Shown here: one piece after another, positions 1 to 64,000 of the stretch
How positions within the stretch are numbered: position 1 is the first letter of the stretch
Layout: each line of letters opens with the position of its first letter
Assembly: GCA_021776785.1 (NCBI GenBank)
Contig: JAJFFF010000044.1
Coordinates: 282,230 to 346,229 of the forward strand
Direction: 5' to 3'
Length of the DNA: 64,000 nt
DNA from: Planctomycetota bacterium
GTDB lineage: Bacteria; Planctomycetota; PLA2
Program-made: the position numbers and the translations under genes
The notes under the pieces: generated by a model
Told to the model about the DNA's origin: nothing
Database searches by the model: none
Seen by the model: the letters and a program-made list of their open reading frames with translations, nothing else

Positions 1-1070
1 AGATCTTTGATCGCGCGCTGGCTCTGTTCGGCTCTCAACTCCAACTCGGCCTGCTCACGCTCCAACGCAGCCAGCTGTTCGATCACGCTCTTGGCGCGCT
101 CGGACAACAACATGACGCTGTTCTTGGTGCGGAATCGGTCGAGCTCCGCTTCCGCTTTCGCCAGCTTGCCGCCCGTGCTGTCGACACGGCCCGCAAGAAA
201 CTCCGCGGCGGCGCCGGCGTCCCCACGACGCTTGCGATGCTTGTACGCGGCAAAGCTCTCGGCCAGCGCTTTCGACGCAGCGGCCGCTAACTCGGGCGAT
301 TCCGCCCGGACCGCCAAGGACACAACGCCGGTCTTGCGACCGAGCTGAGCCACAGTGGTCTGCGCCCGCAGCCAATTGGCGACCGCGGCCTCGGAACGAA
401 GCACCACTTTGTATTCGCGCCCGACCGGGTCGCCCGCCACCGTAAGGTGGAAAGGATGCCCGAACGCGCGGAACCGCTTGCCGGATGTGATGTTGTGCTT
501 CTCCCGCGTGATGTCTTCGCCAAAGCGACGCCCCACGACCTTTTGCACTTCGACGCCGAACTTCTCGCCACCCTGTTTGTCCAAAAACACAAAACGGTAT
601 TGCGTCGCACCGCGTCCATCCGCGAGCGGTTCGGTAAAGAACTCAACGGAACACGACGGCTTGGGGCCTTGAAACGCGCGCATCATCACCTCGTAGGGCC
701 GATGCGCGTTGCGCTCCATGAAAAACGCACCGAGTCCCTGCTCGACGGCGATGGTCTTGGCGGCGAAGGAAGCAATCGCGCGCGACCGCATGATTTCGAT
801 CTCGGCATCGACTTTGCTGCCGCTGTCGAACAGCTCAAGTTCGCCGATCAGGCTGCCCCGTCCGCTTTCTTTCTCGATGTGAATCGTTGCGTCCGCCTTG
901 TACTGCGGCGTCGCCAGTAGTGTCAGCGCAATCGCCCCGCCCAAGATCAGCAGGAAAGGAACCAGGGCGATCCACCGATGCTCGCGCAAAATCGCGAGAT
1001 AGTCGGCTAGATGGAGCGAGCGCGCTTTCGCTTGCGTCGCGCTGTTTTCAGGCAATCGATTCTTGCTCAC
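1..1070 (-). CDS. Polysaccharide chain-length determinant (Wzz/PCP family) protein, N-terminal part. The gene runs off the window start.
   Basis: Reverse strand translates from GTG at 1070..1068 as VSKNRLPENSATQAKARSLHLADYLAILREHRWIALVPFLLIL... (one TM helix, then a periplasmic coiled-coil region ...LAKAEAELDRFRTKNSVMLL...), which is typical Wzz/GumC architecture. It overlaps the 3' end of the cpsB-like gene by 4 nt. It is absent from the ORF track because there is no stop inside the window. Confidence 0.6.
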   Translation of the reverse strand, partial: MSKNRLPENSATQAKARSLHLADYLAILREHRWIALVPFLLILGGAIALTLLATPQYKADATIHIEKESGRGSLIGELELFDSGSKVDAEIEIMRSRAIASFAAKTIAVEQGLGAFFMERNAHRPYEVMMRAFQGPKPSCSVEFFTEPLADGRGATQYRFVFLDKQGGEKFGVEVQKVVGRRFGEDITREKHNITSGKRFRAFGHPFHLTVAGDPVGREYKVVLRSEAAVANWLRAQTTVAQLGRKTGVVSLAVRAESPELAAAASKALAESFAAYKHRKRRGDAGAAAEFLAGRVDSTGGKLAKAEAELDRFRTKNSVMLLSERAKSVIEQLAALEREQAELELRAEQSQRAIKD

Positions 1071-1741
1071 GATGCAACCACCTCACTGATGGATCGAAAT
1101 TCTTTATGGGCGTCGCGCAACCACGCGAGGTCGGCGGGTCGATGCACGTCGCTACCGACACAGTCATAGGCGTCCGCCTGCAACAGAGTGCGGGCCATTT
1201 GTTCGGCTTCCGGGCCGTGCCGCCCGACCAACGAAAGTAGGTTGAGCTGGAGCGACCAACCGGCGTCTTTCCACTCCATGGCGCGGTCCAGCGTGCAGTG
1301 TCGTGTGCGCTCGGGGTGGGCGAGCAACGGCTTGAAACCGCGCTCCGCTAACACCTGCGCCAATCGCTCCACACCAACGCTCGGTCGCCCCATGGGTAGC
1401 TCGACCAACAAGCCGCGCTCCCCTTCCCAATCGAACGGGATCAGCACGTCTTCTTGACGCGAAACAGCGTCGAGAAACTCTTCGCCGTAGTAGTGCTCCG
1501 CACCGCGACACACCTCGAGCGACACGTCCGCGCGCGCCAAAATGCGCCAGACATCATCGACCCGTTTTTGCACGTCAACGAGCGTCAGCCGGTTGCCCAA
1601 CTTGAATTGGTGCGGCGTCAGGTACAGCCGCGTGACGCCCAGCGCGACGAGATCTCTCGCCATCGCAATCGTTTCGACGGCACTGCGGCTCCCATCATCA
1701 ACGCCGGGCATGACGTGGGAATGAAAGTCGGCGTGCAGCAT
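1067..1741 (-). CDS. CpsB/YwqE-type manganese-dependent protein-tyrosine phosphatase (PHP domain) of capsule/EPS systems
   Basis: N-terminus MLHADFHSHVMPGVDDGSRS is the hallmark HxDxHxH...PGVDDG motif of CpsB/Cap8C phosphatases. 224 aa. The start codon is 5 nt downstream of the Wza stop. Confidence 0.8.
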   Translation of the reverse strand: MLHADFHSHVMPGVDDGSRSAVETIAMARDLVALGVTRLYLTPHQFKLGNRLTLVDVQKRVDDVWRILARADVSLEVCRGAEHYYGEEFLDAVSRQEDVLIPFDWEGERGLLVELPMGRPSVGVERLAQVLAERGFKPLLAHPERTRHCTLDRAMEWKDAGWSLQLNLLSLVGRHGPEAEQMARTLLQADAYDCVGSDVHRPADLAWLRDAHKEFRSISEVVAS

Positions 1742-1745
1742 GGAT

Positions 1746-2768
1746 CTACTTTGAAACCGCCGCGGCGACGGTGCCCGCCGTGACTGCCGTTTGGAGAAAC
1801 GGAAGCATCAAAGTCGTTGCGCGGCTCCAGTTGGCGAGGCCGCGCGGTGCGACCACGACGCGATCGCCCGGACGCAGCTCGATGCTGGCGCCGAACTCAT
1901 ACACGTCTTGCGTGGAGAGCGTAAACGCGCGCGGGTTCTGCCACCCGCCGCGGAAAATTCGAATCACGCGGCGATCGGCGTGCAACTTGTCGATGCCGCC
2001 GACTTCGGCCACGGCGTCCGCGAGGTTTAGGCCACGGTCGCCCATCGGAACGATGCCGGGACGCACGACCTCGCCCAAGACATAGACTTTCCAGTCCGCC
2101 TTGTCGGGCACGTACACCAAGTCTCCTTTGCGCATCACAACGTTGCGACTCGTGTCGCCGCGCAACAAGATGTCGCCTAGGCTCACGGGTAACAATTTGC
2201 CACTGCGAATGACGTACGCGCCGTCCACGTCGCCGGTCGGACTCACACCACCCGCGTTGCCGAGCGCCTCAAGCAACGTCGTGGTGCCGTCGGCGGCCAT
2301 CACGCTCGGTTTCTTGACCTGCCCTAGCACGAAGAACTTCTGCGACTGAAAACTCGCCACTTCGACCGTGACTTGCGGCTTCTTGACGTACTCGCCCACG
2401 GCATGGTTTAGATACTTCGCGATCTGCGCAACCGTTTTGCCTGCGGCATTCACGGGACCGACCATCGGCAAGTAGATCTTGCCGTTGCCTTGCACGCGGT
2501 AGCCGACAAGTTCCCCATCTTTTGTCGCGACGGAAAATTCGGGACGCCCCACGACGGCCACGCGTAACAGGTCACCCGGGCCGACCCGATAGGGCTCGGG
2601 CGTGACGCTTAGATCCGTTTGAATCGACTCCACGGACAGCGCAGGCTTGCGCGCCAGAGGCGTCTTGCCTTCCTCCACCAGCGCCGCGACAGCATCCGGA
2701 TTCGTCTTGATGTTGGAGCGGCAACTCACCAAAACAGCGCAAACCAAAAGGAGACCTGTAATTCTCAT
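1746..2768 (-). CDS. Polysaccharide export protein Wza (OPX family), likely a lipoprotein
   Basis: Contains PGDLLRVAVVGRPEFS and GNGKIYLPMVGPVNAAGKTVAQIAKYL (Poly_export/SLBB motifs). An internal Met gives MRITGLLLVCAVLVSCRS (signal peptide plus lipobox-like LVSC). The track ORF extends to 2831, but 2768 is the more plausible start. Confidence 0.75.
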   Translation of the reverse strand: MRITGLLLVCAVLVSCRSNIKTNPDAVAALVEEGKTPLARKPALSVESIQTDLSVTPEPYRVGPGDLLRVAVVGRPEFSVATKDGELVGYRVQGNGKIYLPMVGPVNAAGKTVAQIAKYLNHAVGEYVKKPQVTVEVASFQSQKFFVLGQVKKPSVMAADGTTTLLEALGNAGGVSPTGDVDGAYVIRSGKLLPVSLGDILLRGDTSRNVVMRKGDLVYVPDKADWKVYVLGEVVRPGIVPMGDRGLNLADAVAEVGGIDKLHADRRVIRIFRGGWQNPRAFTLSTQDVYEFGASIELRPGDRVVVAPRGLANWSRATTLMLPFLQTAVTAGTVAAAVSK

Positions 2769-2782
2769 TTCCCCGAGTTCCC

Positions 2783-3763
2783 CTACAGCGTGACGACGTC
2801 TTTGGCCCAATCGCGGTTTTCTTCGTACCACGTGGCCAAGTTGTCGAGCCCTTCATGCAGATATGTCCGCGGCTCCCAACCGAGAATCGAACGCGCCTTG
2901 TCGATGCACGCCCAACTGGCAGGCACGTCTTCGGCAAACGTCGGCTCGAACTTCAGATTCGCTTCCAACCCAGTCTTCTTTTCCATGTGGCGCACCACCT
3001 CCATCAGTCCGAACGGCTTGTCCGAACCGAGGTTGATGATTTCGTAGCCCACCGGCTTGATCGCGGCGATCGTGCCGCGCGCGATGTCATCCACGTACGT
3101 GAAGTCGCGCGACTGCGTTCCGTCGCCGTAGATCACGACGGGGCGGCCCTCGTAGATCCACTGCGTGAACCGGAACAGACTCATGTCCGGTCGCCCCGCG
3201 GGGCCAAACACGGTGAAGTAGCGCAGCACCGACACGTCGATGCCGTACAGATGGTGATACGTAAACGCCATCGACTCCGCGCCCTTCTTGGACGCGGCGT
3301 AAGACGACAGCGCGCGGTCGGTGTTCATGTCCTCGCGCGACGGCTGCGGATTGTTCTTGCCGTACAAGCTCGATGTCGAGGCGAGTAAGAACTTGTTGAC
3401 CTTGAAGTCTTTGCAGAGCTCCAGCAGATTCAACGTGCCCGTCGTGTTCGTGTCGACATACACCCACGGATCGAGGCGCGCCTGCCGCACGCCGGCGCGA
3501 GCCGCGAGATTGATGACGGCGTCAAACTTGCCTTCGTGCCTCTTCCAAACGTCGAGCAGGGCCGGTCGATCGCAGATGTCGATCCGGTTGATCTCGAAGT
3601 TGTCGCGAGGCTCCAGCCGGGCGAGCCGCCAGTCCTTGAGGCGAATGTCATACGCATCGTTCATGCAGTCGACGCCGACCACGGTGTGGCCCGCATCGAG
3701 GAGCTGTTCGCTCACCTTGCTTGCGATGAATCCTGCTGTTCCGGTAACCAGGTACTTGGCCAT
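2783..3763 (-). CDS. NAD-dependent sugar epimerase/dehydratase (UDP-glucuronate 4-epimerase-like)
   Basis: MAKYLVTGTAGFIASKVSEQLL (GxxGxxG Rossmann motif) and the YxxxK region of the SDR-extended family. The track ORF starts upstream at 3952, but ATG at 3763 gives the canonical N-terminus. Confidence 0.8.
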   Translation of the reverse strand: MAKYLVTGTAGFIASKVSEQLLDAGHTVVGVDCMNDAYDIRLKDWRLARLEPRDNFEINRIDICDRPALLDVWKRHEGKFDAVINLAARAGVRQARLDPWVYVDTNTTGTLNLLELCKDFKVNKFLLASTSSLYGKNNPQPSREDMNTDRALSSYAASKKGAESMAFTYHHLYGIDVSVLRYFTVFGPAGRPDMSLFRFTQWIYEGRPVVIYGDGTQSRDFTYVDDIARGTIAAIKPVGYEIINLGSDKPFGLMEVVRHMEKKTGLEANLKFEPTFAEDVPASWACIDKARSILGWEPRTYLHEGLDNLATWYEENRDWAKDVVTL

Positions 3764-3896
3764 GGGGCCGATACTCCGTCTCTTCCCGCCTAACTGGTGG
3801 CGGGCTCCTTTACTTAAGTCGATCCGCGGCAGCGGTTTCCGCAGGGCCCACCCCGGAAAAATCCCTGTTTTCGCGGTTTTTGAGCCCCAAATCGCC

Positions 3897-4222
3897 GCCC
3901 AACCCCAAGAAAAAGCCAAACCCAACCCCAACCGCCCCCCGAACGGGACCACTTCTCCCTTCTCGCCGCCCTAAGCTGTTTTGTGATCGGGTTTTATGGC
4001 GTCGGCCTGCGGGATTTTTCGCGCAAAATGGAGCGCAGGCGGTGGGTCGATGTTGGCCCCGATGCCCTCGTTTCCGCCTTCTTGCGGGGTTTTGCGGCTG
4101 AATCGGGGCCCGCGCAGCCAAGAGCGCGGCCTCATTTTGCGCGAAAAATCCCGCACGACGACGACACAAACCCCCACATACCATAAGGTTACGAGCGTCG
4201 TGAGCGAGAAGTGGTCCCGCTA
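3897..4222. repeat. Copy A of a ~300-bp nested inverted-repeat element (MITE-like). It is inverted relative to copy B.
   Basis: Outer IR cgggaccacttctc (3945-3958) pairs with gagaagtggtcccg (4206-4219). Inner IR cgggatttttcgcgcaaaatg (4010-4030) pairs with cattttgcgcgaaaaatcccg (4133-4153). A flanking aaaaagccaaacccaacc stretch is shared with copy B. The site is intergenic. Confidence 0.5.
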
Positions 4223-4260
4223 TGGTGGTCGCTTGGGGTTCTTGGCGTCGTTGGTCTCGT

Positions 4261-6492
4261 CTAGTTTGCGACGAGTAGCGCTTCGAGCGCGGGGACGAGC
4301 GAACCTTCGGCCGGCAGCGCGCCCTCGTCCAAGAACACAAGCTGCTGCGATTCGCGCGCGCCAGGTTCTTGCGCGACAGGAATCCCGCGCGTCAACGAGA
4401 GGTCCGACATCGCGTGGGTCAGCGCCGACTCGGGTGCCCCGATGTGCGCAACCGGGACGCCAAGTTCTTTCGCCGCCAAGGCGCATGCCGCTCCGGCGCG
4501 GGAGCTCCCCACGACCACAACGGACGGTGTGTGCGTCGTCGCGAGCGAGTGATAGCGCTCCATCACGTGGGCCATGCGAACGATGTTCGAGGTGGCCGCG
4601 ACGTCGAGATCGACGACCGGGAGTTCGTAGCCGCGACTCACGATTTCGGCGTCGGTCAGTCCGAGGTCGTCGCGCCGTCCGACGTGAACCACAACCGGCT
4701 CCAGCGTCGCGCGCTCCCGAGTCTCGCGGACGAGCGAGGACACAGCCGCAAGCTGAGCTTCGCCGTCAACAATGAAGTGAACGCGCGGGAGCGCGGGGTT
4801 CGCCGGAGACAACGTAGGTAGCGGCCGCGTGTCCGGGGTTGCGCTCTCGGCCGCAACCGAACGCATCGCGCCGACGCGCGCCGTCGCCAAGCGGAGTAGG
4901 TCGCACAACACGTTGCGTTTTTCTTCCGCGACAACAGGGTCCTCGTCGGTGAACGAAGCGCTCCAAGAAGCCGTAGCGTTGCCGCAGTCGACATGCTCCT
5001 CCACCTGGAGGCGGCCGGGTTGCGGCCGCTCGACGCGGATCCCGGCCAGACGGATCGCGGAGAGATCGAGATCTTGGGCGACGTGCTCCATCACCGACGA
5101 AACCTGATCGGTGTGATCGGCGAGCCGCAGCGAATCCGTCGCGTAACGGCGCACAAGATGGATCCGACGAAAGCTCTTGCGGTTGAGCAAGTGGCTCTTC
5201 CACGGGTATCCGCTGCGCGCGATCAAGAGCCCCACAACGACCAGCCCCATGGCGCCGACGACCGCGAGGCCAAACAAGTTCGGCCAAATCACAACGGCCG
5301 CAGCTTGGCTGGCGGCGAGCGCGATCAGCGCGCGCAGCGCGGCCCCGTCACTGCCGAGCTGGTGGCGCAACAAGTGATGGATGTGGCCACGGTCCGCGCT
5401 AAAGATCGGCTTGCCGCACGACCAGCGACGCACAGTCGAGCACAAGACGTCACCAAGCGGCACGGCGAGCAAGCCAAGCGCCAACGGCACGTTGACGGCG
5501 GCGCTGCTGCTCTGCAGCATGAACGCACCCAAGTAAAAACCAATGGTGAGGCTGCCGGTGTCGCCGAGAAAAATCCCGGCCCGTGGCAGGTTGTAGCGCA
5601 GGAAACCGAACAGCGCGCCGGCGAGCACGAACGGCGTGAGGCCGCCCAGCCCCATCGCCGTCGCCGCGGCCGCCGCAATCAACGCGAGCGAGGCGGCGAG
5701 TCCATCCATTCCGTCGATCAGGTTGACCGCGTTCGTCACGATCACAACCCAGAGCGGAACCAGGATCCATTCAAGCGATCCGATCTGGAACGTGCCGAGG
5801 GGTGCTAGTTCCAACATCGGCGTGCGGATGCCGCCCACGACCAAGAACACGCCGGCAAGCAGTTGCGCCAAGATCTTGGAGCGCGGAGAGACGCCGAACA
5901 CGTCGTCGAACGCGCCGACCATGGCCATCAACGCGCCGCCCGCGAGTAGCGCGGACGCGCCGGGGGCCGGGTCGAGCGCGAGATACGCCGCCATCGGTGC
6001 GAACACCGCGAGCCCGCCTAGAAGCGGCGTCGGGGCGGTGTGAATCGCACGTCCGCCGGGCAACACCGTTGCGGACACGCGATGCGCGAAACGAGATACA
6101 AACGGCACCGCGCACCACGTCGAAATGAGTCCAAAGAGGAACCAAAACGCGCTCGTCGAACCGAAACGAAGCAACACCACGCCGGCCACTAGGAGTGCCG
6201 CGATGCCCATGAGAACAACGCGGGACACACGGCTAGCCTCGAGGGATTGGTGTGTGCGTCGGATCATTTGTACGCCCGTATCGGGTTTTGACCATCCGCC
6301 TAAGTCCAGGCGAGGATGTGACCGCTCTTTCGCGGCCCTTGCTTGAGTTCGGCTGAGGCTCGGAAAATCCGTAGTCATGCGGTAACCGCTACGGACCGAG
6401 AAAAACGCGATCATCGCAAGGCCTACTGGTCTGTCTGGAATCGGCCGTCGCACCGAAGGCAAGCCGAATCGCCGCCGGACGAACGCCGGCAA
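4261..6492 (-). CDS. WecA/MraY-family (GT4) polyprenyl-phosphate HexNAc-1-phosphate transferase fused to a C-terminal domain resembling the N-terminal half of UDP-GlcNAc 2-epimerase
   Basis: Multi-TM N-terminal half carries NLIDGMDGLAASLALIAA and GDTGSLTIGFYLGA (MraY/WecA signatures). The C-terminal ~250 aa (VVHVGRRDD...TPSVVVVGSSRAGAACALAAKELGVPVAHIGA) aligns to the WecB N-domain (VTAQHREM...PDVVLVHGDTTTTLA...IPVGHVEAG) but has lost the HVEAG motif. The alternative start at 6267 (MIRRTHQ) is more likely than 6492. Confidence 0.75.
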   Translation of the reverse strand: MPAFVRRRFGLPSVRRPIPDRPVGLAMIAFFSVRSGYRMTTDFPSLSRTQARAAKERSHPRLDLGGWSKPDTGVQMIRRTHQSLEASRVSRVVLMGIAALLVAGVVLLRFGSTSAFWFLFGLISTWCAVPFVSRFAHRVSATVLPGGRAIHTAPTPLLGGLAVFAPMAAYLALDPAPGASALLAGGALMAMVGAFDDVFGVSPRSKILAQLLAGVFLVVGGIRTPMLELAPLGTFQIGSLEWILVPLWVVIVTNAVNLIDGMDGLAASLALIAAAAATAMGLGGLTPFVLAGALFGFLRYNLPRAGIFLGDTGSLTIGFYLGAFMLQSSSAAVNVPLALGLLAVPLGDVLCSTVRRWSCGKPIFSADRGHIHHLLRHQLGSDGAALRALIALAASQAAAVVIWPNLFGLAVVGAMGLVVVGLLIARSGYPWKSHLLNRKSFRRIHLVRRYATDSLRLADHTDQVSSVMEHVAQDLDLSAIRLAGIRVERPQPGRLQVEEHVDCGNATASWSASFTDEDPVVAEEKRNVLCDLLRLATARVGAMRSVAAESATPDTRPLPTLSPANPALPRVHFIVDGEAQLAAVSSLVRETRERATLEPVVVHVGRRDDLGLTDAEIVSRGYELPVVDLDVAATSNIVRMAHVMERYHSLATTHTPSVVVVGSSRAGAACALAAKELGVPVAHIGAPESALTHAMSDLSLTRGIPVAQEPGARESQQLVFLDEGALPAEGSLVPALEALLVAN

Positions 6493-6554
6493 GACGAGCG
6501 CGAAGATCCAGCGATGAAACGGCCGGCCGAACGCAGGCCGATTCTCGGACAGGC

Positions 6555-7934
6555 CTAGCGGCCCATGTTCTTGTCAAAAACGACCCGGACGGTGTGCAGC
6601 AAGATGCGGAGATCGAAGAGGATCGATTGGTGTTTGATGTAGTACATGTCGTGGCGCAGCTTCTCGACGGCGTCGGTTTCGTCCGAGCCGTAGCGAAAGC
6701 GCACCTGCGCCCAACCCGTTAAGCCGGGCTTCACGGCATGGCGCTGGTCGTAGAACGGAATCTGCTCGCGGAGCTTCTCGACGAAAAACAGACGCTCGGG
6801 GCGCGGTCCGACAAAGCTCATCGTGCCCTGCAAGACGTTCCACATCTGAGGGATCTCGTCGATCCTGGACTTGCGTAGGAACTTCCCGACGCGCGTCGTG
6901 CGCGGGTCGTTTTCTTTGGCCCAAACCGCCTTGCCGCCCGCTTCGGCGTCCGTGCGCATGGAGCGAAACTTGTAAACCTCGAACTCGCGACCGCCCTGCC
7001 CGACACGCTTTTGGCGGTAGAGAATCGGCCCCTTCGAATCGAGCTTGATGGCCAGAGCCGCAACGGCCGCGAGCGGAGCGCTGGCGACCACGCCGACCAA
7101 CGCCACGAGCACGTCGAACACGCGCTTGTTAAAGCGTTGGAGGCGGGAGTTAACAAAGCCGCTCGAGAAAATGAGCCATGACGGTCGCAGTTCCTCGATG
7201 GGAATTTTGCCGGCGGTTTCTTCGTGCACGCGCGCCTCGTCGACGACCTCGACGCCCTTAAGACGCACGCGCAGTAAAGGCTCTAGCGGCAGACGCTTAC
7301 GACGATCCGGGATCGCCACGACGACACGCTCGATCCCGTGCTCCTCGACGATTCTCTCGACATCGTCGTAGGTCCCAAGCACCGGCTTTTTGCCGATCCG
7401 CCAACCCGCTTGTTCGGCGTCCTCCGCGAGAAAGCCGGCGATCCAAAGATCACGTTTGCGCAGGTCGATGATTTCGCGCGCCGTGCGCTGCGCTTCGCGT
7501 CCGACCCCCATGAACAGGAGCCGCTTGCGAAAGCCGCGGCGCCGCGTCGCGTACTCGTAGGCGACGCGCCCCAACAACATGACGGGCAAAAAGATGGAGA
7601 GAAACGTGGCACACGCGAGTGGCTGATCGAACAGCGCGCACCAGGTGATCCACGCCAGGGCCGCAGCGATCACGAATGCACACGTGAGCTGTCCCCAAAA
7701 GCCGTTGCGCGAGCGGATCTGGCTGAAGTCGTAGAGGCCAGCGAGAAAGTACAGCGTCTTCACGCCGACGATCACCGCGAGCACGGAAAGCAGACCGGTC
7801 CATTCACCTAAGGCAGCCAGGCTCCCAAAGTGAGCAAACCAAAAGGCGCCGAGCACCGACCCAACGAGCGCTACGTCCTCTAAGAGGATGTAGGCCACGG
7901 TCGATCCCCGCACGCGAGACCCTGCTAACAACAC
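6555..7934 (-). CDS. Undecaprenyl-phosphate sugar phosphotransferase (WbaP/EpsL-type 'bacterial sugar transferase')
   Basis: C-terminal domain DSKGPILYRQKRVGQGGREFEVYKFRSM...IDEIPQMWNVLQGTMSFVGPRPE is the canonical PF02397 motif. There are 4-5 N-terminal TM helices. Confidence 0.85.
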   Translation of the reverse strand: MLLAGSRVRGSTVAYILLEDVALVGSVLGAFWFAHFGSLAALGEWTGLLSVLAVIVGVKTLYFLAGLYDFSQIRSRNGFWGQLTCAFVIAAALAWITWCALFDQPLACATFLSIFLPVMLLGRVAYEYATRRRGFRKRLLFMGVGREAQRTAREIIDLRKRDLWIAGFLAEDAEQAGWRIGKKPVLGTYDDVERIVEEHGIERVVVAIPDRRKRLPLEPLLRVRLKGVEVVDEARVHEETAGKIPIEELRPSWLIFSSGFVNSRLQRFNKRVFDVLVALVGVVASAPLAAVAALAIKLDSKGPILYRQKRVGQGGREFEVYKFRSMRTDAEAGGKAVWAKENDPRTTRVGKFLRKSRIDEIPQMWNVLQGTMSFVGPRPERLFFVEKLREQIPFYDQRHAVKPGLTGWAQVRFRYGSDETDAVEKLRHDMYYIKHQSILFDLRILLHTVRVVFDKNMGR

Positions 7935-8143
7935 GCTTCCATTAACTCCCGCGCTTGCTTATCGACGCCTGGGGAGCGGATTTGAAGCGGGCGGGGGATT
8001 GCGGCCGGCCCTGTCGTCAACGCCAGCCGGGCCGACCCTCACTCCGGCCCAACACGGTCGACATAACTAGCTTTTATTTAATCCGTTACGACCGATCTGG
8101 GGCGCCCGGACATGGAGCGACGCCGATGGGCGGACGTTTGACG

Positions 8144-9298
8144 TCAACTCGGCAGTTGCGCCAGAACGCTGGCCGCGCGCGGGCCCAGCCGTGCCGACAC
8201 TTTGCAGGCCGTGTGGATCATGAGCTTATCCACCGAAATCGTGAGCTGGTACGCCCGCTTTCGCATCCCGGGGTTGGAGAGCTTGTTGCACGCGCGATTG
8301 AGGATCGGTCGGACGACCGAGTGCGAGTACGCCACGTCGAGCACGTTCGCGCCCTTTTGCTTGAGCATCTCCAAGGTGTCGCGAAGATCAATCTCGTTGT
8401 CGTGTTCGCTGTGCTCGTATGACTGGAGCAACTTAGCCGTGGCCTTCTTGGCCCGCGATCCGTCGCGAAACAGCTTCGGTGTGTTGATCGGCTCGTGCAG
8501 GCCGACGTAGCCGCCGGGCGCAAGCGTATCGAGACACGCACGCAGACCTGCATCCGGTCGCGGCAAATGATGAAACACACCAAACGCGATCAGCGCGCGG
8601 AACACGCCACTGCGAAACGGAGGGTTTAGCGCGCTCGCCTGGAAGAAGTCGCCGGCGGGCAGCGCCGCCTTCGCCAAGAGGAGGCGGTCCCACGAGATGT
8701 CGAAGCCGACGTAACGATGGCCGTAGCGGTCCGGATTGAAAATCCAAGACGCGGTCCGTGCGTTCCCGCAACCGACCTCGAGCACAAACTCGCCACGGCA
8801 TCGATCGGCAATGTGACGCACGAGATGGCGTTGGCGCGGGAGAAAGATGTTCCAGAGCGGATTGTTGCGGATGTCTTCGAGGACCTGCGCACGCAACTCG
8901 GGCGTGGCAACGTCGCGGTCGTAATACGCCATCTCCTCGCGATTCCATTCGCCGTCGGCGGTGGTCGTCCGGCTCTTGAGCCGGGCGCGGGTCGTATCGA
9001 TCGCACCGCGAAACGGCTCGAAGCACTCCTCGCGCATGGCGTCGAGCATGCCGATGTGGCGATCCGCTTCCGTGTCTAGGTCCGAGAGCATCAGGCCAAC
9101 GCAGTCGACGATGGGGTACGCCGTGCCCGCAGAAAGATTGGCGACCACGCCGCGGACAATCTCATCGTCCTTGCGAAGCTGTTCCTCGGAGAGACCAAGG
9201 AGCGTGGTGTCGTCGCGCCGCACTTCGCACGCGTGCAACCGGAGGGGCCCGGGAGAGCCGTTCGGACACGCCAACAGGCCAAGCGTCGCCTTCTTCAT
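8144..9298 (-). CDS. Class I SAM-dependent methyltransferase with an N-terminal Trm112-like zinc-ribbon domain
   Basis: N-terminal LLACPNGSPGPLRL (Trm112/UPF0434-like CP..G..L motif). The central LEVGCGNARTASW is SAM-binding motif I. Confidence 0.7.
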   Translation of the reverse strand: MKKATLGLLACPNGSPGPLRLHACEVRRDDTTLLGLSEEQLRKDDEIVRGVVANLSAGTAYPIVDCVGLMLSDLDTEADRHIGMLDAMREECFEPFRGAIDTTRARLKSRTTTADGEWNREEMAYYDRDVATPELRAQVLEDIRNNPLWNIFLPRQRHLVRHIADRCRGEFVLEVGCGNARTASWIFNPDRYGHRYVGFDISWDRLLLAKAALPAGDFFQASALNPPFRSGVFRALIAFGVFHHLPRPDAGLRACLDTLAPGGYVGLHEPINTPKLFRDGSRAKKATAKLLQSYEHSEHDNEIDLRDTLEMLKQKGANVLDVAYSHSVVRPILNRACNKLSNPGMRKRAYQLTISVDKLMIHTACKVSARLGPRAASVLAQLPS

Positions 9299-9465
9299 AC
9301 CCTAGTCATCGGCCACACCGTGCCCGCATCCGCAAAGGGACCAAGGTGTGGCGTTTCCTCTCTCCGGCTCCAACACGGCGTCGTCGTCCTTCGGGGTTGA
9401 TCCTCGCGCCGTCCGTAACGCGGGATGACGCCGCAGCGTGTTCGAGAATCGTCTAGGATGCGTGC

Positions 9466-9663
9466 ATGGATAGCCTGCCTACAAAACGCCCCGCCCCCGG
9501 GATGATGGCGGCGATCGCCGGATTCGCCTGCGCACTCGTGGCGGGTATCGCGATCCGCGACTACGCAACGTCGTGGATCGTGCGTCTGATCGTCCCCGTG
9601 ATCGCGGCGCTCGTCGGAATTCTCGTCACGTTCAAGATCATCACGATGCGTCGTTCGAGATAA
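9466..9663 (+). CDS. Small hypothetical membrane protein (65 aa, two hydrophobic segments)
   Basis: ORF MDSLPTKRPAPGMMAAIAGFACALVAGIAI...LIVPVIAALVGILVTFKII sits in an otherwise 430-bp gap. It has no homology support. Confidence 0.3.
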   Translation: MDSLPTKRPAPGMMAAIAGFACALVAGIAIRDYATSWIVRLIVPVIAALVGILVTFKIITMRRSR

Positions 9664-9729
9664 CTCCGCGCAAGACATCGATCCAAACGAGCCGGGTCTT
9701 TCGCGGGTGCGCGAGGACCCCATCGCGCG

Positions 9730-10668
9730 CTAGCCCGTCGTCAGTTCCGGCGGGAGCGAGAATTGGACGCGTTCTTCCGCGACGACGTCGGTTTCGACGG
9801 TCGTGGCGCCCAACTCTCTGAGCTTCTCGACCAACTCCTGTACGAGTTGTTCCGGTGCGGATGCTCCGGCCGTGACGCCGACCGCTTTCGCGCCGCTCAC
9901 CCAGGTCGGATCGAGATCGGTGGCTGATTGCAGCAAGTACGAATCGCATCCCGCTTGGCGCGCGACCTCAACAAGCCGGTTCGAGTTCGAGCTGTTTGGT
10001 GCACCGAGCACCAAGATGACCGAGCACTGCTTGAGCAAACTCTTCACCGCGTTTTGGCGGTTCTGCGTCGCGTAGCAAATGTCTTCTTGGCGCGGCGCTT
10101 TGATCCCCGGATACTTCGCCTGGAGCGCTTCCACGATCTGGGCCGTGTCGTCCATCGACAGCGTCGTCTGCGTGACGAATGCAATGTCTAGATTGGCGTC
10201 GAGTTCCAAGGTTTCGACGTCCTCGACCGTTTCAACGAGCGTCATCGTGCCCTCGGGCACCTGGCCGAGCGTTCCCTCGACCTCGGGGTGTCCCGCGTGA
10301 CCGATCAGGATCAGGTGGCGACCGCGGCGCGCCATGCCCGACGCCTCGCGGTGGACTTTCGTCACCAACGGGCATGTCGCGTCGATGTGATGCAGCCCGC
10401 GCCGTTGCGCTTCGTCCACAACGCCCTGCGCGACACCGTGCGCCGAGAAGATCACAACGGCATCCTCCGGGACCTCGTCGAGCTCTTCGACAAAGACCGC
10501 ACCCTTCGCGCGCAAGCCGTCCACAACGTGCCGGTTGTGCACGATTTCATGGCGCACATAAATGGGCGCGCCGTACTTTTGTAGCGCCAATTCGACGATG
10601 TCGATCGCGCGGTCCACGCCGGCGCAAAAACCGCGCGGCTGGGCGAGAATCACTCGAAAGGCACTCAT
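9730..10668 (-). CDS. ispH: 4-hydroxy-3-methylbut-2-enyl diphosphate reductase IspH (LytB)
   Basis: [26 protein letters not shown]...[10 protein letters not shown]...AHGVAQ are conserved LytB blocks including the three Fe-S Cys. The start was chosen at the internal Met (10668); the track ORF starts at 10683. Confidence 0.9.
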
Positions 10669-10686
10669 GGTAGGCTTGCCCATTGT

Positions 10687-11895
10687 ATGGGCCGGACCAA
10701 CTTCGCTCTCTTCGCAATTCTGGTCGCTGCGGCGACGTCACTGGCCGCACCGGAGTCGGAGCCTTGGCAGGCTAACGTCCGTCGCTGGCCCCACGCGCGC
10801 GGCACGGCATCGAAGGCGGGACTGTCCCAGGCCGCCTCCTCCGAGGGACTCGAAGCGTGGCTGTGGCATTACACCGCAAGGTCCACGATTCAGACGACGC
10901 CGCTCGTTTGGGACGACCTGTGTTTTCTTCTCGATGGAGACACGATCGTCGTCTTATCCGTGGACGACGGCTCCGTGATCGCGCGCGCGAAAACAAAAGG
11001 CGTCGCATCCGGGACCGAGCCCGCGCTCCACGCACGCGCGATCTTTGTGCTCGAGGGCCAAAAGCTCGCGCAGTATCAACTGCGTGCCGACAAGTTGGAA
11101 CGACGCTGGACCATCGATGTCGGCGCTGCGCCGACGAGTCCGGCGATCGCCCGTGGCGAGATTTACCTGACCGGCGGCGGCGCGCTGCAACGCTTGCGCG
11201 CCGCGGTTCCCGCACCGCTTTGGAAAGTCGATGGCGCGTGGACCGGTGAGGTGGCGGTGCTGGGGCAACACGTGTACGCGCTGCGTCGCCAGGGCCGCAG
11301 CGTCGAGCTTGTCGCACTCAAACGCACGGACGGATCGGTCGTCACCTCGATCAAGGTCGGCTCCGGCACGGGCCTGCGCGTGGCGCTTTCGAACAAAAAC
11401 GTCGCGGTCGAGCTGGAGCGCGGGCGCTGGTCGTTGCTGCAGCGCGAAGGCAAAAAGGACGGAGCCGTCACGCTCAAGGCGGGGCGCGAGGTCTCGCTCC
11501 ATACCGCACCGCTCGTCGGCGGACGCGCGTTCCTTTGTCGTCGCGTCGGCAAGAAGGAACACTTCTGGTCGATCCTCCGCGCTACGAGTCGCGGCAAACG
11601 CACCGATCTCGTGTCCGCGGGCGAACGCGGCGACCTCTTCACGGGCGAGCCCCCGCCGGTGGGCCTCAGCGGAGGCACCATCACATTCGGCGCCTGGTGC
11701 TATGACCTAAACATCAACCGCATTCTGTGGAACGTCCGCGAAACGCAGTCCATCGCCGCCAAGGGCCCCTCGCCCAAAGCGTTCGCGGCGGGCACAAAAT
11801 TCGGCGTCGCGCCGGCGGATCATCGCCGCGTCATCTTAGTAAGCCTCGACGGCAAGCTCGTCTCCCTCCTCGGCACGAAGGAATCCGACTCATGA
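10687..11895 (+). CDS. Secreted beta-propeller repeat protein (PQQ/BamB-like)
   Basis: Signal peptide [23 protein letters not shown], followed by repeated beta-strand-rich units. The stop overlaps the next ATG (ATGA at 11892-11895). Confidence 0.45.
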
Positions 11896-13547
11896 TTCGT
11901 TTGGTCGTTGTTGTTGCCGCTGCCCTGACGACAGCCCTGCTGACCGCTACGCTGGCCAGCGCCGACACCGTTGTACTCCGCGACCGCACGGTCCTCGACG
12001 GCTCCGTGTCCAAGAGCGGCGAATCGATCACGGTGGCCGGGAAGAAGTTTGCGAAGACGAACGTGTTGTTGTGGGAAGACGGGGACGGCGTCGCGCAGTA
12101 CAGCGCGTCGTTTCGCGACCATCTCGACGGGTGTTACGCGCTGGCGAACCGGGAGCGGCTGAAGCTGTGCCTCGCCGCGCTTCCGCAAGCGATCGCCAGC
12201 GGCGCCGGCGCCCACGCATGGGAACTGCTCGCCGCCGCTGCCGACAGCGGCCTCGATGCCGCCGACGAGAAAACGTGGCGGGCCAAGATCGGCAAGCTCA
12301 AGCCCGGAACCGGTGACTTCAAGATTCCGGGGCAAGACGTGCTCGCTGGCGTTTTGGCGAAGCGTGCGCTCGCTGCCGCTGACGACGATCAAGAAAAGCG
12401 CTCGTGGCTGCTCCTGCGCGCGGCGTTGCAAACCGGCGTTGAAAACGAAGACGCGCAGGACCTGCTTGACGAAGTCGCGCCGGCCAACTGGCGCGTTGGC
12501 AAGCCGTACAACCGTCGCATCTGGCTCGATTGGCACTGCGATGTCATTCAGGATGGAATGCGCGCGGTCGGACGCAACCAACCAGACATTCAGCGCGCGC
12601 GCGGATTGTGGCGCGACGAAAACGGAGAAACGGTCAAACTCTGGGGCGCGCAAACCCAAGAGATCACGTTCATCACACGGATGAGCGAGTCCAACATCGT
12701 GAGTATGTGTACGAAGTACGCATGGCTGTCGTGCAAGTCGTTGGACCAGATGTTTAAGACCGACAACCCGCAGCGCGACGACAATGACCCGCTCGTCATC
12801 TGGTTCTTCGAGAACCGCGGCGAGTACTTGCGTGTGCACACGGGCGCGTCGGACGGCGGCGGCAACTTCCTCGCCATGTCGGCTGGGTTTTATTCGCCGT
12901 CGAGCAACACCTCGAACTTCTTCTGGTTGCCCGGGCGCGTCCGCTCGGTGCGCAACACGTTTGTCCACGAACTCACGCACCACTGGGTCGATCGCCGCAA
13001 CCCGCGCGCAAATCCGAAGGACCTCGCCGTCGGAGGCGAGCGCTCGGTCGTGCCGGGATTTTGGATCGTCGAGGGCTTCGCCACGTTCATCGAGGAAGGG
13101 CACTACGACATTCGATCGGGCAACTGGTCGCACTTCAATCCGAAGGCGAGCGCCATCGACATCATCGCCGACCTTTCGAAGCAAAAAAAGGTGCTCGACT
13201 GGGCGAACCTGCTCTCGCTGACGCAGGTCGACTTTCGCAATCCAGAGAAGCTGGAACAAAAGAAACGTCACGCGGTCATCAAGAAGAAGTGGGCGCTCCG
13301 ACCGCAACCCATCGTCGCCATCCGGTTGTTTTACGAACAGTCCGCGGCGACGTGCCACTACTTGTATTGGGCCGAGAACGGCAAGTATCGCCAGGCTCTG
13401 CTCGACTATGTGACGAACTTCTACTGCGCCCGCACCGAGAAGACAGACATCAAGAACGCGTTCGGCCTTACGCCGGAGCAGCTCGGCGCCAACGTCGAGA
13501 AGTTCTGCATCGATGTCATGAACGGCTGGCACCCGCCGAAAGAATAG
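11892..13547 (+). CDS. Secreted putative zinc metallopeptidase (HExxH)
   Basis: Signal-peptide-like [24 protein letters not shown]. The motif FVHELTHHW (HExxH) is followed by a downstream EGFATFIEEG (possible third ligand). The track ORF starts at 11727, but the coupled ATG at 11892 is preferred. Confidence 0.55.
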   Translation: MIRLVVVVAAALTTALLTATLASADTVVLRDRTVLDGSVSKSGESITVAGKKFAKTNVLLWEDGDGVAQYSASFRDHLDGCYALANRERLKLCLAALPQAIASGAGAHAWELLAAAADSGLDAADEKTWRAKIGKLKPGTGDFKIPGQDVLAGVLAKRALAAADDDQEKRSWLLLRAALQTGVENEDAQDLLDEVAPANWRVGKPYNRRIWLDWHCDVIQDGMRAVGRNQPDIQRARGLWRDENGETVKLWGAQTQEITFITRMSESNIVSMCTKYAWLSCKSLDQMFKTDNPQRDDNDPLVIWFFENRGEYLRVHTGASDGGGNFLAMSAGFYSPSSNTSNFFWLPGRVRSVRNTFVHELTHHWVDRRNPRANPKDLAVGGERSVVPGFWIVEGFATFIEEGHYDIRSGNWSHFNPKASAIDIIADLSKQKKVLDWANLLSLTQVDFRNPEKLEQKKRHAVIKKKWALRPQPIVAIRLFYEQSAATCHYLYWAENGKYRQALLDYVTNFYCARTEKTDIKNAFGLTPEQLGANVEKFCIDVMNGWHPPKE

Positions 13548-13561
13548 GCGAGCGCCATCCG

Positions 13562-13597
13562 CGCCCACGCTCGTCGAACTACGACGGGCGTTTTTTA
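13562..13597. terminator. Hairpin plus T-run, a putative bidirectional terminator between convergent genes
   Basis: cgcccacgctcgtcgaactacgacgggcg followed by tttttt. It overlaps the stop of the minus-strand regulator. Confidence 0.35.
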
Positions 13598-14073
13598 CTC
13601 AGCACAATGCCGCCGCTCGCGGACTCCATCTGCGAGATGGAATCTTTGTGTTGGCCGATCTGCTCCAGCAAGTAGTTGCGCTCGGCAACGAGCTGTTGAT
13701 GGCCGATCGCTTGCCGCACGGTCATGCGTAGCTCATCCTCGTCCCACGGCTTGAGGATAAACCGGTACACGGAACCGGACGTGACGGCGTCGAGCACGGC
13801 GGTCACATCGGGTTTGCCCGTGAGAATGACGCGCGTGATGCCCTCGTCGATCTCGCGCACCTTCGCCAGGAACTGCGGACCCAACATTTCGGGCATGTAG
13901 AAGTCGCTCACGACCGCGCTCGGCGGGTCCGAGCGAATCTCTTCGAGCGCCTCAAGCGGGTTCTCGCAGATCCGCACTTCGTAGGGCTCGTCCGCGAGCA
14001 AGCGCCGCAGCGCGACAAGAAGGTTCCTCTCGTCGTCGACGAAAAGAACGGAGTGGCTGGAGTAATCGATCAT
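13579..14073 (-). CDS. Single-domain response regulator (CheY-like receiver)
   Basis: VLFVDDERNLL...VVSDFYMPEMLG...RFILKPWDEDEL is a receiver-domain pattern with the phospho-acceptor Asp. Confidence 0.8.
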   Translation of the reverse strand: MIDYSSHSVLFVDDERNLLVALRRLLADEPYEVRICENPLEALEEIRSDPPSAVVSDFYMPEMLGPQFLAKVREIDEGITRVILTGKPDVTAVLDAVTSGSVYRFILKPWDEDELRMTVRQAIGHQQLVAERNYLLEQIGQHKDSISQMESASGGIVLSKKRPS

Positions 14074-14085
14074 AGTTTGTCTCGT

Positions 14086-14913
14086 TTAAGGGGTGACGGA
14101 CCACGAAAAGGCCGGCCTTAGTTTGCGCGGGTCCAAGTCGATGGCGTCGCCGTCGGGCGTAAAGATGATGGCGCCGATCGGCTCTCCGTCGATCACCATC
14201 GGCATCACGTGGTCGCCGTAGTTTTCGGTCCGCTGCGCGCGCCGCAGGGCGCCGCTGAGTTCCGGTTCGAAAAGCGACGGCGCGGGATTATCGACGAGCG
14301 GAAGATCCGGGTCGTCCAAGATGTCGCGCGCTTGCGCGTTAGCAAACACAACAACTCGCGCCGAGTTGACACCGATCACCGGCATCGGCAAAAGCTCCAG
14401 GATGACGCGTGCAAATCGCAGGCAACGATTGCTCTCCGTCAGTTCGCGCGTGCGCTGCAGAACTTTCTGCTCGAGCTCCACATTGAATCCGCGGAGTTCT
14501 TCGGCAAGGCGCCGGTTCTCCACGTTGACCTGTTGATGCTGGAGCGCCTTGTCCACGATGTCGCGCAGCTCTTTGTCGTTCCACGGCTTCGGGATGAAGC
14601 GATAGATTTCGCCTTCGTTGAGCGCGGTCACGATCAAGTTGATGTCGGCGAATCCACTCAACACAATCCGCATCGATTCGGGTTGGATAGATTTCACCTG
14701 CGACAGGAACTGGACGCCATCCATCACGGGCATCCGAAAGTCCGAGAGGACGACGTTAACATCGTGCTCCCTGACAACCTCAAGCCCCTCTTCGCCGCTA
14801 CCCGCGATGAGCAGCTCCACGGACTCGTCCAAAAAGACGCGCCGTAGGGCCTTAAGAATCGAAGGCTCGTCGTCCACACAAAGGACGACGGGCATGCGAT
14901 CACTCTGACTCAT
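14086..14913 (-). CDS. Response regulator with receiver domain plus a C-terminal PAS-like domain
   Basis: VVLCVDDEPSILKAL...VLSDFRMPVMDG...RFIPKPWNDKEL forms the receiver. The C-terminal ~120 aa have no DNA-binding motif and are PAS-like. Confidence 0.7.
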   Translation of the reverse strand: MSQSDRMPVVLCVDDEPSILKALRRVFLDESVELLIAGSGEEGLEVVREHDVNVVLSDFRMPVMDGVQFLSQVKSIQPESMRIVLSGFADINLIVTALNEGEIYRFIPKPWNDKELRDIVDKALQHQQVNVENRRLAEELRGFNVELEQKVLQRTRELTESNRCLRFARVILELLPMPVIGVNSARVVVFANAQARDILDDPDLPLVDNPAPSLFEPELSGALRRAQRTENYGDHVMPMVIDGEPIGAIIFTPDGDAIDLDPRKLRPAFSWSVTP

Positions 14914-16360
14914 GACACCCGTTCACCGGTAGCCGGACGGTAAAACATGTGCCGGCGCCAGGCTCACTCTCAACGGTGAAATCGCCGTTGTGATTGCGCA
15001 CGATGTCGTAGGAAAGGCTCAGGCCCAGGCCGGTTCCTTGCCCCACTTCTTTCGTCGTGAAGAAAGGATCAAAAATGCGTGAGAGCGCGTCGGGCGGCAC
15101 ACCGCAGCCATCGTCTCTTACCGAGACGTAAACGTATTCGTCTTCGCACCACGTGCGCAGATGAATGTGGCCGGACTCGTCGATCGCTTGCGCCGCGTTC
15201 ACGAGCAAGTTCATCAGCACCTGGTTGATCTGCCCCGGCATGCAATGCACTTCGGGGATCTCGCCATAGTCGGCCGTAACCTCGGCTTTGTACTTGATCT
15301 CGTTGTGAACGATGTTCAGTGTCGACCGAAGGCCCTCGTTAATGTCAGCGAAGCGGGCCTCGTTCTCGGTCGGGTGCGAGAACCCTTTCAGGTCCATCAC
15401 GATCTTGCGTACCCGTTCCGTGCCTTCCAACGACTCGTCCACGAGCGCCGGCAGATCATCGAGAACGAACTCGATTTTCAGTTCCTTCTTCAAAGCACTC
15501 AGCTCTTCATCCGCGGGATCGACGCGTTGCTCGTAGGCGTCCGTGAGCGTGTTGATCTTTTCGACGTACCGCTGCAATGTGCCGAGATTGGAATGCACAA
15601 ACCCAATCGGGTTGTTGAGCTCGTGCGCAACACCCGCTGCCAACTGTCCGATCGACGCCATCTTCTCGGTTTGCAAAAGGCGACTCTGCGCCGCTTCCAG
15701 CTCGCGCAACGCAGCCTCAAGCTCGGTGTTTTTCTTTTCCTGTTCGGCAGCGCGGTGCGCAAGGTCGCGCGTGCGATCGCGCACCGTCTCCTCCAACTCG
15801 CGGTTGTTGGCGGCTAGCTGCATAAGAAGCTGCATGTTCTCGCGGCGGCGTTGGCCTTCTTTGCTGTGCGAAATCCAAGCTGTCAGTGCGCGGCGCACGC
15901 GTTGGGCAAACTGAAACTCCGTGAACGGCTTGGCGAGATAGTCCCAGCGATCAAGAAGCTCGCCCGGGATCCGCCCCTGAATGCGCTGTTCGACAAGGTG
16001 CCCTTCCCCCGTCATCAGCGTCACTTGAATGTCGGGGTCGATCGCCCACAGGCGTTCGATCGTTTCGATGCCGTCTGGTGCCTTGGGGAAAACCATGTCA
16101 ACCATGACCGCGGCGAGACGCTCGCCGCGCTCGGTCAACTCCTGCAGTTTCGCAATCGCCTGTTCGCCCGACTCCGCGACGTGAATCTCAGGAGCGTGAA
16201 CGGCGAGCGATTCATCGGCGTGCTCCAAGTACAAACGACACAACCGTCGAATGCTCTCTTCGTCGTCCACGATCAGAACGTGTAGTGTTTCGCCCGTCGG
16301 TTGAGTTCCCTCAAGATCACCGGGCAACACGTCCCGCAACTCGTCCAGTGCGGTCGTCAT
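14900..16360 (-). CDS. Hybrid histidine kinase (N-terminal receiver, HisKA, HATPase_c). No TM or sensor domain, so probably cytoplasmic.
   Basis: LHVLIVDDEESIRRL (receiver), VAHELNNPIGFVHSNL (H-box), GQGTGLGLSLSYDIVRNHNGDF (G2 box). Confidence 0.85.
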   Translation of the reverse strand: MTTALDELRDVLPGDLEGTQPTGETLHVLIVDDEESIRRLCRLYLEHADESLAVHAPEIHVAESGEQAIAKLQELTERGERLAAVMVDMVFPKAPDGIETIERLWAIDPDIQVTLMTGEGHLVEQRIQGRIPGELLDRWDYLAKPFTEFQFAQRVRRALTAWISHSKEGQRRRENMQLLMQLAANNRELEETVRDRTRDLAHRAAEQEKKNTELEAALRELEAAQSRLLQTEKMASIGQLAAGVAHELNNPIGFVHSNLGTLQRYVEKINTLTDAYEQRVDPADEELSALKKELKIEFVLDDLPALVDESLEGTERVRKIVMDLKGFSHPTENEARFADINEGLRSTLNIVHNEIKYKAEVTADYGEIPEVHCMPGQINQVLMNLLVNAAQAIDESGHIHLRTWCEDEYVYVSVRDDGCGVPPDALSRIFDPFFTTKEVGQGTGLGLSLSYDIVRNHNGDFTVESEPGAGTCFTVRLPVNGCHESE

Positions 16361-16407
16361 CTTTTCCCCTTTTCATTTCCCCTATCGGCCTGAAACGCCG
16401 AAAGCTT

Positions 16408-16890
16408 ATGCAGGGGATGCGCGTTGCAGCGAGGTTGTTGTCGCGCCGAAATGATGAAGGAACGCACATGACAAACGACACGCGAACGAACCCGGAAAAA
16501 CATTCCGGTAAGGATTCCGTGGAAGTCCCGCACATTCTGGTTGTCGATGATGAGGCCAACTTCGCGCGGCGACTCGCGATGGCCTTTACCGACGCGGGTT
16601 TTCATGCAGAGGCTTGCTACGACGGCGCCGCAGCGATGAAGGCGATGGAGAAAACGTTACCCGATCTCATTGTGTTGGACGTGCGCATGCCGGGCATGGA
16701 CGGATTACAGTGCTTGCGCACGATGCACGCGGACCGAGAAAACAAAACACCGCCGGTGATCTTGTTAACGGGCGACGTTAGCCCGCGCGTCGATGCGGCG
16801 GCGCTGATTTATCCCGGGAGCTGCGTACTCAGCAAACCGTGCTCCTACGACTCGGTCGTGAGCCTGGCCGCGCGTCTGCTCCGCCACTAG
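16408..16890 (+). CDS. Single-domain response regulator, divergent from the hybrid kinase
   Basis: HILVVDDEANFARRLAMAF...LIVLDVRMPGMDG...VILLTG. The start is ambiguous (ATG at 16408 or 16468; the track gives 16285, which would overlap the kinase gene). Confidence 0.7.
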   Translation: MQGMRVAARLLSRRNDEGTHMTNDTRTNPEKHSGKDSVEVPHILVVDDEANFARRLAMAFTDAGFHAEACYDGAAAMKAMEKTLPDLIVLDVRMPGMDGLQCLRTMHADRENKTPPVILLTGDVSPRVDAAALIYPGSCVLSKPCSYDSVVSLAARLLRH

Positions 16891-17013
16891 AGGCTGGACT
16901 CCCAAACAGCTCGTGGGTCGAGCCTAGCGTCGTGGCGTGACGCGCGCCGACGCACAGCGGCTTCTGCAGCTGGGAGCCCGTTTCTCCCTTGTGAAACCGG
17001 CTCGATCAAGCAC

Positions 17014-17047
17014 GAAAAAAAGGCGCGACCCCGCGGGGCCGCGCCTT
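17014..17047 (-). terminator. Rho-independent terminator for the BNR lipoprotein gene
   Basis: On the minus strand, aaggcgcggccccgcggggtcgcgcctt is followed by a T7 run. It lies between convergent genes. Confidence 0.5.
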
Positions 17048-17068
17048 GTCGTCAACCTTTAGCGCTTG

Positions 17069-18502
17069 TTAGCGCGTCTGGCAGGAGTTGCAGTGGATGT
17101 CTTCGTCGCCGGCGCGGCTATCCGCCCAGACAACAAAAACGACGTCCCCGTCGTGGCCGATCTTGGGCTTGCGCGAATCGCTTGCGCCCGCGGCCGAGGT
17201 GTCGGTCCGCATGTCGACGGCCTGCCATGTGGTTCCGTTGTCGTTCGAGAAGTTGAAACGAACGTCATAGGACCCGTCACGGTTGTCTTGCCATGCGGCG
17301 TAGACGTTCGTGCCGGTCGCGGAAATCGTGACCCAGTCCGAACGGGCCGTGCCGGCGTCGTCGGTGTCGATGCGAACATCGTCCGTCAACCAGGTGGCGC
17401 CGCCATCTTTGCTCACGTTCATGAACACGTCGCGGTCCGCCGTGCGGTTGTCAATCCAAACCACATACACCTTGTCGTCCGCGGTGCAGGTGACCTGCGT
17501 GCGGAACGAGAACGTCGCGCCGGCCGTGTCCGTGTCGAGGCGAACATCGGTTGCCAAGAACGTAGTTCCGGCATCGGTGCTCGTCGAGAAGTACGTATCG
17601 GACTGACCGTTACGCGTGTCGGACCAGCTCACATAGACCTTGTCGCCATCGCAGTCGATGGCCGGGTCGAACGAGGTGGCTGCACCCGCGACATCGGTGT
17701 CGAGGCGCACGTCGGCGGCAAGCCAGGTGGCGCCGCGATCCGTCGAAGCGTTCACATAGATGTCTTGCAGGCCGTCACGGTTGTCGTGCCATACGACATA
17801 CACGCGCGCACCGGCCACGGCCATGCGCGGGCGATCCGCCGAGCCAACACTGTTGCTGACCGCGGCCTCGTCCGAGAACGTGGTGCCGCCATCAGCCGAA
17901 CCGCGGAAGTACACAACGCGGCTACCGGTGCGGTCGTCTTCCCAAACAACGTAGACGTTGCTGCCGTCGACCGCAATGCGCGGGTCGCCGGAGATACCAA
18001 CGCCAGCAACGTCCTGATCGAGACGCACGTCCTGCGCGAGCCAAGTCGCGCCACCATCCAGCGAACGCTGGAAGTAGATGTCGTTCTCGCCGTTACGCGC
18101 GTCTTCCCAGACGATGACCACAGTGTTGCCACTGCAGGCGATCTGGACTTCGGCAGACTCGCTGGAACCAGCGACGCTCGTGTTGACGCGCACATCGGCG
18201 GTGCTCCACGTGTCGCCGGCATCCGTCGACTTCGAGAAGTAGATGTCTTTCGCGCCATCGCGGGAGTCTTCCCACGCCGCGTAGACGGTGAGGCCGGTCG
18301 AGCAGATCTGAACGTCGCTAGCGTCGCCGCCAGTGCCGTCGCGATCCACGCGAATGTCGGTCTCCAAAAAGTTCGCGCCGAAGTTGACCGTACCGGTCCC
18401 CGCGGCTAATCCGCTGCTGCCTCCGCTGCAGCCGATCGATACTGTCATGAGCGCGGCGGCGGCTATGCCGCACCATCGGCGCAATGACGTTGACCATTCC
18501 AT
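17069..18502 (-). CDS. BNR/Asp-box repeat beta-propeller lipoprotein (~8 tandem ~43-aa blades)
   Basis: Repeated S-x-D-x-G-x-T-W/F Asp-box motifs (STDAGDTW, SLDGGATW, SADGGTTF, STDRGATW, STDAGTTF, SKDGGATW, SNDNGTTW). The start at 18502 follows AGGAGA and gives MEWSTSLRRWCGIAAAALMTVSIGCSGG (signal plus Cys). The DNA shows ~129-bp periodicity. Confidence 0.75.
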   Translation of the reverse strand: MEWSTSLRRWCGIAAAALMTVSIGCSGGSSGLAAGTGTVNFGANFLETDIRVDRDGTGGDASDVQICSTGLTVYAAWEDSRDGAKDIYFSKSTDAGDTWSTADVRVNTSVAGSSESAEVQIACSGNTVVIVWEDARNGENDIYFQRSLDGGATWLAQDVRLDQDVAGVGISGDPRIAVDGSNVYVVWEDDRTGSRVVYFRGSADGGTTFSDEAAVSNSVGSADRPRMAVAGARVYVVWHDNRDGLQDIYVNASTDRGATWLAADVRLDTDVAGAATSFDPAIDCDGDKVYVSWSDTRNGQSDTYFSTSTDAGTTFLATDVRLDTDTAGATFSFRTQVTCTADDKVYVVWIDNRTADRDVFMNVSKDGGATWLTDDVRIDTDDAGTARSDWVTISATGTNVYAAWQDNRDGSYDVRFNFSNDNGTTWQAVDMRTDTSAAGASDSRKPKIGHDGDVVFVVWADSRAGDEDIHCNSCQTR

Positions 18503-18758
18503 TTGATTCTCCTGCCGGACTTCCCCGTGATTGGACGAACCCATCCGCCCCACTTGCTTTCGCCGGCACCATGAGAATTGGTGGGAAAGCACATCACTTG
18601 ATTTTGAATCGAGAAAAAAGAGCCCGGGGACTGCTTCGAAATGAAACAGCGCCTAGGCGCGCGGCCCGGGATTCCACTGCGGCCGCCCGGCACTATTACC
18701 GCGCCGACCTCACGTTACACCTTCCGCGACGCGCCAAAACTCCGATGATCATGGCGTC

Positions 18759-19193
18759 ATGGATCCCGTCGCACGACTTCGCAAGGAGTTCTTGGAGAGC
18801 CAAGAACAGGCGATGCGTCGAACGTCACGGCAGCAGCGGCGGCGACGCTTCAACGGCGCACTGGCCGGCGGTATCGCCGGGATCGTAGCGACGGCGGTGT
18901 CCGCGGCGTTCACGCGCCAATCGATCGAGTGGCACTCGTTTGTACTCGAGGGCGTGTTCAGCACGGTCGCCGGCTATGTCTTAGCGCGCATCGGCGGGGG
19001 CATCTTGCCGGGCATCTTGTTGTTCACGACGGCGTACTGGGCCGCGTTCTTTACGCGCGCGGGCGGATTCGATCCGAGCGTAATCTTCGGCGCGGCTGAT
19101 CTCCGCGCCGCGGCCGCGGGCCAGGGCCATCTCATGACGCTCTCGATGCTCGTCGCCATCGGCGGCCTGTTCGGCCATCAGATCGAAGGCTGA
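18759..19193 (+). CDS. Hypothetical membrane protein
   Basis: 144-aa ORF with 3 predicted hydrophobic helices. No recognisable family. Confidence 0.4.
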   Translation: MDPVARLRKEFLESQEQAMRRTSRQQRRRRFNGALAGGIAGIVATAVSAAFTRQSIEWHSFVLEGVFSTVAGYVLARIGGGILPGILLFTTAYWAAFFTRAGGFDPSVIFGAADLRAAAAGQGHLMTLSMLVAIGGLFGHQIEG

Positions 19194-19197
19194 CAAG

Positions 19198-19641
19198 TTA
19201 CGGCTGCAGCGCGTAGCGCAAGATCTCGACGACCTGCTCCGGCGAATCGGCAACGGCTAACGCGGCGCGATCGACTTCTTTCAACGCATGGCCGAGCTCG
19301 TCGGGATGAAGCGTGATCACAGGCTTGCCGAGCGCCGCCGCGTAGCCCGCGTCAAAAGCAGCGTTCCACTGCCGGTACTTGTCCCCGAAACGCACCACGA
19401 CAAAGTCGGCGGCCGCGATGAGGTGGCGAGTCCGCACGGCATTGACACCAGCCCCCTTGTGGTCCCGCCAAACCGGCTTTTCTTCCGGCCCTAAAATGTC
19501 CACCCCGCACGCATCACTCTTGCCGTGGTCGGTGACGGGAGCCGTCAAGACCACCGGTAAGCCGAGCTGCTCAACGCCGGCGCGGATCCGATCGCGCCAA
19601 TCGGAGTGGATTTCGCCCGAGAGATACACCTGAGTTGCCAT
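19198..19641 (-). CDS. YtoQ-family protein (nucleoside 2-deoxyribosyltransferase-like fold)
   Basis: MATQVYLSGEIHSDWRDRI...LTAPVTDHGKSD...GPEEKP resembles the Bacillus YtoQ N-terminus (VYLAGEIHSNWREEI). Confidence 0.65.
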   Translation of the reverse strand: MATQVYLSGEIHSDWRDRIRAGVEQLGLPVVLTAPVTDHGKSDACGVDILGPEEKPVWRDHKGAGVNAVRTRHLIAAADFVVVRFGDKYRQWNAAFDAGYAAALGKPVITLHPDELGHALKEVDRAALAVADSPEQVVEILRYALQP

Positions 19642-19662
19642 CCGCCTATTATGACGCGAAGT

Positions 19663-19691
19663 TGACCCGCCCGCGACCCGCGACTAGCTTG
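19663..19691 (+). promoter_or_regulatory. Possible sigma70-like promoter (TTGACC-17 nt-TAGCTT) directly upstream of the thioredoxin-like ORF. It would imply a near-leaderless start.
   Basis: Sequence ttgacccgcccgcgacccgcgactagctt ends 6 nt before the ATG at 19697. This rests on a weak motif match only. Confidence 0.25.
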
Positions 19692-19696
19692 CGTGG

Positions 19697-20092
19697 ATGC
19701 GTTCTTCTCAATTTCTCCTCCCCCTCCTCCCGATCCTGCTGGCAGCATGCGAACCGTCGCCGGAGACCCCCAAAGACTCCTCCGACGGCGAACAGGCAAC
19801 AGCGCAGCGGCCTGTCGTTCGTTACTACGTCCTCTCCGAGTCGTGACCGTTTTGCCAAAAGGTCGTAGTTGCGATCAACAAAATCAAACCTGACTTTTCG
19901 GACCGTGTGGACTTCGAGATCCTCGACGCCAATTCGGTCGCCGGCAAAGCCGCTTCCGCCAAGCACGGTTGGGATTTGGGCCCGCGCCACGGCATCGCGA
20001 TGGAGCGCGGGGACGAAGTCCTCAACAGCCTGTCCGGCCACAGCTATGGCGAGCAACACATTCGCGACATGATCGAAGTGGGGCTCTCATAG
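19697..20092 (+). CDS. Thioredoxin-fold (redox_disulf_1/Thioredoxin_3-like) lipoprotein with an in-frame TGA at the first Cys of the CxxC motif. Candidate selenoprotein (UxxC), alternatively a nonsense pseudogene.
   Basis: ATG at 19697 opens MRSSQFLLPLLPILLAACEPSP... (lipobox LAAC) ...RPVVRYYVLSES-[TGA 19844-19846]-PFCQKVVVAINKIKPDFSDRVDFEILDANSVAGKAASAKHGWDLGPRHGIAMERGDEVLNSLSGHSYGEQHIRDMI, stopping at TAG 20090. The part after the TGA aligns to the archaeal/bacterial small thioredoxin family (kIevFtSptCPyC...idVEkiDimvd...AieyGimaVPaiaiNGvv...GaPs.eel), with U in place of the first Cys. Confidence 0.5.
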
Positions 20093-22311
20093 TCGATCGC
20101 GTTCGTATCGTCGAACAACAGTTCGACGACTATCTCGAGACCGCAACGGCCGCGCCGACGCCTCTGGCGGGGGACGCGCCGCTGCGTCCGGGGAGCCGTC
20201 TGTCGGCACGGCGCGCGCTCGCGCTGTTTGAAGATCAGGTGACGAGCCGGGCCCTCGACGTGGCCGCACGCCGCCTAAAAACGCACGGTGCTTCCTACTA
20301 CACGATCTCCAGTGCCGGACATGAGCAGAACGCGATCATCGGTTCGCTGCTGCGCACAACGGATCCGTGCTTTCTCCACTACCGCTCGGGCGGACTGATG
20401 ATGGCGCGCGCGCGCCAGCACCCGTCGGCCACGCCGATCTTCGACACGCTCCTAAGCCTCTGCGCTTCGCGCGACGATCCGATTTCTGGAGGACGCCACA
20501 AGGTGTGGGGTTCCAAAGAACTCTGGGTTCCGCCGCAGACTTCAACGATCGCGTCGCACCTTCCGAAAGCGGTCGGCGCAGCGTTCGCGCTGGGTCGCGC
20601 ACGGCGCGTGGGCATCGACGCGCCGCTTCCGCCCGACGCGATCGTGTGCGCATCGTTCGGCGACGCGTCCGCAAACCACGCCACCGCGTTGACCGGCATC
20701 AACGCCGCGCGCTACGCGAACCGGCGCGGCAACCAAGTACCGATTCTGTTCGTCTGCGAAGACAACGGCATCGGCATCTCGGTCGAAACTCCGCGCCGCT
20801 GGATTCGAGACGCGTTCGGAAACCTTGCTCACCTCCACTACTTCGAAGCGGACGGCGAACTGGAGCAGATGTGGGATACGTGCGCTGGCGCGATCGACTT
20901 TTGTCGCGCGGGACGCGGCCCCGTGTTTTTGCACCTGCGCTGCGTTCGCTTGTGGGGCCACGCCGGAAGCGATATCGAAACGGCGTATCGTGCGCTGCCG
21001 GAGATCGTAAGCAGCGAACGCCGCGACCCGTTGCTGGGTAACGCCCGACGGTTGATCGAGACCGGCGCGGCGGCCCCCGCAACACTGCGCAACATCGTAC
21101 GCGACGTGCGCCACCGTGTGACGGCGGCGTCGGTGGACGCCAGCCAGCGCGGCCACCTCGACACGCTCGCGGAAGTCACGGCCCCGATGGCTCCGTATGA
21201 CGCTCCGCGCTGCCGCGCGGCCGCCGATGCTGCACTGCGACCCGCCGACCGACGCGACGCGTGGGGCGAAGGACTTCCCGAAGCGGAAACCGCGCCGTCC
21301 AAGCGCACGATGGCGGCGCACATCAACGCGGCGTTGACCGACGAGATGGCGCGGCGGCGCGAGATCGTCGTGTTCGGTGAGGACGTTGGAAAAAAGGGTG
21401 GCGTCTACTACGTGACGGCGGGACTGCAAAAGAAGTTCGGCGCATCGCGCGTGTTCGACACCCTGCTCGACGAAACCACGATCCTGGGCGTGGCGCAGGG
21501 GGCCGCGCTGGTTGGCTTGTTGCCCGTGCCCGAGATTCAGTATCTGGCGTACGTGCACAACGCCGTCGATCAGTTGCGCGGCGAGGCGAGTTCGCTCTCA
21601 TTTTTCTCCAACGGCCAGTTTGTCAATCCCATGGTCGTCCGCATCGCTTCATTCGCCTACCAACGCGGCTTCGGCGGTCACTTCCACAACGACAATTCGA
21701 TCGGCGGACTACGCGACATTCCGGGCCTTGTGATGGCGGCGCCCTCGCGCGGCGACGATGCCGCGAAAATGCTGCGCGGCTGCCTGGCGATGGCGGCGGA
21801 ATGCGGACGCGTCGTTTGTTTTCTCGAACCCATCGCGCTGTACCACCAAAAAGACCTCTACGAGGAGGGCGACGGCGGTTGGCTGTTCGACTACCCGCCG
21901 CCCGGCGCATCGCTCCTGCCCGACGAAGTCGGCGTGTACGGCGATGGCGACGTCACGATTTTCAGCTACGCCAACGGCCTGCGCCTGAGCCTCCGTGCCG
22001 CGCGCACGCTGCAAGAACAACATGGCCGGCGTGTGAAAGTTGTGGACCTGCGCTGGCTTAATCCGCTCCCGACGCTTGCGATCGAAGAGCATGCGCACGA
22101 GGCGGCGAGCGTTATCGTGGTGGACGAGTGCCGCGCCACCGGCGGCGGGATCGCGGACGCGGTCATCGCTCATCTCGCCGAAACCGGCTACCGCGGTCGC
22201 CTTCGCTCCGTGCGCGCCGCCGACAGTTTTGTTCCGCTGGGGCCGCCCACGGCCGCGGTGCTCGTGTGCGAAGATGACATCGTGACCACGGTCTTGGAGG
22301 CCACGTCTTGA
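19969..22311 (+). CDS. TPP-dependent 2-oxoacid dehydrogenase E1 component, fused alpha and beta subunits
   Basis: N-terminal half ...YRSGGLMMAR...ICASFGDASANHATALTGINAARY (E1 alpha TPP-binding). C-terminal half MAAHINAALTDEMARRREIVVFGEDVGKKGGVYYVTAGLQKKFGASRVFDTLLDETTILGVAQGAALVGL (E1 beta/transketolase-like). The start is uncertain: the only in-frame start upstream of the conserved region is TTG at 19969, which lies inside the preceding ORF. Confidence 0.8.
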   Translation: MGFGPAPRHRDGARGRSPQQPVRPQLWRATHSRHDRSGALIVDRVRIVEQQFDDYLETATAAPTPLAGDAPLRPGSRLSARRALALFEDQVTSRALDVAARRLKTHGASYYTISSAGHEQNAIIGSLLRTTDPCFLHYRSGGLMMARARQHPSATPIFDTLLSLCASRDDPISGGRHKVWGSKELWVPPQTSTIASHLPKAVGAAFALGRARRVGIDAPLPPDAIVCASFGDASANHATALTGINAARYANRRGNQVPILFVCEDNGIGISVETPRRWIRDAFGNLAHLHYFEADGELEQMWDTCAGAIDFCRAGRGPVFLHLRCVRLWGHAGSDIETAYRALPEIVSSERRDPLLGNARRLIETGAAAPATLRNIVRDVRHRVTAASVDASQRGHLDTLAEVTAPMAPYDAPRCRAAADAALRPADRRDAWGEGLPEAETAPSKRTMAAHINAALTDEMARRREIVVFGEDVGKKGGVYYVTAGLQKKFGASRVFDTLLDETTILGVAQGAALVGLLPVPEIQYLAYVHNAVDQLRGEASSLSFFSNGQFVNPMVVRIASFAYQRGFGGHFHNDNSIGGLRDIPGLVMAAPSRGDDAAKMLRGCLAMAAECGRVVCFLEPIALYHQKDLYEEGDGGWLFDYPPPGASLLPDEVGVYGDGDVTIFSYANGLRLSLRAARTLQEQHGRRVKVVDLRWLNPLPTLAIEEHAHEAASVIVVDECRATGGGIADAVIAHLAETGYRGRLRSVRAADSFVPLGPPTAAVLVCEDDIVTTVLEATS

Positions 22312-23297
22312 AACGCACCGTCATCGTCTTGCCCGGACGCGGCTCGTACACAAAACGCGCCCGCCGCTCGCTCCCGACAGAGCACGCGTGGGTCGCACGC
22401 GCGGACGCACTGCGCGCGGAGTACGGGCTGCCCTCGCTGGTCGAGCTCGACCACGCCGATCGATGGAAGAGCTCCGTCCAACTTCGGCCCGACAACGTGT
22501 CGCCCACGATCTGGTTGATCTCGATGATCGACGCGCACGCCGCGATGCAGGAGCACGAGGCGGTCGCTGTGGCCGGCAATTCAATGGGTTGGTACACCGC
22601 GCTTGCCGTCGCCGGCGTGCTCTCGTTCGACGACGGGTTCCGCCTTGTCCAGGAGATGGCGCTGCTGCAGATGGAGCACAAAGACGGCGGGCAGATTCTC
22701 TACCCGTTGGTCGACGATCAATGGCGCGTCGACCCCCGTCAAGTCGACCGCGTGCAGGCGGTGCTGGCCTCGCGCGACGACGTTTTCGAGTCCATTCGTT
22801 TGGGCGGTTTCGTGGTGCTCGCCGGAACTGAAGACGGCGTGGGCGCTATCCTCGACACGCTGCCCGGCGTGGAGATGGGTCCGAGCGTGTTCCCGGTCCG
22901 ACTGGCGCAACATGGTCCCTATCACACCGCACTGCTCAACGCCGTCGCGCAAAAAGCGCGCGCGCAGTTGTCGCGTTTGCCATTTCGCGCGCCCGATGTC
23001 ACGCTCATTGACGGCACCGGCCGGCGCCACACGCCGGCGTCCGCGGATCCGGTGGCGCTGCGCGATTACACGCTCGGCGATCAGATCACGACGCTGTTCG
23101 ACTTCACAACGTCGATCCGCGTCGCGTACCGCGAGTTCGCGCCTGACTTTTTGACGCTGACCGGCCCCGGCAACACGTTGGGAAGCATCTGCGCGCACGT
23201 AGCGATCGCCAATCGCGTACGGAAGATCGAGTCGCGGCACGAATTTGAAGCCGTTCAGGAAAGCGATTCCCCCCTCCTCTGGTCCATGCGACGCTGA
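22308..23297 (+). CDS. Acyltransferase-domain protein (FabD/malonyl-CoA:ACP transacylase-like)
   Basis: VIVLPGRGSY (compare FabD FPGQGSQ). VAVAGNSMGWYTALAVAGVLSFDDGFRLVQEMALLQ matches the GHSxG nucleophile elbow and downstream helix of FabD (GHSLGEYSALVAAG..SFED..KLV). ATGA overlap with the E1 stop. Confidence 0.65.
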   Translation: MKRTVIVLPGRGSYTKRARRSLPTEHAWVARADALRAEYGLPSLVELDHADRWKSSVQLRPDNVSPTIWLISMIDAHAAMQEHEAVAVAGNSMGWYTALAVAGVLSFDDGFRLVQEMALLQMEHKDGGQILYPLVDDQWRVDPRQVDRVQAVLASRDDVFESIRLGGFVVLAGTEDGVGAILDTLPGVEMGPSVFPVRLAQHGPYHTALLNAVAQKARAQLSRLPFRAPDVTLIDGTGRRHTPASADPVALRDYTLGDQITTLFDFTTSIRVAYREFAPDFLTLTGPGNTLGSICAHVAIANRVRKIESRHEFEAVQESDSPLLWSMRR

Positions 23298-23303
23298 GGC
23301 GCT

Positions 23304-24452
23304 TTGATCGCGCGCCCGCAATCCATCGTCTCGCTCGCGACGAAGTTCTACGTCGCGGCCGCACTCCTCGCGTGGGCTTGGGCGGCGTTTTGGGACGTGT
23401 CGCTCTGGGGCGACCGGAGCCCTTCGACCGACCATCTGCTCGAGGGTCTTTGGACGGGCCTCGGGATCGTCGTGTTTTGCCACTTGGCCGTCGCGATCAT
23501 TCCCGCGTTCCGACGCGCCGGCGAAAAGATGGCGGAACTTCTCGGTCCCGTCGCGCCCCTCCAAGCGATTTACTTGGCGTTGCTTTCCGGCATGGCAGAG
23601 GAGCTCGTGTTTCGCGGCGCACTCTGGGATCAACTCGGACTCATCGGAACATCGGTGTTTTTCGGGCTCTGTCACGTCGTCCCGGTGCGCGGGCTGGCCG
23701 GCTATCCCGTGTTCGCGTTTTTTGCGGGACTGATCTTGGGAGCGCTGCGCGAGTACAGCGGTTCGGTGGGGCCACCGATCGTCGCGCACGTCACGGTCAA
23801 CGCGATCAACCTCGCGTGGATCGGACGCCGCACGCCGCATCGAAGACGTGCGCCAGACGATCCTCCCGACGCGGACGACGACGCGGACGACGAAGCGGAC
23901 GCCGACGCGGCGAGCCCGGAGCGCTCCGACATGCACTTCCCGGACGAGATCGAGATTCCGGATACGTTCCCGATCACGATCTGGCGCTACGACCTCCGCG
24001 TCGAGCTCTCCGGGACGGACCGACAAACGTTGCCACAGTGTTTGGAGCACGAAGAGCTCTCCCTTTTTCGATATGTTCCCCGCGAGGCGGTCTACGACGA
24101 ACTGAGTGACGGACGCTTTGTGTTTTCGCACTCGTTCGACGCGCCGCTCAGCACGTTTCCAGCCGACGTCGCCGCGTTGTCCAGCTACCTATTTGAGCCG
24201 GTCATCGGAATCGAAGTAGCGGAGCGATTCGTCGATGAAAAGACAACCGACGACGTACGCGCGTGGAAGATCGTGGCGCAACGCGGACAGTGGGTCAAAG
24301 TACCGCTGGTCGTCGACCAGCCGGAACCCAATCGCTTCCTCGTCGATCCCGACAACGAAGACGAAGCCGTACTGCGCGCGCAGTGGTCGACGTTTCCGCG
24401 CTGGTTTCAGGACGCGATGCGCTATCGCTACCCGCGACTCCGCGATCTGTAG
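23304..24452 (+). CDS. CPBP-family intramembrane metalloprotease (CAAX protease/Abi) with an acidic linker and a ~200-aa C-terminal soluble domain of unknown function
   Basis: EELVFRGALWDQLG (EExxxR motif), FGLCHV, and PIVAHVTVNA (HxxxN) in a multi-TM N-terminal half. These are followed by DDPPDADDDADDEADADAA and an uncharacterised C-terminal domain. Confidence 0.7.
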   Translation: MIARPQSIVSLATKFYVAAALLAWAWAAFWDVSLWGDRSPSTDHLLEGLWTGLGIVVFCHLAVAIIPAFRRAGEKMAELLGPVAPLQAIYLALLSGMAEELVFRGALWDQLGLIGTSVFFGLCHVVPVRGLAGYPVFAFFAGLILGALREYSGSVGPPIVAHVTVNAINLAWIGRRTPHRRRAPDDPPDADDDADDEADADAASPERSDMHFPDEIEIPDTFPITIWRYDLRVELSGTDRQTLPQCLEHEELSLFRYVPREAVYDELSDGRFVFSHSFDAPLSTFPADVAALSSYLFEPVIGIEVAERFVDEKTTDDVRAWKIVAQRGQWVKVPLVVDQPEPNRFLVDPDNEDEAVLRAQWSTFPRWFQDAMRYRYPRLRDL

Positions 24453-24467
24453 CCAGGGCCTATCGAA

Positions 24468-25967
24468 CTAGCGACAGGAGTAGGTTTCGTCCGTCAGTGC
24501 GTCTGCGATCACGACAACGCGACGCAAGTGCGGTCCGGTGTCTCCGCCTTCGCCGCCTGCGAGCACCGTGAGGCCGTTGCGATCCACAAAGCCGATGTGC
24601 GCGCCCATCGCGATGGGTAGCTCGACATTGCGCACGGTATAGACGATGGCGTCCGGCAAACCAAACGAACCGGAAGGTAGGTAGTCAACGATCTCGAGCG
24701 AGCGGATCGGCGGAGATCCGGGCTCAGAAATGCGGAGTCCTCCCGCCGCGAGAAAGCGGCGTCCGGTGCCGTCACGCGGCGTCAGAGAAAACGCACCGCG
24801 ACGATCGCGCAAAAGATCTCGCGCGAAAAAGGACCCGTTCGACGAGAAGTCATAGACGACGATTGAGCGTGTGTCACCGCCGACGATGAGGAGTCGGTCC
24901 GCGTCAACCCGGTGCGCTTCCGCGCGAAATCGAATGTCGCCCTCGGGTCGAGACTGGATCTCAAGGCCCGTAAAACGAGCCGCTGTGCTCTCCAAGTTGC
25001 CAACGCCGAAGTACACCTCGAAATCGCCATGCAAAAACTGCACATGCTGGGCCGATGCCACAGGCAACGGGTGCCCGAAATCGGTCCATTCGATCGCGTC
25101 CAGCACCTCCACGCTGTCGAGGCGTTCGCCCGCGGCGTCAAACCCGCCGGACACCATCACCTCCAAGCCGCTGGCGAAAAGGGATGCCGCATGCCAGCGA
25201 CGGGCGGTAAGAAGTTCGGCTGAGGGAGCGAAGTTGCCCGACGCGGGATCAAAAATTTCCGTGGAAGCCAACGGCGCTCCGCCGACCGTGGACACTCCGC
25301 CCACGATCAACACACGACCGTTCGGCAAAAGCGTCAGCGTGTGCTCGGCGCGCGGCACCATCATCTTGGACGTATGCACCGAAAAACTAAGCGTCGCCGG
25401 GTCCCAGATTTCGACCGTATCCGTCGCGTCGGTCTCGTCGATGAACCCGCCGAAAATCATGAACCGCCCATCACGCAGCCGAATACCCCGCGCGAATGCG
25501 CGTCCGACGTTGAGCCGGTCTCCCAGATCAAGGAGCTGATCGGGGCGTACGGTCGGCGTCGCGCTTTCGGTGATGAAACAGATGCGCTGGGCCGCGGCGA
25601 GGGGCGAGCCCGCTGCGCTCGTGACGCCGACACCCACGATGAGCTCGTACTCGGTGTTCGGTTCGAGCGACTCGATCGGCTCGACGCGCGCCGTCGAGGA
25701 GTTAAACGCCTGCGTCTCGACGCGAATCCCAACCGGGGCCCCGCCGAATGGCTGGAGGCGAATGTTGGCCGCCGTGAGCGTGTTCAGGTCCGCGGACTGC
25801 GAAAACGTAATCGCCACGCCGTTCGCGATGCCAGCCGTTGTGTCGCCGTTCTCAGGCACGGTCGCGAACAAGGTGAACCCCGTCGCACCGCCGCCGTCCG
25901 AGCCACCACCACCACCGCCCCCACAGGCGGCAGCGCAGACAAATCCCATGATGAAGACAAATCGCAT
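24468..25967 (-). CDS. Kelch-repeat beta-propeller lipoprotein with an N-terminal Ig-like domain
   Basis: Start at 25967 gives MRFVFIMGFVCAAACGGGGGGGSDGG (lipobox). An Ig-like region (GIANGVAITFSQSADLNTLTAANIRLQ...EPNTEYELIVGVGVTSAAGSPL) is followed by repeated ...DGRxxxxGG...D..E.WDP... Kelch-like blades. Confidence 0.65.
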   Translation of the reverse strand: MRFVFIMGFVCAAACGGGGGGGSDGGGATGFTLFATVPENGDTTAGIANGVAITFSQSADLNTLTAANIRLQPFGGAPVGIRVETQAFNSSTARVEPIESLEPNTEYELIVGVGVTSAAGSPLAAAQRICFITESATPTVRPDQLLDLGDRLNVGRAFARGIRLRDGRFMIFGGFIDETDATDTVEIWDPATLSFSVHTSKMMVPRAEHTLTLLPNGRVLIVGGVSTVGGAPLASTEIFDPASGNFAPSAELLTARRWHAASLFASGLEVMVSGGFDAAGERLDSVEVLDAIEWTDFGHPLPVASAQHVQFLHGDFEVYFGVGNLESTAARFTGLEIQSRPEGDIRFRAEAHRVDADRLLIVGGDTRSIVVYDFSSNGSFFARDLLRDRRGAFSLTPRDGTGRRFLAAGGLRISEPGSPPIRSLEIVDYLPSGSFGLPDAIVYTVRNVELPIAMGAHIGFVDRNGLTVLAGGEGGDTGPHLRRVVVIADALTDETYSCR

Positions 25968-26066
25968 CTTCCCTCGATCTCTCAAACTTGCGGCCCGCCC
26001 GCCCGTTATAACGGATCGCACCCCGCGGGACAGGCTCGAATTCGGACCACACGAGAAGCGAACCCA

Positions 26067-27293
26067 ATGATGTCTACATACCGAACCATTTCCAACCCGG
26101 GCGGAAGGCCGATCAAAGCGTGGACGCATGGCGTTCCGGTCGATGAGAAGGCGATCCAACAGCTCCAAAACGTCGGCCAGCTCCCCATCATCCACCGCTG
26201 GGTCGCGGCGATGCCCGATGTCCATTGGGGAATCGGCGCGACCGTCGGCAGCGTCATTCCGACCGTGAAAGCGATTATCCCCGCGGCCGTCGGCGTCGAC
26301 ATCGGCTGCGGCATGATGGCCGTGCGCACGACGCTATCGGCGTCCGACCTTCCCGACGATCTGCGCGGTATTCGGCACGCGATGGAAAAAGCGGTCCCCC
26401 ACGGGCGCACGGATCGCGGCGGAAAAAACGATCGCGGGTCGTGGTCGAACACACCGGCCGTCGCCGAGAAGCGTTGGAAAAAACTCCGCGCCGGATACAA
26501 GGAAATCACCGAGCGTCACCCGTCCCTCGACCGCGGCAAGACTCTTGAACAACTCGGCACGTTGGGCACCGGCAATCACTTCATCGAAGTCTGCCTCGAC
26601 CAGGAAAACGCCGTGTGGCTCATGCTGCACAGCGGATCGCGCGGCGTCGGCAATCGCATCGGTCAGCACTTCATTCGGTTGGCCAAAAAAGACATGCAGG
26701 GCCATCTGAGCCAGCTTCCCGACGAAGACCTCGCGTATTTCTCGGAGGGCTCGGATCACTTTCATGACTACGTCGCTGCCGTCGATTGGGCGCAGCGATT
26801 TGCGCGGACCAATCGCGAGCTCATGATGGAAGCGACGTTGGCGGCGCTGCAACGGCGCAAAGACCTCCCGAAGTTTCAGGCCGACAAGCTTGCGGTGAAC
26901 TGCCACCACAACTACGTCGCGCAGGAGCACCACTATGGCAAAGACGTCTTCGTGACCCGCAAGGGGGCGGTGAGCGCGGCGGTCGGTGAACTCGGGATCA
27001 TTCCCGGCAGCATGGGCGCGCGCTCCTACATCGTCTCGGGCAAAGGGCACGCGGAGAGTTTTTGCTCGTGCAGCCACGGCGCCGGGCGCGCACTCTCGCG
27101 GACGCAAGCCAAGCGGCAATTCACAGTCGCCGATCACGAACGGGCGACGGCGGGCGTCGAGTGCCGCAAGGATGCCGCCGTCATCGACGAAACGCCGGCC
27201 GCGTATAAGGACATCGAGGCCGTGATGGCCGCACAATCCGATCTCGTCGAGATTCTGTACACGCTCAAGCAGGTCGTGTGCGTAAAGGGGTAG
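26067..27293 (+). CDS. rtcB: RNA-splicing ligase RtcB
   Basis: PDVHWGIGATVGSV, GCGMMAV, GTGNHFIEV and CSHGAGRALSRTQA are the conserved RtcB metal- and GTP-binding blocks. 408 aa from ATG 26067. Confidence 0.9.
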   Translation: MMSTYRTISNPGGRPIKAWTHGVPVDEKAIQQLQNVGQLPIIHRWVAAMPDVHWGIGATVGSVIPTVKAIIPAAVGVDIGCGMMAVRTTLSASDLPDDLRGIRHAMEKAVPHGRTDRGGKNDRGSWSNTPAVAEKRWKKLRAGYKEITERHPSLDRGKTLEQLGTLGTGNHFIEVCLDQENAVWLMLHSGSRGVGNRIGQHFIRLAKKDMQGHLSQLPDEDLAYFSEGSDHFHDYVAAVDWAQRFARTNRELMMEATLAALQRRKDLPKFQADKLAVNCHHNYVAQEHHYGKDVFVTRKGAVSAAVGELGIIPGSMGARSYIVSGKGHAESFCSCSHGAGRALSRTQAKRQFTVADHERATAGVECRKDAAVIDETPAAYKDIEAVMAAQSDLVEILYTLKQVVCVKG

Positions 27294-27410
27294 TTGCCTC
27301 CCTTGGTTTTTGCCGCGCTCGTTGAACCGATGCGGTGACCGCGGGGATCATAAGAATGCTACGGCGAGCAAGACCCCGATTCGTGGGCATCCTCGCCATC
27401 GGCCGCCACA

Positions 27411-30203
27411 ATGAACGACCCGGCTTCTTCTCCTGATGCGCTGCTCGCGCACACCGAATTCGTGCGCGCGCTCGCACGGCGGCTCCTCCGCGACGAGCAC
27501 GGCGCGGAGGACGTCACACAGCAAACGATGCTGGCCGCGCTCGAGTCGCCGCCGCGGGATCACACGAAGTGGCGACCGTGGCTCAGTCGCGTCACCCGCA
27601 ACTTCGCGTTTCGCTCCCGGCGGGATGCGACACGTCGGCGGCGGTGGGAGACGGCCGGTGCAAAACCGATTGATATTCCGTCGCCCCAAGACATCCGCGA
27701 TCGCGAAGCGGCGCGGCGCGACGTCGTCGAGGCGGTGCTGCAGTTGGCAGAGCCGTATCGAACCACCATCATCTTGCGATATTTGGAAGAGTTGCCGCCG
27801 CGGGATGTCGCACGGCGGATGAACGCACCTGTCGAAACGGTGCGTACGCGCACGCGCCGCGCGGTCGAACAACTGCGCAACACGCTGGAACAAGAACCGA
27901 CGCGGGATTGGCGAGCGGGGCTCGCGCTTCTGGCGACGCCCAAAGCATGGGGAGCGATTGCGATGTCCGCAAAATCGAAGTGGATCGGTGCTGCAGTGGG
28001 AGCGCTTTTGCTTGCGCTCATTCCGGTTTGGATGGCCTATCGGCACCAGCCTGGAAGCGGTGACCGCGCCGAACGTACGACGGCCGAGCGGGCCACGCCC
28101 CTCGACACGTCAACGACCGCCCCGCCAACGTCGACATCGGCGTCGACGGACGTGGCCACCGGCATCGAAGGCGTCGTCCGCGGGCCGAGCGGCCCGATCG
28201 CGGACGCGTTCGTGGTGCTTGTGGACGGCGGCGACAAGGTCGCGCGACGACGTACGACCGCGACCGGCCGCTTCGCGTTTAAGCAAACGGGAACGTTTGA
28301 CGTCATCGCCGCGCATCCCGACTACCAGCCCGGTGCCGCGACCGTGACCGCGGAGGGCAAGAGCGCCACACGCGTCGACCTCGTTCTGAAGGCCAGCGAT
28401 CCCATCGCGTTCCGCGTGACCGACGGTTCGACCAAGAGAGTTCTCGACGACGTCGAAGTCTTGGTCATCGTCTCGGGCGACGCTACGAACGCGGCGCTCG
28501 AAACGCTGCTCGCCGAAGGCGGTTTGTGGAAACTGATCCCGCGGCTAAGTGTCTACGACTCGTTGATGGATGCGTTCGCTGGACTGCGCGGGAGCGGTGT
28601 CGTTTACATCCCGCCGATCAAGACGTCAAACGGCGTGGCGCACCTGCGCGGTCTTCTGCCGCGTGGCCGCTTCCAGGCCATCGTCAGCCGACACGGCTAC
28701 GCGCCGCTCCTGGTTACGCGCGACGCCATCGGGGATCAGCTGGACGTCACGCTGCAACCGCAGTCCACGCTGCGCGTCACCGCCCCCAACATCGACGGCC
28801 AACCGGCGGTGGGAGCGTGGTGCGAAGTCAACCGGCCCGGGTTGTTTCTGCCCATGCCGGTCAATCGCGCGCAGTTCGACGAAAACGGTCGCGTCGAGTT
28901 CGGCGAGCTCAGTGCCGGGCTGTATGAGGTCATCGTGTCGCGCGACGGCACGTGGGCGCTGGGCGCAAAGGCTCCCAACGCCGACAGTCAGGGCCGAGTC
29001 TCGGTCGGACGCAACGCGACCGCCATCCTTGCGCAGCGCCGCGTCGAGCTGGCCCCAAATCAAACCCACACAGTTCACTTCGGCGGCCCGGAAACCGGTC
29101 GGATCGTCGGCACGATCGCGGCCGGCGATGGCGGCGCGATGATCAACAAGGTGTGGCAAGTGCGGCTGCGACGAGATGACAACGACGTCGCGACAACCAA
29201 CGCCAAAGACGGAAAGTTCGTCTTCGAGAGCGTGGCGCCTGGTTCGTACCGTGTTGTCGCCACCGCATTGGCGAGCGGCGCGAGCGTGACGACCGACGTG
29301 GCGGTGCGTGCGGGGTCGGGCGATACCGTTGTCTCGTTGCGCGCCGAGTCCGGCGGCGTGCGCGGCTCGGTGCGAGGTCGCAACGGTCAACCGTTGCCGG
29401 GAGCGCGCATGCTGATTCTCCGCTATGACGTAGCCCGCACACTGGCACGTCAAGACCCGCGCGGAACCAACGAAGTGTTGTCGCTTCTCTCGCGTGGTTT
29501 TGAGAGCGATCGCAACGGTCGGTTTGAGCGGCCCATGACGGCGGGTCACTACGTCGTTTTTGCGGCAAACGACGGATCCGCGGATTTTCGCGAGGTGCAC
29601 ATCAAAGCAAACGCGCAGACCGAGGTCGCGCTCGATCTGAGTCCGGCCCGTGTCTTCCCGGTCGCGCTCGAGCTCGTTGATCGGGACAAACCCGTCGCGG
29701 GCCACATCTTTCTCCGCGGTTATCTCGGTGGATTCGTGCTCGCGTTTCTCCTGGACGAGGACGCCATGGCTCCCGACGCCAAGCCGATCACCGCGCGGCG
29801 CTATCGACTGCCGAAGGGGCGCTACTTGCTCAACGTTATGGCGCCCGGCCGCGCGCCGATCCTCCAACTTCCGATTCACACGACCGGCGCGTACTCGCTT
29901 CGCATACCCGTCGCCCGCGGCGTGTCGGCAACGCTCACGCTGACCGAAAACGACGCGCCCTTGCGCCACGTCGACCTCGCCCTGCAAACGGCGCTGGGAA
30001 CGACCGTCCATCGCGCGGGCCACCCCGCCGCGCTGTTCGCGCGCAGCCACGGCTGGCGTACCGACAACGCCGGTACGCTTGTGATCCCTTGCCTGCTGCC
30101 CGGCCGCTACGTGCTTCTCCGCCAGGACCGAAAGATCGCATCATTTCGCGTCACCGACGAGCCCCTGACGACTCGGATCGCCCTGGCCGCTCCGCCACGC
30201 TAG
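27411..30203 (+). CDS. ECF (sigma-70 group IV) sigma factor fused in-frame to a transmembrane anti-sigma-like segment and a ~700-aa extracytoplasmic region with CarboxypepD_reg-like beta-sandwich repeats
   Basis: N-terminal 170 aa: EDVTQQTMLAAL (region 2) and RYLEELPPRDVARRMNAPVETVRTRTRRAVEQLR (region 4 HTH). Then the TM helix WIGAAVGALLLALIPVWMAY. Then IEGVVRGPSGPIADAFVVLVDG...GRFAF and further repeats. A single uninterrupted 930-aa ORF. Confidence 0.7.
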   Translation: MNDPASSPDALLAHTEFVRALARRLLRDEHGAEDVTQQTMLAALESPPRDHTKWRPWLSRVTRNFAFRSRRDATRRRRWETAGAKPIDIPSPQDIRDREAARRDVVEAVLQLAEPYRTTIILRYLEELPPRDVARRMNAPVETVRTRTRRAVEQLRNTLEQEPTRDWRAGLALLATPKAWGAIAMSAKSKWIGAAVGALLLALIPVWMAYRHQPGSGDRAERTTAERATPLDTSTTAPPTSTSASTDVATGIEGVVRGPSGPIADAFVVLVDGGDKVARRRTTATGRFAFKQTGTFDVIAAHPDYQPGAATVTAEGKSATRVDLVLKASDPIAFRVTDGSTKRVLDDVEVLVIVSGDATNAALETLLAEGGLWKLIPRLSVYDSLMDAFAGLRGSGVVYIPPIKTSNGVAHLRGLLPRGRFQAIVSRHGYAPLLVTRDAIGDQLDVTLQPQSTLRVTAPNIDGQPAVGAWCEVNRPGLFLPMPVNRAQFDENGRVEFGELSAGLYEVIVSRDGTWALGAKAPNADSQGRVSVGRNATAILAQRRVELAPNQTHTVHFGGPETGRIVGTIAAGDGGAMINKVWQVRLRRDDNDVATTNAKDGKFVFESVAPGSYRVVATALASGASVTTDVAVRAGSGDTVVSLRAESGGVRGSVRGRNGQPLPGARMLILRYDVARTLARQDPRGTNEVLSLLSRGFESDRNGRFERPMTAGHYVVFAANDGSADFREVHIKANAQTEVALDLSPARVFPVALELVDRDKPVAGHIFLRGYLGGFVLAFLLDEDAMAPDAKPITARRYRLPKGRYLLNVMAPGRAPILQLPIHTTGAYSLRIPVARGVSATLTLTENDAPLRHVDLALQTALGTTVHRAGHPAALFARSHGWRTDNAGTLVIPCLLPGRYVLLRQDRKIASFRVTDEPLTTRIALAAPPR

Positions 30204-30566
30204 CAGTCCCAAAAAAGTAGTCGTCTGGCGCGAGCGAGAGCTCGGAGTCGAGATTCAGGAGCGAACCGGAGGCCGCCGCAAGCCGGGGCGAGGACGCGCG
30301 ATGCAGAGATCGGCTTCGCCAGATAAAGCAATTCGGCGCTCGTAGCCCACGAGGACTTTTGCAACGGGCTAACAGGCTCGGGCCCCTCCGGTTCCGACCG
30401 AATAAGGCCCTCGCTCCTCCAGTAGGGCTGGTCAATTACGGAATTCTTGCGCGGTGGCCAGCGAGTTCGAACAATGGTCGGGGCGCGCTGGTGGGATACC
30501 GAGGCGGGGGCGGACAATCCGAGCTCCACCCGGATTCGCCCACGGCTGCCGAGCGGAGGGAAAACC

Positions 30567-31127
30567 ATGGAAGCAACCTTTTACACCTACTGCGCATGGG
30601 CGGGCGGAGTCCTGATCGTGCTTCAGGTCGGCCTCCAGCTGTTCGGCATCTTCGATGGCGACGCGGATATCAACACCGACGTGGACACGGACGGACTCGG
30701 CGACACCGACGGTCACGGAGACTTGTTCTTCGGCATCTTGTCGTTCAAAGCGCTGACCGCGTTCACCGCATTCTTCGGCCTCACCGGCCTGTCGCTGATG
30801 GACGGCGACACGACGCGGGCCGCCCGCATCTCCATTTCAATCGGCGTCGGGTTCATTTCGATGCTCATCATCGCGTGGTTGATGCGCGGCCTGCACCGCC
30901 TGGGTTCGGACGGCTCGGTCAACGTCCAACGCGCGCTCGGGCGCGCGGGCACTGTCTACCTCCGTATTCCGGGCGCCGGCTCCGGCCGTGGCAAAGTCAC
31001 GATGGAACTCGGCGGACGCACGATGGAGTTAGAAGCGTTCACCGACGAGTCCGAGATTGCAACCGGAGAGCGCGTCTCCGTCGTGGCCGTGGACGACGGC
31101 GGGGTCGTGAAGGTGGCGCGCGCCTAG
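30567..31127 (+). CDS. NfeD-like membrane protein (YqiJ/YuaF-type flotillin partner) with a C-terminal OB-fold
   Basis: Start ATG 30567 follows GGAGGG. An acidic loop DGDADINTDVDTDGLGDTDGHGD lies between TM helices. The C-terminal GRGKVTMELGGRTMELEAFTDESEIATGERVSVVAVDDGGVVKV is an NfeD OB-fold. It sits immediately upstream of the flotillin gene. Confidence 0.65.
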   Translation: MEATFYTYCAWAGGVLIVLQVGLQLFGIFDGDADINTDVDTDGLGDTDGHGDLFFGILSFKALTAFTAFFGLTGLSLMDGDTTRAARISISIGVGFISMLIIAWLMRGLHRLGSDGSVNVQRALGRAGTVYLRIPGAGSGRGKVTMELGGRTMELEAFTDESEIATGERVSVVAVDDGGVVKVARA

Positions 31128-31180
31128 CCGCGAAACAAACAGCGGCGCCTCTACAACGAAGGCGTCGAGACTAGAGGGAA

Positions 31181-32812
31181 GTGGGAATCATGAATACATT
31201 GCTTATCGGCGCCATGAAGGATCCGATGCTGATCGCGATCGTGCTTGGCGCGCTTGTAGTCTTCAGCTTCATCATCTTGTTGGTCAAGCGCTACCGGCGC
31301 TGCCCGTCCAACAAGATCTTGGTCATCTACGGGAAGGTCGGCGGAGAACGTTCCGCCAACTGCGTGCACGGTGGCGGCGCGTTTGTATGGCCGGTCATCC
31401 AAGACTACGAGTACTTAGACCTTGAGCCCATCCAGATTGAGATACCGCTCACGGGCGCCCTATCGCTGGAAAACATCCGCGTCAACGTGCCGTCCGTGTT
31501 TACCGTTGCCATCGGTACCGAGCCGCCGATCATGCAAAACGCTGCGGTTCGCTTGCTGAACCTCACGTCGAAAGACATTGAGACGCAAGCGCGCGACATC
31601 ATCTTCGGTCAGCTCCGCCAAGTCATCGCGTCGATGCAGATTGAAGACATCAACCGCGACCGCGACGCTTTCCTAAACTCGATTCAGTCGTCGCTGGAGG
31701 GCGAGCTTCGCAAGATTGGCCTCGTGCTTATCAATGTGAACATCACCGACATCACAGACGACTCTGGCTACATCGAAGCCATCGGTCGGAAGGCTGCCGC
31801 GACGGCGGTGCAACAGGCCGAAATCGACGTGGCGGTCCAGCACAAGAAGGGCGCCATCGGTGTCGCCCAAGCCAATCGAGAAAAAGACATCGACGTGTCG
31901 GTCGCGGTCAAAGAACGTGAAATCGGAACGAAAGAGGCCGACAAGGAGCGCGTGATTCAAGTCGCCAACCTCGACAAGGAGTCGCGGGTCGGTGAGGAGA
32001 TCGCGAACGCGTCCCGCGACGCGCAGATCGCCGACGCCGAACGCTCGCGCCGCGTTGCCATCGCCGAAGCGAATGCGACGGCCGTCGAGGGCGAGAACAT
32101 CGCGCAGGCCAAGATCGCGCAAGCCAACGCGACGCTCGCGGTCGAACGCGCGAACGCGTACCAGCAAGGGGAAACGCGCAAGCGCGTCGCCGAAGCCGCG
32201 GTCCTCCAGGCGCAGTACGACGCGCAAGCGGAAGCCGCGCGCGCGGAACTGGCCAAGGTCGAAGCGGAGAAGATGGCCGAGCTCGTGGCGGTCGCCAACG
32301 CGGAGAAGGCCAAGATGGTCGTCGACGCGGAAGCCGAGAAAGAAAAGCGCCGCATCGAGGCCGAGGGTGAAGCCGCCGCGATCTACGCGAAGCTCGAAGC
32401 GGAAGCGCGCGGCCAATTCGAAATCCTGCAGAAAAAAGGTCTGGGTTTCGCAGAGATCGTCAACGCTTGCGGCGACCCTCAAGCGGCTTTCCAGATGATG
32501 ATGATCGAGCACTTGGACAAACTGTCGGAGACGGCCGCCAACGCGATCAGCAACATCAAGTTCGACAAGATCGTGGTTTGGGACGGCGGCCCCGGCTCCA
32601 ACGGAACCGGAAAAGGCGCCACCTCGAACTTTCTCAACGGACTGGCCGGCTCGCTCCCGCCGATGATGCACATGATGCGCGATATCGGAGGCGTCCAGAT
32701 GCCGGAGTACTTCGCAAAATTCGTGGAGCAAAAAGAAGAAATCGAGCGCGACGCGAAAGACAAGCCGACCAAGCGCAAGAACACCGGCGACGACAGCGCA
32801 CCGAGCGCATAG
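31181..32812 (+). CDS. Flotillin-family SPFH/band-7 protein (FloT/YuaG-like)
   Basis: N-terminal TM segment, SPFH core (ILVIYGKVGGERS...VPSVFTVAIG...) and a long Ala/Glu-rich coiled-coil (EAEKMAELVAVANAEKAKMVVDAEAEKEKRRIEAEGEAAAIYAKLEAEARGQ). ATG at 31190 is an alternative start. Confidence 0.85.
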   Translation: MGIMNTLLIGAMKDPMLIAIVLGALVVFSFIILLVKRYRRCPSNKILVIYGKVGGERSANCVHGGGAFVWPVIQDYEYLDLEPIQIEIPLTGALSLENIRVNVPSVFTVAIGTEPPIMQNAAVRLLNLTSKDIETQARDIIFGQLRQVIASMQIEDINRDRDAFLNSIQSSLEGELRKIGLVLINVNITDITDDSGYIEAIGRKAAATAVQQAEIDVAVQHKKGAIGVAQANREKDIDVSVAVKEREIGTKEADKERVIQVANLDKESRVGEEIANASRDAQIADAERSRRVAIAEANATAVEGENIAQAKIAQANATLAVERANAYQQGETRKRVAEAAVLQAQYDAQAEAARAELAKVEAEKMAELVAVANAEKAKMVVDAEAEKEKRRIEAEGEAAAIYAKLEAEARGQFEILQKKGLGFAEIVNACGDPQAAFQMMMIEHLDKLSETAANAISNIKFDKIVVWDGGPGSNGTGKGATSNFLNGLAGSLPPMMHMMRDIGGVQMPEYFAKFVEQKEEIERDAKDKPTKRKNTGDDSAPSA

Positions 32813-32837
32813 CGCCCCATCGAACCCCCCAAAGCTA

Positions 32838-32866
32838 AGCGGCCGCCGAGTCTTCGGCGGCCGCTA
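32838..32866 (+). terminator. Rho-independent terminator after the flotillin gene
   Basis: agcggccgccgagtcttcggcggccgct (12-bp perfect GC-rich stem, 4-nt loop) followed by a T-rich tail (attctatgtt). Confidence 0.5.
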
Positions 32867-32870
32867 TTCT

Positions 32871-33308
32871 ATGTTCATGCCTCGACTCGAACGGATCTGG
32901 ATCAAACGAGCGAAACTCGGTCCGATGGACCGGAAGCAAAGCGCGGAACTCGTCGCGCAACGCGGGCTCTTCGACAACGCCGATCAGGGGCGACGCCGCC
33001 AAGTCACACTGCTCAGTGCCGAGCGATGGGGCGAACTGGAACGCGAGCTTGGCGTCACGATCGACCCCTCGGAACGGCGCGCGAATCTACTGATCTCCGA
33101 CATCGATCTCGAAAACACGCGCGGTCGCATTCTCTGTATCGGAGAAGCACGTCTGCAGATCAACGGCGAAACGCGCCCCTGCGAGCGCATGGACGAAGTT
33201 CACGAAGGACTGCAGCCCGCCATGCGGCAACGCTGGGGCGGCGGCGCGTTCGCCGAAGTTCTCACCGGCGGATCCATTGCCGAGGGCGACGAGATTCATT
33301 GGGAGTAG
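32871..33308 (+). CDS. MOSC domain-containing protein (YiiM-like)
   Basis: RGLFDNADQGRRRQVTLLSAERW...ANLLISDIDLENTRGRILCIGEARLQINGETRPCERMDEV shows the MOSC beta-barrel pattern with the conserved Cys. Confidence 0.7.
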   Translation: MFMPRLERIWIKRAKLGPMDRKQSAELVAQRGLFDNADQGRRRQVTLLSAERWGELERELGVTIDPSERRANLLISDIDLENTRGRILCIGEARLQINGETRPCERMDEVHEGLQPAMRQRWGGGAFAEVLTGGSIAEGDEIHWE

Positions 33309-33563
33309 CGATCCCAAAAGAGCGCGCCTTTGGGCGCTTTGAGCGAGCGCGGCGCGCGTTGGCGCAAACGCTGGTCCGACTTGTCTCGAAGTGAGACGGG
33401 CTGCCTCAACCGTCGTCTCATTAACTGCCGGATTCTCGGCGTACGTTTGTGCCTTCAATACTGAGTGATACCAAGTATTGGATCAACAGAGCGGAGTTCT
33501 CGTTGGTGCGGTGACTCTGGTAGGGCCACTGCAATCGAGCTCCGCGAGCGAGGCTAAAACGGC

Positions 33564-35804
33564 ATGAAACTTAAACTGAGAAAGCGCGAACGCGGGACGA
33601 TGCTCGTCGTCATCCTCTTCATCGCCAGCGCCATTGCAGCTCTAGCTGCGATGAGCTCTGGTCGTGTGGTAGCGGAGATGAACCAGCAGCGCACCCTCGA
33701 AGCGGAAACGCAAGCGTACAACCAGGCCTACGCCCAGCTTCAGATGGCTCTCAACGTTGTGAACAACAGCGCTTACGACGATGAGCTACGCAATCTCGAA
33801 CTGGCAGCGGCCATAAACGGCGACAACGGCGGCACCGCCGCCGGCGAAGACCAAGACGAAGTTCCGCTCTGGATGCAGGACCCGTCCGGCGTCACACACG
33901 GAATTGTTCGCGGCACAACCGTAAAGGTCTATCGCGGTCGCGATTACCTGAAGCGATTGCAGCTGCTGAAGGGCCAGACGGTCACGGAGCAGGATCCGAC
34001 CGACGTTTCGCGCTCTTACTTTGTAATCGAAGCGACGGGCCGCGAGAACTCGACGGTCCGCATGGTGTCGGCGCTGGTGCGCGAGAACGAGCCGTTCAGC
34101 TCCTTCGTGTTCTTCCAGAACCGTCACACACTCGGCGTCTCGGGCGCACCGCGCGGTCTCATCCACACCAACGATGAGCTCGCGTTCTACTTCCCGGACG
34201 GCGAGTACACAGACGGCGTCTCGGCCGTCAACGGTTTCGCTTACGAAGCCGGCGCGACCGAGGCCAACACCAACGTTCTCGACGGCAACCCGGACGCCAA
34301 ATCCATCGATCTCGACAGTGTCGATTTCGACAAGCTCAAGGGAGCTGCGGATCTGTTCGAGGGCACGGAGGGTCTCGATGCTGAGATCCGCCTGATTGCC
34401 GACGGCCGCGTTCGCATCCGCGAATACACGAAACCGCGTTGGGAAGAAGAAGATCGCGACTACACGTACACGGCGGTCATCGGCTACGAAACACGCACGG
34501 TGACCGAGACGCAGAGCGTTCAGGTCGGCACCGTGGAGGAGGAGCGCACGCGCCAAGTCCAGGTCGGCACGGAAACTGAAACCTACAACGTGACCGTCCA
34601 GGTCCAGGTGGGCACAGAAATCGAAACCTACACGGTTACGATCAACGAGCAGACCGGCACGGAGACTGTCGAACGTACGCGCGAAGTCCCGGTGTACGAG
34701 ACACGTATGGTGACGTGCACGCGCCGTGTGCGCGTGTTTGTTCCGTACGATGACGGTAGCGGCGGCACGGCCGTCGGTGGCGGCGCGGACGGCGTCCCCG
34801 GCGAATGGGTCTGGGTCGACGAAGAGTACGAGTGCGAAGAGACGTTCATCGCACGCTACGAGACCGAGACCTACACCGAAGAGGTGCCGGTCTACACCGA
34901 GCGCACCGAAGAGCGGACCCGCGAGGTTCCGATCTACGAGGACCGCGTCGAAGAGCGCACGCGTGAGGTCCCGATCTTTGAAGACGAGACCTACACCGTC
35001 GAAGTTCCTGTGTACGAAGACCAAGAGGTCGAGGTGGAGCGTGACTTCCCCATCACGGAAGAGCGCACCATCGAGTACACCGAGTGGGTCTACTACCCGC
35101 CGGAACGTCAGAGCACGACCTACAAAGACATCCCGGAGTCCGGCGGCACCGTCTACATCGACGGCCGCATCACGCGACTCTACGGCCAGCTCAAGGGTCG
35201 CCTCACGATCGTCGGTAACGAGCGCACTCGGATCACCGGCAACATTCAGTACGTCGATGGCGAAGGCGATACGGCCATGAAAAACGGCACGACGTATAGC
35301 GAGGCGTATGAGCGCAACCCTGACTATCAGGGCAGCAGCGTACTCGGCGTGATCTCGCGCGAAGACATCGTCTTCACAAGCAACATGTCGGGCTCGTCGG
35401 AAGTCAACGCCACGCTACTCGCGGTCAACGGCCGCGTCGGCATCGATGGTTTCCAGATCGATGAGAGTGGCGAGCCGATCAAGAACCACTATCACGGCAT
35501 GGAGTACGAAGAGCAGGTTGTCGAGTGGGGTTACGACTCCAGCTCGTACCGCAACCGTACGTTCCGCAAGGATTCACTCCGCCGCTTGGGTGGGATCGTC
35601 TCGAACGACCGCATCTTGGAGACGTTCATCGGCTCGCGCAACGACGGAACCGCGTATGTGGATTCTGGGTTCAAGCGCGGCGCGATGCGATACGACTTCA
35701 ACCTCTTGTTCAACCCTCCGCCCAACTTCGTAAACGTCCCCCGCCCCGTGGTGACGTCGATCGCGCCGGTTTACTTCGTGCGCAACGAGGCGGACGAAAG
35801 CTAA
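33564..35804 (+). CDS. PilX-N-like (type IV pilus minor pilin/pseudopilin-type) N-terminus fused to a large extracellular protein with Glu/Thr/Tyr/Val-rich tandem repeats
   Basis: KRERGTMLVVILFIASAIAALAAMS resembles the PilX_N segment (rqrGvaLivvLill...). The middle region has degenerate repeats ETYTVEVPVYE / ERTREVPIYED / TETETYNVTVQVQVGTE. The upstream 250 bp is unusually AT-rich for this genome. Confidence 0.6.
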   Translation: MKLKLRKRERGTMLVVILFIASAIAALAAMSSGRVVAEMNQQRTLEAETQAYNQAYAQLQMALNVVNNSAYDDELRNLELAAAINGDNGGTAAGEDQDEVPLWMQDPSGVTHGIVRGTTVKVYRGRDYLKRLQLLKGQTVTEQDPTDVSRSYFVIEATGRENSTVRMVSALVRENEPFSSFVFFQNRHTLGVSGAPRGLIHTNDELAFYFPDGEYTDGVSAVNGFAYEAGATEANTNVLDGNPDAKSIDLDSVDFDKLKGAADLFEGTEGLDAEIRLIADGRVRIREYTKPRWEEEDRDYTYTAVIGYETRTVTETQSVQVGTVEEERTRQVQVGTETETYNVTVQVQVGTEIETYTVTINEQTGTETVERTREVPVYETRMVTCTRRVRVFVPYDDGSGGTAVGGGADGVPGEWVWVDEEYECEETFIARYETETYTEEVPVYTERTEERTREVPIYEDRVEERTREVPIFEDETYTVEVPVYEDQEVEVERDFPITEERTIEYTEWVYYPPERQSTTYKDIPESGGTVYIDGRITRLYGQLKGRLTIVGNERTRITGNIQYVDGEGDTAMKNGTTYSEAYERNPDYQGSSVLGVISREDIVFTSNMSGSSEVNATLLAVNGRVGIDGFQIDESGEPIKNHYHGMEYEEQVVEWGYDSSSYRNRTFRKDSLRRLGGIVSNDRILETFIGSRNDGTAYVDSGFKRGAMRYDFNLLFNPPPNFVNVPRPVVTSIAPVYFVRNEADES

Positions 35805-35908
35805 CAGCGACGAAACCAAAAACTTTTCTCGCGACTCGGGGCGGCCATGATGGCCGCCCCGAGTTCATTTGAGCCGGGCTGGGGTGGACGAAGTATCATC
35901 GTCTCGCC

Positions 35909-36823
35909 ATGCTGCGAGTCTGCATTCCGCGCCCCCCGGGCGACGACTTCCTCCGCCATCTCGAATCGGAGCTCGCCGGATGCGCGCAGATCCGAGACGA
36001 CGACAAGGACGCCGCGATCTTGGTGGACGGGACGCCGCCCGACTTAGACGGCATGAACGAACTGCGGGCCGTAATCGTTCCTTATGCGGGCGTCCCGGCA
36101 CGCACACGCAAGCTGCTCACCACAAGGCCCGAAGTATCGCTCCACAACCTGCACCACAACGCGGTACCCACGGCGGAGACAGCGTTCGCACTGATGCTCG
36201 CGGCCGCCAAGCAGGTTGTTCCCATCGATCGTGCCCTACGCGCCGACGACTGGCGCCCCCGCTACGCGCCGACTCGGACTCGTTTGCTCGCGGGCGGCAA
36301 GGCGGTCGTGTTGGGCTTCGGCGCGATCGGTCACCACATCGGAACGCTCTGTCGCGGACTCGGAATGAGCGTCGTCGGCGTGACCCGCGCCCCAAAGCCG
36401 CCGTTCCCGCGTTGTCTGGACGACGCCGCGGCACTCTTTGTGTGCGTACCGTGGACCCCGCAGACCGAGAACATGGTGGACGGCGCGGCGCTGGCGACGC
36501 TACCGGATCACAGCATCGTCGTGAATGTCGCGCGCGGTCCGGTCATCGAGCAGGCAAGTTTGTTTCGAGAGCTAGAGAGTGGCCGTCTCGCCGCGGGTCT
36601 CGACGTGTGGTGGAACTACCCCAAGACGGAGGAGGATCGCGCCGCGCACGCACCCGCCGACTTCCCATTTGGCACGCTGGACAACGTCGTTCTCAGCCCG
36701 CATCGGGCCGGCCACTGCGAGGGGATCGAGCGCCTGCGCGCCCAACATCTCGCCACGCTGCTGCGCGCGGCCGCCGCGGGCGACGAGATTCCCAATCGCG
36801 TCGATCTCGAACGCGGGTACTAG
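35909..36823 (+). CDS. D-isomer-specific 2-hydroxyacid dehydrogenase family protein (NAD-binding)
   Basis: GKAVVLGFGAIGHHIGTLCRGLGMSVVGV (GxGxxG plus a downstream acidic residue). The catalytic RAGHCE-type pattern appears near the C-terminus. Confidence 0.8.
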   Translation: MLRVCIPRPPGDDFLRHLESELAGCAQIRDDDKDAAILVDGTPPDLDGMNELRAVIVPYAGVPARTRKLLTTRPEVSLHNLHHNAVPTAETAFALMLAAAKQVVPIDRALRADDWRPRYAPTRTRLLAGGKAVVLGFGAIGHHIGTLCRGLGMSVVGVTRAPKPPFPRCLDDAAALFVCVPWTPQTENMVDGAALATLPDHSIVVNVARGPVIEQASLFRELESGRLAAGLDVWWNYPKTEEDRAAHAPADFPFGTLDNVVLSPHRAGHCEGIERLRAQHLATLLRAAAAGDEIPNRVDLERGY

Positions 36824-36828
36824 GTCTG

Positions 36829-39222
36829 CTACTTCGTCGGCAAGCGCCAGGCGAAATCGAACCAGCCCGCGGCGTGCACCGCTTCCGCACCCTTCGTTAG
36901 CACCGACGCGTCGAACACGGTGTAGTCGGGATATCCGATTCCGGAAACGAACGGCGCGAGAACGTAGCTCAATCGCGCTCCGGCGATACCGGTCGCACCG
37001 AAGACGCCTACCAACGTTTGATCCTCGCCGCGACGCGGATACACAAACGCGCATGCGAGCCCGGCCCCGGTCCACGCGCGCTTCCCCAGCGTGATTTTGT
37101 TCTCCGTCACGTCGAACGGGCAGTCCCGCGGGAGCACGGCGGCGAACGCGCTGTTGATCATCCGGTTGCCGTACAAGATCACGTTGCGGTCGGCGTAGTT
37201 GCCGGCTAAGAACTGAACGTCGCTCACCACGGCGCAATCGCCGTTACCGCGATACCACCAACGCTGCTGGTCGTAGCGGGCTCGCGCCAACGCCTCGCGA
37301 TCATCCTCGCCATACACGAGCACAAAACGGTGCGCAAACACGCGTTTGAGCGGGCCGCACCGATCGGCGCTCTTCTCGGCTACGGGCGGCTCGGCCACGG
37401 TCCATCCGAGATTCGTTCGCAGAAATGTCGCGCCGGAACGCGCGCGCACCACTTCGCCGTCGATAACGAACTTGCGCGGTGCGCCGCGCAACATCGAGGC
37501 AAACGAGCGGAGGTTTGTCGTCGTGATCCGGACGCCGGTGGCGTCGCGCTCGGCGGTGATCCCGACCGGAACGCCGGGAACCTGCGCCTGCACGAGACGG
37601 ATCCAGTAGTGTTCCGGGTCCGTCGCCGGATCCACCGTGCGATACGCGATTCGATCGGGCTCTTTACGCGGCGCGTCCGATAAGACGTTGCGGAAAAACG
37701 TCCACATCGGCGCCCAATCGACGCAGTCCGCCCCCTTGGCCTCTTTGTTCTTATCCCACCAGTGCTTCACGCCGGGCTCGAAGTGTGCCACCACGCGCCC
37801 GCCCGCCTCGGCAATCACTTTCTGCATGTCCTTGCCTTCGCGCGCAGGGACATTGTCATCGTCGGCGCCGTGCAGGATGTACACGGGCGTTTGCACGAGG
37901 TTGCTCAAGTAGTCGAGTGTGTTCGACGAGCCATCCGCGCCCCGCCACGGCTCGACGCCAGCCGACGGCGGCCGTCCGACGTACGAATCAAACGAACACC
38001 AACCCGCACTCGGCCCAGCCGCGACAAACCCATCCGGATCGAGTGCCGCAAGGTGCCAAGTTCCGTGCCCGCCCATCGAGTGACCGGTAAGAAACACGCG
38101 CGAGCTGGAAATTCCGGTGCGCAGAAGAACTTGCGTAAGCGCTTCGTACGCGTCGATGCGACCCCAATCCTGCCAGTCGAATCCAAAACGACGGCGGTTG
38201 GTGGGACACACCAGATAGAAGTCTGGTTTCGGACCGTACGAGCGCGCCTGTCCGAATGCGTCGACGCCGGCGCCGTGCAGGGACAGCGCGATCGAAGCGT
38301 CGTCAATCTCGCCCGTCGGCAAGATCTCGGAGTACTGCTGAAGCGACGCATCAATAAACGAGAGATAGGTGCGGCGTCGCGGACCGGCGGGGTCACGCAC
38401 GGCGAGCACAAACTCGCGCGTGGCGTCGTTGACCTGGACCGTGAACTTTTGCTCGCCGATTTTTTTGGGCGCGGGTCCGGCCAGCCCGACCCACACTTTG
38501 CGCAGGCCAAGCGGTGCGAGGCCGCCGTGAAAAGGCCGTTCAAACTCGCCGTAGCTGGTCGTGAGTTCCGGAATCGTCTCCTGCGAAGCATTGACCACAA
38601 CGGCACCCAACCGCGTGTCGACGGCTTCCCCAACGCCCAAGTCGGGCTTGGTCGCGTCCGCCGCCAAGATGTTTAAGCCGGGGGCACAGGTGGTAAGCCT
38701 TAGCTGAAAGCGACCGCGAACGCCGCGCACAAAGATATGGTTGGTCCCCTTGCGCAGCGCCACGGGAATGCCGACTCCGTTGCCGCCGTAAACATCGCCG
38801 GAGTGAGCATCGCCGTTGACGCACAGCGTGGCGCCGCCCGGCACGCTGGCCAGGACAATCTGCGCTCGGTCGCTAGAGTAGGCGGTGTACGCGTACGCGA
38901 TCTTGCCGGCCACCCAGCCCTTCTCATTCGGTGCGATCGCCGTCCACACCGACGGCGCTTTGTTCGTCCCTTGAACCGACTCGCCGGCGCGCGGCGGCGG
39001 CGCGGAACGATCGAGCAAGTACCGCAAGAACACGGCGTCGGGGTTAAACGGCTGTCGCCCGCGCGCGTCCACCGGCGCAAGGACCAGCCATTCCTGAGGC
39101 GCGGTCAATCGTTCGGGCTTTGCGGCGGGTTCGCCCTGACCGCGCACCGGGCCTGCCGTCAAGACCAAGGATCCAACCAGCCCGACGCACGCCGCGAACA
39201 AAACGCGGACTCGACTCAGCAT
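36829..39222 (-). CDS. Secreted alpha/beta-hydrolase (prolyl-oligopeptidase S9-like/esterase)
   Basis: Start 39222 gives MLSRVRVLFAACVGLVGSLVLTAGPVRGQ (signal peptide). The nucleophile elbow is TGHSMGGHGTWHLAA, with a downstream D and H. A terminator hairpin at 39289-39326 lies upstream of this start, which argues against the longer track ORF (39312). Confidence 0.7.
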   Translation of the reverse strand: MLSRVRVLFAACVGLVGSLVLTAGPVRGQGEPAAKPERLTAPQEWLVLAPVDARGRQPFNPDAVFLRYLLDRSAPPPRAGESVQGTNKAPSVWTAIAPNEKGWVAGKIAYAYTAYSSDRAQIVLASVPGGATLCVNGDAHSGDVYGGNGVGIPVALRKGTNHIFVRGVRGRFQLRLTTCAPGLNILAADATKPDLGVGEAVDTRLGAVVVNASQETIPELTTSYGEFERPFHGGLAPLGLRKVWVGLAGPAPKKIGEQKFTVQVNDATREFVLAVRDPAGPRRRTYLSFIDASLQQYSEILPTGEIDDASIALSLHGAGVDAFGQARSYGPKPDFYLVCPTNRRRFGFDWQDWGRIDAYEALTQVLLRTGISSSRVFLTGHSMGGHGTWHLAALDPDGFVAAGPSAGWCSFDSYVGRPPSAGVEPWRGADGSSNTLDYLSNLVQTPVYILHGADDDNVPAREGKDMQKVIAEAGGRVVAHFEPGVKHWWDKNKEAKGADCVDWAPMWTFFRNVLSDAPRKEPDRIAYRTVDPATDPEHYWIRLVQAQVPGVPVGITAERDATGVRITTTNLRSFASMLRGAPRKFVIDGEVVRARSGATFLRTNLGWTVAEPPVAEKSADRCGPLKRVFAHRFVLVYGEDDREALARARYDQQRWWYRGNGDCAVVSDVQFLAGNYADRNVILYGNRMINSAFAAVLPRDCPFDVTENKITLGKRAWTGAGLACAFVYPRRGEDQTLVGVFGATGIAGARLSYVLAPFVSGIGYPDYTVFDASVLTKGAEAVHAAGWFDFAWRLPTK

Positions 39223-39288
39223 TGTTTTCTTCACGAGCGCGAGGATACCGCAACCCTTGCGCGCGGGCGCGACACACGCAGCGTGCCC

Positions 39289-39326
39289 ACGAAAAAAAGG
39301 CGCGCACGGCAAGAACCATGCGCGCC
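39289..39326 (-). terminator. Rho-independent terminator following the DUF255-like gene
   Basis: On the minus strand, aggcgcgcatggttcttgccgtgcgcgcct is followed by a T7 run. Confidence 0.5.
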
Positions 39327-39372
39327 TGATCTGTCCCCACGCGGCCCCGCGAGGGGGCGCATTGTCACTTCG

Positions 39373-40359
39373 TTAGCCAGAGGTTGCGATCGCAATCGCG
39401 CCTTCTCCCGGCTGCACTTTGCTTTTCACGCCGTCCTTGTCGGACTGCGCGTCCTTCGGCAGCAGACCGCCGTGCTTCTTGCGCAAGCGCTCCAGCATTT
39501 TCTCCGGATTCTCTGGCGCTTCGCCAATCGTGCCCTCGGTCGGTCCGCGACGCGTTCCGAAAAACGATCGGCCACGGCCGACGAAATCGGTGCTGTCGTA
39601 CCGTTCGATTTCAAGCAGCGGTCGCTTGGCGACAAAACGGTAGTCCGCCAGCGTGCGACGCTTGGCCCAGTCGCTGAGCGGGCCGCTAAACTCCCGTCGC
39701 TGCGCGTCGCGGATGCGAGCCTGCATGCGCTCGACGAGTCGGTCCGTGTCCGCGGTCGCCGGGGTCGCCGCCTTCTCCAACATCTGGATGGAGCCGAGCG
39801 CGAAGCGCAGTTCGTCGGCGAGCGTCTTCGGGCCGACGTAACCACTGAGCGCATGAACGATGCGACCGCGCGGCGTCAGAACGAGCAGCTGGACGTTCTT
39901 TTCGCCGTTGCCGCGAATGCACGTGCCCGCGGCCGACTTCGGTGCGTGCGCGAAACTCGAACCGGCATCGGGGTCGCCGTTTGTGTTAAGCCATGCACAC
40001 ACAAACTTGGTCTTGAGAAGGCGCGCGACATCGGGGTCTGAGAACGACACGGTCCTCAGGGTGTGCCCGGCGCTTCACGTCTTGCCGACGAGGTCGCCGA
40101 GCAAGCGCAAGTACACGATCGGGCGCGCGCGCCGCGGCGAGGACGCGAGCTTGCGGGCCTGCGCGAGCGGGTACCACTTGGTGCCGGCCCAAACCACGGG
40201 CTTAGCCGGAGTCGCGGTCGTCCGCGACGCCGACGTGGGCTGCGGGCAGTCTGCCGGCGCGTTCGATCGCGATTTCTTGGCAGACGGCGTCGCCAGAGCG
40301 GTCGCCGCACAAACGACGAGGCCCAAAGTAACGCGAGAGAGTTGGTGTCGGGTATGCAT
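39373..40359 (-). CDS. Secreted DUF255 (YyaL/SPATA20 N-terminal thioredoxin-like) protein with an in-frame TGA at the position of the first Cys of CxxC. Candidate selenoprotein, alternatively a disrupted gene.
   Basis: ATG at 40359 gives MHTRHQLSRVTLGLVVCAATALA (signal) ...KPVVWAGTKWYPLAQARKLASSPRRARPIVYLRLLGDLVGKT-[TGA 40077..40075]-SAGHTLRTVSFSDPDVARLLKTKFVCAWLNTNGDPD... This aligns with DUF255 nPVdWypW..AfekAr...KPIflsiGYstCHWCHvMe.eSFeDeevArlLNehFVsIKVD. The two track ORFs (40075..40494 and 39373..40050) are in the same frame, separated only by this TGA. Confidence 0.45.
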
Positions 40360-40460
40360 AGCAACGTGGATACGCGACCGACGAGCCGTTTGCTCCCGGC
40401 ACTTGCGAACCAGCTTCCGGTGCCCCGAAAATCGCCTGCATTCGCTATCATGCCGCGCAG

Positions 40461-40997
40461 ATGAGCGATCAGGGCCCAGGCGATTCCGCAACATTCGACT
40501 CCGCGCAGCAGTGGATCGACAGGCTCGATCTCGTTCCGCTCGATCCGGAGGGCGGGTATTACCGCGAGGTTTTTCGATCCGACGAATCCGTCGCCAAGCT
40601 CCCCTACCGCTATGCGGGCAAGCGCGACTACTACACGTCGATCTATTACCTCGTGACGCCCGAAAACTTCTCGACGCTGCACCGCCTCGCTACCGATGAG
40701 ATTTTTGTGGCCATTGCGGGCGACCCGGTCGAGATGCTTCAGCTCTTCGAAACCGGCGTCGGACGCACGATTCGCATCGGCAACTCCGGCGCCGCTGACG
40801 TCGAACCGCAGGTCTGCGTCCCGCGCCGCGTGTGGCAGGGGTTGTCACTTGCGGAAGGCGGCCGGTTTGCGCTCTTCGCCGTCTTCGTCGCACCGGGGTT
40901 TGATCCGATGGACTACGAGACCGGCAAACGCAGCGTGCTTACCGAAACGTACCCCGCATTCGCGGAACACATCGCACGTCTTACGCGGGAGCCCTAA
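40461..40997 (+). CDS. Cupin-domain protein (DUF985/cupin_5 family)
   Basis: LDPEGGYYREVFRS...YTSIYYLV...HRLATDEIF is typical of DUF985 cupins. Confidence 0.6.
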   Translation: MSDQGPGDSATFDSAQQWIDRLDLVPLDPEGGYYREVFRSDESVAKLPYRYAGKRDYYTSIYYLVTPENFSTLHRLATDEIFVAIAGDPVEMLQLFETGVGRTIRIGNSGAADVEPQVCVPRRVWQGLSLAEGGRFALFAVFVAPGFDPMDYETGKRSVLTETYPAFAEHIARLTREP

Positions 40998-41769
40998 ACA
41001 ACGCCCGCACCGGCTCCGCCAACGATCCGTTCGTTGTAATCAATCCGTGGACGCCCCCGTGCGTCACTTCACCCTTTCGATCAAACGCGCATCCGCCTGC
41101 CTCCAGCACAATCGGTAGGAGCGCCGTCGCATCCCAGATCGAGAGAATCGGATCGACCATGATCTCCGCGCGCCCCGTGGCGACCAACATGTGTCCGTAG
41201 CAGTCGCCCCATCCGCGCTGACGGCCGGTCGCCTGGTTGAGCAGGCTGTACTCGCGCTCGCAACCCGCCCTTTGAAATCCGCGCAACGATGTCGCACAAA
41301 ACAAAGCTTGGTCCAACGAATTTACGGACGAGACGCGCGCCGGAATCGGAGGCTCGTCCGCACTCTTCATCCAATGCGCGCCGCAGCCGCGCACGGCATA
41401 TATCGTTTCGCCCAATGCCGGCAAGAACACGACGCCGAGCTCCGCGCGACCGTCGACTTCGCACCCGATCAATACGCCAAAGAGCGGCACACCGTGCGCA
41501 AACGAGAGAGTCCCATCGATCGGATCGACAATCCAACGCCGCCCCGAACGGCCCTGGTGCTCGCCAAACTCCTCGCCAAGAAAAGCGTCGTCGGGCCACT
41601 CCGCGGCGATCGCACCACGAAGAAACTGCTCGATCTCTCGGTCCGCCTGCGTCACCACGGTCCCATCCGCCTTGTGATCGACGGCAAGTGCGGCGGAGCG
41701 AAAGTAACGCAACGCGATCGCACCCGCGCGGTGCGCCAGCTCGATCGATTTTTGAAGTGCCTTTTCCAT
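40981..41769 (-). CDS. Inositol monophosphatase-family protein (SuhB/HisN-like)
   Basis: WIVDPIDGTLSFAHGVPLFGVLIG (IMPase metal-binding motif) and WGDCYGHMLVATGRAEIMVDP..SIWDATAL. The start was chosen at 41769 (MEKALQK), forming a TGATG junction with the LOG gene stop. Confidence 0.8.
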   Translation of the reverse strand: MEKALQKSIELAHRAGAIALRYFRSAALAVDHKADGTVVTQADREIEQFLRGAIAAEWPDDAFLGEEFGEHQGRSGRRWIVDPIDGTLSFAHGVPLFGVLIGCEVDGRAELGVVFLPALGETIYAVRGCGAHWMKSADEPPIPARVSSVNSLDQALFCATSLRGFQRAGCEREYSLLNQATGRQRGWGDCYGHMLVATGRAEIMVDPILSIWDATALLPIVLEAGGCAFDRKGEVTHGGVHGLITTNGSLAEPVRALFRAPA

Positions 41770-42551
41770 CACTTGGTCATTGCACGCTCGCCAAGAATCC
41801 ACGACGGCTTCATCTTTTTTCCGTAGGTAAGCCCGAACTCGGCCATCCCGACCGATCGAATGCGCTCGACCGCCTCGTCGACGGAATCCGTCAACGTAAA
41901 CAGCGCGACGTCATCGTCGTCAATCGTTCCGGTGGGCACCATCGTCTCACGCCAATAGTCCACGAGCGGCTCCCAATAATCGCGGCCCAGCAAGACGAGC
42001 GGGAAGTTTTGGATCTTTTCGGTCTGGATCAACGTCGCCGTCTCGAACAGCTCGTCCAGCGTGCCGAACCCACCCGGGACTCCGACGAACGCATACGAAT
42101 ATTTTACGAGCATGACCTTGCGTACAAAAAACCGGTCGAAGTCGACGCACGTATCGAGGTAGGGGTTGGCGGCCTGCTCGTGCGGCAACCGGATGTTGCA
42201 CCCGACACTGCGCCCGCCCGCCTCCTTGGCGCCGCGGTTGGCCGCCTCCATCGCGCCCGGGCCGCCGCCGGTCATGACGGTGAATCCGGCTCGCGCCAGC
42301 GCGGCGCCGACCGCGCGGGCCAATTCGTAGTAGCGGTCGCCCTCCGGCAACCGCGCCGATCCGAACACGGTGACGCACGGCCCTACGAAGTGCAACTTGC
42401 GCGAAGCGCGCAAAAACGCCCACGCGACCTTCAACGCATGCAAAAGTTCGAAGCGGCGCGCTTGCGGTCCCTGCAGAAAGCGTCGTTCCTGCTGAAACGA
42501 TCGCTCGGTCGCGCGCCGAAATTTGTCTTGAGCGTGTCGATTTTGGGTCAC
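41769..42551 (-). CDS. LOG-family Rossmann-fold nucleotide-binding protein (TIGR00730; cytokinin riboside 5'-monophosphate phosphoribohydrolase-like)
   Basis: VFGSARLPEGDRYYELA...VMTGGGPGAMEAANRGA...PGGFGTLDELFE carries the LOG signature PGGxGTxxE. Confidence 0.8.
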   Translation of the reverse strand: MTQNRHAQDKFRRATERSFQQERRFLQGPQARRFELLHALKVAWAFLRASRKLHFVGPCVTVFGSARLPEGDRYYELARAVGAALARAGFTVMTGGGPGAMEAANRGAKEAGGRSVGCNIRLPHEQAANPYLDTCVDFDRFFVRKVMLVKYSYAFVGVPGGFGTLDELFETATLIQTEKIQNFPLVLLGRDYWEPLVDYWRETMVPTGTIDDDDVALFTLTDSVDEAVERIRSVGMAEFGLTYGKKMKPSWILGERAMTK

Positions 42552-42590
42552 ATTCTCTCCCGCTTGCGCACGTTACCGTAGCGTTACCGC

Positions 42591-44927
42591 GTGGACCGCT
42601 TTGCCGCCGTACTCTTGAGTGTGATGACACGCACGCTAGCCATCCTCCTCGGACTCGGACTTTTAGGTGGCGTGGCCCAGTCGCAAGGCACGCGCCACGT
42701 CGTTTGGAACTCGGGTCGAGTCCAGATCATCGTCCCACAGCGAAGAACCTATTCGACGCTCTCCTCGCAACGGCCGATCCGCATCGAAAAAGTCCGAGCC
42801 AAGGTCACCGTCCGCGAACGAGCGGCGACGACGACCCTCGAAATCTCGCTGCACAACCCGGGCCGCCAGGCCGAAGCGGTTTTGCTCCTGCCGGTTCCTG
42901 CCGGTGCGGCCATTGCGAACTTCATGTTTGACGGCTCGGCGCAGGAGCCGACCGCCCGCATCCTTCCCAAGCGCGAAGCGCGCGAAACGTACGACCACAT
43001 CGTGCGGAAGCTGCGCGATCCCGCGCTCTTGGAATTCGCGGGCTACAACCTGATTCGCTCCAGCGTGTTCCCCGTTCCCGCGAACGGCAAGCAAAAGATC
43101 CGTCTCACGTACGACCACATCTTGCCGTTCCACAACGGGCGGATCGACTACCTACTCCCGCGCAGCGAGTCGCTGGATGTTGCTGCGCCGTGGGATGTCG
43201 AACTTGATATTCGTACGAAAGCGCCGATCTCCACGACGTACTCGCCGAGCCACGAGGTCGCGATGAAGCGCGTGGCGCCAAACCATCTGCGCGTCCGCAT
43301 CCACGACCAAGCGAAGCGTGAGCCGGGTCCGTTCCGACTCTCGATCTTGCTGCAGAAGAGCGCCGTGACGGCGACGATGTTTAGCTATCCCGATCCCAAG
43401 ATCGGCGGCGGCTATCTCCTCCTGCTCGCCGGCCTTCCGGCCCACAAGCAAGAGCGCACCAAGCAACTCAAACGCGAAGTGACGCTCGTGATCGACCGCT
43501 CCGGATCGATGGCCGGCGAGAAACTCGACCAGGTGCGCGCCGCCGCGCTGCAGACGATCGAAGGGCTCGCCGACGGCGAAGCGTTCAACATCATTGACTA
43601 CGCAACGACGGTCGCTGCGTTCTCTCCGCAACCCGTCATCAAGTCGGCGGAAACCGCGAAGAAAGCGCGCGCTTACCTCGCTTCTCTCCGGCCGCTCGGC
43701 GGCACAAACATCCACGATGCGCTCGTCGAGGCGTTGCGGCAGCCGCATCGGCCGAAGATGCTGCCGCTCGTTTTGTTCCTAACCGACGGCCTACCGACGA
43801 TCGGTCAGGTTTCGGAAGTTTCCATTCGAGAGTTGGTCGCGAAGTGCAACACGCACAAACGTCGCGTCTTCGCGTTCGGCGTCGGCCATGACGTCAACGC
43901 TCCGTTGCTGGATCGCATCGCCGAGCTATCGCTGGCGAAGCCGACCTACGTGCAGCCGCAAGAGGACGTCGAGCTCAAAGTCGCCGAAGTCTTCCAGAAG
44001 TTGTACGGCCCCGTGCTGTCGTCCGCTCGCCTGCAAACCGTGAACGCGGCCGGGCAGGCGATCACGAACGTCATTCGCGAACCGATTCCGAGCCAGCTCC
44101 CCGACCTCTTCGAGGGCGATCAGCTGGTGCTGCTCGGGCAGTACCGCGGCAGCGGCTCGATTCGCTTCCGGCTCGAAGGCGACTACATCGGCGAGAAACG
44201 AGCGTTCGACATGACGTTTGATCTCAACAAGGCCACGACGCACAACTCGTTTGTTCCGCGTCTTTGGGCGAGCCGGCGGATCGCGTTCTTGATCGATCAG
44301 ATCCGCCAGGCGGGTGGAGCGCAGCCGGGACGTTCGGTGCGCCGCCGCAACTCGTCGATCTTCAATGATCCGAAATACAAGGAACTCGTCGACGAGATTC
44401 TCCGTCTATCTACGGAGTTCGGCATCTTGAGCGAATACACCGCATTCTTAGCCACCGAGGGAACCGACTTGTCCGACTGGGAAAAACTCAACCGTCTCGC
44501 GGCGCTCGAACTCGACGCCAAGGTTGTGCAATCCCGCTGGGGCGCCTCCGCCGTGGCTCGCGCGCAAAACGTCGAATCCTCAAAGAAGCAAACGTCGCTC
44601 AACCTCCGCAACCGCTATCTCGATAGCAAACAAAAAAGCATCACCATTAACGGCGTGCAGCAGGTGAACGACCGCGCTCTGTATTGCCGCGGCAAGATTT
44701 GGATCGACGGCCGCATCGTGGCCGCCAAAATCTCCACGAAGCCCGACCGCGTGGTTCGCTACGGAACACCGGAGTTCGAACTACTTCTCAAAAAACTCGT
44801 TCGTGAGGGGCGGCAATCACTCCTCGCCGTTTCTGGAAATGTGATCTGCCGTCTGGACGGTGCGAACGTTCTTATTGAATACGACGCACCCGCTCTTACG
44901 ACACCCAAGAAAAAAGGGATGAAATAG
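42591..44927 (+). CDS. VIT-domain plus von Willebrand factor A domain protein (secreted)
   Basis: Signal peptide. The N-terminal ~250 aa is VIT-like. TLVIDRSGSMAGEKLDQVRAAALQTIEGL...LFLTDGLPT carries the vWA MIDAS DxSxS...T..D. Confidence 0.75.
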   Translation: MDRFAAVLLSVMTRTLAILLGLGLLGGVAQSQGTRHVVWNSGRVQIIVPQRRTYSTLSSQRPIRIEKVRAKVTVRERAATTTLEISLHNPGRQAEAVLLLPVPAGAAIANFMFDGSAQEPTARILPKREARETYDHIVRKLRDPALLEFAGYNLIRSSVFPVPANGKQKIRLTYDHILPFHNGRIDYLLPRSESLDVAAPWDVELDIRTKAPISTTYSPSHEVAMKRVAPNHLRVRIHDQAKREPGPFRLSILLQKSAVTATMFSYPDPKIGGGYLLLLAGLPAHKQERTKQLKREVTLVIDRSGSMAGEKLDQVRAAALQTIEGLADGEAFNIIDYATTVAAFSPQPVIKSAETAKKARAYLASLRPLGGTNIHDALVEALRQPHRPKMLPLVLFLTDGLPTIGQVSEVSIRELVAKCNTHKRRVFAFGVGHDVNAPLLDRIAELSLAKPTYVQPQEDVELKVAEVFQKLYGPVLSSARLQTVNAAGQAITNVIREPIPSQLPDLFEGDQLVLLGQYRGSGSIRFRLEGDYIGEKRAFDMTFDLNKATTHNSFVPRLWASRRIAFLIDQIRQAGGAQPGRSVRRRNSSIFNDPKYKELVDEILRLSTEFGILSEYTAFLATEGTDLSDWEKLNRLAALELDAKVVQSRWGASAVARAQNVESSKKQTSLNLRNRYLDSKQKSITINGVQQVNDRALYCRGKIWIDGRIVAAKISTKPDRVVRYGTPEFELLLKKLVREGRQSLLAVSGNVICRLDGANVLIEYDAPALTTPKKKGMK

Positions 44928-44929
44928 AA

Positions 44930-46066
44930 ATGAAGCTCCGAACCCTTATTCCCGCGGCCCTGTTGGGCGCGCTTCTCGCGCCGGTTGGCGCACAAGAAAC
45001 GGTCCCGCTCAAGCCGGCCGTCAAACAAGAAGTTCGCACGATCGACCTCTGCATCTGCCTCGACGTGAGCGGAAGTATGAAGGGACTGATCCACTCCGCA
45101 CGGAGTCGTATCTGGTCCATCGTGAACGATCTTGCGCTCGCCAAGCCGTCGCCGCGACTGCGCGTCGCGCTGTACTCGTATGGCGGCGCATCGTACGACG
45201 CCACGGCCGGCTACATCCGCCTCGAAACGGCGTTCACCGAAGACTTAGATCTCGTCTCGCAAAAGCTGTTCAAGCTCGGAGCGACCGGCAGCGTCGAGTT
45301 GGTCGGCGGCGTGATGCGGCGCGCGCTCGACGATCTGCAATGGCAGACGCGCACCGACGCACTCAAGCTCATGATTGTCGCCGGTAACGAAACCGCCAAT
45401 CAGGATCCGCGCAACCCGTACGAAGACATGGCGCGCAAGTCCATCCAGCGCGGCATCATGGTCAACGCGATCTACTGCGGCAATCAAAGCGACGCGATTG
45501 CCAACGAGTGGCGACGCATCTCGGCGCTGTCCGACGGTCACTTTGCGGCGATCGATCAGCACGGCACCGTCGATATCACGTCGCCGTTCGACAAGGAGCT
45601 CGCCCAACTTTCGGGTGCGCTGAACAAGACGTATATCGCGTTCGGCGCCAAAGGGCGCGTGGGCCAGAAGCGTCAGTCGCTGGCCGACAATGACGCCGAG
45701 AGCGCCAGCGCGAACACGGGCGCGCTGCGCGCTGTGTCGAAATCCAACAAGCAGTACTACAACAGTTGGTGCTTGGCCGACGCGCTCGAGCGCAAGCAGA
45801 TCAAGCTGGAAGACGTGAAGGAGAAAGACCTTCCCGAGTACATGCGGGGCAAGACGATGGAAGAGAAGAAAGCCATCGTCACCGCCAAGCGCGCGGAGCG
45901 CGCCCAAGTAAAATCCAAAATTACCGAGATCAGCAAGAAGCGTGCGGCATGGCTGGCGGCCGAGCTGAAACGTCGCGGCGCGGCGAGCGAGAAGTCGTTC
46001 GATGCCGCGGTCCGCAAGGCATTGCGCACACAAGCGACCGCGAAGGGTTACCAGTTCGACAAATGA
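44930..46066 (+). CDS. vWA-domain protein (secreted) with a C-terminal Lys/Glu-rich region
   Basis: DLCICLDVSGSMKGLIHSARSRIWSIVNDL (MIDAS). It lies 2 nt after the previous stop, and its own stop overlaps the next ATG. Confidence 0.7.
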   Translation: MKLRTLIPAALLGALLAPVGAQETVPLKPAVKQEVRTIDLCICLDVSGSMKGLIHSARSRIWSIVNDLALAKPSPRLRVALYSYGGASYDATAGYIRLETAFTEDLDLVSQKLFKLGATGSVELVGGVMRRALDDLQWQTRTDALKLMIVAGNETANQDPRNPYEDMARKSIQRGIMVNAIYCGNQSDAIANEWRRISALSDGHFAAIDQHGTVDITSPFDKELAQLSGALNKTYIAFGAKGRVGQKRQSLADNDAESASANTGALRAVSKSNKQYYNSWCLADALERKQIKLEDVKEKDLPEYMRGKTMEEKKAIVTAKRAERAQVKSKITEISKKRAAWLAAELKRRGAASEKSFDAAVRKALRTQATAKGYQFDK

Positions 46067-46740
46067 GCCGGCGCCATATTCTCGTCATCGAAGATGACCC
46101 CAGCATCCATCGCGCGTTGCTGGATACGCTCGCCACGGTCGGTTACTCGACCGTCAGTGCGACCAACGGAATCACCGGGCTCGAGACCGCGTTGCGGCTC
46201 GAGCCCGATCTCGTGTTGTTAGACGTCATGCTGCCCGGCATGGATGGGTTTGAAGTGTTGCGCGAATTGCGGCGTTCGAAGCCCGCGCTGCCCGTCATCA
46301 TGGTGACCGCCAAGGGCGAAGAGGCCGACCGCGTGTCGGGACTACGCGGCGGCGCCGATGACTACATCATCAAACCATTCGCGGCTCTCGAACTTCTTGC
46401 GCGCGTCGAAGCGGTCCTGCGGCGATCCGCCGAACGACCGCAGACCGTCGGCAAAGTCGAACTCCAAGCGCGCACGATCGACTTAGAGCAGCGGGAGATC
46501 CTGTTCGAAGACGGATCGCGCCGCGAAATCTCTGAGAAAGAAGCGGAGCTCCTTCAGTACCTCGCGAGTTGTCGCGGCCGAACGATTTCGCGCGACGAAA
46601 TCTTGCAACGCGTGTGGGGGCTCGACCCGCGCGGCGTGACCACGCGCACGATCGACATGCACATCGCGCGGCTTCGGGATAAGCTGGGCGATGCCTCGTT
46701 GATCAAGACGGTGCGCGGCAAAGGCTACATGTTGGTATGA
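46063..46740 (+). CDS. OmpR-family response regulator (receiver plus winged-helix)
   Basis: HILVIEDDPSIHRAL...LVLLDVMLPGMDG...DDYIIKPF, then a C-terminal winged helix ...TRTIDMHIARLRDKLGD...IKTVRGKGYML. ATGA overlap at 46063-46066. Confidence 0.85.
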   Translation: MSRRHILVIEDDPSIHRALLDTLATVGYSTVSATNGITGLETALRLEPDLVLLDVMLPGMDGFEVLRELRRSKPALPVIMVTAKGEEADRVSGLRGGADDYIIKPFAALELLARVEAVLRRSAERPQTVGKVELQARTIDLEQREILFEDGSRREISEKEAELLQYLASCRGRTISRDEILQRVWGLDPRGVTTRTIDMHIARLRDKLGDASLIKTVRGKGYMLV

Positions 46741-48356
46741 GACGTCCCTGGCTCGTGTTTGGCCTCGTGAGCATTCTGGTGCTCGCCGCGATTACGTGGG
46801 CCAGCGTGATCATGATTGAGCTGGAGCGCTCGGAGACCGAGGCCAAGCGCGAGACCGAATATCAAAACAACGTGTGGAAAGCGATCCGGCGCATCGATGC
46901 GTGGATCGACCGCATGCTGATTCGTGAGGAGGAGCGTCCTCCGTCGGACTACGATTCGTTCTCCGACGTCAACGATGTCTACGCCAAGGCCGACCTCGCC
47001 AAGGTTGATGAAGCGCTCTCCAAGCCGTCGCCCCTGCTGCGCGAGCAGTCTTCGTTTGTCCGTTTGTATTTTCAAATCGATGACTCGGGGACGATGACGT
47101 CGCCCCAGGTGCCGCGCAGCAACTACCAAGAGCTCGCGGTTCCGCAATTCTTGTCGCAGCAGCAATGGGCGCAAAACGCTTCGCAGTTGGCGACGATTCG
47201 CAAAACGATCAAGAAGGACCGTTTGCAGCGTCAGGTCGCGGACGCGATTCAGATTCGCGCCCGGGCGCAGTCCGAAGCGCAACAAGTGGGACAGATGCGC
47301 GGCAAGGAAACCCCGGATCCGTTCGGTCCGTTTTGGGAAGGTTCGGATCTGTTCTTTGCGCGCCGCGTCAAGCGTGGCGACGCGCAGACCATTCAGGGAT
47401 TTCGCGCCGACTGGCCCGCGATCAAAAAAGCGCTCTTAGCCGAAGTTCGCGACCTCTACCCCAACGCGTCGTTGCGCGCGTGGACCAATCAGGATGTGAG
47501 CCATCGGCTCTACAGCCTCCCGGTCGTCCTCGCCCCCGGCGCCGCGCCGGTGATCGCGGCCGCCCCGTGGACCGCGACGCACACCGTCGTCGCGGTGGTG
47601 TGGGCGGTCATCTTGGTGTGCCTCCTGATGATGGGTTTGGCGATACGCCGCTTCATCGAGTACGGCGCGCGTCAACGGCGCTTCGCGTCGATGGTCACGC
47701 ACGAGCTTCGTTCGCCGCTGACCACGTTTCGCCTGTACGCCGACTTGCTCGCCGAAAAACTCGTCACCGATACGAAAAAAACGGACGAGTATCACAAGTC
47801 GCTGCAAAACACGTCCGCGCACATGGCGCGCATGGTCGAAAACGTCATCGCGCACAGCCGCATCGAGGAGGGCCGCGCCAAACTGACGCCGGTACGGCAA
47901 ACCGTGGACGAACTTTTCCAACGCGTCCGCGGCGACCTCGTCGGCCGCGTCGGTCGCGCCGGACTCACGCTCGAGTTCGACCTCGCTCCCGCGATCGCCG
48001 AACGCGAATTGGAAACCGACGCCGGCGCGGTCGGGCAGATCCTGCGCAACCTTATCGAGAACGCGTGCAAGTATGGGCGGTCCGAGCACGTCCCGTCCAT
48101 GACACTGATGGTGCAACGCGTCCCCAACGGCATCCGGATCACGCTGCGCGATTTCGGCGGCGGGATTTCACCTCGCTACGAACCGCGCATCTTTCGCCCG
48201 TTTGAACGGGGCGGGCGCGACGAAGCCGATCCGGAACGCGGACTCGGGTTGGGCCTGCCCCTTTGTCGCGGTCTCGCGCGCGACCTTGGCGGCACGCTCC
48301 ACTACCAACGGCCCGACGGCCCCGGCGCCTCGTTTGTGCTCGAACTCCCGGCGTAG
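46737..48356 (+). CDS. Sensor histidine kinase (2 TM helices with a periplasmic loop, HisKA, HATPase_c)
   Basis: TM helices at the N-terminus and at ~residue 270. SMVTHELRSPLTTF (H-box) and GLGLGLPLCRGLARDLGG (G2). ATGA overlap with the regulator gene. Confidence 0.8.
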   Translation: MRRPWLVFGLVSILVLAAITWASVIMIELERSETEAKRETEYQNNVWKAIRRIDAWIDRMLIREEERPPSDYDSFSDVNDVYAKADLAKVDEALSKPSPLLREQSSFVRLYFQIDDSGTMTSPQVPRSNYQELAVPQFLSQQQWAQNASQLATIRKTIKKDRLQRQVADAIQIRARAQSEAQQVGQMRGKETPDPFGPFWEGSDLFFARRVKRGDAQTIQGFRADWPAIKKALLAEVRDLYPNASLRAWTNQDVSHRLYSLPVVLAPGAAPVIAAAPWTATHTVVAVVWAVILVCLLMMGLAIRRFIEYGARQRRFASMVTHELRSPLTTFRLYADLLAEKLVTDTKKTDEYHKSLQNTSAHMARMVENVIAHSRIEEGRAKLTPVRQTVDELFQRVRGDLVGRVGRAGLTLEFDLAPAIAERELETDAGAVGQILRNLIENACKYGRSEHVPSMTLMVQRVPNGIRITLRDFGGGISPRYEPRIFRPFERGGRDEADPERGLGLGLPLCRGLARDLGGTLHYQRPDGPGASFVLELPA

Positions 48357-48361
48357 TTCGA

Positions 48362-49705
48362 CTACTCGGCGAGGACGACGCGGCGGTCAAACACCAACCT
48401 CTTGTCGAGATTGAGATCGAGCGTCTCGATCACCGTGGCGAAGTCCGGCTTGGGCTTGCCGCGATACGCTTCCTTCTCGTTCAACATGACGACGACGTCT
48501 TTCGTCACGTCGATCATCTCCGGATTCAAAAACACCGTGAGCCCGGTTGTTGTGAACGCGCAATCGATCTTGATCGTGTTCCCCTCGCGTTGCGCTTTGA
48601 GGATCATGCCGTCGTCGGGCTCGGGGTGGTAGAGCCAGTACATCGAGTTCTTGTAGAACCGCCCCGTCGTGTCTTTTTGGTCCGGAACCGGGAACGGATC
48701 CTGCGCGAACTCCCACACGATTTGTTTGGGAAACGTGTCGCGCTTGCGCTCAGCCAAATACTTCAACGCGCGCGAAGGAAGACCCGGCCCGTACACGTGC
48801 GCGAGCTTCTCGAAATACTCAAACCGGATGTGTTCGTAGAGTTCTTCGTGCTCCGCGCGAAGTTTTTGGACTTCGTTCCACGCGTAGAGAAACGTGCCGG
48901 GGCGGCAGTTGCGATCAATCCCACCCGTGCAAAAAAACATGGGCAGGTTCGCGACGTTGGGAATCAGCCCCGGTTGGATCGCAGCGACTTCCTCCGGCGT
49001 TTGCAGCTGGCTCTTCGGCTGCGCCATGATGACGCCGTTGTGTGGCGCCGCGCCCGCCAGCAGATCGGGAAAGCGCGCGGCCATGTGCCACGAGCCGGTG
49101 CCGCCCATCGAGAACCCGCCCACGTACACGCGGTCGGGATCGATGTCATACTGCGCCTTCGCGACCTCGATCAACGAGAGAATTTGCTTCTCGCCGTGCA
49201 CGCGGTTCCAGTTGTCACCGTGGATCAAGAGTCCCTGCGGATAGATCCCCATGCAGCCCTTCATGGGCCAACCGGTGTCCGCGCTCCCCGCGCCCTCGCC
49301 GCCGCCGTGCAACCCGATGATGAGGCCCTTGTTCTTGCCGCCGCCTTTGACCGCAGCCCACATCTCGTTTTTGGTGTACTGGCTGACGTACCCGTGGCCT
49401 TCGATGTAGAGGCGCCCCTTCGCCTTGCGCGCTTTCGGGCCGTGCTTTTTTAAGGTCTTCCAAAACGCCGCCACGGTCGGGGCAAGCGCACCCTCCGGCA
49501 TCTCGCCTAGTTGTCGCGCTTCGGCGAGCAAGCCTTGATGGTCGGCGCGCTTCCACAGCTTGAACTTGTGCGGCGGCCGCGCCTTCCACCACTTCTCGCC
49601 GAACTTCTCAAGTGTTTTGGTGGTCTTGCGGTCGAGCGGGCCGGCCGCGGCCACGCCCAGCAGCAAAAAAACGCAGAGCGTTGCACGCGTTGCCATGGCG
49701 AGCAT
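48362..49705 (-). CDS. Secreted alpha/beta-hydrolase (carboxylesterase/phospholipase or PHB-depolymerase-type esterase)
   Basis: Start 49705 gives MLAMATRATLCVFLLLGVAAAGP (signal). GLHGGGEGAG, then the nucleophile elbow GGFSMGGTGSW. The track ORF (to 50086) would overlap the GNAT gene. Confidence 0.65.
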   Translation of the reverse strand: MLAMATRATLCVFLLLGVAAAGPLDRKTTKTLEKFGEKWWKARPPHKFKLWKRADHQGLLAEARQLGEMPEGALAPTVAAFWKTLKKHGPKARKAKGRLYIEGHGYVSQYTKNEMWAAVKGGGKNKGLIIGLHGGGEGAGSADTGWPMKGCMGIYPQGLLIHGDNWNRVHGEKQILSLIEVAKAQYDIDPDRVYVGGFSMGGTGSWHMAARFPDLLAGAAPHNGVIMAQPKSQLQTPEEVAAIQPGLIPNVANLPMFFCTGGIDRNCRPGTFLYAWNEVQKLRAEHEELYEHIRFEYFEKLAHVYGPGLPSRALKYLAERKRDTFPKQIVWEFAQDPFPVPDQKDTTGRFYKNSMYWLYHPEPDDGMILKAQREGNTIKIDCAFTTTGLTVFLNPEMIDVTKDVVVMLNEKEAYRGKPKPDFATVIETLDLNLDKRLVFDRRVVLAE

Positions 49706-49706
49706 T

Positions 49707-50159
49707 CTATCGGACCGGGGGCGCCTCTCCGATGCGCTTCGCAAAACAGACGATGCGCTCGGCTTCGGAAAAGCCAAGCGCGGCATGCGCGGCGATGCTT
49801 TGGTGGTTGGCGATCTCGGTGTCGCTGGCCATCTCGACGGCGCCGCGGCTCGCCGCCCAGGCTTCGGCCGCCGCGACGAGTGCACGCCCCACGCCTCGAC
49901 CGCGCGCGGCCGGCGCGACGTACCATCCTTCCACGTATCCAACCGGCGCGGAAGTGCATCCCGCGGCGTGATCGCGCAGCGTCGCCTCCGAAAAACCGAC
50001 GAGCGCGCCGCTGTCGTCGGCGACAAACGTCTCCCCGCGCGGGTCCGCCAAACACGCGGCCATCTCGGCCTCGTTGTCCGCGGCATCGGGCCATAGGGCC
50101 TGCCGCATCTTGAGCCAAGAAGAGGCGTCGTCGATCTGTGCCGTTCGAATCCGCATCAC
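49707..50159 (-). CDS. GNAT-family N-acetyltransferase, aminoglycoside 6'-N-acetyltransferase (AAC(6')-I)-like
   Basis: IRTAQIDDASSWLKMRQALWPD...VGFSEATLRDHAAGCTSAPVGYVEGWYVAPAARGRGVGRALV matches the AAC(6')-Ib/Iy-type core (the WP..., YLEGWYV and RxxGxG/A acetyl-CoA loop). Confidence 0.65.
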   Translation of the reverse strand: MMRIRTAQIDDASSWLKMRQALWPDAADNEAEMAACLADPRGETFVADDSGALVGFSEATLRDHAAGCTSAPVGYVEGWYVAPAARGRGVGRALVAAAEAWAASRGAVEMASDTEIANHQSIAAHAALGFSEAERIVCFAKRIGEAPPVR

Positions 50160-50281
50160 GCTAGAATAGGCTCTGTCTGAAGTGTCGCGATGCGGCCGGC
50201 TGTGTCGCCGCGGGTCTTCGCCCTGTGAGGGCTCGCCCGCCCGCGGTGCGACGGTGAGTGTTTAGACGGAGACGAACGCCC

Positions 50282-50602
50282 ATGGTCCAACGAATCGCGA
50301 ACGAAGAACAACTCGCGGCCGCGCTCGCCGCGCCGAGCTTTCTCTTGTTTAAGCACTCCGACCGGTGCTCGATCAGCACGCGCGCCGAAACCGAGTTTCA
50401 CGCGTTCCTTAAGGCCCATCCGGAAATCAACGCCGGCTGGATCCACGTGATCGACGAGCGGCCGCTATCCCTTAGGTTCGCGGAGCAATCGGGCGTGACC
50501 CACGCTTCGCCGCAAGCCGTGTGGCTCAAAAACGGCAGACCGGTCTGGAACGCCAGCCACTTCGATATCACCCAGGCCGCGCTCGCGGACGCCTGCTCGT
50601 AA
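50282..50602 (+). CDS. YtxJ-family (DUF2847) monothiol thioredoxin-like protein
   Basis: FLLFKHSDRCSISTRAETEF (conserved T/S-x-x-C motif in KHS.RCSIS) and AVWLKNGRPVWNASHFDIT. Confidence 0.6.
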   Translation: MVQRIANEEQLAAALAAPSFLLFKHSDRCSISTRAETEFHAFLKAHPEINAGWIHVIDERPLSLRFAEQSGVTHASPQAVWLKNGRPVWNASHFDITQAALADACS

Positions 50603-50626
50603 GCCGGTCGAATTCGCGCGCGCTGG

Positions 50627-51418
50627 ATGTTCCGGCCAACTGGTACCGTATTCGGGATGGAGCACCATCCGTTCAACAAGACGCTTGCGTACGAGGATCT
50701 GCGTGAGCCGGCGATCGCCCCGACGTACCGCAACCTGCAGCGTTGGGTGTGGGGTTGGTTTTTGCGCGGCTATCGGCTCGGCGTCAACGGGGCCAGTCGG
50801 CGGCGCGTCCGCGTGCGCCCGCAAAAGATGTGGGAGTATTCCCGCGGCTTGGCGCTCACGAACACGTCCGCGCTCACGCGGCCGACGGGCGAAAAGTACA
50901 AGGTGCTCGACGTCGGCGGTGCGATGACGATGCCGCTCTTTTATCTCGGCGACTTGGGCGACAAGGTCGTCTCGTTGGACATCCATCCCGAACTGACCGC
51001 CGAGACCAACCGCGTCGCGAAGAAAGCGAAGCTCGACGTGACCGGCCTCACGACGAACTTGGTCGAGGAGGATCCTTCGCCCAAAGACCTCGGCGCCGAC
51101 GGCGGTTTCGATTTCGCGTTTTGTTTCTGCGTGATCGAGCACATCGTTCCGCCGGGACAAGGGCGTGTCGCCGAGCGCATGGGCAAGCTCCTCAAGCCCG
51201 GCGGCAAGATGGTGATCACGTTCGACTACGGCGCGAACGCCGGCTCCGAGGCGCCGATTCCTACGCTCGCCGAAGTGCACGAGTTGCGCGACACGATTGG
51301 GTTGCCGCTTCTGGACAACCAAGAGTTTCACGACGACGGCCGGCGTTACCCGATTTCGCGGCGCAACCCGGACAAGCCGTTCACGTTCGGTTCGTTGTTT
51401 TTTCAAAAGCCCAGCTAG
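50627..51418 (+). CDS. Class I SAM-dependent methyltransferase
   Basis: KVLDVGGAMTMPLFYLGDLGDKVVSLDI (motif I) and FDFAFCFCVIEH (motif II/III). Confidence 0.6.
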   Translation: MFRPTGTVFGMEHHPFNKTLAYEDLREPAIAPTYRNLQRWVWGWFLRGYRLGVNGASRRRVRVRPQKMWEYSRGLALTNTSALTRPTGEKYKVLDVGGAMTMPLFYLGDLGDKVVSLDIHPELTAETNRVAKKAKLDVTGLTTNLVEEDPSPKDLGADGGFDFAFCFCVIEHIVPPGQGRVAERMGKLLKPGGKMVITFDYGANAGSEAPIPTLAEVHELRDTIGLPLLDNQEFHDDGRRYPISRRNPDKPFTFGSLFFQKPS

Positions 51419-51424
51419 CGTTCG

Positions 51425-52126
51425 ATGCGAATCGAGCGCACGCGGCGCGGCGCACGCATCGTCGATGACGATGTCGTCTTGAGCGAAATTCTCCGCGAGC
51501 CGGGGGCCACGCACACGCTGTTCGATGTCTTGGGTGCTGCCGTCGCTACGTTTGCGCCGGGCCCGCGCCTGGCCGTACTAGGCTTCGCGGGCGGCGGCAT
51601 GGTCGCTCCGTTGCGCGCGGCCGGTTGCAGCGCGGCCATCGCCGCCGTCGATTTGGACCTCGCCGGAGTCGAGCTGTTTCGCGAAGTGAGCGGGGACGCG
51701 ATCGGCGACGTGAACGTGGCGCAAGGCGACGCCGTTTTGTGGCTTCGTTCGTCGCGACGACACTACGACTGCATCGTCGAGGATCTTTCGATGCCGAGCC
51801 CGGCCGGGACCGTTAAGCCGTACGTTAGCTTGGACCCGCTCCCGGCGCTGATCAAGCAGCGTTTGGTGCGCGGCGGCGTGGCCATCACCAACGTGCTCCC
51901 CCTTCCGGGCACGTCGTGGTCCTCGATCCTCGCGCGCCTTGCGATCGCGCACGAAAAAGCGTTGGTCGTGATTTTGGACGAGTACGAAAACCGCATCCTG
52001 ATCGCAGGGGATGCGTTGCCGAGTGCGGCCGCCGCGTCGCGCGCGATCCGCGCCACGCTGCGCGGATTCGGTTCGTACCAAGCCGAGAAGATCTCGGTGC
52101 GAACGCTAAGCAATAGCAGCGCGTAG
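51425..52126 (+). CDS. Spermidine-synthase-like/SAM-dependent methyltransferase-fold protein
   Basis: RLAVLGFAGGGMVAPL...DAVLWLRSSRRHYDCIVEDL resembles the aminopropyltransferase-fold layout. This is a weak assignment. Confidence 0.45.
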   Translation: MRIERTRRGARIVDDDVVLSEILREPGATHTLFDVLGAAVATFAPGPRLAVLGFAGGGMVAPLRAAGCSAAIAAVDLDLAGVELFREVSGDAIGDVNVAQGDAVLWLRSSRRHYDCIVEDLSMPSPAGTVKPYVSLDPLPALIKQRLVRGGVAITNVLPLPGTSWSSILARLAIAHEKALVVILDEYENRILIAGDALPSAAAASRAIRATLRGFGSYQAEKISVRTLSNSSA

Positions 52127-52972
52127 CCAGTACCACCAAAACGCGGGCACTTCGCGCGCCACGAATTGAGGGGTGCCCCGCACCGGACGCGTCTCGCGCG
52201 CCGGAACCGTGAAGACATCGCGCCCACGCGCCCGGTACGAAAGCTTGATGCGCGCGAGGTGATAAAAGTGGCTCACGACCAACGTCTTGCCCGAAGGTGT
52301 CGCGTCCACCGTGGCCCACGTGTTGTGCCCGGTTTCGTCGATCTCGATCGCGTGCGCGGGCACGCCGAGCGCGCGCGCCAACCGCGCCATCGCCGCCGTT
52401 TCATGCACCGCGCCATCGCCCGGGCCACCCGACATCCGCAAGCGCGGGGCGTAGCCTTCGTGATAGAGCGCACACGCTGTCTTGACGCGGTCTTCTAAGG
52501 TCAGCGATGGTGCGCCGTCGGCGTAACACCGCGCTCCGAACACGACGATGCGGTCCGCTGTCCGCGCGTAGTTCGACGACCCAAACGACCAGACGTGCAG
52601 CAAAGGGAAAGCGACCGCCAACGCGCACCCAAAAAACGCAATGGCCAAGCGGGGCCGGCGGACCCGAGGCGCGCAGGCCATCCCAAGCGGAAGCAAAAGC
52701 ATCACCGCGCTCGCCGAGATCGACGTACCCGCGACAAACGGGGCATGCGCGACCGCCCAAATATCGCGTCCAAGGCCGCACGCCAATGCCATCGCACTGG
52801 GCCAGCCCCACCAGCGCGATCCTGTGACCGCGTAGACCGTGAGTGCACCCCCCAACGCGCCACTCGCCCACGCCCCCGCGGATAAAACCCAACGGGACTG
52901 CGCCGCCGAGAGGCCCACGACCAAAAACAAACCGACGAAGAGGGCAAGCGCGCGACTGAGAGAGGTACCCAC
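52106..52972 (-). CDS. Membrane-anchored DUF218 (YdcF/ElyC/SanA-like) protein
   Basis: Three N-terminal TM helices, then IVVFGARCYADGAPSLTLEDRVKTACALYHEGYAPRLRMSGGPGDGAVHETAAM...LVVSHFYHLAR (DUF218 core). Confidence 0.65.
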   Translation of the reverse strand: MGTSLSRALALFVGLFLVVGLSAAQSRWVLSAGAWASGALGGALTVYAVTGSRWWGWPSAMALACGLGRDIWAVAHAPFVAGTSISASAVMLLLPLGMACAPRVRRPRLAIAFFGCALAVAFPLLHVWSFGSSNYARTADRIVVFGARCYADGAPSLTLEDRVKTACALYHEGYAPRLRMSGGPGDGAVHETAAMARLARALGVPAHAIEIDETGHNTWATVDATPSGKTLVVSHFYHLARIKLSYRARGRDVFTVPARETRPVRGTPQFVAREVPAFWWYWLRAAIA

Positions 52973-52976
52973 GAAC

Positions 52977-53465
52977 TCAGGATACGGCCGATTGTGCCCA
53001 CGTCTTCTCGAACTCGAATTCGCGTGTGTCCGACAGGTCGTGCAGTTCGCGGGTCCGCCCCGTCGCTTCGTAGCCCGTGCGCCGATAGACCTCGTGCGCC
53101 GTCACAAAACGTGTGTCGGACCACAACACGATGCGCGTGGCGCCGACGGCGCGCGCGTGATCTTCGACGAGTGTGATGAGCCGGCGCCCCAGACCCTGCC
53201 TCCGGGCACTCTCGTGGACGTACAGCTTCTTGAGTTCGACGGTCGGCGCGCGCGCGGTGCATTCGGTGCACCCGATGCACCCCACGATCTCGCTATCTTG
53301 GTCCTCGGCCACCCAAAAAAACGGAAATCTCGAGGCGGGGGCGCGCAGCTCCGGTTCCTCGCGATCCACATCCAGCAAGACGCCCGGATACTCGGCGAAT
53401 ACCGAACCGATCAGCGCGATCACGCCGGCTGAGTCTTCGTCGCGGGCGGTGCGAATAGATGCCAT
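52977..53465 (-). CDS. GNAT-family N-acetyltransferase
   Basis: IRTARDEDSAGV...LKKLYVHESARRQGLGRRLITLVEDHARAVGATRIVL (acetyl-CoA binding R/Q-x-x-G-x-G/A). Confidence 0.7.
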   Translation of the reverse strand: MASIRTARDEDSAGVIALIGSVFAEYPGVLLDVDREEPELRAPASRFPFFWVAEDQDSEIVGCIGCTECTARAPTVELKKLYVHESARRQGLGRRLITLVEDHARAVGATRIVLWSDTRFVTAHEVYRRTGYEATGRTRELHDLSDTREFEFEKTWAQSAVS

Positions 53466-53539
53466 TTTCGAGAGTTCGTAAGGGGCGCGAACGTATTGCG
53501 GAATCGAAACCGCGACCCCGGTTGGGTAGTCTAATTTCC

Positions 53540-54529
53540 ATGGTAACGCTTGCGCAACTCGCCGACATGTTTGGTGGGGAAGTCCAAGGCGACGGCTCCA
53601 CAGAAATCACCCGCATTACTTCGCTGGAATCGGGCGGCGAAGGAGACATCGCCCCCGCGGGCGAAGAGCGCTTCCGACGCGCGGCCAAGGTCACGAACGC
53701 GGCCGCGCTGCTGGTCTCACCCGAGCTCGCTGAAGTGAACGACGCGCCAAAGATTGTCCACCGCTATCCGTTGGTCGCGGCGAACGGCATCATCGAGCAC
53801 TTCGGTCTCATCGAGCCGCGCCGCCCGGCGGCGATTCATCCGACCGCCATCATCGACGCGACGGCGACCGTCGGCCCGGACTGCCGCATCGGCCCCTTCG
53901 TCGTGATCGAAGCCGGCGCCGTCATCGGAGCGCGCTGCGAGATTCAAGCGCACGTCACCATCGAGCGCGGCGTGATCTTAGGCGACGACTGCCGCATTGA
54001 GCCGGGTGCTGTCTTGCATTGCGGGTTGCAGGCGGGCCATCAGGTCGTCGTCGGCGCCAACAGCGTCATCTCCCGGCAAGGCTTTGGGTACGGACAGGGC
54101 CCCACGCATCTCGTCCGGCTCCACCACATCGGCAGAGTCGTATTGGAGGACGGCGTCGAGATCGGCGCGCTCACCGCCGTGGACCGCGCGCGCTATGACG
54201 TCACCCGCATCGGAACACGGTCCGGGTTCGACAATCTCTGCCAGATCGCGCACAACTCGGTCGTCGGGAAACACTCATTCGGCGCAGCGCAGGTCGGCCT
54301 GGCCGGCCGCAGCGTGATCGGCGACTTCTGCCAACTCGGTGGGCAGTCCGCTGTCGCGCTCGGCGCAACATTGGGCGACCACAGCAAGCTCGGCGCACAA
54401 GCGGGATTGATCAAGAGCGCGAAACCGCATTCCGATCTCTGGGGCACGCCCGCCCAGAGCAAGTTGAAATATCTACGCCAGCTCGCGACGGGCCGAAAAC
54501 TCACGCGCAAGCAGTACGAAAACAAATAG
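53540..54529 (+). CDS. lpxD: UDP-3-O-acylglucosamine N-acyltransferase LpxD
   Basis: N-terminal LAQLADMFGGEVQGDG...ITRITSLESGGEGDIA (LpxD N-domain), followed by left-handed beta-helix hexapeptide repeats (IHPTAIIDATATVGPDCRIGPFVVIEAGAVIGARCEI...) and a C-terminal helix. Confidence 0.85.
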   Translation: MVTLAQLADMFGGEVQGDGSTEITRITSLESGGEGDIAPAGEERFRRAAKVTNAAALLVSPELAEVNDAPKIVHRYPLVAANGIIEHFGLIEPRRPAAIHPTAIIDATATVGPDCRIGPFVVIEAGAVIGARCEIQAHVTIERGVILGDDCRIEPGAVLHCGLQAGHQVVVGANSVISRQGFGYGQGPTHLVRLHHIGRVVLEDGVEIGALTAVDRARYDVTRIGTRSGFDNLCQIAHNSVVGKHSFGAAQVGLAGRSVIGDFCQLGGQSAVALGATLGDHSKLGAQAGLIKSAKPHSDLWGTPAQSKLKYLRQLATGRKLTRKQYENK

Positions 54530-54569
54530 CGCCCGCGCGAACCGAAGTTCGACGCGGGCCTTGTGTTTG

Positions 54570-54672
54570 TTGTTCACGGCTGACGCCGTCTGTGTTTTTG
54601 GTTCCACGGCTGACGCCGTCGGAGACTCTGACGCCCGTTTGGTGCTTTGCTCCAATGCGGCGTCAGCCGCCA
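54570..54672. terminator. Direct-repeat/inverted-repeat structure between convergent genes, a putative bidirectional terminator
   Basis: cacggctgacgccgtc occurs twice (54575-54590 and 54605-54620), and its complement ggcgtcagccg occurs at 54660-54670, so alternative long hairpins are possible. It lies between the lpxD stop and the stop of the minus-strand lipoprotein gene. Confidence 0.4.
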
Positions 54673-54682
54673 AGAACTTCGC

Positions 54683-56296
54683 TTAGCGACCGCGACGCGC
54701 TCGTCCCGCCTCGTCAACCTCTTTGACGAGGTTCGTCATCGCCTTGGCGTCAAGCCGGAACCCGATGCGCAGGGCCCGTCCGTTCCGGGTTCCGAAGATC
54801 ATGCCCGGGACAGCATCGCCATCTTTCACGGTCGGCGCTTTCTTGTCGCCGCGCGCGCGCGCGAACTCGGTCGCGCCCTTTAAGAAACCGCGCGCTTCAA
54901 GGTGCACCAAGAATCCGAGCGTGCCTTTCGCCTCGCTCAACGCGTGCGCAAAGTGCTGACTCGGTTCTGCGCCCTTGACGAGTTCCTTAATGGGACCGAC
55001 GCCGTCGCTGCTCATGACGATCGACAGCCGACCGTTCCCACCCGCAGCCGTCAGATTGACTCCGTTCGGGAAGAGACGCTCCAGCGAACGCTCGGACTGC
55101 TTGAGTTCTTCGCTAAACGTAAGCTGGCCCGGATAGGCCGTGGCGCCACCAACGTCCATCTTGTCGCCCGGCGCGTAGGTCACACCCGCCTTAGTCAGGC
55201 TACCGAAGACTTCGCTGTACTGCTTCGCCACGTCGCCGGCGTCCGTCGCACGCGCGGCCACGGCAAGGTGGAGCCCACTGGACGCGACGTTCACACTCGC
55301 CCCCCAGTCGTGGCCCATGTTCTTCGCGAACTTCATCAACTTCTTGTTCACTTCGTCCATCACGCGGGCCTGTTCGGGAGACATCTGCTTTTGCGCGAGC
55401 GCCGAAGCGGCTTCCGAGTACTGCGCAAGCGCTTGGGCGTCCATCTTGAACAAGATTGCAAGCGGTGTGTTGGCACCGAGATGCTTGGCCATCTCGCGCA
55501 AGTTCGTTTCGCCGCCGGGCATCTCGGCGATCTTGCTGCCGGGTTTGGCCGTGTAGATCATGTCGGCGGACAACATCGGACTAGCGTCATGCGCCACAAT
55601 GTCTAAGTACTCGGCGCTCAGGATGAAGTCGCGAATGTACCCAAACGCGCCCTTCGCCGCGCTCGTGGCATCCACGCCCGGCGCCATCTTCCCAAGGTTG
55701 CCACCCACCATCATCTCGCCCAAGCCCAACACGCCGTCGATGTCGGAACGGAACAACTCGACGGCGGCCCCGAGATCCACGCGAATCACGACGTCGCCGG
55801 CGGGCATACCGGACACGAGCTTGCTCGATCCGGCCGCGTAGTTCGGATCCTGCGAAAGGGCGACGTAGCTCCCGCCGACCTCTTTCGACTTAAACATCGG
55901 GTGCGCGCTCTTGGCGACGGCCGCCGGATCCGCAACGGGCAAGATGACGGTGGCAACGGGGCGCGGCATGCTCCCGATTTTTTCCAACCGGAACGCCACG
56001 GCGAGCGGACGGTTGGGATCGATGACCTTGGCGTCGATGCCGACTAACCCCATCCTCGACTTGTACTCGACGTCCTCTTGGAACATCGCGCCGATCAGGC
56101 CGGTGATGTTATCGATGTTTTGGATCGAACGGGCCAACACGACGATGTGCGTGTCGGCGGGGAGAAGCGATGCAAGATCGCTGTCGATGTTTTGCGTTCC
56201 AAACGCTTCGGCCAGCGCGGCCCAATCGCTGGGATCGTCCTGGCCACAGGCCACGACCAACGACAACAAACCAACTAAGAACCACTTTGCTCGCAT
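54683..56296 (-). CDS. Hypothetical secreted lipoprotein (537 aa)
   Basis: MRAKWFLVGLLSLVVACGQDD (lipobox VVAC). No recognisable catalytic motif. Confidence 0.5.
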   Translation of the reverse strand: MRAKWFLVGLLSLVVACGQDDPSDWAALAEAFGTQNIDSDLASLLPADTHIVVLARSIQNIDNITGLIGAMFQEDVEYKSRMGLVGIDAKVIDPNRPLAVAFRLEKIGSMPRPVATVILPVADPAAVAKSAHPMFKSKEVGGSYVALSQDPNYAAGSSKLVSGMPAGDVVIRVDLGAAVELFRSDIDGVLGLGEMMVGGNLGKMAPGVDATSAAKGAFGYIRDFILSAEYLDIVAHDASPMLSADMIYTAKPGSKIAEMPGGETNLREMAKHLGANTPLAILFKMDAQALAQYSEAASALAQKQMSPEQARVMDEVNKKLMKFAKNMGHDWGASVNVASSGLHLAVAARATDAGDVAKQYSEVFGSLTKAGVTYAPGDKMDVGGATAYPGQLTFSEELKQSERSLERLFPNGVNLTAAGGNGRLSIVMSSDGVGPIKELVKGAEPSQHFAHALSEAKGTLGFLVHLEARGFLKGATEFARARGDKKAPTVKDGDAVPGMIFGTRNGRALRIGFRLDAKAMTNLVKEVDEAGRARRGR

Positions 56297-56428
56297 GACT
56301 TTCCTCCGCCCACGGGAACCAATTGGGGCTATCCGCGCCCATGGTAGCAGTGGACCTGGGCGCTTTCGCGGTTCGACGCACGCGTCAAAGTGGGCGAGTC
56401 GAGACTCCTCATCTATCGTGAATCATGC

Positions 56429-57277
56429 ATGCAGGACAATACCGTGGTGCCGCCGATTCCGACCCCCCGCGCCGTGCAGATGTGTCCCCCCGACGCGTTC
56501 GATGTGGTCGATGTGAAAAACCCGTTCATGGTCGGGAACGAAGGGGCTGTGGATCGCGCGCGCGCCCGGCGACAGTGGGACGCGCTGCGGGCTGCGTTCG
56601 AAGCGGCCGGCATGCCGGTGGAAGTGTTGCCCCCCGAACCCGACTGCGAGGACATGACGTTTTGTGCGAACCCGTCGTTTCCCTATCTCGACCGGGACGG
56701 GGCGCGCGTTTGCCTGCTTGGGCGGATGCGTTCCCCTTCGCGCGAACGCGAGACGCCGGCCGTGCGCGCTTGGTTTCAGGCCGCGGGGTATCGAGTCGTT
56801 TCGATCCCCGCGGCGTACGAAGGCGGCGGCGACACGTTGAGCCACCCGGGCCGGCGGCTGCTCTGGGGTGGGATCGGACCGCGCAGCGAGGCGGCCGCGT
56901 ATCCGATCGTCTCGCGCACTCTCGACGTCGAAGTGAAGACGCTGAAGCTCGCGACAAAACGCTTCTATCACCTCGACACGTGCCTCTGCTTGCTCGACGA
57001 ACAGAGCGCGCTGGTCTTTGAACCAGCGTTCGAACCGGCCGGCTTGGATCTCCTGCGGACGGAGTTCTCCACGCTCATCTGCGTGAGCTCCGCCGACGCG
57101 GACAAGATGGCATGCAATGCCGTCGCCCTCCCCCATCGCACCGTCCTCATCCCCACCGGCTGCGCCCAGACGGTCCAGCAGCTGCGGGACCGCGCATTCA
57201 CCGTCGTCGAAATCGACACGGGAGAATTTTTGAAGTCAGGCGGCAGTGTGTTCTGCCTCAAGCAGTTTCTTTACTAA
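56429..57277 (+). CDS. Amidinotransferase-superfamily protein (dimethylarginine dimethylaminohydrolase/arginine-deiminase-like)
   Basis: FMVGNEGAVDRA..., HLDTCLCLLDE and the C-terminal GGSVFCLKQ (Cys nucleophile in GGS..C). The track ORF begins at GTG 56390, but ATG 56429 was chosen. Confidence 0.6.
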   Translation: MQDNTVVPPIPTPRAVQMCPPDAFDVVDVKNPFMVGNEGAVDRARARRQWDALRAAFEAAGMPVEVLPPEPDCEDMTFCANPSFPYLDRDGARVCLLGRMRSPSRERETPAVRAWFQAAGYRVVSIPAAYEGGGDTLSHPGRRLLWGGIGPRSEAAAYPIVSRTLDVEVKTLKLATKRFYHLDTCLCLLDEQSALVFEPAFEPAGLDLLRTEFSTLICVSSADADKMACNAVALPHRTVLIPTGCAQTVQQLRDRAFTVVEIDTGEFLKSGGSVFCLKQFLY

Positions 57278-57286
57278 GATTGGGCC

Positions 57287-57736
57287 ATGCAACGGGTGCT
57301 GGCGATGTTCACGATGTTCGGAATCGCGCTCTGCGGATGCGTCAGCTCGACCGGTGGCATGGCCGCGCGCGCCGTGGACGGGTCCTGGACGGCCACGTTC
57401 AACGGTGATCGCGACGCGATTTATCACGCGGCGGTCGACACGTTCCTGTCAAAGAGCTATTCGCTGCAGAAGACAAACGGTCCCGGCGGCACGTTTACCG
57501 CGCGTTCGCCGGTGCAGACCCGCAGGATTCCGCTGCTTCCGGATCGGGTGCGCTACACGATCGCGCACGTCGTCGTCGAGCCGGCCACCGAGGGCATGGC
57601 GCGGGTGCGCTTGACGCTTACGAAGGCCAACGAGTCGGCGAGCAACGGGCGCGAACCCAACAACGACGACGTGGTCGAAGACCGCGAGGCGTACGAAATC
57701 TGGTTCGGCCGGATCGGGGCGCGGGTCAACCCGTGA
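57287..57736 (+). CDS. Hypothetical lipoprotein
   Basis: MQRVLAMFTMFGIALCGCVSS (lipobox LCGC). 149 aa. Confidence 0.45.
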   Translation: MQRVLAMFTMFGIALCGCVSSTGGMAARAVDGSWTATFNGDRDAIYHAAVDTFLSKSYSLQKTNGPGGTFTARSPVQTRRIPLLPDRVRYTIAHVVVEPATEGMARVRLTLTKANESASNGREPNNDDVVEDREAYEIWFGRIGARVNP

Positions 57737-58134
57737 CGCAGCGCAAACCCGGCAACGTCTCCTGGGAGTCTTGGATTGAACGTCAGATCCGGGAAGCGCA
57801 GGAACGCGGCGAGTTTGAAAACCTTCCCGGCGCCGGCAAGCCGATCCCAGGGCTCGATAAACCGCACGACCCGCTGTGGTGGGTCCGTCAACTTCTCGAA
57901 CGGGAGAATCTGTCGATCGGATCGGAGGTCTTCGATTTGAAAAAACGAATCGAAGAGGTGATGGCGCGCATCCAAAACATCGCCAGCGAAGCCTGGGTGC
58001 GGCGTCTGGTGAGCGACCTCAACGAGGAGATCGTTCAATTCAACAAAACGCAGGCGGCGGGGCCGGGTCCCGGCATCGCTCCGTTTTCTGTGGACGAGGT
58101 GGTGAAGCGATGGCGCAACGCGCGATCTTCTTAG
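57733..58134 (+). CDS. DUF1992 (DnaJC28-like) domain protein
   Basis: SWESWIERQIREAQERGEFENLPGAGKPIP is the DUF1992 signature. ATGA overlap with the upstream gene. Confidence 0.6.
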   Translation: MTQRKPGNVSWESWIERQIREAQERGEFENLPGAGKPIPGLDKPHDPLWWVRQLLERENLSIGSEVFDLKKRIEEVMARIQNIASEAWVRRLVSDLNEEIVQFNKTQAAGPGPGIAPFSVDEVVKRWRNARSS

Positions 58135-59486
58135 TGCTCCTGGTCGTGCTCGGCTGCAAGTCGACGATCAAGCCGCCCGTGCTCGGCGGGTTCTATGACC
58201 GGGCCGCGGCGTACCACGGGACGGAGCGCAATCCGGTCATCGTGATCCCTGGCGTTCTCGGGTCGCGTCTCGTCGACCCAGACACCGACCGCGTGATCTG
58301 GGGCGCGTTCGGTGGTGACTACGCCGATCCCAGTGAACCGGACGGCGCGCGATTAATTGCGCATCGCATGGGCCAGGGCAAGACGCTGCGCGAGCTACAC
58401 GACGGCGCGCGCGTCGCGGGTGCACTCGATCGACTCGACGTCAGCATCTTCGGGATCCACCTGAGCCTGAGCGCGTACGCCAACCTGCTCATTTCGTTAG
58501 GTGCGGGCGGCTATCAGGATCAAGACCTCGGCATCGCGGGCGCGATTGACTACGGCACCGACCACTACACGTGTTTTCAGTTCCCGTACGACTGGCGACG
58601 CGACAACATCGAAAACGCCCGCGCGCTCAAGCAGTTCATCTTGGAGAAACGAAAGTTCGTCGAGGACGGAAACAAGAAACGCGGCATCAAGCAGACCAAG
58701 CCCGTCAAATTCGACATCATCGCGCACTCGATGGGTGGACTCCTGACGCGCTACTTCCTGCGTTACGGTGACGCCGAGCCGCAGGGCGAAGCGCCCCCGC
58801 CGCTGACGTGGGAAGGCGCGGAGTATGTCGAGCGCGCCGTGCTCATCGGCACGCCCAACGCCGGCTCGGCGGAAGCGCTGGAGCAACTCGTCAACGGTGT
58901 ACGGTTCTCGCGCCTGTTCTCTCGGTACACGCCGACGATCCTGGGCACGATGCCCTCGATCTATCAGTTGCTCCACCGGCCCCGTCACGCGCAGAGCAAG
59001 TTCGGCGACTTCATGGACATCGCGGTCTGGGAAAAAAACAACTGGGGCCTCGCGAATCCCAGCGACAAAGAGCTCGCGATGCTGCTGCCCGACGCCCCAG
59101 CTGGCGAGCGACGCGCCATCGCGCACGATCACCTCGCAAAGTGTCTGAGCCGCGCCCGCGCGTTTCACACGGCCATCGATCGGCCAGCGAAGCCCCCCGC
59201 AGGTACGCAGTTGATCTTGTTTGCGGGCGATGCGGTTCCGACGCCCATGCGCTTGGGCCTAAAGGACGGGAAGTTTAGGGCGATCGAGGCGGTGCCCGGC
59301 GACGGAACGGTCGCGCGTTATAGCGCGCTGATGGACGAACGCGCCGACGGCAACTGGGGCCCGATGCTACGCTCGCCCATTCATTGGACGCGCGTGCAGT
59401 TTCTCTTCCAAGACCACCTGGGGTTGACCAAAGCGCCCGCGTTCACCGACAACCTGCTGTACCTCCTGCTCGAAGAACCGCGCTAA
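58110..59486 (+). CDS. Lipoprotein alpha/beta-hydrolase of the LCAT/PGAP1-like lipase/acyltransferase type
   Basis: [18 protein letters not shown] (lipobox). [13 protein letters not shown], and the nucleophile elbow [17 protein letters not shown]. Overlaps the DUF1992 gene 3' end by 25 nt. Confidence 0.65.
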
Positions 59487-59487
59487 C

Positions 59488-61281
<1,794 letters not shown>

Positions 61282-61416
61282 AACCGTCGTACCCCGCGGC
61301 CTACACTGCCGCTTTGGTACGGCTCTTAGGGCGCAGTGAGGATCGTTGGGCACGCGCGATGCACTAACGTTCGCTTCGACCATTCGAGTTCAAAAAAAAC
61401 GACACGGAGCGCGATC

Positions 61417-63009
61417 ATGTCGCACGCCCGCAAGAGCAACTACGAGCTCTCCCATCACGGCTTGGCCAGTCTTGGCCAGGAGCACTGGAATCTCACGACC
61501 GCCGCCCTCTATGAGGAGGCGATTCGTCGTGGCGAGGCCAAGCTCGCTGCCGACGGCCCGCTTTTGGCGGTGACCGGGCAACACACGGGTCGCTCCCCGA
61601 ACGACAAGTTCACGACACGCGAGCCCGGCACGGAAAAAGACATCTGGTGGGGCGACGTCAACCGCCCGATCGAGCCGGCCCAGTTCGAAGCGATGTATCA
61701 AAAGATGATCGCTCACTACGCCGGCCGCGACTGCTTTGTGCAGGACTGTTATGCGGGCGCCGATGCCGACTATCGTCTGAAGGTCCGTGTCGTCACCGAG
61801 TGCGCGTGGCACAACTTGTTCGCCCGCAACATGTTCATTCAACCGGCGGACTCCGAGCTCTCTGACTTCGAGCCGCAGTTCACCGTCTTGCAGGCGCCTT
61901 CGCTCCTCGCGGACCCGGCGACCGACGGGACGAACTCCGGCACGTTTGTCTTGGTGAGTTTCGAGCGGCGCATGGTGCTCATCGGTGGCACGAGCTACGC
62001 CGGCGAAATCAAGAAGTCGATCTTCTCCGTGCTCAACTACATGTTGCCTGATCGCGGCGTGCTTCCGATGCACTGCTCCGCCAACATTGGCAAGGACGGC
62101 GATTCCGCTCTTTTCTTTGGACTCTCTGGAACCGGCAAGACGACGCTCTCCGCGGATCCGCGCCGCGGCTTGATCGGCGACGATGAGCACGGCTGGAGCG
62201 ATAACGGCGTCTTCAACTTCGAGGGTGGCTGCTACGCCAAGGTGGTTCGCCTCGACCGGCAGGCCGAGCCCCAGATCTACGCGACGACGAAACGCTTCGG
62301 CACGATTCTTGAGAACGTCGTGATGGACGACGAGACCCACGCCATTAACTTAGACGACGCGCGCTTGACCGAAAACACGCGCGCTTCGTATCCGACCGAG
62401 TTCATCGACGGCGTGGTTTCCGACGCCATGGGCGGGCATCCGAATAACGTCTTTTTCCTGACGTGCGATGCGTTCGGCGTTTTGCCGCCGATTAGCCGCT
62501 TGTCGCCCGAGCAGGCGATGTACCACTTCCTTTCGGGTTACACCGCGAAGGTTGCGGGAACTGAGAAGGGCGTCACGGAGCCCACCGCGACATTTAGCGC
62601 GTGCTTTGGCGCGCCGTTTCTCCCGCGTTTCCCCGGCGTGTATGCGCAGATGCTCGGCGAGCGAATTCGCAACCACAACGCGAAGTGCTGGCTCGTCAAC
62701 ACGGGCTGGACGGGCGGCGCCCACGGCGCTGGCTCGCGCATGAAGATCGCCCACACGCGCGCCACACTCGACGCCGTGTTGAGCGGCGAACTCAACGGCG
62801 TCACTTTCGAGAAGGATCCGATTTTCGGTCTCGCCATTCCGGCGGAGTGTCCTGGCGTCCCCGCCGACGTCCTACGTCCGAACCTAACCTGGTCCGACCA
62901 GGGTGCTTACAACGCCCAAGCGAAAAAGCTGGCGCAGCTGTTCAAAGACAACTTCAAGCAGTTCGCCGACGAAACCGGCCCCGAAATCGAAGCAGCCGGC
63001 CCCCGCTAA
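61417..63009 (+). CDS. pckA: Phosphoenolpyruvate carboxykinase (ATP)
   Basis: [22 protein letters not shown] (kinase-1a P-loop), GDDEHGW and [15 protein letters not shown] are conserved PckA blocks. 530 aa. Confidence 0.9.
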
Positions 63010-63100
63010 AAGCGCCCCAAAACCGCCAACGGCCGCGCCACAAGGCCCCCGTTCCAGGCCCCCCGAACGCCCCGCCCACACGGGATCCACACGCGGCCCA

Positions 63101-63440
63101 CACGGGACCACTTCTCATTGTAAAACGCTGTAACTTGTTTTGGATGCTTGTGTTGTGGTGATCGTCTGCGGGATTTTTCGCGCAAAACGACGCCGCGCCG
63201 CTATCTCACCCAGATCTGCGAAGCAGCCCTAGTCGCGCTCCGATCGCCCCCTACGTGCCGTCTGTTGCGGTTTCGGCGCACGGCGCGGCATGGCAGGCAC
63301 CCTGTCATTGTGCGCGGAAAATCCCGCAGCCGAATGACATAACCCAATAAAAATAAACAGCTTACAGCGCCCACGAGGGAGAAGTGGTCCCGTTCTAAGT
63401 CCCGTTCCAATCGGTTGGTTGGCTTTTTTTTGGGGGGGAG
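63101..63440. repeat. Copy B of the nested inverted-repeat (MITE-like) element
   Basis: Outer IR cgggaccacttctc (63103-63116) pairs with gagaagtggtcccg (63379-63392). Inner IR gcgggatttttcgcgcaaaacg (63168-63189) pairs with ttgtgcgcggaaaatcccgc (63308-63327). Flanking ggttggttggctttttttt is the complement of the aaaaagccaaacccaacc flank of copy A. It lies between convergent pckA and MFS genes. Confidence 0.5.
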
Positions 63441-63463
63441 GGGGCGTTTGCGGTCTTTTGGGC

Positions 63464-64000
63464 TTAGCCGGGGTTGGTTTTTTTGAGTTTTTGAATCGTT
63501 GCAAGGCCGCAAAGGAAGAGCGCGACCGAAACGCCAAACGCCGCGCGGTACGTGAACGCGTCTCTCACCCAAAGGCCCAAGTGTGGCGCGAACGCGCTCC
63601 GGATACCGACCATGGAGAAGTGAATCGCGGCATACATGTGCGCGCGCCCGTCGGGGGCAAAGTGCAAAGGCCCCAAGTTCCAGCCGTAGTGCACACCCGC
63701 CATCGACAACCCGAACAAGCAGTAGAGAAGAAGAAACGCCGCAAACGTCGTGACGAAACCCATCGCGGTGAAAAACAGTGCGAGCAGGAGAAACGCGATC
63801 GATGTGATGCGGACCACGCCGAGGCGATGCGCGAATCGACCGAGGAGCGCCGAACCGATCACCTGCGCAATCGGAAACGCGATCGACAGGGCGGATGTGT
63901 ACTGGCTCCAAGAGAGCTTGAGCTCGTCTTCCGCAAAGAGCGCGAGCAACCCAATGCTGCACAGGAACGCGATGCCGTAGAGCATGAAGCCAAGCTCGTA
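63464..64000 (-). CDS. MFS transporter, C-terminal half (the gene continues beyond the window end)
   Basis: Six hydrophobic helices (…LGRFAHRLGVVRITSIAFLLLALFFTAMGF…). The track Met at 63985 is internal, and there is no upstream stop before the window edge. Confidence 0.55.
   Translation of the reverse strand, partial: YELGFMLYGIAFLCSIGLLALFAEDELKLSWSQYTSALSIAFPIAQVIGSALLGRFAHRLGVVRITSIAFLLLALFFTAMGFVTTFAAFLLLYCLFGLSMAGVHYGWNLGPLHFAPDGRAHMYAAIHFSMVGIRSAFAPHLGLWVRDAFTYRAAFGVSVALFLCGLATIQKLKKTNPG

What the first reader, a model, noticed from the sequence alone, without database searches (positions are those of the whole stretch)
3897..4222. Two copies of a ~300-bp element with nested terminal inverted repeats (MITE-like), one at each end of the window
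Copy A (about 3897-4222) and copy B (about 63101-63440) share four features. There is an outer 14-17-bp inverted repeat (gagaagtggtcccg(ttc)) and an inner ~20-bp inverted repeat (gcgggatttttcgcgcaaaa / ttttgcgcgaaaaatcccgc). Both have a C-rich flank (aaaaagccaa(a)cc(c)aacc...) on one side only, which shows that B is inverted relative to A. The central ~100 bp differ between copies. Neither copy encodes a plausible protein. One sits in a promoter-side intergenic region between the epimerase and the WecA-like gene, the other between convergent pckA and MFS genes. Conserved nested termini, a variable core and a non-coding location fit a miniature inverted-repeat transposable element or a REP-like structured repeat. 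It could also be a conserved structured RNA.
Basis: seen in the sequence. Interest (0 to 1): 0.65.

Follow-up and report, generated by a model that had tools for sequence, protein, structure and literature searches.

The report
Two-copy palindromic intergenic repeat element
Two diverged copies of a roughly 380-450 bp non-coding, hairpin-forming DNA element fill the gaps just after gene ends in an uncultured Planctomycetota genome; one copy is missing from the same site in related species, so it is most likely a small non-autonomous mobile element, which is an ordinary kind of thing, though this family matched nothing in any library searched.

Summary
The outer 14-mer GAGAAGTGGTCCCG occurs four times and the inner 20-mer GCGGGATTTTTCGCGCAAAA four times (one copy has 2 mismatches). 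All lie in the two elements, where chance predicts about 0. New findings:
- Each copy is one giant imperfect palindrome that fills the whole intergenic gap (A about 3881-4260, B 63010-63463).
- The two boxes are exactly 51 nt apart in all four arms, although the spacers are only 34-60% identical.
- The 106/120-nt centres are unrelated.
- B is inverted relative to A.
- Copy A is absent from the orthologous site in two relatives (131-133 nt there, 497 nt here), so it is an insertion that starts right after a stop codon.

There is no target-site duplication, Rfam match, strand preference, compensatory pairing, transposase in the window, or third copy in about 80 kb. The public scans that were allowed found only chance matches.

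Best reading (about 0.5): a MITE-like or foldback non-autonomous element whose boxes are protein-recognition sites. Genome-wide copy number and the mobilising enzyme remain unknown. It is a new member of a known kind, of modest interest.

The parts
3881..4260 (+). Copy A, all the DNA that is extra relative to the empty orthologous site. One long imperfect palindrome, paired from about 3899 to 4255.
   Evidence: The gap between the glycosyltransferase (Glycos_transf_4, WecA-like) gene and the epimerase gene is 497 nt here, against 131 nt (L058) and 133 nt (L059). The conserved epimerase leader aligns up to window 3880. Fold.
3885..3943 (+). Copy A, L tail (C-rich; contains AAAAAGCCAAACCCAACC).
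   Evidence: Similar to the reverse complement of B 63393-63463 (z 3.7). Absent from the empty site.
3941..3960 (+). Copy A, L-type Box 1: GAACGGGACCACTTCTCCCT (14-nt core at 3944-3957).
   Evidence: The 20-mer is identical to the reverse complement of 63376-63395.
3958..4008 (+). Copy A, L spacer, exactly 51 nt.
   Evidence: Coordinates. It is 60% identical to B's L spacer.
4007..4030 (+). Copy A, Box 2 (left): CTGCGGGATTTTTCGCGCAAAATG.
4031..4132 (.). Copy A, centre (106 nt between the 20-mer cores). Unrelated to the centre of B.
   Evidence: Shuffle test z -0.4 and 1.6.
4133..4156 (-). Copy A, Box 2 (right, inverted).
4155..4205 (-). Copy A, R spacer, exactly 51 nt.
4206..4219 (-). Copy A, R-type Box 1 (14-nt core only).
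4220..4260 (+). Copy A, R tail (G-rich on the + strand). It abuts the stop codon of the WecA-like gene at 4261-4263.
   Evidence: (I2, I3).
63010..63463 (-). Copy B, inverted relative to A. The whole gap between the pckA stop (63009) and the MFS transporter gene stop (63464) is one long imperfect palindrome, paired 63005-63468.
63010..63102 (-). Copy B, R tail. It carries an extra partial Box 1 repeat (63067-63085 and 63089-63107, 22 nt apart).
   Evidence: D1.
63103..63116 (+). Copy B, R-type Box 1 core.
63117..63167 (+). Copy B, R spacer, exactly 51 nt.
63168..63187 (+). Copy B, Box 2 (R side), exact 20-mer.
63188..63307 (.). Copy B, centre (120 nt). Unrelated to the centre of A.
63308..63327 (-). 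Copy B, Box 2 (L side), 2 mismatches.
63328..63378 (-). Copy B, L spacer, exactly 51 nt.
63376..63395 (-). Copy B, L-type Box 1. The 20-mer is identical to that of copy A.
63393..63463 (-). Copy B, L tail (G-rich on the + strand). It contains GGTTGGTTGGCTTTTTTTT and a tandem GTCCCGTTCYAA repeat at 63387-63410.
   Evidence: (D2).

Best explanation
A and B are two old, diverged members of a family of non-autonomous palindromic (foldback or MITE-like) insertion elements in an uncultured Planctomycetota genome.

Each element has two inverted arms of about 87 nt. An arm consists of Box 1, then exactly 51 nt, then Box 2. Outside the arms are C-rich/G-rich tails, and between them is a centre that is free to vary.

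Shown:
- The element is inserted DNA at site A.
- It is non-coding.
- It fills the space directly after stop codons.
- Its boxes and their spacing are conserved while everything between them has decayed.

Inferred:
- The boxes are sequence-specific recognition sites for a protein encoded elsewhere in the genome, most simply the transposase that moved the element. That protein would contact both boxes at a fixed geometry.
- The L and R ends are distinguishable, like the left and right ends of a transposon.
- Once inserted, the element is read through as a 3' untranslated hairpin of the upstream gene, and it may be tolerated or useful there.
For: - Chance is excluded for both boxes.
- The orthologous gap in the two closest available relatives is 131 nt and 133 nt, against 497 nt here. 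The epimerase leader on one side and the end of the WecA-like coding sequence on the other are conserved. With the closer relative (epimerase 87% amino-acid identity) and the more distant one (74%) both empty, one gain is the parsimonious history.
- No gene is called on either copy, and an ORF read through copy A has no homologues.
- Both copies fold into one long hairpin, with z scores from -6 to -9.
- The boxes are invariant (14 of 14 positions in four arms; 20 of 20 in three arms and 18 of 20 in the fourth). The spacers are only 34-60% identical, yet exactly 51 nt long in all four arms.
- The L and R arms are consistently different in both copies, including a 20-mer L-type Box 1 that is identical between copies.
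- Extra ACGGGAY half-sites flank Box 1 on both sides of copy B.
- The positions match where REP and MITE families are reported: between unidirectional and convergent genes, downstream of coding regions (PMC3733652).
Against: - No target-site duplication is visible at the site A junctions or next to Box 1.
- Only two copies occur in the window plus about 16 kb of flanks.
- There is no transposase, integrase or tyrosine transposase in the window.
- At 64% identity, neither copy is a recent transposition product. The short-read assembly (Logan contigs) runs through both copies without a break. On my understanding that these are built at k=31 (not verified here), that argues against near-identical copies elsewhere (inference).
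- Exact-pattern scans of 185,579 species genomes, JGI metagenomes and IMG/VR found only single chance matches, never a pair. It is unknown whether this genome is in the genome collection.
- Perfect box conservation in old, immobile copies is not what neutral decay of a dead MITE predicts.
Confidence: 0.5

Rival explanations
1. The element is a host-maintained 3'-end element. The long hairpin and its boxes would be kept because they do something for the cell. Candidates are ending or insulating transcription between neighbouring genes, protecting mRNA 3' ends, or binding a nucleoid or regulatory protein, as REP/BIME elements do in enterobacteria. The two copies would then share ancestry through an old dispersal or duplication but persist through selection. 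This overlaps with the best explanation rather than excluding it.
For: - Boxes and spacing are perfectly kept while the spacers decayed.
- Both copies start at a stop codon. In both, the R end faces the gene that reads into the element, and the L tail carries GGTTGG..GGCTTTTT on that transcript strand.
- Relatives carry unrelated long hairpins at the same pckA 3' position: L057 z -8.4 and L054 z -2.95.
Against: - The T-run lies 25-35 nt beyond the base of the Box 1 stem. Only B gives a weak terminator-like hit, and A gives none.
- L056 has no hairpin at that site (z 0.8).
- The closest relatives manage without the element at site A.
- Arms within one copy pair no better than chimeric pairs of arms from different copies (26 and 28 versus 26 and 24 of 51), so the stem itself is not being maintained.
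Confidence: 0.25
2. The pair is a duplicated cis-regulatory DNA module. Box 1 and Box 2 would be operator sites for DNA-binding regulators, arranged as inverted pairs. The two loci (a polysaccharide-export gene cluster and pckA) would be co-regulated, with no mobility involved.
For: - Sequence-specific conservation of short boxes at a fixed spacing.
- Only two copies were seen.
- Copy A lies upstream of the epimerase gene.
Against: - Copy B lies between two convergent 3' ends, where there is no promoter to regulate.
- The conserved epimerase leader and likely promoter are present in relatives without the element.
- Homologous tails and spacers show that a whole unit of about 380 nt was copied, not just the binding sites.
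- No sigma-70-like promoter is found in either region.
Confidence: 0.1
3. Each copy is a gene for a long-hairpin non-coding RNA, or holds a small RNA in the better-conserved L half.
For: - Strong predicted folding.
- The L half (tail, Box 1, spacer and Box 2) is better conserved than the R half.
Against: - No Rfam match, even at E-value 5.
- Neither strand folds consistently better: A is -154 on the + strand and -161 on the - strand, B is -153 on the - strand and -147 on the + strand.
- RNAalifold pairs with changes on both sides are few and lie outside the invariant boxes.
- Pairing within a copy is no better than in chimeras.
- No promoter-like site.
- The centres are unrelated.
Confidence: 0.07

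Closest known systems
MITEs with long inverted arms and variable cores, such as the Correia elements of Neisseria and the ERIC/IRU elements of enterobacteria. This comparison rests on my own knowledge of those families; none of their sequences was compared here.
   Same: Small (under 500 bp) and non-coding. The whole length is an imperfect palindrome. It lies in intergenic DNA next to gene ends, is present or absent between related species, and would be co-transcribed with neighbouring genes.
   Different: No target-site duplication (Correia elements duplicate TA). Two separate invariant boxes at a fixed 51-nt spacing, rather than one continuous terminal repeat. The copies are far more diverged (64% identity) than typical family members. 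Copy number is unknown and no parent IS has been identified.
REPINs and REP doublets mobilised by RAYT tyrosine transposases, and the 'TIR repeat' families that flank TIRYT genes (PMC3733652, PMC3116915).
   Same: Two inverted conserved units around a spacer fold into a larger hairpin. There is no target-site duplication. The location is between unidirectional and convergent genes, downstream of coding regions. Planctomycetes such as R. baltica are reported to hold many tyrosine transposase genes with flanking repeats.
   Different: REPs are 20-40 bp units that are themselves palindromic and carry a GTAG or CGTC tag. Box 1 and Box 2 are not self-complementary, and the unit here is about 87 nt per arm. 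No RAYT or TIRYT gene is in the window.
Transposon ends with several subterminal transposase-binding sites, such as Tn7-like and Mu ends. This is a lead from my own knowledge and was not tested.
   Same: Distinct left and right ends, with more than one conserved site per end at a fixed spacing. Copy B has extra half-sites outside Box 1.
   Different: Those are the ends of large autonomous elements. No such element, and no TGT...ACA termini, are seen here.

Membership tests
MITE (non-autonomous derivative of a DDE transposon) | Terminal inverted repeats | tested here: met
   The 14-nt Box 1 pair is 100% complementary in both copies, and weaker pairing continues into the tails.
MITE (non-autonomous derivative of a DDE transposon) | Small size and no coding capacity | tested here: met
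   About 380 nt and 454 nt. No gene is called on either copy. An ORF read through copy A gives one low-complexity hit among 1.84 billion proteins. The A/B alignment has frame-breaking indels.
MITE (non-autonomous derivative of a DDE transposon) | Target-site duplication flanking the element | tested here: not met
   No direct repeat is present at the site A junctions defined against the empty site in L058, or next to Box 1 in either copy. The junctions are known only to within about 10 nt, so a 2-3 bp duplication could be hidden.
MITE (non-autonomous derivative of a DDE transposon) | Presence/absence at orthologous sites (evidence of insertion) | tested here: met
   Site A is empty in L058 (87% epimerase identity) and in L059/L060 (74%). 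At site B, the first 62 nt after pckA in the 82% relative are unrelated, and the contig then ends; this is inconclusive.
MITE (non-autonomous derivative of a DDE transposon) | Multiple copies per genome | tested here: inconclusive
   Two copies in 64 kb plus about 16 kb of flanks. The rest of the 427-kb contig and of the genome could not be reached.
MITE (non-autonomous derivative of a DDE transposon) | A full-length IS with the same ends | tested here: inconclusive
   There is none in the window: the boxes occur only in A and B, and no transposase domain is present. ISfinder and the rest of the genome were not available.
REP / REPIN (mobilised by RAYT) | The unit is a 20-40 bp sequence that is itself palindromic, with a GTAG or CGTC tag | tested here: not met
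   Neither Box 1 (CGGGACCACTTCTC) nor Box 2 (GCGGGATTTTTCGCGCAAAA) is self-complementary, by inspection. CGTC occurs near Box 2 in 3 of 4 arms but at varying distance.
REP / REPIN (mobilised by RAYT) | Inverted doublet that folds into a larger hairpin; extragenic, downstream of genes | tested here: met
   for the fold; for location.
REP / REPIN (mobilised by RAYT) | A RAYT gene flanked by the repeat | not testable with these tools
   None is in the window. The rest of the genome is out of reach.
Curated structured RNA family (Rfam 15) | Match to a covariance model | tested here: not met
   No gathering-score hit in the window. The best permissive hits have E-values of 0.3 and 2.1, far below the gathering scores.
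Conserved structured RNA (uncurated) | Compensatory changes that preserve pairing | tested here: not met
   The boxes never vary. In the spacers, pairing within a copy (26 and 28 of 51) equals pairing in chimeras (26 and 24 of 51). Only two sequences are available, so power is low.
Intrinsic (rho-independent) terminator | GC-rich stem immediately followed by a T-run | tested here: inconclusive
   There is one weak site in the tail of B (63407-63422 plus T8), at a frequency no higher than in shuffled sequence. There is none in the matching position of A.

The most novel reading that the evidence does not exclude
The arm of about 87 nt (Box 1, exactly 51 nt, Box 2) could be a fixed-geometry landing pad for a still unknown, lineage-specific protein. 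That protein could be a transposase family not yet linked to such ends, or a host factor that has domesticated the hairpin as a 3'-end or insulator element. On this reading the boxes are under selection in place, which would explain why they are perfect in two copies whose spacers have decayed towards random sequence.
Probability: 0.15. Interest if true: 0.55.

Novelty: new member of a known kind. Interest (0 to 1): 0.3.

Why it matters
If confirmed as a family, this would add a repeat or MITE type for Planctomycetota, a phylum whose small mobile DNA is little described. It would also give a clean example in which two short boxes and their exact spacing survive while the rest of the element decays. 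That pattern points to a specific binding protein that could be looked for. In practice, such elements mark insertion hot spots at gene 3' ends, can confuse gene calling in GC-rich genomes, and are useful presence/absence markers between close lineages. It is not a surprising kind of object for a specialist.

Tried and rejected
- Chance: rejected.
- More copies in the window or flanks: blastn with word size 7, fuzzy box searches and an nhmmer arm profile found only A and B.
- Public collections: the inner 20-mer in GTDB species genomes gave 7 single hits in unrelated taxa. JGI metagenomes gave 20 single hits and IMG/VR gave 23 single hits. A Box 1-gap-Box 2 pattern in IMG/VR gave 0. No hit was paired with a second box, so all are read as chance.
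- The best extended hit, L016 (26 nt), lies in an enterobacterial ydgH-pntA intergenic region and stands alone, so it is judged chance.
- blastn against plasmids (copy A) and phages (copy B): nothing.
- Rfam at gathering and at permissive thresholds, and tRNA/tmRNA search: nothing.
- phmmer of the 176-aa ORF through copy A against 1.84 billion proteins, in the hope of spurious ORFs called on other copies: one low-complexity hit only.
- MFS transporter homologue search to reach site B in a close relative: the best hit is 55% identical, so it was of no use.
- The idea that the two inverted copies bound a 59-kb mobile island: rejected. Gene order around pckA is conserved in relatives across copy B, and the interior holds ordinary chromosomal genes with no transposase or integrase.
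- The partial resemblance in L056 downstream of pckA (GAGAAGTCGTCCGG and CTGCGGGATT): the box orientation is wrong and there is no BLAST or nhmmer support, so it was dropped.
- Literature search on the box sequences: only unrelated PCR primers.

Full report
**Observation**

Reading the two regions and searching the window confirms the nested inverted repeats.

- The outer 14-mer GAGAAGTGGTCCCG occurs exactly four times: 3944-3957(-), 4206-4219(+), 63103-63116(-) and 63379-63392(+). Nothing else matches in 64 kb even with two mismatches allowed. Shuffles give a mean of 0.46 matches and none reaches four.
- The inner 20-mer GCGGGATTTTTCGCGCAAAA occurs at 4009-4028(+), 4135-4154(-) and 63168-63187(+). 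A fourth copy at 63308-63327(-) has two mismatches. Shuffles give a mean of 0.02.
- A sensitive blastn of each copy against the window finds only the two copies and their own reverse complements. They align over about 380 nt at about 64% identity (E 8e-27).
- No further copy lies in the extra 7 kb to the left (L001) or 9 kb to the right (L052) of the window.

**Anatomy**

Aligning the four arms shows that each arm has the same plan.

- Each arm runs from a tail to Box 1, then a spacer, then Box 2. Box 1 is the invariant core CGGGACCACTTCTC. Box 2 is TGCGGGATTTTYCGCGCAMAA.
- The coordinates show that the spacer is exactly 51 nt in all four arms: 3958-4008, 4155-4205, 63117-63167 and 63328-63378. 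Spacer identity is nevertheless only 34-60%.
- The centres are 106 nt and 120 nt long and are not similar in either orientation (z -0.4 and 1.6).
- The arms are not equivalent. A's left spacer matches the reverse complement of B's right spacer (z 6.2-6.5). The same two arms share a 20-mer Box 1 (GAACGGGACCACTTCTCCCT) and a similar tail (z 3.7). The other pair of arms is only weakly alike (z 2.6).
On the + strand both copies are C-rich on the left and G-rich on the right, because the palindrome continues into the tails. Folding the complete intergenic regions gives a single giant hairpin, paired from 3899 to 4255 in A and from 63005 to 63468 in B.
- Copy B also has extra ACGGGAY half-sites outside Box 1 on both sides.

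**Organism and context**

- The best named pckA homologues are from Planctomycetota metagenome-assembled genomes, at 70-72% identity. The window's own proteins are on record from an NCBI contig of 426,998 bp and from an assembly of run SRR15505517, which is identical to the window apart from one base in each contig.
- Copy A lies between two tandem minus-strand genes. The inserted DNA starts directly after the stop of a Glycos_transf_4 (WecA-like) gene (4261-6228), and the 14-mer-bounded core begins 41 nt further on. The DNA ends about 118 nt upstream of the ATG (3763) of an NAD-dependent epimerase gene.
- Copy B fills the gap between the convergent stops of pckA (63009) and an MFS transporter gene (63464).
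- The rest of the window holds ordinary chromosomal genes. These include two-component system genes, an E1 dehydrogenase, RtcB, an ECF sigma fusion, a VWA protein and peptidases. There is no transposase, integrase or tyrosine transposase.
- The gene order ABC transporter, pckA, MFS, hypothetical protein, M1 peptidase is kept in relatives across copy B. The two inverted copies therefore do not bound a mobile island.

**Evidence of insertion**

- The closest available epimerase homologues are 87% identical (L058) and 74% identical (L059, L060). They sit in the same gene order, but the gap between the WecA-like gene and the epimerase gene is 131 nt and 133 nt, against 497 nt in the window.
- The last codons of the WecA-like gene and a leader of about 118 nt before the epimerase ATG align between the window and L058.
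- Between the stop codon and that leader, L058 has 11 nt where the window has about 380 nt (3881-4260).
- Both the nearer and the farther relative are empty, so a single gain in the window's lineage is the parsimonious history.
- I see no direct repeat at the junctions. They are defined only to within about 10 nt, so a very short duplication cannot be excluded.
- At site B the relatives are too distant to give an empty site. In the 82% relative, the 62 nt after pckA are unrelated and the contig then ends. The 70-73% relatives have an FKBP gene there.

**Tests of the RNA reading**

- Rfam gives nothing at gathering scores, and only sub-threshold noise at E-values up to 5. No tRNA or tmRNA is found.
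- Both strands of both copies fold about equally well, with no consistent preferred strand. A gives -154 on the + strand and -161 on the - strand. B gives -153 on the - strand and -147 on the + strand. The z scores run from -6 to -9.
- RNAalifold on the two copies predicts 82 pairs, but the long stems are the invariant boxes and so carry no covariation signal.
- A direct test was possible because the spacers are gapless. Pairing within a copy is 26 and 28 of 51 positions. Pairing in chimeras (A's left arm with B's right arm, and the reverse) is 26 and 24 of 51. Shuffled sequence gives 14.5 with a standard deviation of 3.2.
- The spacers therefore still carry inherited palindromy, but nothing shows that pairing is being maintained by compensatory change.
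- What is maintained is the sequence of the boxes and the distance between them. That pattern fits recognition by a protein better than a purely structural requirement.

**Search for relatives**

- Exact-pattern scans with the inner box gave 7 single hits in species-representative genomes, 20 in JGI metagenomes and 23 in IMG/VR. A Box 1-gap-Box 2 pattern gave none in IMG/VR.
- No hit has a second box, and none has Box 1. An nhmmer arm profile lifts only L016 above the rest. That hit is a lone 26-nt match in an enterobacterial ydgH-pntA spacer, which I regard as chance.
- Plasmid and phage collections give nothing.
- I could not tell whether this genome is part of the species-genome collection, so the absence of hits does not bound its copy number.
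- The short-read (Logan) contigs run through both copies without breaking. On my understanding that they are built at k=31 (own knowledge, not verified here), this suggests no near-identical copy exists elsewhere. It says nothing about diverged copies, whose shared blocks are shorter than the assembly k-mer (inference).

**Wider pattern**

Related genomes carry their own unrelated long intergenic palindromes built from short repeats. Some lie downstream of pckA: L057 has z -8.4, L054 has z -2.95, and L056 has none. Long hairpins at gene 3' ends thus seem common in this clade, with rapid sequence turnover. Published surveys place REP-type repeats in the same kind of position, between unidirectional and convergent genes and downstream of coding regions. 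They also note many tyrosine transposase genes with flanking repeats in the planctomycete R. baltica (PMC3733652).

**Interpretation**

- The best-supported reading (about 0.5) is a non-autonomous palindromic insertion element, MITE-like or foldback. Its two boxes per arm would be recognition sites for a protein encoded elsewhere, most simply its transposase.
- The insertion, the non-coding nature, the distinguishable ends and the box-and-spacing conservation are shown. The identity of the protein, the mechanism of movement and any role in the transcript are inferred.
- Several points hold it back: no target-site duplication, no known parent element, two old copies only, and boxes that look too well preserved for dead copies.
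- That last point keeps alive the overlapping rival (about 0.25) that the element is retained in place for a host function at gene 3' ends.
- A duplicated operator module (about 0.1) fits poorly with copy B lying between two 3' ends.
- A structured RNA gene (about 0.07) has no positive support.

**Family membership**

- It cannot be filed as a REP or REPIN, because the boxes are not self-palindromic units.
- It meets the MITE criteria of terminal repeats, size, lack of coding capacity and insertion polymorphism. It fails, or cannot yet be tested on, target-site duplication, copy number and a parent IS.

**Verdict**

It is most likely a new member of the known class of small palindromic intergenic mobile repeats. 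The one notable detail is the strict 51-nt spacing of two invariant boxes. Interest is modest (0.3).

Noticed in passing
window 3763-3880 (minus strand); L058 82-203; L059 about 3405-3523: A leader of about 118 nt upstream of the epimerase ATG is conserved across relatives at 74-87% protein identity. It contains CTGCGGAAaCCGC, GGaTCGACtTAnGTA and a hairpin GCCCGCC..GGCGGG before the ribosome-binding site. It is probably the epimerase promoter and 5' UTR. It gave no Rfam hit.
   Followed up: partly
L057 5772-5922, 11597-11710, 15342-15432, 19867-19998; L056 6394-6577, 15052-15160; L054 10960-11195: Related Planctomycetota genomes carry several long intergenic palindromes built from short repeats (CACAGAG.., GTCAGTT.., GACGTT..). 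They are unrelated in sequence to A and B. Within L057 they share motifs between loci, so they look like separate lineage-specific hairpin repeat families.
   Followed up: partly
window 54569-54677: The gap between the convergent genes 53459-54529(+) and 54683-56296(-) is another hairpin, with 20-nt arms at 85% complementarity. It contains two direct copies of CACGGCTGACGCCGTC and is unrelated to the boxes of A and B.
   Followed up: no
window 63010-63463, compared with L054 4115-5302, L055 4694-5881 and L057 11722-12867: Relatives have an FKBP-type peptidyl-prolyl isomerase gene between pckA and the MFS transporter gene. In the window that gene is missing and copy B occupies the gap.
   Followed up: no
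L016 2866-2891: A 26-nt identity to Box 2 plus its flanks lies in an enterobacterial ydgH-pntA intergenic region. It is a single occurrence with no partner box, so it is judged chance.
   Followed up: yes
L056 1-214: A perfect 101-nt inverted repeat (12-nt loop) sits at the very end of the locus (an NCBI contig from a metagenome-assembled genome). It is probably a fold-back assembly artefact.
   Followed up: no
window 27411-30203 (+): A 930-aa ORF has ECF sigma-factor regions 2 and 4 at the N-terminus, fused to CarboxypepD_reg and SdrD_B-like domains.
   Followed up: no
window 3899-3943 and 4220-4255; 63010-63102 and 63393-63463: The tails are runs of C on one strand and G on the other. Examples are GGGGGGCGGTTGGGGTTGGG and GGGGGGGAGGGGG. 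They could form G-quadruplex or i-motif structures; this was not tested.
   Followed up: no

What the first reader, a model, noticed from the sequence alone, without database searches (positions are those of the whole stretch)
19697..20092. In-frame TGA replaces the first Cys of CxxC in a small thioredoxin-fold lipoprotein, a candidate UxxC selenoprotein
One reading frame carries ATG(19697), a lipoprotein signal (LLPLLPILLAAC), ...YYVLSES, then TGA (19844-19846), then PFCQKVVVAINK...DFEILDANSVAGKAASAKHGWDLGPRHGIAMERGDEV...TAG. The post-TGA part aligns with the small thioredoxin family whose active site is S-x-x-C-P-x-C. Here the motif reads S-E-S-[TGA]-P-F-C, so the stop sits exactly where the nucleophilic Cys belongs. 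Cys-to-Sec substitution at CxxC is the classic signature of bacterial selenoproteins. Coding periodicity continues through the TGA. A hairpin (GACCGUUUUGCCAAAAGGUC) begins at the TGA itself, and a second small stem (GUUGCGAUCAAC) lies about 20 nt downstream, which are possible SECIS candidates. The gene is also the first gene of an operon with the E1 dehydrogenase. The alternative is a TGC-to-TGA nonsense pseudogene.
Basis: partly seen in the sequence, partly recalled or inferred. Interest (0 to 1): 0.8.

Follow-up and report, generated by a model that had tools for sequence, protein, structure and literature searches.

The report
Uncatalogued selenocysteine thioredoxin-fold lipoprotein family
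The in-frame TGA is almost certainly a selenocysteine codon in a small exported thioredoxin-like lipoprotein. The protein belongs to a widespread, so far uncatalogued family from Planctomycetota that gene callers always cut in two and that has almost no cysteine versions.

Summary
ATG 19697, TGA 19844-19846 and TAG 20090-20092 lie in one frame and give S-E-S-[TGA]-P-F-C after a lipoprotein signal.

The TGA is not a lesion. I inspected the DNA of about 40 distinct homologues (27-65% identical): one genome MAG, 35 metagenome loci and contigs of called fragments. All carry TGA at this column, followed by P-[FYM]-C, and protein conservation runs across it. The metagenome pattern also allowed TGC and TGT, yet 35 of 35 hits had TGA. 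One 3'-truncated copy has TGT.

Profile searches of 5.8 billion proteins find 155 family members. Of the 120 listed, 119 are 73-83 aa fragments that start after the TGA. The other is that TGT copy (78 aa).

Hairpins sit at SECIS distance. In the main clade the hairpin is backed by invariant synonymous sites. In the window, 19861-19876 meets three of four bSECIS criteria.

Sec machinery could not be checked. The window has no selA, selB, selD or tRNA-Sec.

An extra point: the downstream E1 gene has no canonical start. ATA overlaps the TAG stop, which suggests translational coupling to Sec decoding.

The parts
19697..20092 (+). Complete selenoprotein gene (131 codons including Sec50; stop TAG 20090-20092).
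   Evidence: Orthologues with the same architecture and the same in-frame TGA.
19697..19750 (+). Lipoprotein-type signal peptide MRSSQFLLPLLPILLAAC. The lipobox is L-A-A-C and the lipidated Cys18 codon is 19748-19750.
   Evidence: Seen by sequence inspection. Lipobox signals recur across the family.
19751..19807 (+). Low-complexity Pro/Glu/Ser/Ala-rich tether between the lipid anchor and the domain.
   Evidence: homologues have 20-75 residue Ala/Pro-rich linkers of variable length.
19808..20089 (+). Thioredoxin-fold domain, from R38 (R-P-V-V-R-Y-Y, strand beta1) to the C-terminus.
19844..19846 (+). In-frame TGA, the proposed selenocysteine codon (residue 50). It is always followed by C (UGA-C context).
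   Evidence: TGA sits at this column in all ~40 distinct homologues inspected. 35 of 35 hits to a pattern that also allowed TGC/TGT carry TGA.
19844..19855 (+). Redox motif U-P-F-C.
   Evidence: U, P and C are invariant and F is nearly invariant. The motif aligns on the C-P-x-C of 5um7 and 1nho.
19861..19876 (+). Candidate bacterial SECIS hairpin GGUCGU[AGUU]GCGAUC: a 6-bp stem and a 4-nt loop, with the loop starting 20 nt after UGA.
   Evidence: The same hairpin sits at the same place in L001, L082 and L083, with loop GGUC. It is the only hairpin in the 16-37 nt range shared by all four. dG is -6.4 kcal/mol, weaker than the model's -7.5. Synonymous-shuffle P is about 0.1.
19988..19993 (+). 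Invariant His98-Gly99, just before strand beta3, where thioredoxins carry the cis-Pro.
   Evidence: Invariant in alignments A4 and A5.
20036..20041 (+). Invariant Gly114-His115, in the loop before the last helix.
20089..22311 (+). Fused alpha/beta E1 (TPP-dependent 2-oxoacid dehydrogenase component). Its probable start is the non-canonical ATA at 20089-20091, which overlaps the selenoprotein stop TAG. The only upstream canonical in-frame start is TTG at 19969.
   Evidence: Pfam domains E1_dh, Transket_pyr and Transketolase_C. Start-codon comparison with about 45 homologues. Junctions in the four syntenic loci.
19198..19641 (-). Divergently oriented YtoQ-like nucleoside 2-deoxyribosyltransferase-family gene. 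It serves as a synteny marker for the window's subclade.
   Evidence: Pfam PF11071, E = 9e-63. The same neighbour is present in L001 and L081-L085.

Best explanation
Window 19697-20092 is one intact gene for a lipid-anchored, exported thioredoxin-fold selenoprotein.

How it is made:
- The UGA at 19844-19846 is decoded as selenocysteine, giving a U-P-F-C redox centre at the N-terminus of helix 1.
- Decoding is presumably directed by a SelB-binding hairpin just downstream in the coding sequence. The candidate in the window is 19861-19876.
- It may be helped by the invariant weak termination context UGA-C.

What the protein probably does:
- After export and lipidation at Cys18, the ~94-residue domain hangs on a flexible tether in the periplasm.
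- It most likely acts as a selenol/thiol-disulfide oxidoreductase.
- Two invariant histidines (His98-Gly99 at the cis-Pro position, Gly114-His115) probably flank the Sec.

The family:
- The gene belongs to a family of at least 155 sequence clusters. All members that carry a taxon label are Planctomycetota.
- The family is essentially Sec-only and is systematically split by gene callers.

In the window's subclade the gene is followed by an E1 dehydrogenase gene without a canonical start, whose ATA or CTG overlaps the stop codon. E1 is therefore probably translated by ribosomes that have just finished the selenoprotein.

Status of each step:
- Shown: gene integrity, TGA conservation, fold, lipobox, and absence from curated families.
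- Inferred: Sec rather than another residue, SECIS identity, periplasmic redox role, and coupling to E1.
For: TGA conservation
- The orthologue in a Planctomycetota MAG (L001, 46% identity, same YtoQ-gene-E1 synteny) has TGA at the same column.
- An exhaustive HMMER search of 1.84 billion representatives found only 4 relatives, all gene calls that begin just after the motif. Their contigs show in-frame TGA.
- A DNA pattern allowing TGA, TGC or TGT at the column returned 35 metagenome loci. All 35 have TGA and all are true family members with a lipobox, RYY...U-P-F-C and conserved C-terminal halves.
- Further lineages (L123-L129) also carry TGA.
- TGA is also used as the ordinary stop in several family genes and in E1, so the code is not reassigned.

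Absence of Cys forms
- The profile search gave 155 hits. Of the 120 listed, 119 are 73-83 aa C-terminal fragments and one is the 78-aa TGT copy P0034. No intact full-length Cys form appeared.

Fold
- The PDB profile search aligns U-P-F-C on the C-P-x-C of thioredoxin-fold proteins.

SECIS
- In 28 main-clade sequences the codons forming the upper stem and loop (GCC GCC GTG GGC GAG) have codon entropy of about 0. Other invariant 4-fold codons have 0.5-1.5.
- That hairpin is about -12 kcal/mol with a GUG loop 27 nt after UGA.
- L086 keeps a hairpin at the same place with different codons.
- The window subclade shares a 6-bp hairpin with an [A/G]GU[U/C] loop 20 nt after UGA. This fits the published bSECIS model's loop, G-position and spacing rules (PMC13188914).

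Other support
- Some Planctomycetes have complete Sec machinery (PMC4807772).
- E1 coupling.
Against: - No selA, selB, selD or tRNA-Sec is present in the 64-kb window or in the fetched family loci. The rest of the genome could not be examined, so Sec-decoding capacity of this organism is unproven.
- The window's hairpin is weak: -6.4 kcal/mol against the model's -7.5 or lower. It is not more stable than synonymous-codon shuffles (P about 0.1 per sequence).
- Main-clade hairpin stability is likewise not consistently exceptional.
- Column-wise covariation is slight because the stem hardly varies.
- Rfam finds nothing.
- No conserved gene neighbourhood points to a substrate.
- Only the part after the TGA could be modelled, because of tool restrictions.
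Confidence: 0.8

Rival explanations
1. TGC-to-TGA nonsense pseudogene, or a sequencing error, in this genome.
For: A single in-frame stop in an otherwise intact ORF. No Sec machinery in the window.
Against: The same TGA is present in about 40 distinct homologues down to 27% identity, from many samples and assemblers. Protein conservation holds on both sides. The same protein neighbourhood is found on an independent Logan assembly.
Confidence: 0.01
2. Two separate genes, as gene callers annotate it: a short lipoprotein or peptide ending at the TGA, and an independent 61-83 aa protein initiated downstream.
For: All database entries are called this way.
Against: The downstream 'starts' fall at different, non-homologous positions (MC.., MK.., VKVV.., VAAV.., VGEL..). 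In the window the first start is GTG 19907, which would delete helix 1. The two halves are always in the same frame and separated only by the TGA. Together they form one thioredoxin fold, with strand 1 and the first redox residue upstream and the rest downstream.
Confidence: 0.03
3. The UGA is recoded, but not to selenocysteine. Options are Cys inserted by a SelB-dependent tRNA-Sec-like Cys tRNA, or near-cognate readthrough (Trp, Cys or Arg) favoured by the UGA-C context.
For: The sequence data cannot tell which residue is inserted. The UGA-C context is invariant. Sec machinery is unverified.
Against: The position is the nucleophilic residue of a CxxC-type motif, the classic Sec site. A conserved hairpin at SelB/SECIS distance is under synonymous constraint. 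If Cys were the product, ordinary TGC/TGT forms should be common, yet only one (truncated) copy was found.
Confidence: 0.07
4. It is a selenoprotein, but its job is metal handling (for example Cu(I) or Hg(II) binding or transfer through a Sec-Cys-His-His site) rather than disulfide exchange.
For: Two invariant His lie in the loops that flank the active site of a thioredoxin fold. In one lineage the gene lies next to a YHS/HMBD P-type ATPase, an HMBD protein, an outer-membrane efflux protein and a multicopper oxidase. The review notes that many selenoprotein families are predicted to bind metals.
Against: The copper neighbourhood occurs in one lineage only. Other neighbours are unrelated: MsrB, peptidases, transporters, E1. 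There is no sequence similarity to Sco, CopZ or MerP families. His-Sec proximity was not measured.
Confidence: 0.2

Closest known systems
Sec-containing thioredoxin and glutaredoxin (UxxC forms of PF00085 / PF00462) and other thioredoxin-fold UxxC selenoproteins listed in PMC13188914 Table 1
   Same: Thioredoxin fold. Sec takes the place of the N-terminal Cys of CxxC at the start of helix 1. The in-frame UGA is followed by a coding-region hairpin.
   Different: Scores fall below the Pfam cut-offs (12-17 bits against 22.9-23.5). The protein is an exported lipoprotein with a tether. His-Gly replaces the cis-Pro loop, and there is a second invariant Gly-His. Cys forms are essentially absent, whereas Trx and Grx are overwhelmingly Cys proteins.
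NCBIfam thioredoxin-like selenoprotein models: SaoT (NF040730), TsoX (NF045809), and the MJ0307 family (TIGR00411)
   Same: Small thioredoxin-like proteins with a (U/C)xxC motif near the N-terminus. They give weak local matches around the motif.
   Different: Scores of 12-19 bits against cut-offs of 52-93. The motif context, signal peptide and gene neighbourhood all differ.
Periplasmic TlpA/ResA/DsbG-type lipoprotein or membrane-anchored thiol-disulfide oxidoreductases, including their Sec forms (DsbG-like, thiol:disulfide interchange protein)
   Same: A membrane-tethered thioredoxin-fold redox protein outside the cytoplasm. The best PDB sequence hit, 5um7, is deposited only as a 'thioredoxin signature protein'.
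   Different: The minimal ~94-residue domain lacks the TlpA/Prx-type insertions. There are no hits to PF08534, PF00578 or cd02966-type models. The signature residues differ.
E. coli fdhF SECIS (SelB-binding hairpin with a GGUC apical loop; recalled from memory)
   Same: L001, L082 and L083 have a GGUC tetraloop on a 6-bp stem about 20 nt after UGA. The window has AGUU. The spacing is similar to that of fdhF.
   Different: There is no bulged U and the stem is shorter and weaker. The main clade uses a different, longer hairpin with a GUG or CGUGN loop 27 nt after UGA.

Membership tests
Bacterial selenoprotein gene (Sec-UGA plus bSECIS) | In-frame UGA conserved at the same column in homologues, with coding conservation on both sides. 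| tested here: met
   About 40 distinct homologues all carry TGA. Residues R, Y upstream and P, C, V, HG, GH downstream are invariant.
Bacterial selenoprotein gene (Sec-UGA plus bSECIS) | The UGA aligns with Cys in homologues (a Sec/Cys pair). | tested here: met
   The UGA aligns with the first Cys of C-P-x-C in thioredoxin-fold PDB chains. One family member (L122) has TGT at the column. Within the family, however, Cys forms are otherwise absent.
Bacterial selenoprotein gene (Sec-UGA plus bSECIS) | A bSECIS as in the published model (PMC13188914): 3-9 nt loop, 4-16 bp stem, G in the first two loop positions, 16-37 nt from UGA, MFE of -7.5 kcal/mol or lower. | tested here: inconclusive
   The window hairpin 19861-19876 has a 4-nt AGUU loop, a 6-bp stem and 20-nt spacing, but MFE of -6.4. 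The main-clade hairpin meets all four criteria and shows synonymous-site invariance. Shuffle tests are not significant.
Bacterial selenoprotein gene (Sec-UGA plus bSECIS) | selA, selB, selC (tRNA-Sec) and selD present in the same genome. | not testable with these tools
   None is present in the 64-kb window or in the family loci. The rest of the genome is not available. At phylum level, some Planctomycetes have the full set (PMC4807772).
Bacterial selenoprotein gene (Sec-UGA plus bSECIS) | Selenium incorporated into the protein. | not testable with these tools
   Needs 75Se labelling or mass spectrometry.
Thioredoxin fold, CxxC-type oxidoreductase | A b-a-b-a-b-b-a topology with the redox motif at the N-terminus of helix 1. 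| tested here: met
Thioredoxin fold, CxxC-type oxidoreductase | A conserved cis-Pro loop opposite the active site. | tested here: not met
   The residues preceding strand 3 are an invariant His-Gly. Pro96 of the window is not conserved (L001 has Q-A-R-H-G).
Pfam Thioredoxin PF00085 / Glutaredoxin PF00462 / Thioredoxin_3 PF13192 | Score at or above the gathering threshold. | tested here: not met
   12.1-17.2 bits against 22.9-24.8.
NCBIfam selenoprotein and thioredoxin-like models (SaoT NF040730, TsoX NF045809, TIGR00411 and others in release 20.0) | Score at or above the curated cut-off. | tested here: not met
   The best score is 18.9 bits against 52 (TsoX). Others are 12-16 bits against 65-93.
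Bacterial lipoprotein | N-terminal signal peptide ending in a lipobox [LVI][ASTG][GA]C. | tested here: met
   The window has MRSSQFLLPLLPILL-A-A-C. A signal of this type was found by regex in 28 of 37 distinct N-termini. The rest are at contig edges or have variant boxes visible. No dedicated predictor was available.

The most novel reading that the evidence does not exclude
Sec decoding acts as a translational gate for the downstream enzyme. In the window's subclade the E1 dehydrogenase gene has lost its own canonical start codon. It begins with ATA or CTG overlapping the selenoprotein's stop (ATAG or CTGA). E1 is therefore made only by ribosomes that have read through the UGA as selenocysteine, and E1 output becomes dependent on selenium supply. 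In addition, the family may be an obligate-Sec protein whose Sec-Cys-His-His site cannot be served by Cys, which would explain the near-absence of Cys homologues.
Probability: 0.25. Interest if true: 0.7.

Novelty: new member of a known kind. Interest (0 to 1): 0.55.

Why it matters
- It adds a widespread selenoprotein family from Planctomycetota to the prokaryotic selenoproteome. Every public record seen splits the gene in two. NCBI entries MFT4541280.1, NOT30263.1 and MDH3593053.1 are 75-83 aa 'hypothetical proteins'.
- Reviews state that nearly all selenoproteins have abundant Cys homologues, and the main discovery pipelines rely on Sec/Cys pairs (PMC13188914, PMC12013277). A family with almost no Cys forms would be missed by those methods. 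It is also a useful case for asking when Sec is irreplaceable.
- The stop-start overlap with an E1 gene that lacks a canonical start offers a directly testable link between selenium availability and expression of a central-metabolism-type enzyme.

Tried and rejected
- A single-sequence word-indexed search with the Cys-substituted protein found nothing.
- The first metagenome scan, with automatically chosen peptide patterns, found no relatives. A hand-designed DNA pattern around the motif then worked.
Only the post-TGA 81 aa could be searched and modelled.
- Rfam found no family in the window or around the TGA.
- The RNAalifold consensus that pairs the UGA itself with GGUC(A/G) is not kept in the window or in L086. 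It was dropped in favour of the hairpin shared by all four subclade members.
- MFE compared with dinucleotide or synonymous shuffles does not single out the hairpins.
- A GC3-based scan for other TGA-interrupted genes in the window was too noisy to use.
- The search for a conserved neighbourhood found none across the family.
- A -1 frameshift fusion of the selenoprotein to E1 was considered and rejected. There is no shared slippery site, and an exported lipoprotein fused to a cytoplasmic TPP enzyme is implausible.
- An upstream E1 start (TTG 19969 in the window, ATG at -41 codons in L001 and L083) is not general. In L082 the E1 frame is closed 10 codons upstream.

Full report
**Observation.**
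- ATG is at 19697. A lipoprotein-type signal MRSSQFLLPLLPILLAAC follows, with the Cys18 codon at 19748-19750.
- A Pro/Glu/Ser-rich stretch comes next, then RPVVRYYVLSES, TGA at 19844-19846, then PFCQKVVVAINK... up to TAG at 20090-20092.
- Third-position GC is 0.69 before the TGA and 0.75 after it, close to the neighbouring genes (0.76-0.78).
- Upstream, on the other strand, lies a YtoQ-like gene (PF11071, 19198-19641).
- Directly downstream lies a fused alpha/beta E1 dehydrogenase component of 738 aa, ending at 22311.

**Is the TGA a lesion?** No.
- I scanned genome contigs with the E1 protein and got 80 loci. Only one, a Planctomycetota MAG (L001), has the small gene. It shows the same YtoQ-gene-E1 order and 46% identity, and it has TGA at the same column (ATG TGA CCG TAC TGC).
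- An exhaustive HMMER search of 1.84 billion representative proteins with the 81 residues after the TGA found just four relatives. All are 61-75 aa gene calls that begin a few residues after the motif.
- Their contigs (L081-L086) each show an upstream same-frame ORF that ends in TGA, followed by P-F-C. L086 is only 37% identical and sits in a different neighbourhood.
- I then scanned metagenome contigs with a DNA pattern for R-[YF]-Y-x5-[TGA/TGC/TGT]-P-[FY]-C-x-[KE]-[VI]-V.
- All 35 loci returned are real family members, and all 35 carry TGA, none TGC or TGT. Further lineages (L123-L129) also have TGA, one with U-P-M-C.
- Family members use TAG, TAA and also TGA as their true stops, and E1 ends in TGA. 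The genetic code is therefore not reassigned.

**Extent of the family and lack of Cys forms.**
- A profile of 23 members, with C written at the Sec column, found 155 proteins among 5.8 billion clusters. Of the 120 listed, 119 are 73-83 aa C-terminal fragments and one (P0034, 78 aa) spans the motif with Cys.
- A second profile restricted to the N-terminal 42 residues of the domain again found only fragments.
- P0034/L122 has TGT at the column, but its gene breaks off after RRHGL.
- Members with an NCBI label come from Planctomycetota MAGs and are annotated as short hypothetical proteins.
- Reviews stress that nearly all selenoprotein families have abundant Cys homologues and that discovery pipelines depend on them (PMC13188914; PMC12013277). 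That would explain why this family is not listed.

**What the protein is.**
- Pfam and NCBIfam give only sub-threshold matches to thioredoxin-fold families: Thioredoxin, Glutaredoxin, Thioredoxin_3, the MJ0307 family, SaoT and TsoX.
- A family profile against PDB sequences hits thioredoxin-fold proteins at E = 6e-4 to 5e-3. U-P-F-C aligns on their C-P-x-C.
- Tool restrictions allowed modelling only of the part after the TGA. Its pLDDT is 82.6, and its topology is helix, (strand 2), helix, strand, strand, helix.
- Invariant residues are R40, Y44, U50, P51, C53, V57, H98-G99 and G114-H115.
- His-Gly sits where thioredoxins have the cis-Pro. Gly-His sits in the loop before the last helix. By the known geometry of the fold, both loops border the active site. 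This is an inference; no distances were measured.
- Almost all complete N-termini carry a signal peptide with a lipobox, followed by an Ala/Pro-rich tether of 20-75 residues.

**SECIS.**
- The published bacterial model asks for a 3-9 nt loop, a 4-16 bp stem, a G in the first two loop positions, 16-37 nt between UGA and the loop, and MFE of -7.5 kcal/mol or lower (PMC13188914).
- In the main clade a hairpin starts 16-17 nt after UGA, for example UCG-U-AGCCGCC[GUG]GGCG-A-GCUCGA. It is about -12 kcal/mol, and its loop starts 27 nt after UGA.
- The best evidence for that hairpin is at synonymous sites. Across 28 distinct sequences the codons of the upper stem and loop are invariant: GCC 28/28, GCC 28/28, GTG 27/28, GGC 19/19 and GAG 28/28.
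- Other invariant four-fold codons in the same genes have codon entropies of 0.5-1.5. The four lowest of 13 such codons are exactly these. By my own count that arrangement has a chance of 1 in 715.
- Two sub-lineages keep the lower stem through a register shift (CUCGA pairing with UCG-A, or CUGCG pairing with CGUG). L086 keeps a hairpin at the same place with different amino acids.
- Column-wise covariation is weak because the stem hardly varies. Stability compared with synonymous shuffles is not consistently exceptional.
- The window's subclade (window, L001, L082, L083) has different residues here (V-V-[AT]-I-N) and a different hairpin: G[GA]UCGU[(A/G)GU(U/C)][GA]CGAUC.
- In the window this hairpin lies at 19861-19876, with its loop 20 nt after UGA. 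It is the only hairpin in the allowed range shared by all four sequences.
- It satisfies the loop, G-position and spacing rules. At -6.1 to -7.0 kcal/mol it is weaker than the cut-off, and it is not significant against synonymous shuffles (P about 0.1 each).
- Three of the four have the loop GGUC. As I recall, this is also the apical loop of the E. coli fdhF SECIS.
- The base after UGA is always C. From E. coli work, this is the weakest termination context.

**Sec machinery.**
- The window has no tRNA gene and no selA, selB or selD among about 40 ORFs scanned. The family loci have no tRNA-Sec.
- The rest of the genome is out of reach, so this key test is open.
- Some Planctomycetes are reported to have the full set (PMC4807772).

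**Neighbourhood and function.**
- Outside the window's subclade the neighbours vary widely: peptidases, sulfatase, transporters, PQQ-like beta-propellers, MsrB in one lineage, and a copper ATPase / multicopper oxidase cluster in another.
- There is thus no conserved partner.
- The best-supported role is a tethered periplasmic selenol/thiol-disulfide oxidoreductase.
- A metal-handling role using Sec, Cys and the two His is a live alternative.

**The E1 junction.**
- In about 45 E1 homologues without the small gene, an ATG, GTG or TTG lies three codons before the conserved [DN]-R-V-x-[IV]-V-E.
- In the four loci with the selenoprotein gene there is no canonical start there. The window and L082 have ATA two codons before, overlapping the TAG stop (ATAG; window 20089-20092). 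L001 and L083 have CTG three codons before, overlapping TGA (CTGA).
- In L082 the E1 frame is closed 10 codons upstream, so an earlier start is not a general solution.
- No terminator-like site lies between the genes.
- This pattern fits termination-reinitiation coupling. E1 translation would then depend on ribosomes that pass the Sec codon. This is an inference, but it can be tested directly.

**Verdict.**
- It is a new family within a well-known kind, the thioredoxin-fold UxxC selenoproteins.
- Its unusual features are:
  - a lipoprotein anchor;
  - His-Gly in place of the cis-Pro;
  - near-total absence of Cys forms;
  - probable translational coupling to an E1 gene without a canonical start, in this lineage.
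- The remaining gap is proof of Sec decoding in the organism.

Noticed in passing
window 20086-20100 (also L001 5990-6003, L082 840-850, L083 1753-1766): The E1 dehydrogenase gene has no canonical start codon. ATA (window, L082) or CTG (L001, L083) overlaps the stop of the selenoprotein gene. E1 homologues without the small gene start with ATG, GTG or TTG at the equivalent place.
   Followed up: yes
L122 709-945 (JGI 3300037310 Ga0394878_0705422): This is the only family member found with a Cys codon (TGT) at the Sec column. It keeps the main-clade hairpin sequence, but the gene diverges and ends after RRHGL. It could be a decaying copy, a chimeric assembly, or a lineage that lost Sec.
   Followed up: partly
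L127 6532-13373 and L128 5053-11894: In one Planctomycetota lineage the family gene lies beside a copper-type cluster: a YHS/HMBD P-type ATPase, an HMBD protein, an outer-membrane efflux protein and a multicopper oxidase. In L129 (8997-10225) it lies beside MsrB (SelR).
   Followed up: partly
window 22308-23297: A 329-aa protein with no Pfam match follows E1, overlapping its stop (TTGA). It follows E1 in about 35 of the 80 E1 loci too. It contains G-N-S-M-G-W-Y, which looks like a GxSxG nucleophile elbow (inspection only).
   Followed up: partly
L096 9644-11089; L127 4987-6465; L123 10994-12340: A PQQ_2 (BamB-like) beta-propeller gene, with EF-hand motifs in L096, is a repeated but not universal neighbour of the family gene.
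   Followed up: partly
window 27411-30203: A 930-aa ORF with ECF sigma-factor regions 2 and 4 at the N-terminus, continuing into CarboxypepD_reg and SdrD_B-like domains. It is either an unusual fusion or two genes read as one ORF.
   Followed up: no
window 17069-18592 (- strand): A 507-aa BNR/Asp-box repeat protein with a highly repetitive D-x-R-x-D/T-D-x-A-G pattern. A related fragment lies next to the orthologous locus L083.
   Followed up: no
L093 1348-1442: ARAGORN calls a 95-nt tRNA-Arg(GCG), which is unusually long for a bacterial tRNA.
   Followed up: no

What the first reader, a model, noticed from the sequence alone, without database searches (positions are those of the whole stretch)
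19697..24452. Operon of a thioredoxin-like (Sec?) lipoprotein, a fused alpha/beta E1 dehydrogenase, a FabD-like acyltransferase and a CPBP protease, with an unresolved E1 start
The four genes are co-directional and tightly packed. The E1 stop overlaps the acyltransferase ATG (ATGA at 22308), and the CPBP gene starts 7 nt after the acyltransferase stop. A stand-alone E1 (TPP-dependent decarboxylating dehydrogenase) is present with no E2 or E3 partners, and it is paired with an acyl-transferase domain. This is not a standard 2-oxoacid dehydrogenase complex and suggests a dedicated acyl-group generation and transfer pathway, possibly lipid or natural-product related. The only in-frame start for E1 upstream of its conserved N-terminal region is TTG at 19969, which lies 124 nt inside the thioredoxin-like ORF. 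This means either a long out-of-frame overlap, a non-canonical start, or translational linkage between the two genes.
Basis: partly seen in the sequence, partly recalled or inferred. Interest (0 to 1): 0.55.

Follow-up and report, generated by a model that had tools for sequence, protein, structure and literature searches.

The report
Selenoprotein gene overlapping conserved E1–acyltransferase pair
A Planctomycetota gene cluster holds a selenocysteine-containing thioredoxin-like lipoprotein, then a thiamine-dependent E1 enzyme that starts at a non-standard AUA codon and is translationally coupled to a FabD-like acyltransferase; this enzyme pair has no known function, recurs in hundreds of species, and may make glutaryl-CoA.

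Summary
The four co-directional genes are real. One detail is wrong: the E1/acyltransferase overlap is TTGA, not ATGA.

1. The small gene (19697-20092) encodes an exported thioredoxin-like lipoprotein. Its UGA at 19844 is selenocysteine: all 27 homologous loci keep TGA in a U-P-F/Y-C motif, and no Cys form was found.
2. The E1 start is resolved. It is ATA at 20089, overlapping the upstream TAG. Eight related lineages carry ATA, ATC, ATT or CTG at this conserved N-terminal position, and three have no canonical alternative. Substitution patterns exclude both TTG 19969 and the annotated GTG 20239.
3. The conserved unit is E1 plus the FabD-fold acyltransferase. It is adjacent in 80 of 80 genome loci from three phyla, with a 4-nt overlap in 64 of 71. 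E2, E3 and ACP are never nearby. The thioredoxin-like and CPBP genes are clade-specific additions.
4. The acyltransferase keeps the Ser/His pair but lacks FabD's malonyl-binding Arg117. It has an invariant Arg11.
5. In Ruegeria, Shewanella and Legionella the orthologous E1 sits beside glutaryl-CoA dehydrogenase. This suggests a 2-oxoadipate to glutaryl-CoA role.

Function remains inferred. Interest is moderate.

The parts
19697..20092 (+). Gene for a 131-residue exported thioredoxin-like lipoprotein with selenocysteine. It has a signal peptide and lipobox (LLAAC) and the active-site motif S-U-P-F-C. Stop codon is TAG 20090-20092.
   Evidence: Translation. All 27 homologous loci keep the in-frame TGA, a signal peptide with lipobox upstream, and conserved coding on both sides. 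The family profile hits thioredoxins in PDB (E 0.002) with the second Cys aligned to Trx Cys35. No Pfam or NCBIfam family reaches its cut-off.
19844..19846 (+). UGA read as selenocysteine. It occupies the first position of the U-x-x-C redox motif, equivalent to the nucleophilic Cys32 of thioredoxin.
   Evidence: TGA in 27 of 27 loci, never TGC or TGT, although the search pattern did not constrain this codon. The only four hits in 1.84 billion representative proteins are 61-75 aa fragments that start just after the TGA.
19861..19876 (+). Candidate bacterial SECIS hairpin GGUCGU-AGUU-GCGAUC, 14 nt after the UGA.
   Evidence: All 6 pairs are kept in the four closest lineages, with G.U/A-U and U.G/U-A changes. 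The loop is GGUC in L005, L088 and L090. Folding energy is -4.9 kcal/mol. There are no double compensatory changes, and more distant family members use a different hairpin. Status: plausible, not proven.
20089..22311 (+). Fused alpha/beta E1 (ThDP-dependent 2-oxo acid dehydrogenase component), 740 aa, starting at ATA 20089. The ATA overlaps the upstream TAG stop (ATAG).
   Evidence: Pfam domains. Catalytic residues kept: beta-Glu59, beta-His128, alpha-His271/291 and the GDA...EDNG metal/ThDP motif. About 60 relatives start with ATG, GTG or TTG three to seven (mostly four) codons before the R of RVxxVE. Eight clade lineages have ATA, ATC, ATT or CTG there. The 20089-20238 segment evolves as coding in the E1 frame, with differences by codon position of 13/6/31. 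The 19969-20088 segment does not, at 18/10/8, and the closest relative has a stop there.
22308..23297 (+). FabD-fold Ser-His acyltransferase, 329 aa. Its TTG start overlaps the E1 TGA stop (TTGA).
   Evidence: The AF2 model has pLDDT 95.9, and its best PDB matches are FabD/MCAT. GNSMG Ser92 and His206 are invariant. FabD Arg117 is replaced by Met/Ile/Leu in 69 of 69 family members, and FabD Gln11 by an invariant Arg. The TIGR00128 score of 61.5 is far below the 260.9 cut-off.
23304..24452 (+). CPBP (Rce1-like) intramembrane glutamic protease with a roughly 200-aa C-terminal domain of unknown family. It is a clade-specific third gene of the operon.
   Evidence: PF02517 at 53 bits against a 22.4 cut-off. 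The motifs EELVFR, FGLCH and HVTVN are visible in the translation. The C-terminal 202 aa have no Pfam hit. A homologue lies directly after the acyltransferase only in L005/L007, L008, L013 and L016.

Best explanation
SHOWN.
- The cluster is a clade-specific elaboration of a widely conserved two-gene module: a fused alpha/beta ThDP-dependent E1, followed with a 4-nt stop/start overlap by a FabD-fold Ser-His acyltransferase.
- In the window's Planctomycetota clade, a gene for an exported thioredoxin-like selenoprotein lipoprotein (U-P-F-C) lies directly upstream, and a CPBP protease gene lies directly downstream.
- E1 begins at the near-cognate codon AUA (20089), which overlaps the selenoprotein gene's UAG. 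Sister lineages use AUC, AUU or CUG at the same place.

INFERRED.
- E1 translation is weak, or depends on ribosomes that terminate at the upstream stop. The acyltransferase is translated by coupling to E1.
- E1 keeps every residue needed for decarboxylation and for reductive acylation of a lipoyl group. It probably decarboxylates a 2-oxo acid and hands the acyl group to a lipoyl carrier (E2 or E3) encoded elsewhere.
- Orthologous E1 genes sit next to glutaryl-CoA dehydrogenase in Ruegeria, Shewanella and Legionella, and next to an aminotransferase as well in Ruegeria. The likeliest substrate is therefore 2-oxoadipate, giving a glutaryl thioester as in lysine or tryptophan catabolism.
- The acyltransferase lacks FabD's malonyl-binding Arg117 but has an invariant Arg11 lining the acyl pocket. 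It would take this carboxy-acyl group onto Ser92 and pass it between thiol carriers (lipoyl, CoA or ACP).
- The selenoprotein and the CPBP protease are envelope proteins with no demonstrated functional tie to the enzyme pair.
For: Anatomy and Sec.

E1 start:
- A canonical start lies 3 to 7 (mostly 4) codons before the conserved Arg in about 60 loci.
- ATA, ATC, ATT or CTG occupies that place in 8 clade lineages. L088, L013 and L101 have no canonical in-frame alternative.
- GGAGG lies 5-6 nt upstream of ATC/ATT in L013 and L119.
- Codon-position substitution patterns support the E1 frame from 20089 onward.
- An independent assembly of the same sequence is identical.

Pair conservation: 80 of 80 loci in Planctomycetota, Chloroflexota and Methylomirabilota, from at least 592 species hits. 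The 4-nt overlap is present in 64 of 71. No other neighbour is conserved.

E1 catalytic residues.

Acyltransferase fold and residues. Role of Arg117 in FabD: PMC10054515 and PMC11775670.

Glutaryl-CoA lead:
- Ruegeria has aminotransferase-gcdH-E1-AT and Shewanella has gcdH-E1-AT.
- The ACAD is a GCDH, with E 1e-191 to B. pseudomallei GCDH and 5e-166 to the human enzyme.
- Legionella adelaidensis has E1 overlapping a gcdH homologue.
Against: - No gcdH, aminotransferase operon, E2, E3, lipoyl or ACP gene is near the pair in the window or in the Planctomycetota and Chloroflexota loci.
- The proteobacterial E1 and acyltransferase are only 46-49% and 34-40% identical to the window's proteins, so substrate may differ.
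- E1 orthologues at 66-67% identity occur without the acyltransferase. Legionella has E1-gcdH without it. The acyltransferase is therefore not obligatory for E1.
- Public sources name the E1 '2-oxoisovalerate dehydrogenase E1'.
- In E. coli, an aUAA junction did not support coupled initiation (PMC9955659). AUA use here would need different initiation stringency or would give very low expression.
- The SECIS hairpin shows no compensatory covariation.
- Sec machinery was not seen in the window.
Confidence: 0.45

Rival explanations
1. The E1 is the branched-chain 2-oxo acid dehydrogenase E1, as KEGG and JGI name it, working with E2 and E3 encoded elsewhere. The acyltransferase loads the resulting branched or short acyl-CoA onto ACP as a starter for lipid or polyketide synthesis.
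For: - JGI names the family '2-oxoisovalerate dehydrogenase E1 component'.
- The closest solved alpha subunits are branched-chain-type E1s (1um9, 1dtw).
- The acyltransferase lacks the malonyl-specific Arg117 and has a hydrophobic residue there. This is what is expected for non-carboxylated acyl groups (PMC11775670).
Against: - No ACP, ketosynthase or fatty-acid gene lies near the pair in about 120 loci.
- The only informative neighbours are glutaryl-CoA dehydrogenase and an aminotransferase.
- The invariant Arg11 in the acyl pocket suggests an anionic acyl group.
- PDB similarity to branched-chain E1 is weak (1e-17 for the alpha part) and no better than to PDH E1 for the beta part.
Confidence: 0.2
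2. The FabD-fold enzyme replaces the catalytic core of E2. It moves the acyl group from an S-acyl-dihydrolipoyl carrier, or directly from acyl-ThDP on E1, to CoA. The pair would then be a new architecture of 2-oxo acid dehydrogenase.
For: - Near-universal 4-nt translational coupling implies matched amounts of the two proteins, possibly a complex.
- E2 is never nearby.
- Thioester-to-thioester transfer through an acyl-Ser is exactly FabD chemistry (PMC10054515).
- In Ruegeria the operon aminotransferase-gcdH-E1-AT has every step from amino acid to enoyl-CoA except an E2.
Against: - E1 orthologues exist without an adjacent acyltransferase.
- E1 keeps the histidines used with lipoyl-E2, which fits an ordinary E2 partner equally well.
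- No lipoyl carrier was found nearby.
- There is no structural or biochemical test of an E1-acyltransferase contact.
Confidence: 0.15
3. The acyltransferase homologue is a hydrolase, like the acyl hydrolases of trans-AT polyketide synthases. It releases a free acid from an acyl thioester made through E1. Alternatively, E1 acts non-oxidatively as a decarboxylase or carboligase and the second enzyme is an esterase.
For: AT-fold acyl hydrolases also lack Arg117 (PMC11775670). PksD is among the PDB hits. No acceptor carrier gene is nearby.
Against: - Acyl hydrolases keep Gln or His at the Gln11 position, whereas this family has an invariant Arg.
- Hydrolysis would waste the thioester that gcdH needs in the proteobacterial operons.
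- E1 keeps the residues for reductive acylation.
Confidence: 0.1
4. E1 translation starts at the upstream canonical TTG 19969, giving a 40-residue extension overlapping the selenoprotein gene, or at GTG 20239 as in the public annotation. It would not start at ATA.
For: - TTG 19969 is the only canonical in-frame start upstream.
- L005 and L090 have ATG at the equivalent Gly-Trp codons.
- Gene callers chose GTG 20239.
- AUA is a very poor initiator in E. coli (PMC9955659).
Against: - L088, the closest relative, has an in-frame stop 7 codons upstream and no canonical start. L013 and L101 have none either.
- The 19969-20088 segment evolves only as thioredoxin-frame coding. In the E1 frame it shows 1 synonymous against 27 non-synonymous codon changes.
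- The 20089-20238 segment is conserved across phyla and shows third-position-dominated change in the E1 frame. It is therefore translated, which excludes GTG 20239.
Confidence: 0.1

Closest known systems
Heterotetramer-type (alpha2beta2) E1 of 2-oxo acid dehydrogenase complexes (PDH or BCKDH E1, e.g. T. thermophilus 1UM9, G. stearothermophilus 1W85, human BCKDH 1DTW)
   Same: It has the same three Pfam domains. It keeps the ThDP/Mg motif, beta-Glu59, beta-His128 and the alpha-His of the phosphorylation-loop region.
   Different: - Alpha and beta are fused in one 740-aa chain.
- It is distant in sequence (E 1e-17 for alpha, 1e-35 for beta).
- It scores far below all NCBIfam PDH E1 cut-offs.
- It is never next to E2 or E3, and in at least 592 species hits it is coupled to a FabD-fold gene instead.
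2-Oxoadipate dehydrogenase E1a (human DHTKD1), the known enzyme making glutaryl-CoA from 2-oxoadipate (PMC9367764, listed)
   Same: The proposed reaction and pathway position are the same, directly upstream of glutaryl-CoA dehydrogenase. This proposal rests on gene context in Ruegeria, Shewanella and Legionella.
   Different: From general knowledge, DHTKD1 belongs to the homodimeric OGDH-like E1 class and uses the OGDH E2 and E3. The E1 here is of the alpha/beta class. The substrate assignment is untested.
FabD (malonyl-CoA:ACP transacylase, TIGR00128) and PKS acyltransferases
   Same: The fold is the same (TM 0.72-0.77). It keeps the GxSxG nucleophile Ser92 and the catalytic His, equivalent to FabD His201.
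   Different: - Arg117 is replaced by Met/Ile/Leu, Gln11 by an invariant Arg, and GHSLG by GNSMG.
- It scores 61.5 against a 260.9 cut-off.
- It is not in a fab or PKS context.
Acyl hydrolases of trans-AT polyketide synthases (PksD, PedC type; PMC11775670)
   Same: It is an AT fold with the Ser-His pair and without the carboxylate-binding Arg117.
   Different: Acyl hydrolases keep Gln or His at position 11/12 and sit in PKS clusters. This family has Arg11 and sits after an E1 gene.
Bacterial thioredoxin-fold selenoproteins with a UxxC motif (e.g. NCBIfam SaoT NF040730, TsoX NF045809)
   Same: It is a small thioredoxin-like protein with Sec in place of the nucleophilic Cys. Gene callers truncate it at the UGA.
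   Different: - Similarity to those families is only marginal (E 0.001-0.03, far below cut-offs).
- It is a lipoprotein with a signal peptide.
- No Cys-containing homologue was found.
Overlapping stop/start translational coupling (ATGA or TAATG junctions) and non-AUG initiation such as the AUU start of infC
   Same: There is a four-base stop/start overlap between consecutive genes. The initiation codons are drawn from the table-11 set ATA, ATC, ATT and CTG.
   Different: The start codon inside the overlap is itself near-cognate (ATAG, CTGA). A whole clade uses such codons for one gene, and the upstream ORF needs Sec decoding to be read to its stop. The infC comparison is from general knowledge.

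Membership tests
2-oxo acid dehydrogenase E1 (alpha/beta type) | E1_dh, Transket_pyr and Transketolase_C domains | tested here: met
   Pfam scores of 80.7, 65.8 and 53.9 bits, all above the gathering cut-offs.
2-oxo acid dehydrogenase E1 (alpha/beta type) | ThDP/Mg2+ motif, the cofactor-activating Glu, and the two active-site His used in reductive acylation | tested here: met
   GDAS...EDNG aligns to GDG...NN. LLDETT aligns to beta-Glu59, GHFHNDN to beta-His128, and WGHAGSD to alpha-His271/291. The residue numbering of the reference enzymes is from general knowledge.
2-oxo acid dehydrogenase E1 (alpha/beta type) | Works with lipoylated E2 and with E3, usually encoded in the same operon | tested here: not met
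   No DHRxxDG E2 core, E3 motif, lipoyl domain or GcvH was found in the window or in about 120 loci. Whether E2 and E3 lie elsewhere in the genome could not be tested.
2-oxoadipate dehydrogenase (by function) | Converts 2-oxoadipate to a glutaryl thioester; genetic link to glutaryl-CoA dehydrogenase | tested here: inconclusive
   A gcdH homologue is adjacent in Ruegeria, Shewanella and Legionella. It is absent from the window and from the Planctomycetota and Chloroflexota loci. Activity cannot be tested with these tools.
FabD (TIGR00128 ACP S-malonyltransferase) | HMM score above the curated cut-off | tested here: not met
   61.5 bits against 260.9. Pfam Acyl_transf_1 gives 15.3 against 32.7.
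FabD (TIGR00128 ACP S-malonyltransferase) | Ser92-His201 catalytic pair in a FabD fold | tested here: met
   GNSMG Ser92 and His206 are invariant. The AF2 model with pLDDT 95.9 matches FabD structures at TM 0.72-0.77.
FabD (TIGR00128 ACP S-malonyltransferase) | Arg117 salt bridge to the malonyl carboxylate; Gln11 | tested here: not met
   Position 117 is Met or Ile in all 69 locus-encoded family members with the motif (65 Met, 4 Ile), and Met, Ile or Leu among the 25 aligned homologues (20/3/2). Position 11 is an invariant Arg. The role of these residues is from PMC10054515 and PMC11775670.
Bacterial selenoprotein | In-frame UGA conserved among homologues, with coding conservation on both sides | tested here: met
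   TGA in 27 of 27 loci at the same codon. A signal peptide, lipobox and RYY strand lie upstream, and PFC...GH.[FY]G lies downstream.
Bacterial selenoprotein | UGA aligns with Cys in homologues or in a redox motif | tested here: met
   No Cys-form member was found. The family profile aligns its xxC cysteine to thioredoxin Cys35, which places U at Cys32 of CGPC.
Bacterial selenoprotein | SECIS stem-loop a short distance downstream of the UGA | tested here: inconclusive
   A hairpin lies 14 nt after the UGA and is kept in four close lineages. The larger group has a different, nearly invariant hairpin 16 nt after the UGA. There are no compensatory double changes.
Bacterial selenoprotein | Genome encodes selA, selB, selD and tRNA-Sec | not testable with these tools
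   No tRNA and no SelD-like motif were found in the 64-kb window. The rest of the genome is not available.
Thioredoxin fold | Significant match to thioredoxin-family models or structures | tested here: inconclusive
   The profile against PDB gives thioredoxins at E 0.002-0.006. Pfam Thioredoxin and Glutaredoxin hits are only at E 0.07-0.1. The AF2 model of the 81-aa fragment had pLDDT 44.6 and is unusable.
Bacterial lipoprotein | Signal peptide ending in a lipobox Cys | tested here: met
   The N-terminus reads MRSSQFLLPLLPILLAAC. Equivalent L-x-[AG]-C boxes occur in the homologues. This rests on inspection only.
CPBP / Rce1-like intramembrane protease (PF02517) | HMM above cut-off and the EExxxR, FxxxH and HxxxN motifs | tested here: met
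   53.1 bits against 22.4. EELVFR, FGLCH and HVTVN are present in the translation. No specific NCBIfam subfamily cut-off is reached.

The most novel reading that the evidence does not exclude
The FabD-fold transacylase is a non-homologous replacement for the E2 catalytic core. E1 decarboxylates 2-oxoadipate or a related 2-oxo acid, and the acyltransferase moves the acyl group from a lipoyl carrier or from ThDP to CoA through acyl-Ser92. This would be a previously unrecognised architecture of 2-oxo acid dehydrogenase, present in hundreds of species across several phyla. A second unexcluded novelty concerns expression. In the window's clade E1 starts at a weak AUA or CUG codon inside the stop codon of a selenoprotein ORF. 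Expression of the enzyme pair may therefore depend on successful Sec decoding, which would make it selenium-gated translational coupling.
Probability: 0.15. Interest if true: 0.8.

Novelty: new variant of a known kind. Interest (0 to 1): 0.5.

Why it matters
- The E1-acyltransferase pair is one of the more widespread enzyme couples that still lacks an assigned reaction. It occurs in at least 592 species in the collection scanned. Its names in public annotation ('ACP S-malonyltransferase', '2-oxoisovalerate dehydrogenase E1', even 'MFS transporter') are probably wrong.
- A testable assignment to 2-oxoadipate and glutaryl-CoA metabolism would fill a gap in bacterial lysine and tryptophan catabolism. 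Glutaryl-CoA also feeds biotin synthesis in some bacteria (PMC7645780).
- The locus adds a thioredoxin-like lipoprotein family that seems to exist only in the selenocysteine form, and that gene callers systematically split.
- It shows a whole clade using AUA, AUC, AUU or CUG as the start of one conserved gene. This is a clear case for improving start-site prediction and for studying weak-start or coupled translation outside model bacteria.

Tried and rejected
- The word-indexed protein search with the full thioredoxin-like protein found nothing.
The 81-aa post-UGA fragment with 4 sequences gave pLDDT 44.6, which is unusable.
- MFE folds of 60-nt stretches after the UGA were no better than shuffles. 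RNAalifold over all 24 sequences found only two shared pairs. Pair counting on the major-group hairpin showed no covariation.
- The sigma-70 promoter and terminator scan of 19300-24700 was uninformative.
- Literature searches for the E1-acyltransferase pair, K11381, a fused E1 and a 2-oxoadipate enzyme in bacteria found no description of this module.
- The AFDB fold library was unavailable.
- A frameshift fusion of the selenoprotein (or upstream protein) to E1 was considered and rejected. The E1 frame is -1 relative to the thioredoxin-like gene in the window but +1 relative to the upstream membrane-protein gene in L013. L013 and L119 have GGAGG at ideal spacing before ATC/ATT. A secreted lipoprotein fused to a cytoplasmic ThDP enzyme is also implausible.
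- Sequencing error at ATA was rejected. An independent assembly is identical, and a different organism (L087/L088) also has ATA.
- The acyltransferase as housekeeping fabD was rejected, on the HMM score, the missing Arg117 and the genomic context.

Full report
OBSERVATION.

The window is GC-rich (about 63%). It comes from a Planctomycetota metagenome-assembled genome, judging by the names of the closest homologues. Four + strand genes lie at 19697-24452:

- A small ORF interrupted by TGA at 19844.
- A fused alpha/beta E1, with Pfam E1_dh, Transket_pyr and Transketolase_C all above cut-off.
- A 329-aa FabD-like protein.
- A 382-aa CPBP protease, PF02517.

The E1 stop and the next start overlap by four bases. 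The CPBP gene starts at TTG 23304, six bases after the acyltransferase stop. TTG 19969 is the only ATG, GTG or TTG in the E1 frame upstream of the conserved N-terminus.

THE SMALL GENE IS A SELENOPROTEIN.

Read through the TGA, it encodes MRSSQFLLPLLPILLAAC...VVRYYVLSES-U-PFCQK.... That is a signal peptide with a lipobox, a beta-strand, and a U-x-x-C motif.

- A syntenic relative (L005) has the same in-frame TGA, in M-U-P-Y-C.
- An exhaustive HMMER search of 1.84 billion representative proteins with the post-TGA part found only four proteins. All are 61-75 aa fragments that begin just after the TGA, meaning gene callers cut every member there.
- Fetching their contigs and scanning metagenomes gave 27 loci. 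The scan pattern did not constrain the Sec codon. All 27 have TGA and none has TGC or TGT. Wherever the 5' end is present, a lipoprotein signal peptide lies upstream.
- A profile of the family hits thioredoxins in PDB (E 0.002) with its Cys aligned to Trx Cys35. Sec therefore takes the place of the nucleophilic Cys32.
- No Pfam or NCBIfam model reaches its cut-off.

A hairpin, GGUCGU-AGUU-GCGAUC at 19861-19876, lies 14 nt after the UGA. It is kept in the four closest lineages, three of them with a GGUC loop. The larger, more distant group has a different and almost invariant hairpin with a GUG loop. Neither hairpin shows compensatory double changes, so the SECIS assignment is plausible but unproven. 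Sec machinery is not in the window.

THE E1 START.

About 60 relatives, across Planctomycetota, Chloroflexota, Methylomirabilota, Gemmatimonadota and Acidobacteriota, begin with ATG, GTG or TTG three to seven (mostly four) codons before the Arg of a conserved R-V-x-x-V-E motif.

In the window's own clade that position holds a near-cognate codon:

- ATA in the window and in L088, both forming ATAG with the upstream TAG stop.
- CTG in L005, L090, L101 and L118, each forming CTGA with the upstream TGA stop.
- ATC in L013 and ATT in L119. These two have no thioredoxin-like gene upstream but have GGAGG 5-6 nt before the codon.

L088, L013 and L101 have no canonical in-frame start upstream at all. 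L088 has a stop seven codons up.

Substitution patterns between the window and L088 separate the candidate regions:

- 20089-20238 changes mainly at third codon positions of the E1 frame (13/6/31), so it is translated as E1.
- 19969-20088 does not fit the E1 frame (18/10/8; 1 synonymous against 27 non-synonymous codons), but it does fit the thioredoxin-like gene's frame (10/8/17).

The annotated start GTG 20239 is therefore too far downstream. That start gives the 690-aa public protein P0125. The TTG 19969 extension is not supported either. The best reading is initiation at ATA 20089, giving a 740-aa protein.

An independent assembly carries the identical sequence, so this is not a sequencing error. 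A caution applies: in E. coli, an aUAA junction did not support coupled initiation (PMC9955659). Initiation here is probably inefficient, or the organism discriminates start codons less strictly.

WHAT IS CONSERVED.

The acyltransferase family is large. There were 2363 hits among the 8000 candidates scored, named 'ACP S-malonyltransferase' by sources. A scan of one genome per species found at least 592 species with a relative.

- In all 80 loci kept, the fused E1 lies directly upstream. These loci come from Planctomycetota (including the isolate Engelhardtia mirabilis), Chloroflexota and Methylomirabilota.
- In 64 of 71 loci with both gene ends, the genes overlap by four bases.
- Clustering all ORFs in the flanks found no other conserved neighbour.
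- Motif and tblastn screens found no E2 core, E3, lipoyl domain, GcvH or ACP in the window or in any locus.
- The CPBP gene follows the acyltransferase only in the window's close relatives (L005, L008, L013, L016). The selenoprotein gene precedes E1 only in a few Planctomycetota lineages (window, L088, L005, L090, L036/L114, L101, L118). In the rest of its family it sits elsewhere.

The functional unit is therefore E1 plus acyltransferase, and the 'four-gene operon' is a clade-specific arrangement.

THE TWO ENZYMES.

E1 is a distant member of the alpha/beta E1 class (PDB E 1e-17 for alpha and 1e-35 to 1e-38 for beta). It keeps the ThDP/Mg motif, beta-Glu59, beta-His128 and the alpha-His used in reductive acylation. 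It looks like a complete, lipoyl-competent E1.

Orthologues at 66-67% identity in Gemmatimonadota and Acidobacteriota are solo genes, without the acyltransferase, E2 or E3. Being stand-alone is normal for this family, and E1 does not strictly need an adjacent acyltransferase.

The acyltransferase models with high confidence (pLDDT 95.9). It superposes on FabD/MCAT structures at TM 0.72-0.77 and about 20% identity. Ser92 (in GNSMG) and His206 (equivalent to FabD His201) are invariant. FabD Arg117, which salt-bridges the malonyl carboxylate (PMC10054515, PMC11775670), is Met, Ile or Leu throughout the family. FabD Gln11 is an invariant Arg. The protein scores far below the FabD model cut-off. 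It is FabD-like in fold and chemistry but is not FabD.

A FUNCTIONAL LEAD.

Annotated plasmid and chromid records of cultured bacteria carry the same pair.

- In Ruegeria sp. THAF33 the order is class-I aminotransferase, acyl-CoA dehydrogenase, E1, acyltransferase. E1 is 49% and the acyltransferase 40% identical to the window's proteins.
- In Shewanella aestuarii the order is acyl-CoA dehydrogenase, E1, acyltransferase.
- That acyl-CoA dehydrogenase is a glutaryl-CoA dehydrogenase, with E 1e-191 to the Burkholderia enzyme and 5e-166 to the human one.
- In Legionella adelaidensis the E1 gene overlaps a gcdH homologue (53% identical to the Ruegeria one), and no acyltransferase is present.

From general knowledge of lysine and tryptophan catabolism, the only 2-oxo acid whose oxidative decarboxylation gives glutaryl-CoA is 2-oxoadipate, formed from 2-aminoadipate by an aminotransferase. 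The human reaction is described in PMC9367764 (listed).

This suggests that the E1 family is a 2-oxoadipate dehydrogenase E1 of the alpha/beta class. The acyltransferase would then handle a glutaryl group, with Arg11 as a candidate ligand of the distal carboxylate.

The lead is indirect for the window. No gcdH lies near the pair in Planctomycetota or Chloroflexota loci, and identities to the proteobacterial proteins are moderate. No paper describing the pair was found.

MECHANISM, WITH STATUS OF EACH STEP.

- Shown: gene anatomy, Sec codon conservation, the near-cognate E1 start position, the coupled E1-acyltransferase pair, retained catalytic residues, and the FabD fold without Arg117.
- Inferred: E1 decarboxylates a 2-oxo acid, probably 2-oxoadipate, and reductively acylates a lipoyl carrier encoded elsewhere. 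The acyltransferase forms an acyl-Ser92 intermediate and passes the acyl group between thiol carriers. E1 is expressed at a low level or through ribosomes terminating at the upstream stop, and the acyltransferase is expressed through coupling to E1.
- Unexplained: why an envelope selenoprotein and a CPBP protease flank the pair in this clade.

RIVALS.

- A branched-chain E1 plus a starter-unit acyltransferase. This matches the database naming but has no context support.
- The acyltransferase as a replacement for the E2 core. This is attractive and novel but untested.
- The acyltransferase as a hydrolase.
- A canonical start for E1, which is disfavoured.

VERDICT.

The finding is real and richer than described. 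The genes belong to known kinds: an alpha/beta E1, a FabD-fold acyltransferase, a UxxC thioredoxin-like selenoprotein and a CPBP protease. The widespread E1-acyltransferase module has no assigned function, the selenoprotein family is uncatalogued, and the clade-wide use of AUA, AUC, AUU and CUG starts is unusual. I rate it a new variant of a known kind, with moderate interest (0.5).

Noticed in passing
window 19907-20092 and 20239-22311; L004; P0121, P0125: Public gene calls for this very sequence split the selenoprotein gene into a 61-aa fragment. They also truncate E1 to 690 aa by starting at GTG 20239. Relatives are truncated in the same way: 704 aa in L005 and 729 aa in L013.
   Followed up: yes
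P0151, P0168, P0236 (E1 homologues): Several E1 orthologues in nr are named 'MFS transporter' (Acidobacteria, Gemmatimonadales), although they carry the three E1 Pfam domains. This is probably propagated misannotation.
   Followed up: no
window 19198-19641 (- strand): A YtoQ-family nucleoside 2-deoxyribosyltransferase-like gene (PF11071, E 9e-63) is divergently transcribed from the selenoprotein gene. It keeps that position in L005, L088, L090 and L118.
   Followed up: partly
window 18759-19193 (+ strand); L013 3516-3950; L119 1926-2360: A 144-aa predicted membrane protein has no Pfam family. In L013 and L119 a 144-aa gene in the same place (similar in L013, not compared in L119) lies directly upstream of E1, where the YtoQ and selenoprotein genes are absent. 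This suggests those two genes were inserted, or lost, between it and E1.
   Followed up: partly
window 23844-24449 (C-terminal half of the CPBP protein): A roughly 200-aa soluble domain follows an acidic Asp/Ala-rich linker. It has no Pfam match even at E 5, so it is an unknown domain fused to the protease.
   Followed up: partly
L094-L112 (metagenome loci), columns 31-47 of alignment A5: In the larger branch of the selenoprotein family, which is not next to E1, the stretch GCCGCCGTG[G/A]GCGAGCT after the UGA is nearly invariant. This includes four-fold degenerate sites, while nearby synonymous sites vary. The pattern is consistent with an RNA-level (SECIS) constraint.
   Followed up: partly
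L026, L027, L032, L034, L041 (4-7 kb downstream of the acyltransferase, opposite strand): A class-I aminotransferase is present in five Planctomycetota loci. It is 37-39% identical to the one in the Ruegeria aminotransferase-gcdH-E1-AT operon. The linkage is weak and the loci may be close relatives of one another.
   Followed up: no
window 24468-26225 (-), about 26070-27293 (+), 27411-30203 (+), 17069-18592 (-): The neighbouring genes are:
- a Kelch/Big_5 repeat protein convergent with the CPBP gene;
- an RtcB ligase homologue;
- a 930-aa protein with an ECF-sigma-like N-terminus and a long C-terminal extension;
- a BNR-repeat protein.
None recurs with the E1-acyltransferase pair outside the closest relatives.
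   Followed up: no
L123 (NZ_LT559118.1, Nonomuraea gerenzanensis): An 11.85-Mb record is listed as a plasmid in the plasmid collection and is evidently a chromosome. It carries a solo E1 orthologue (48% identity) with no acyltransferase or gcdH within 8 kb.
   Followed up: partly
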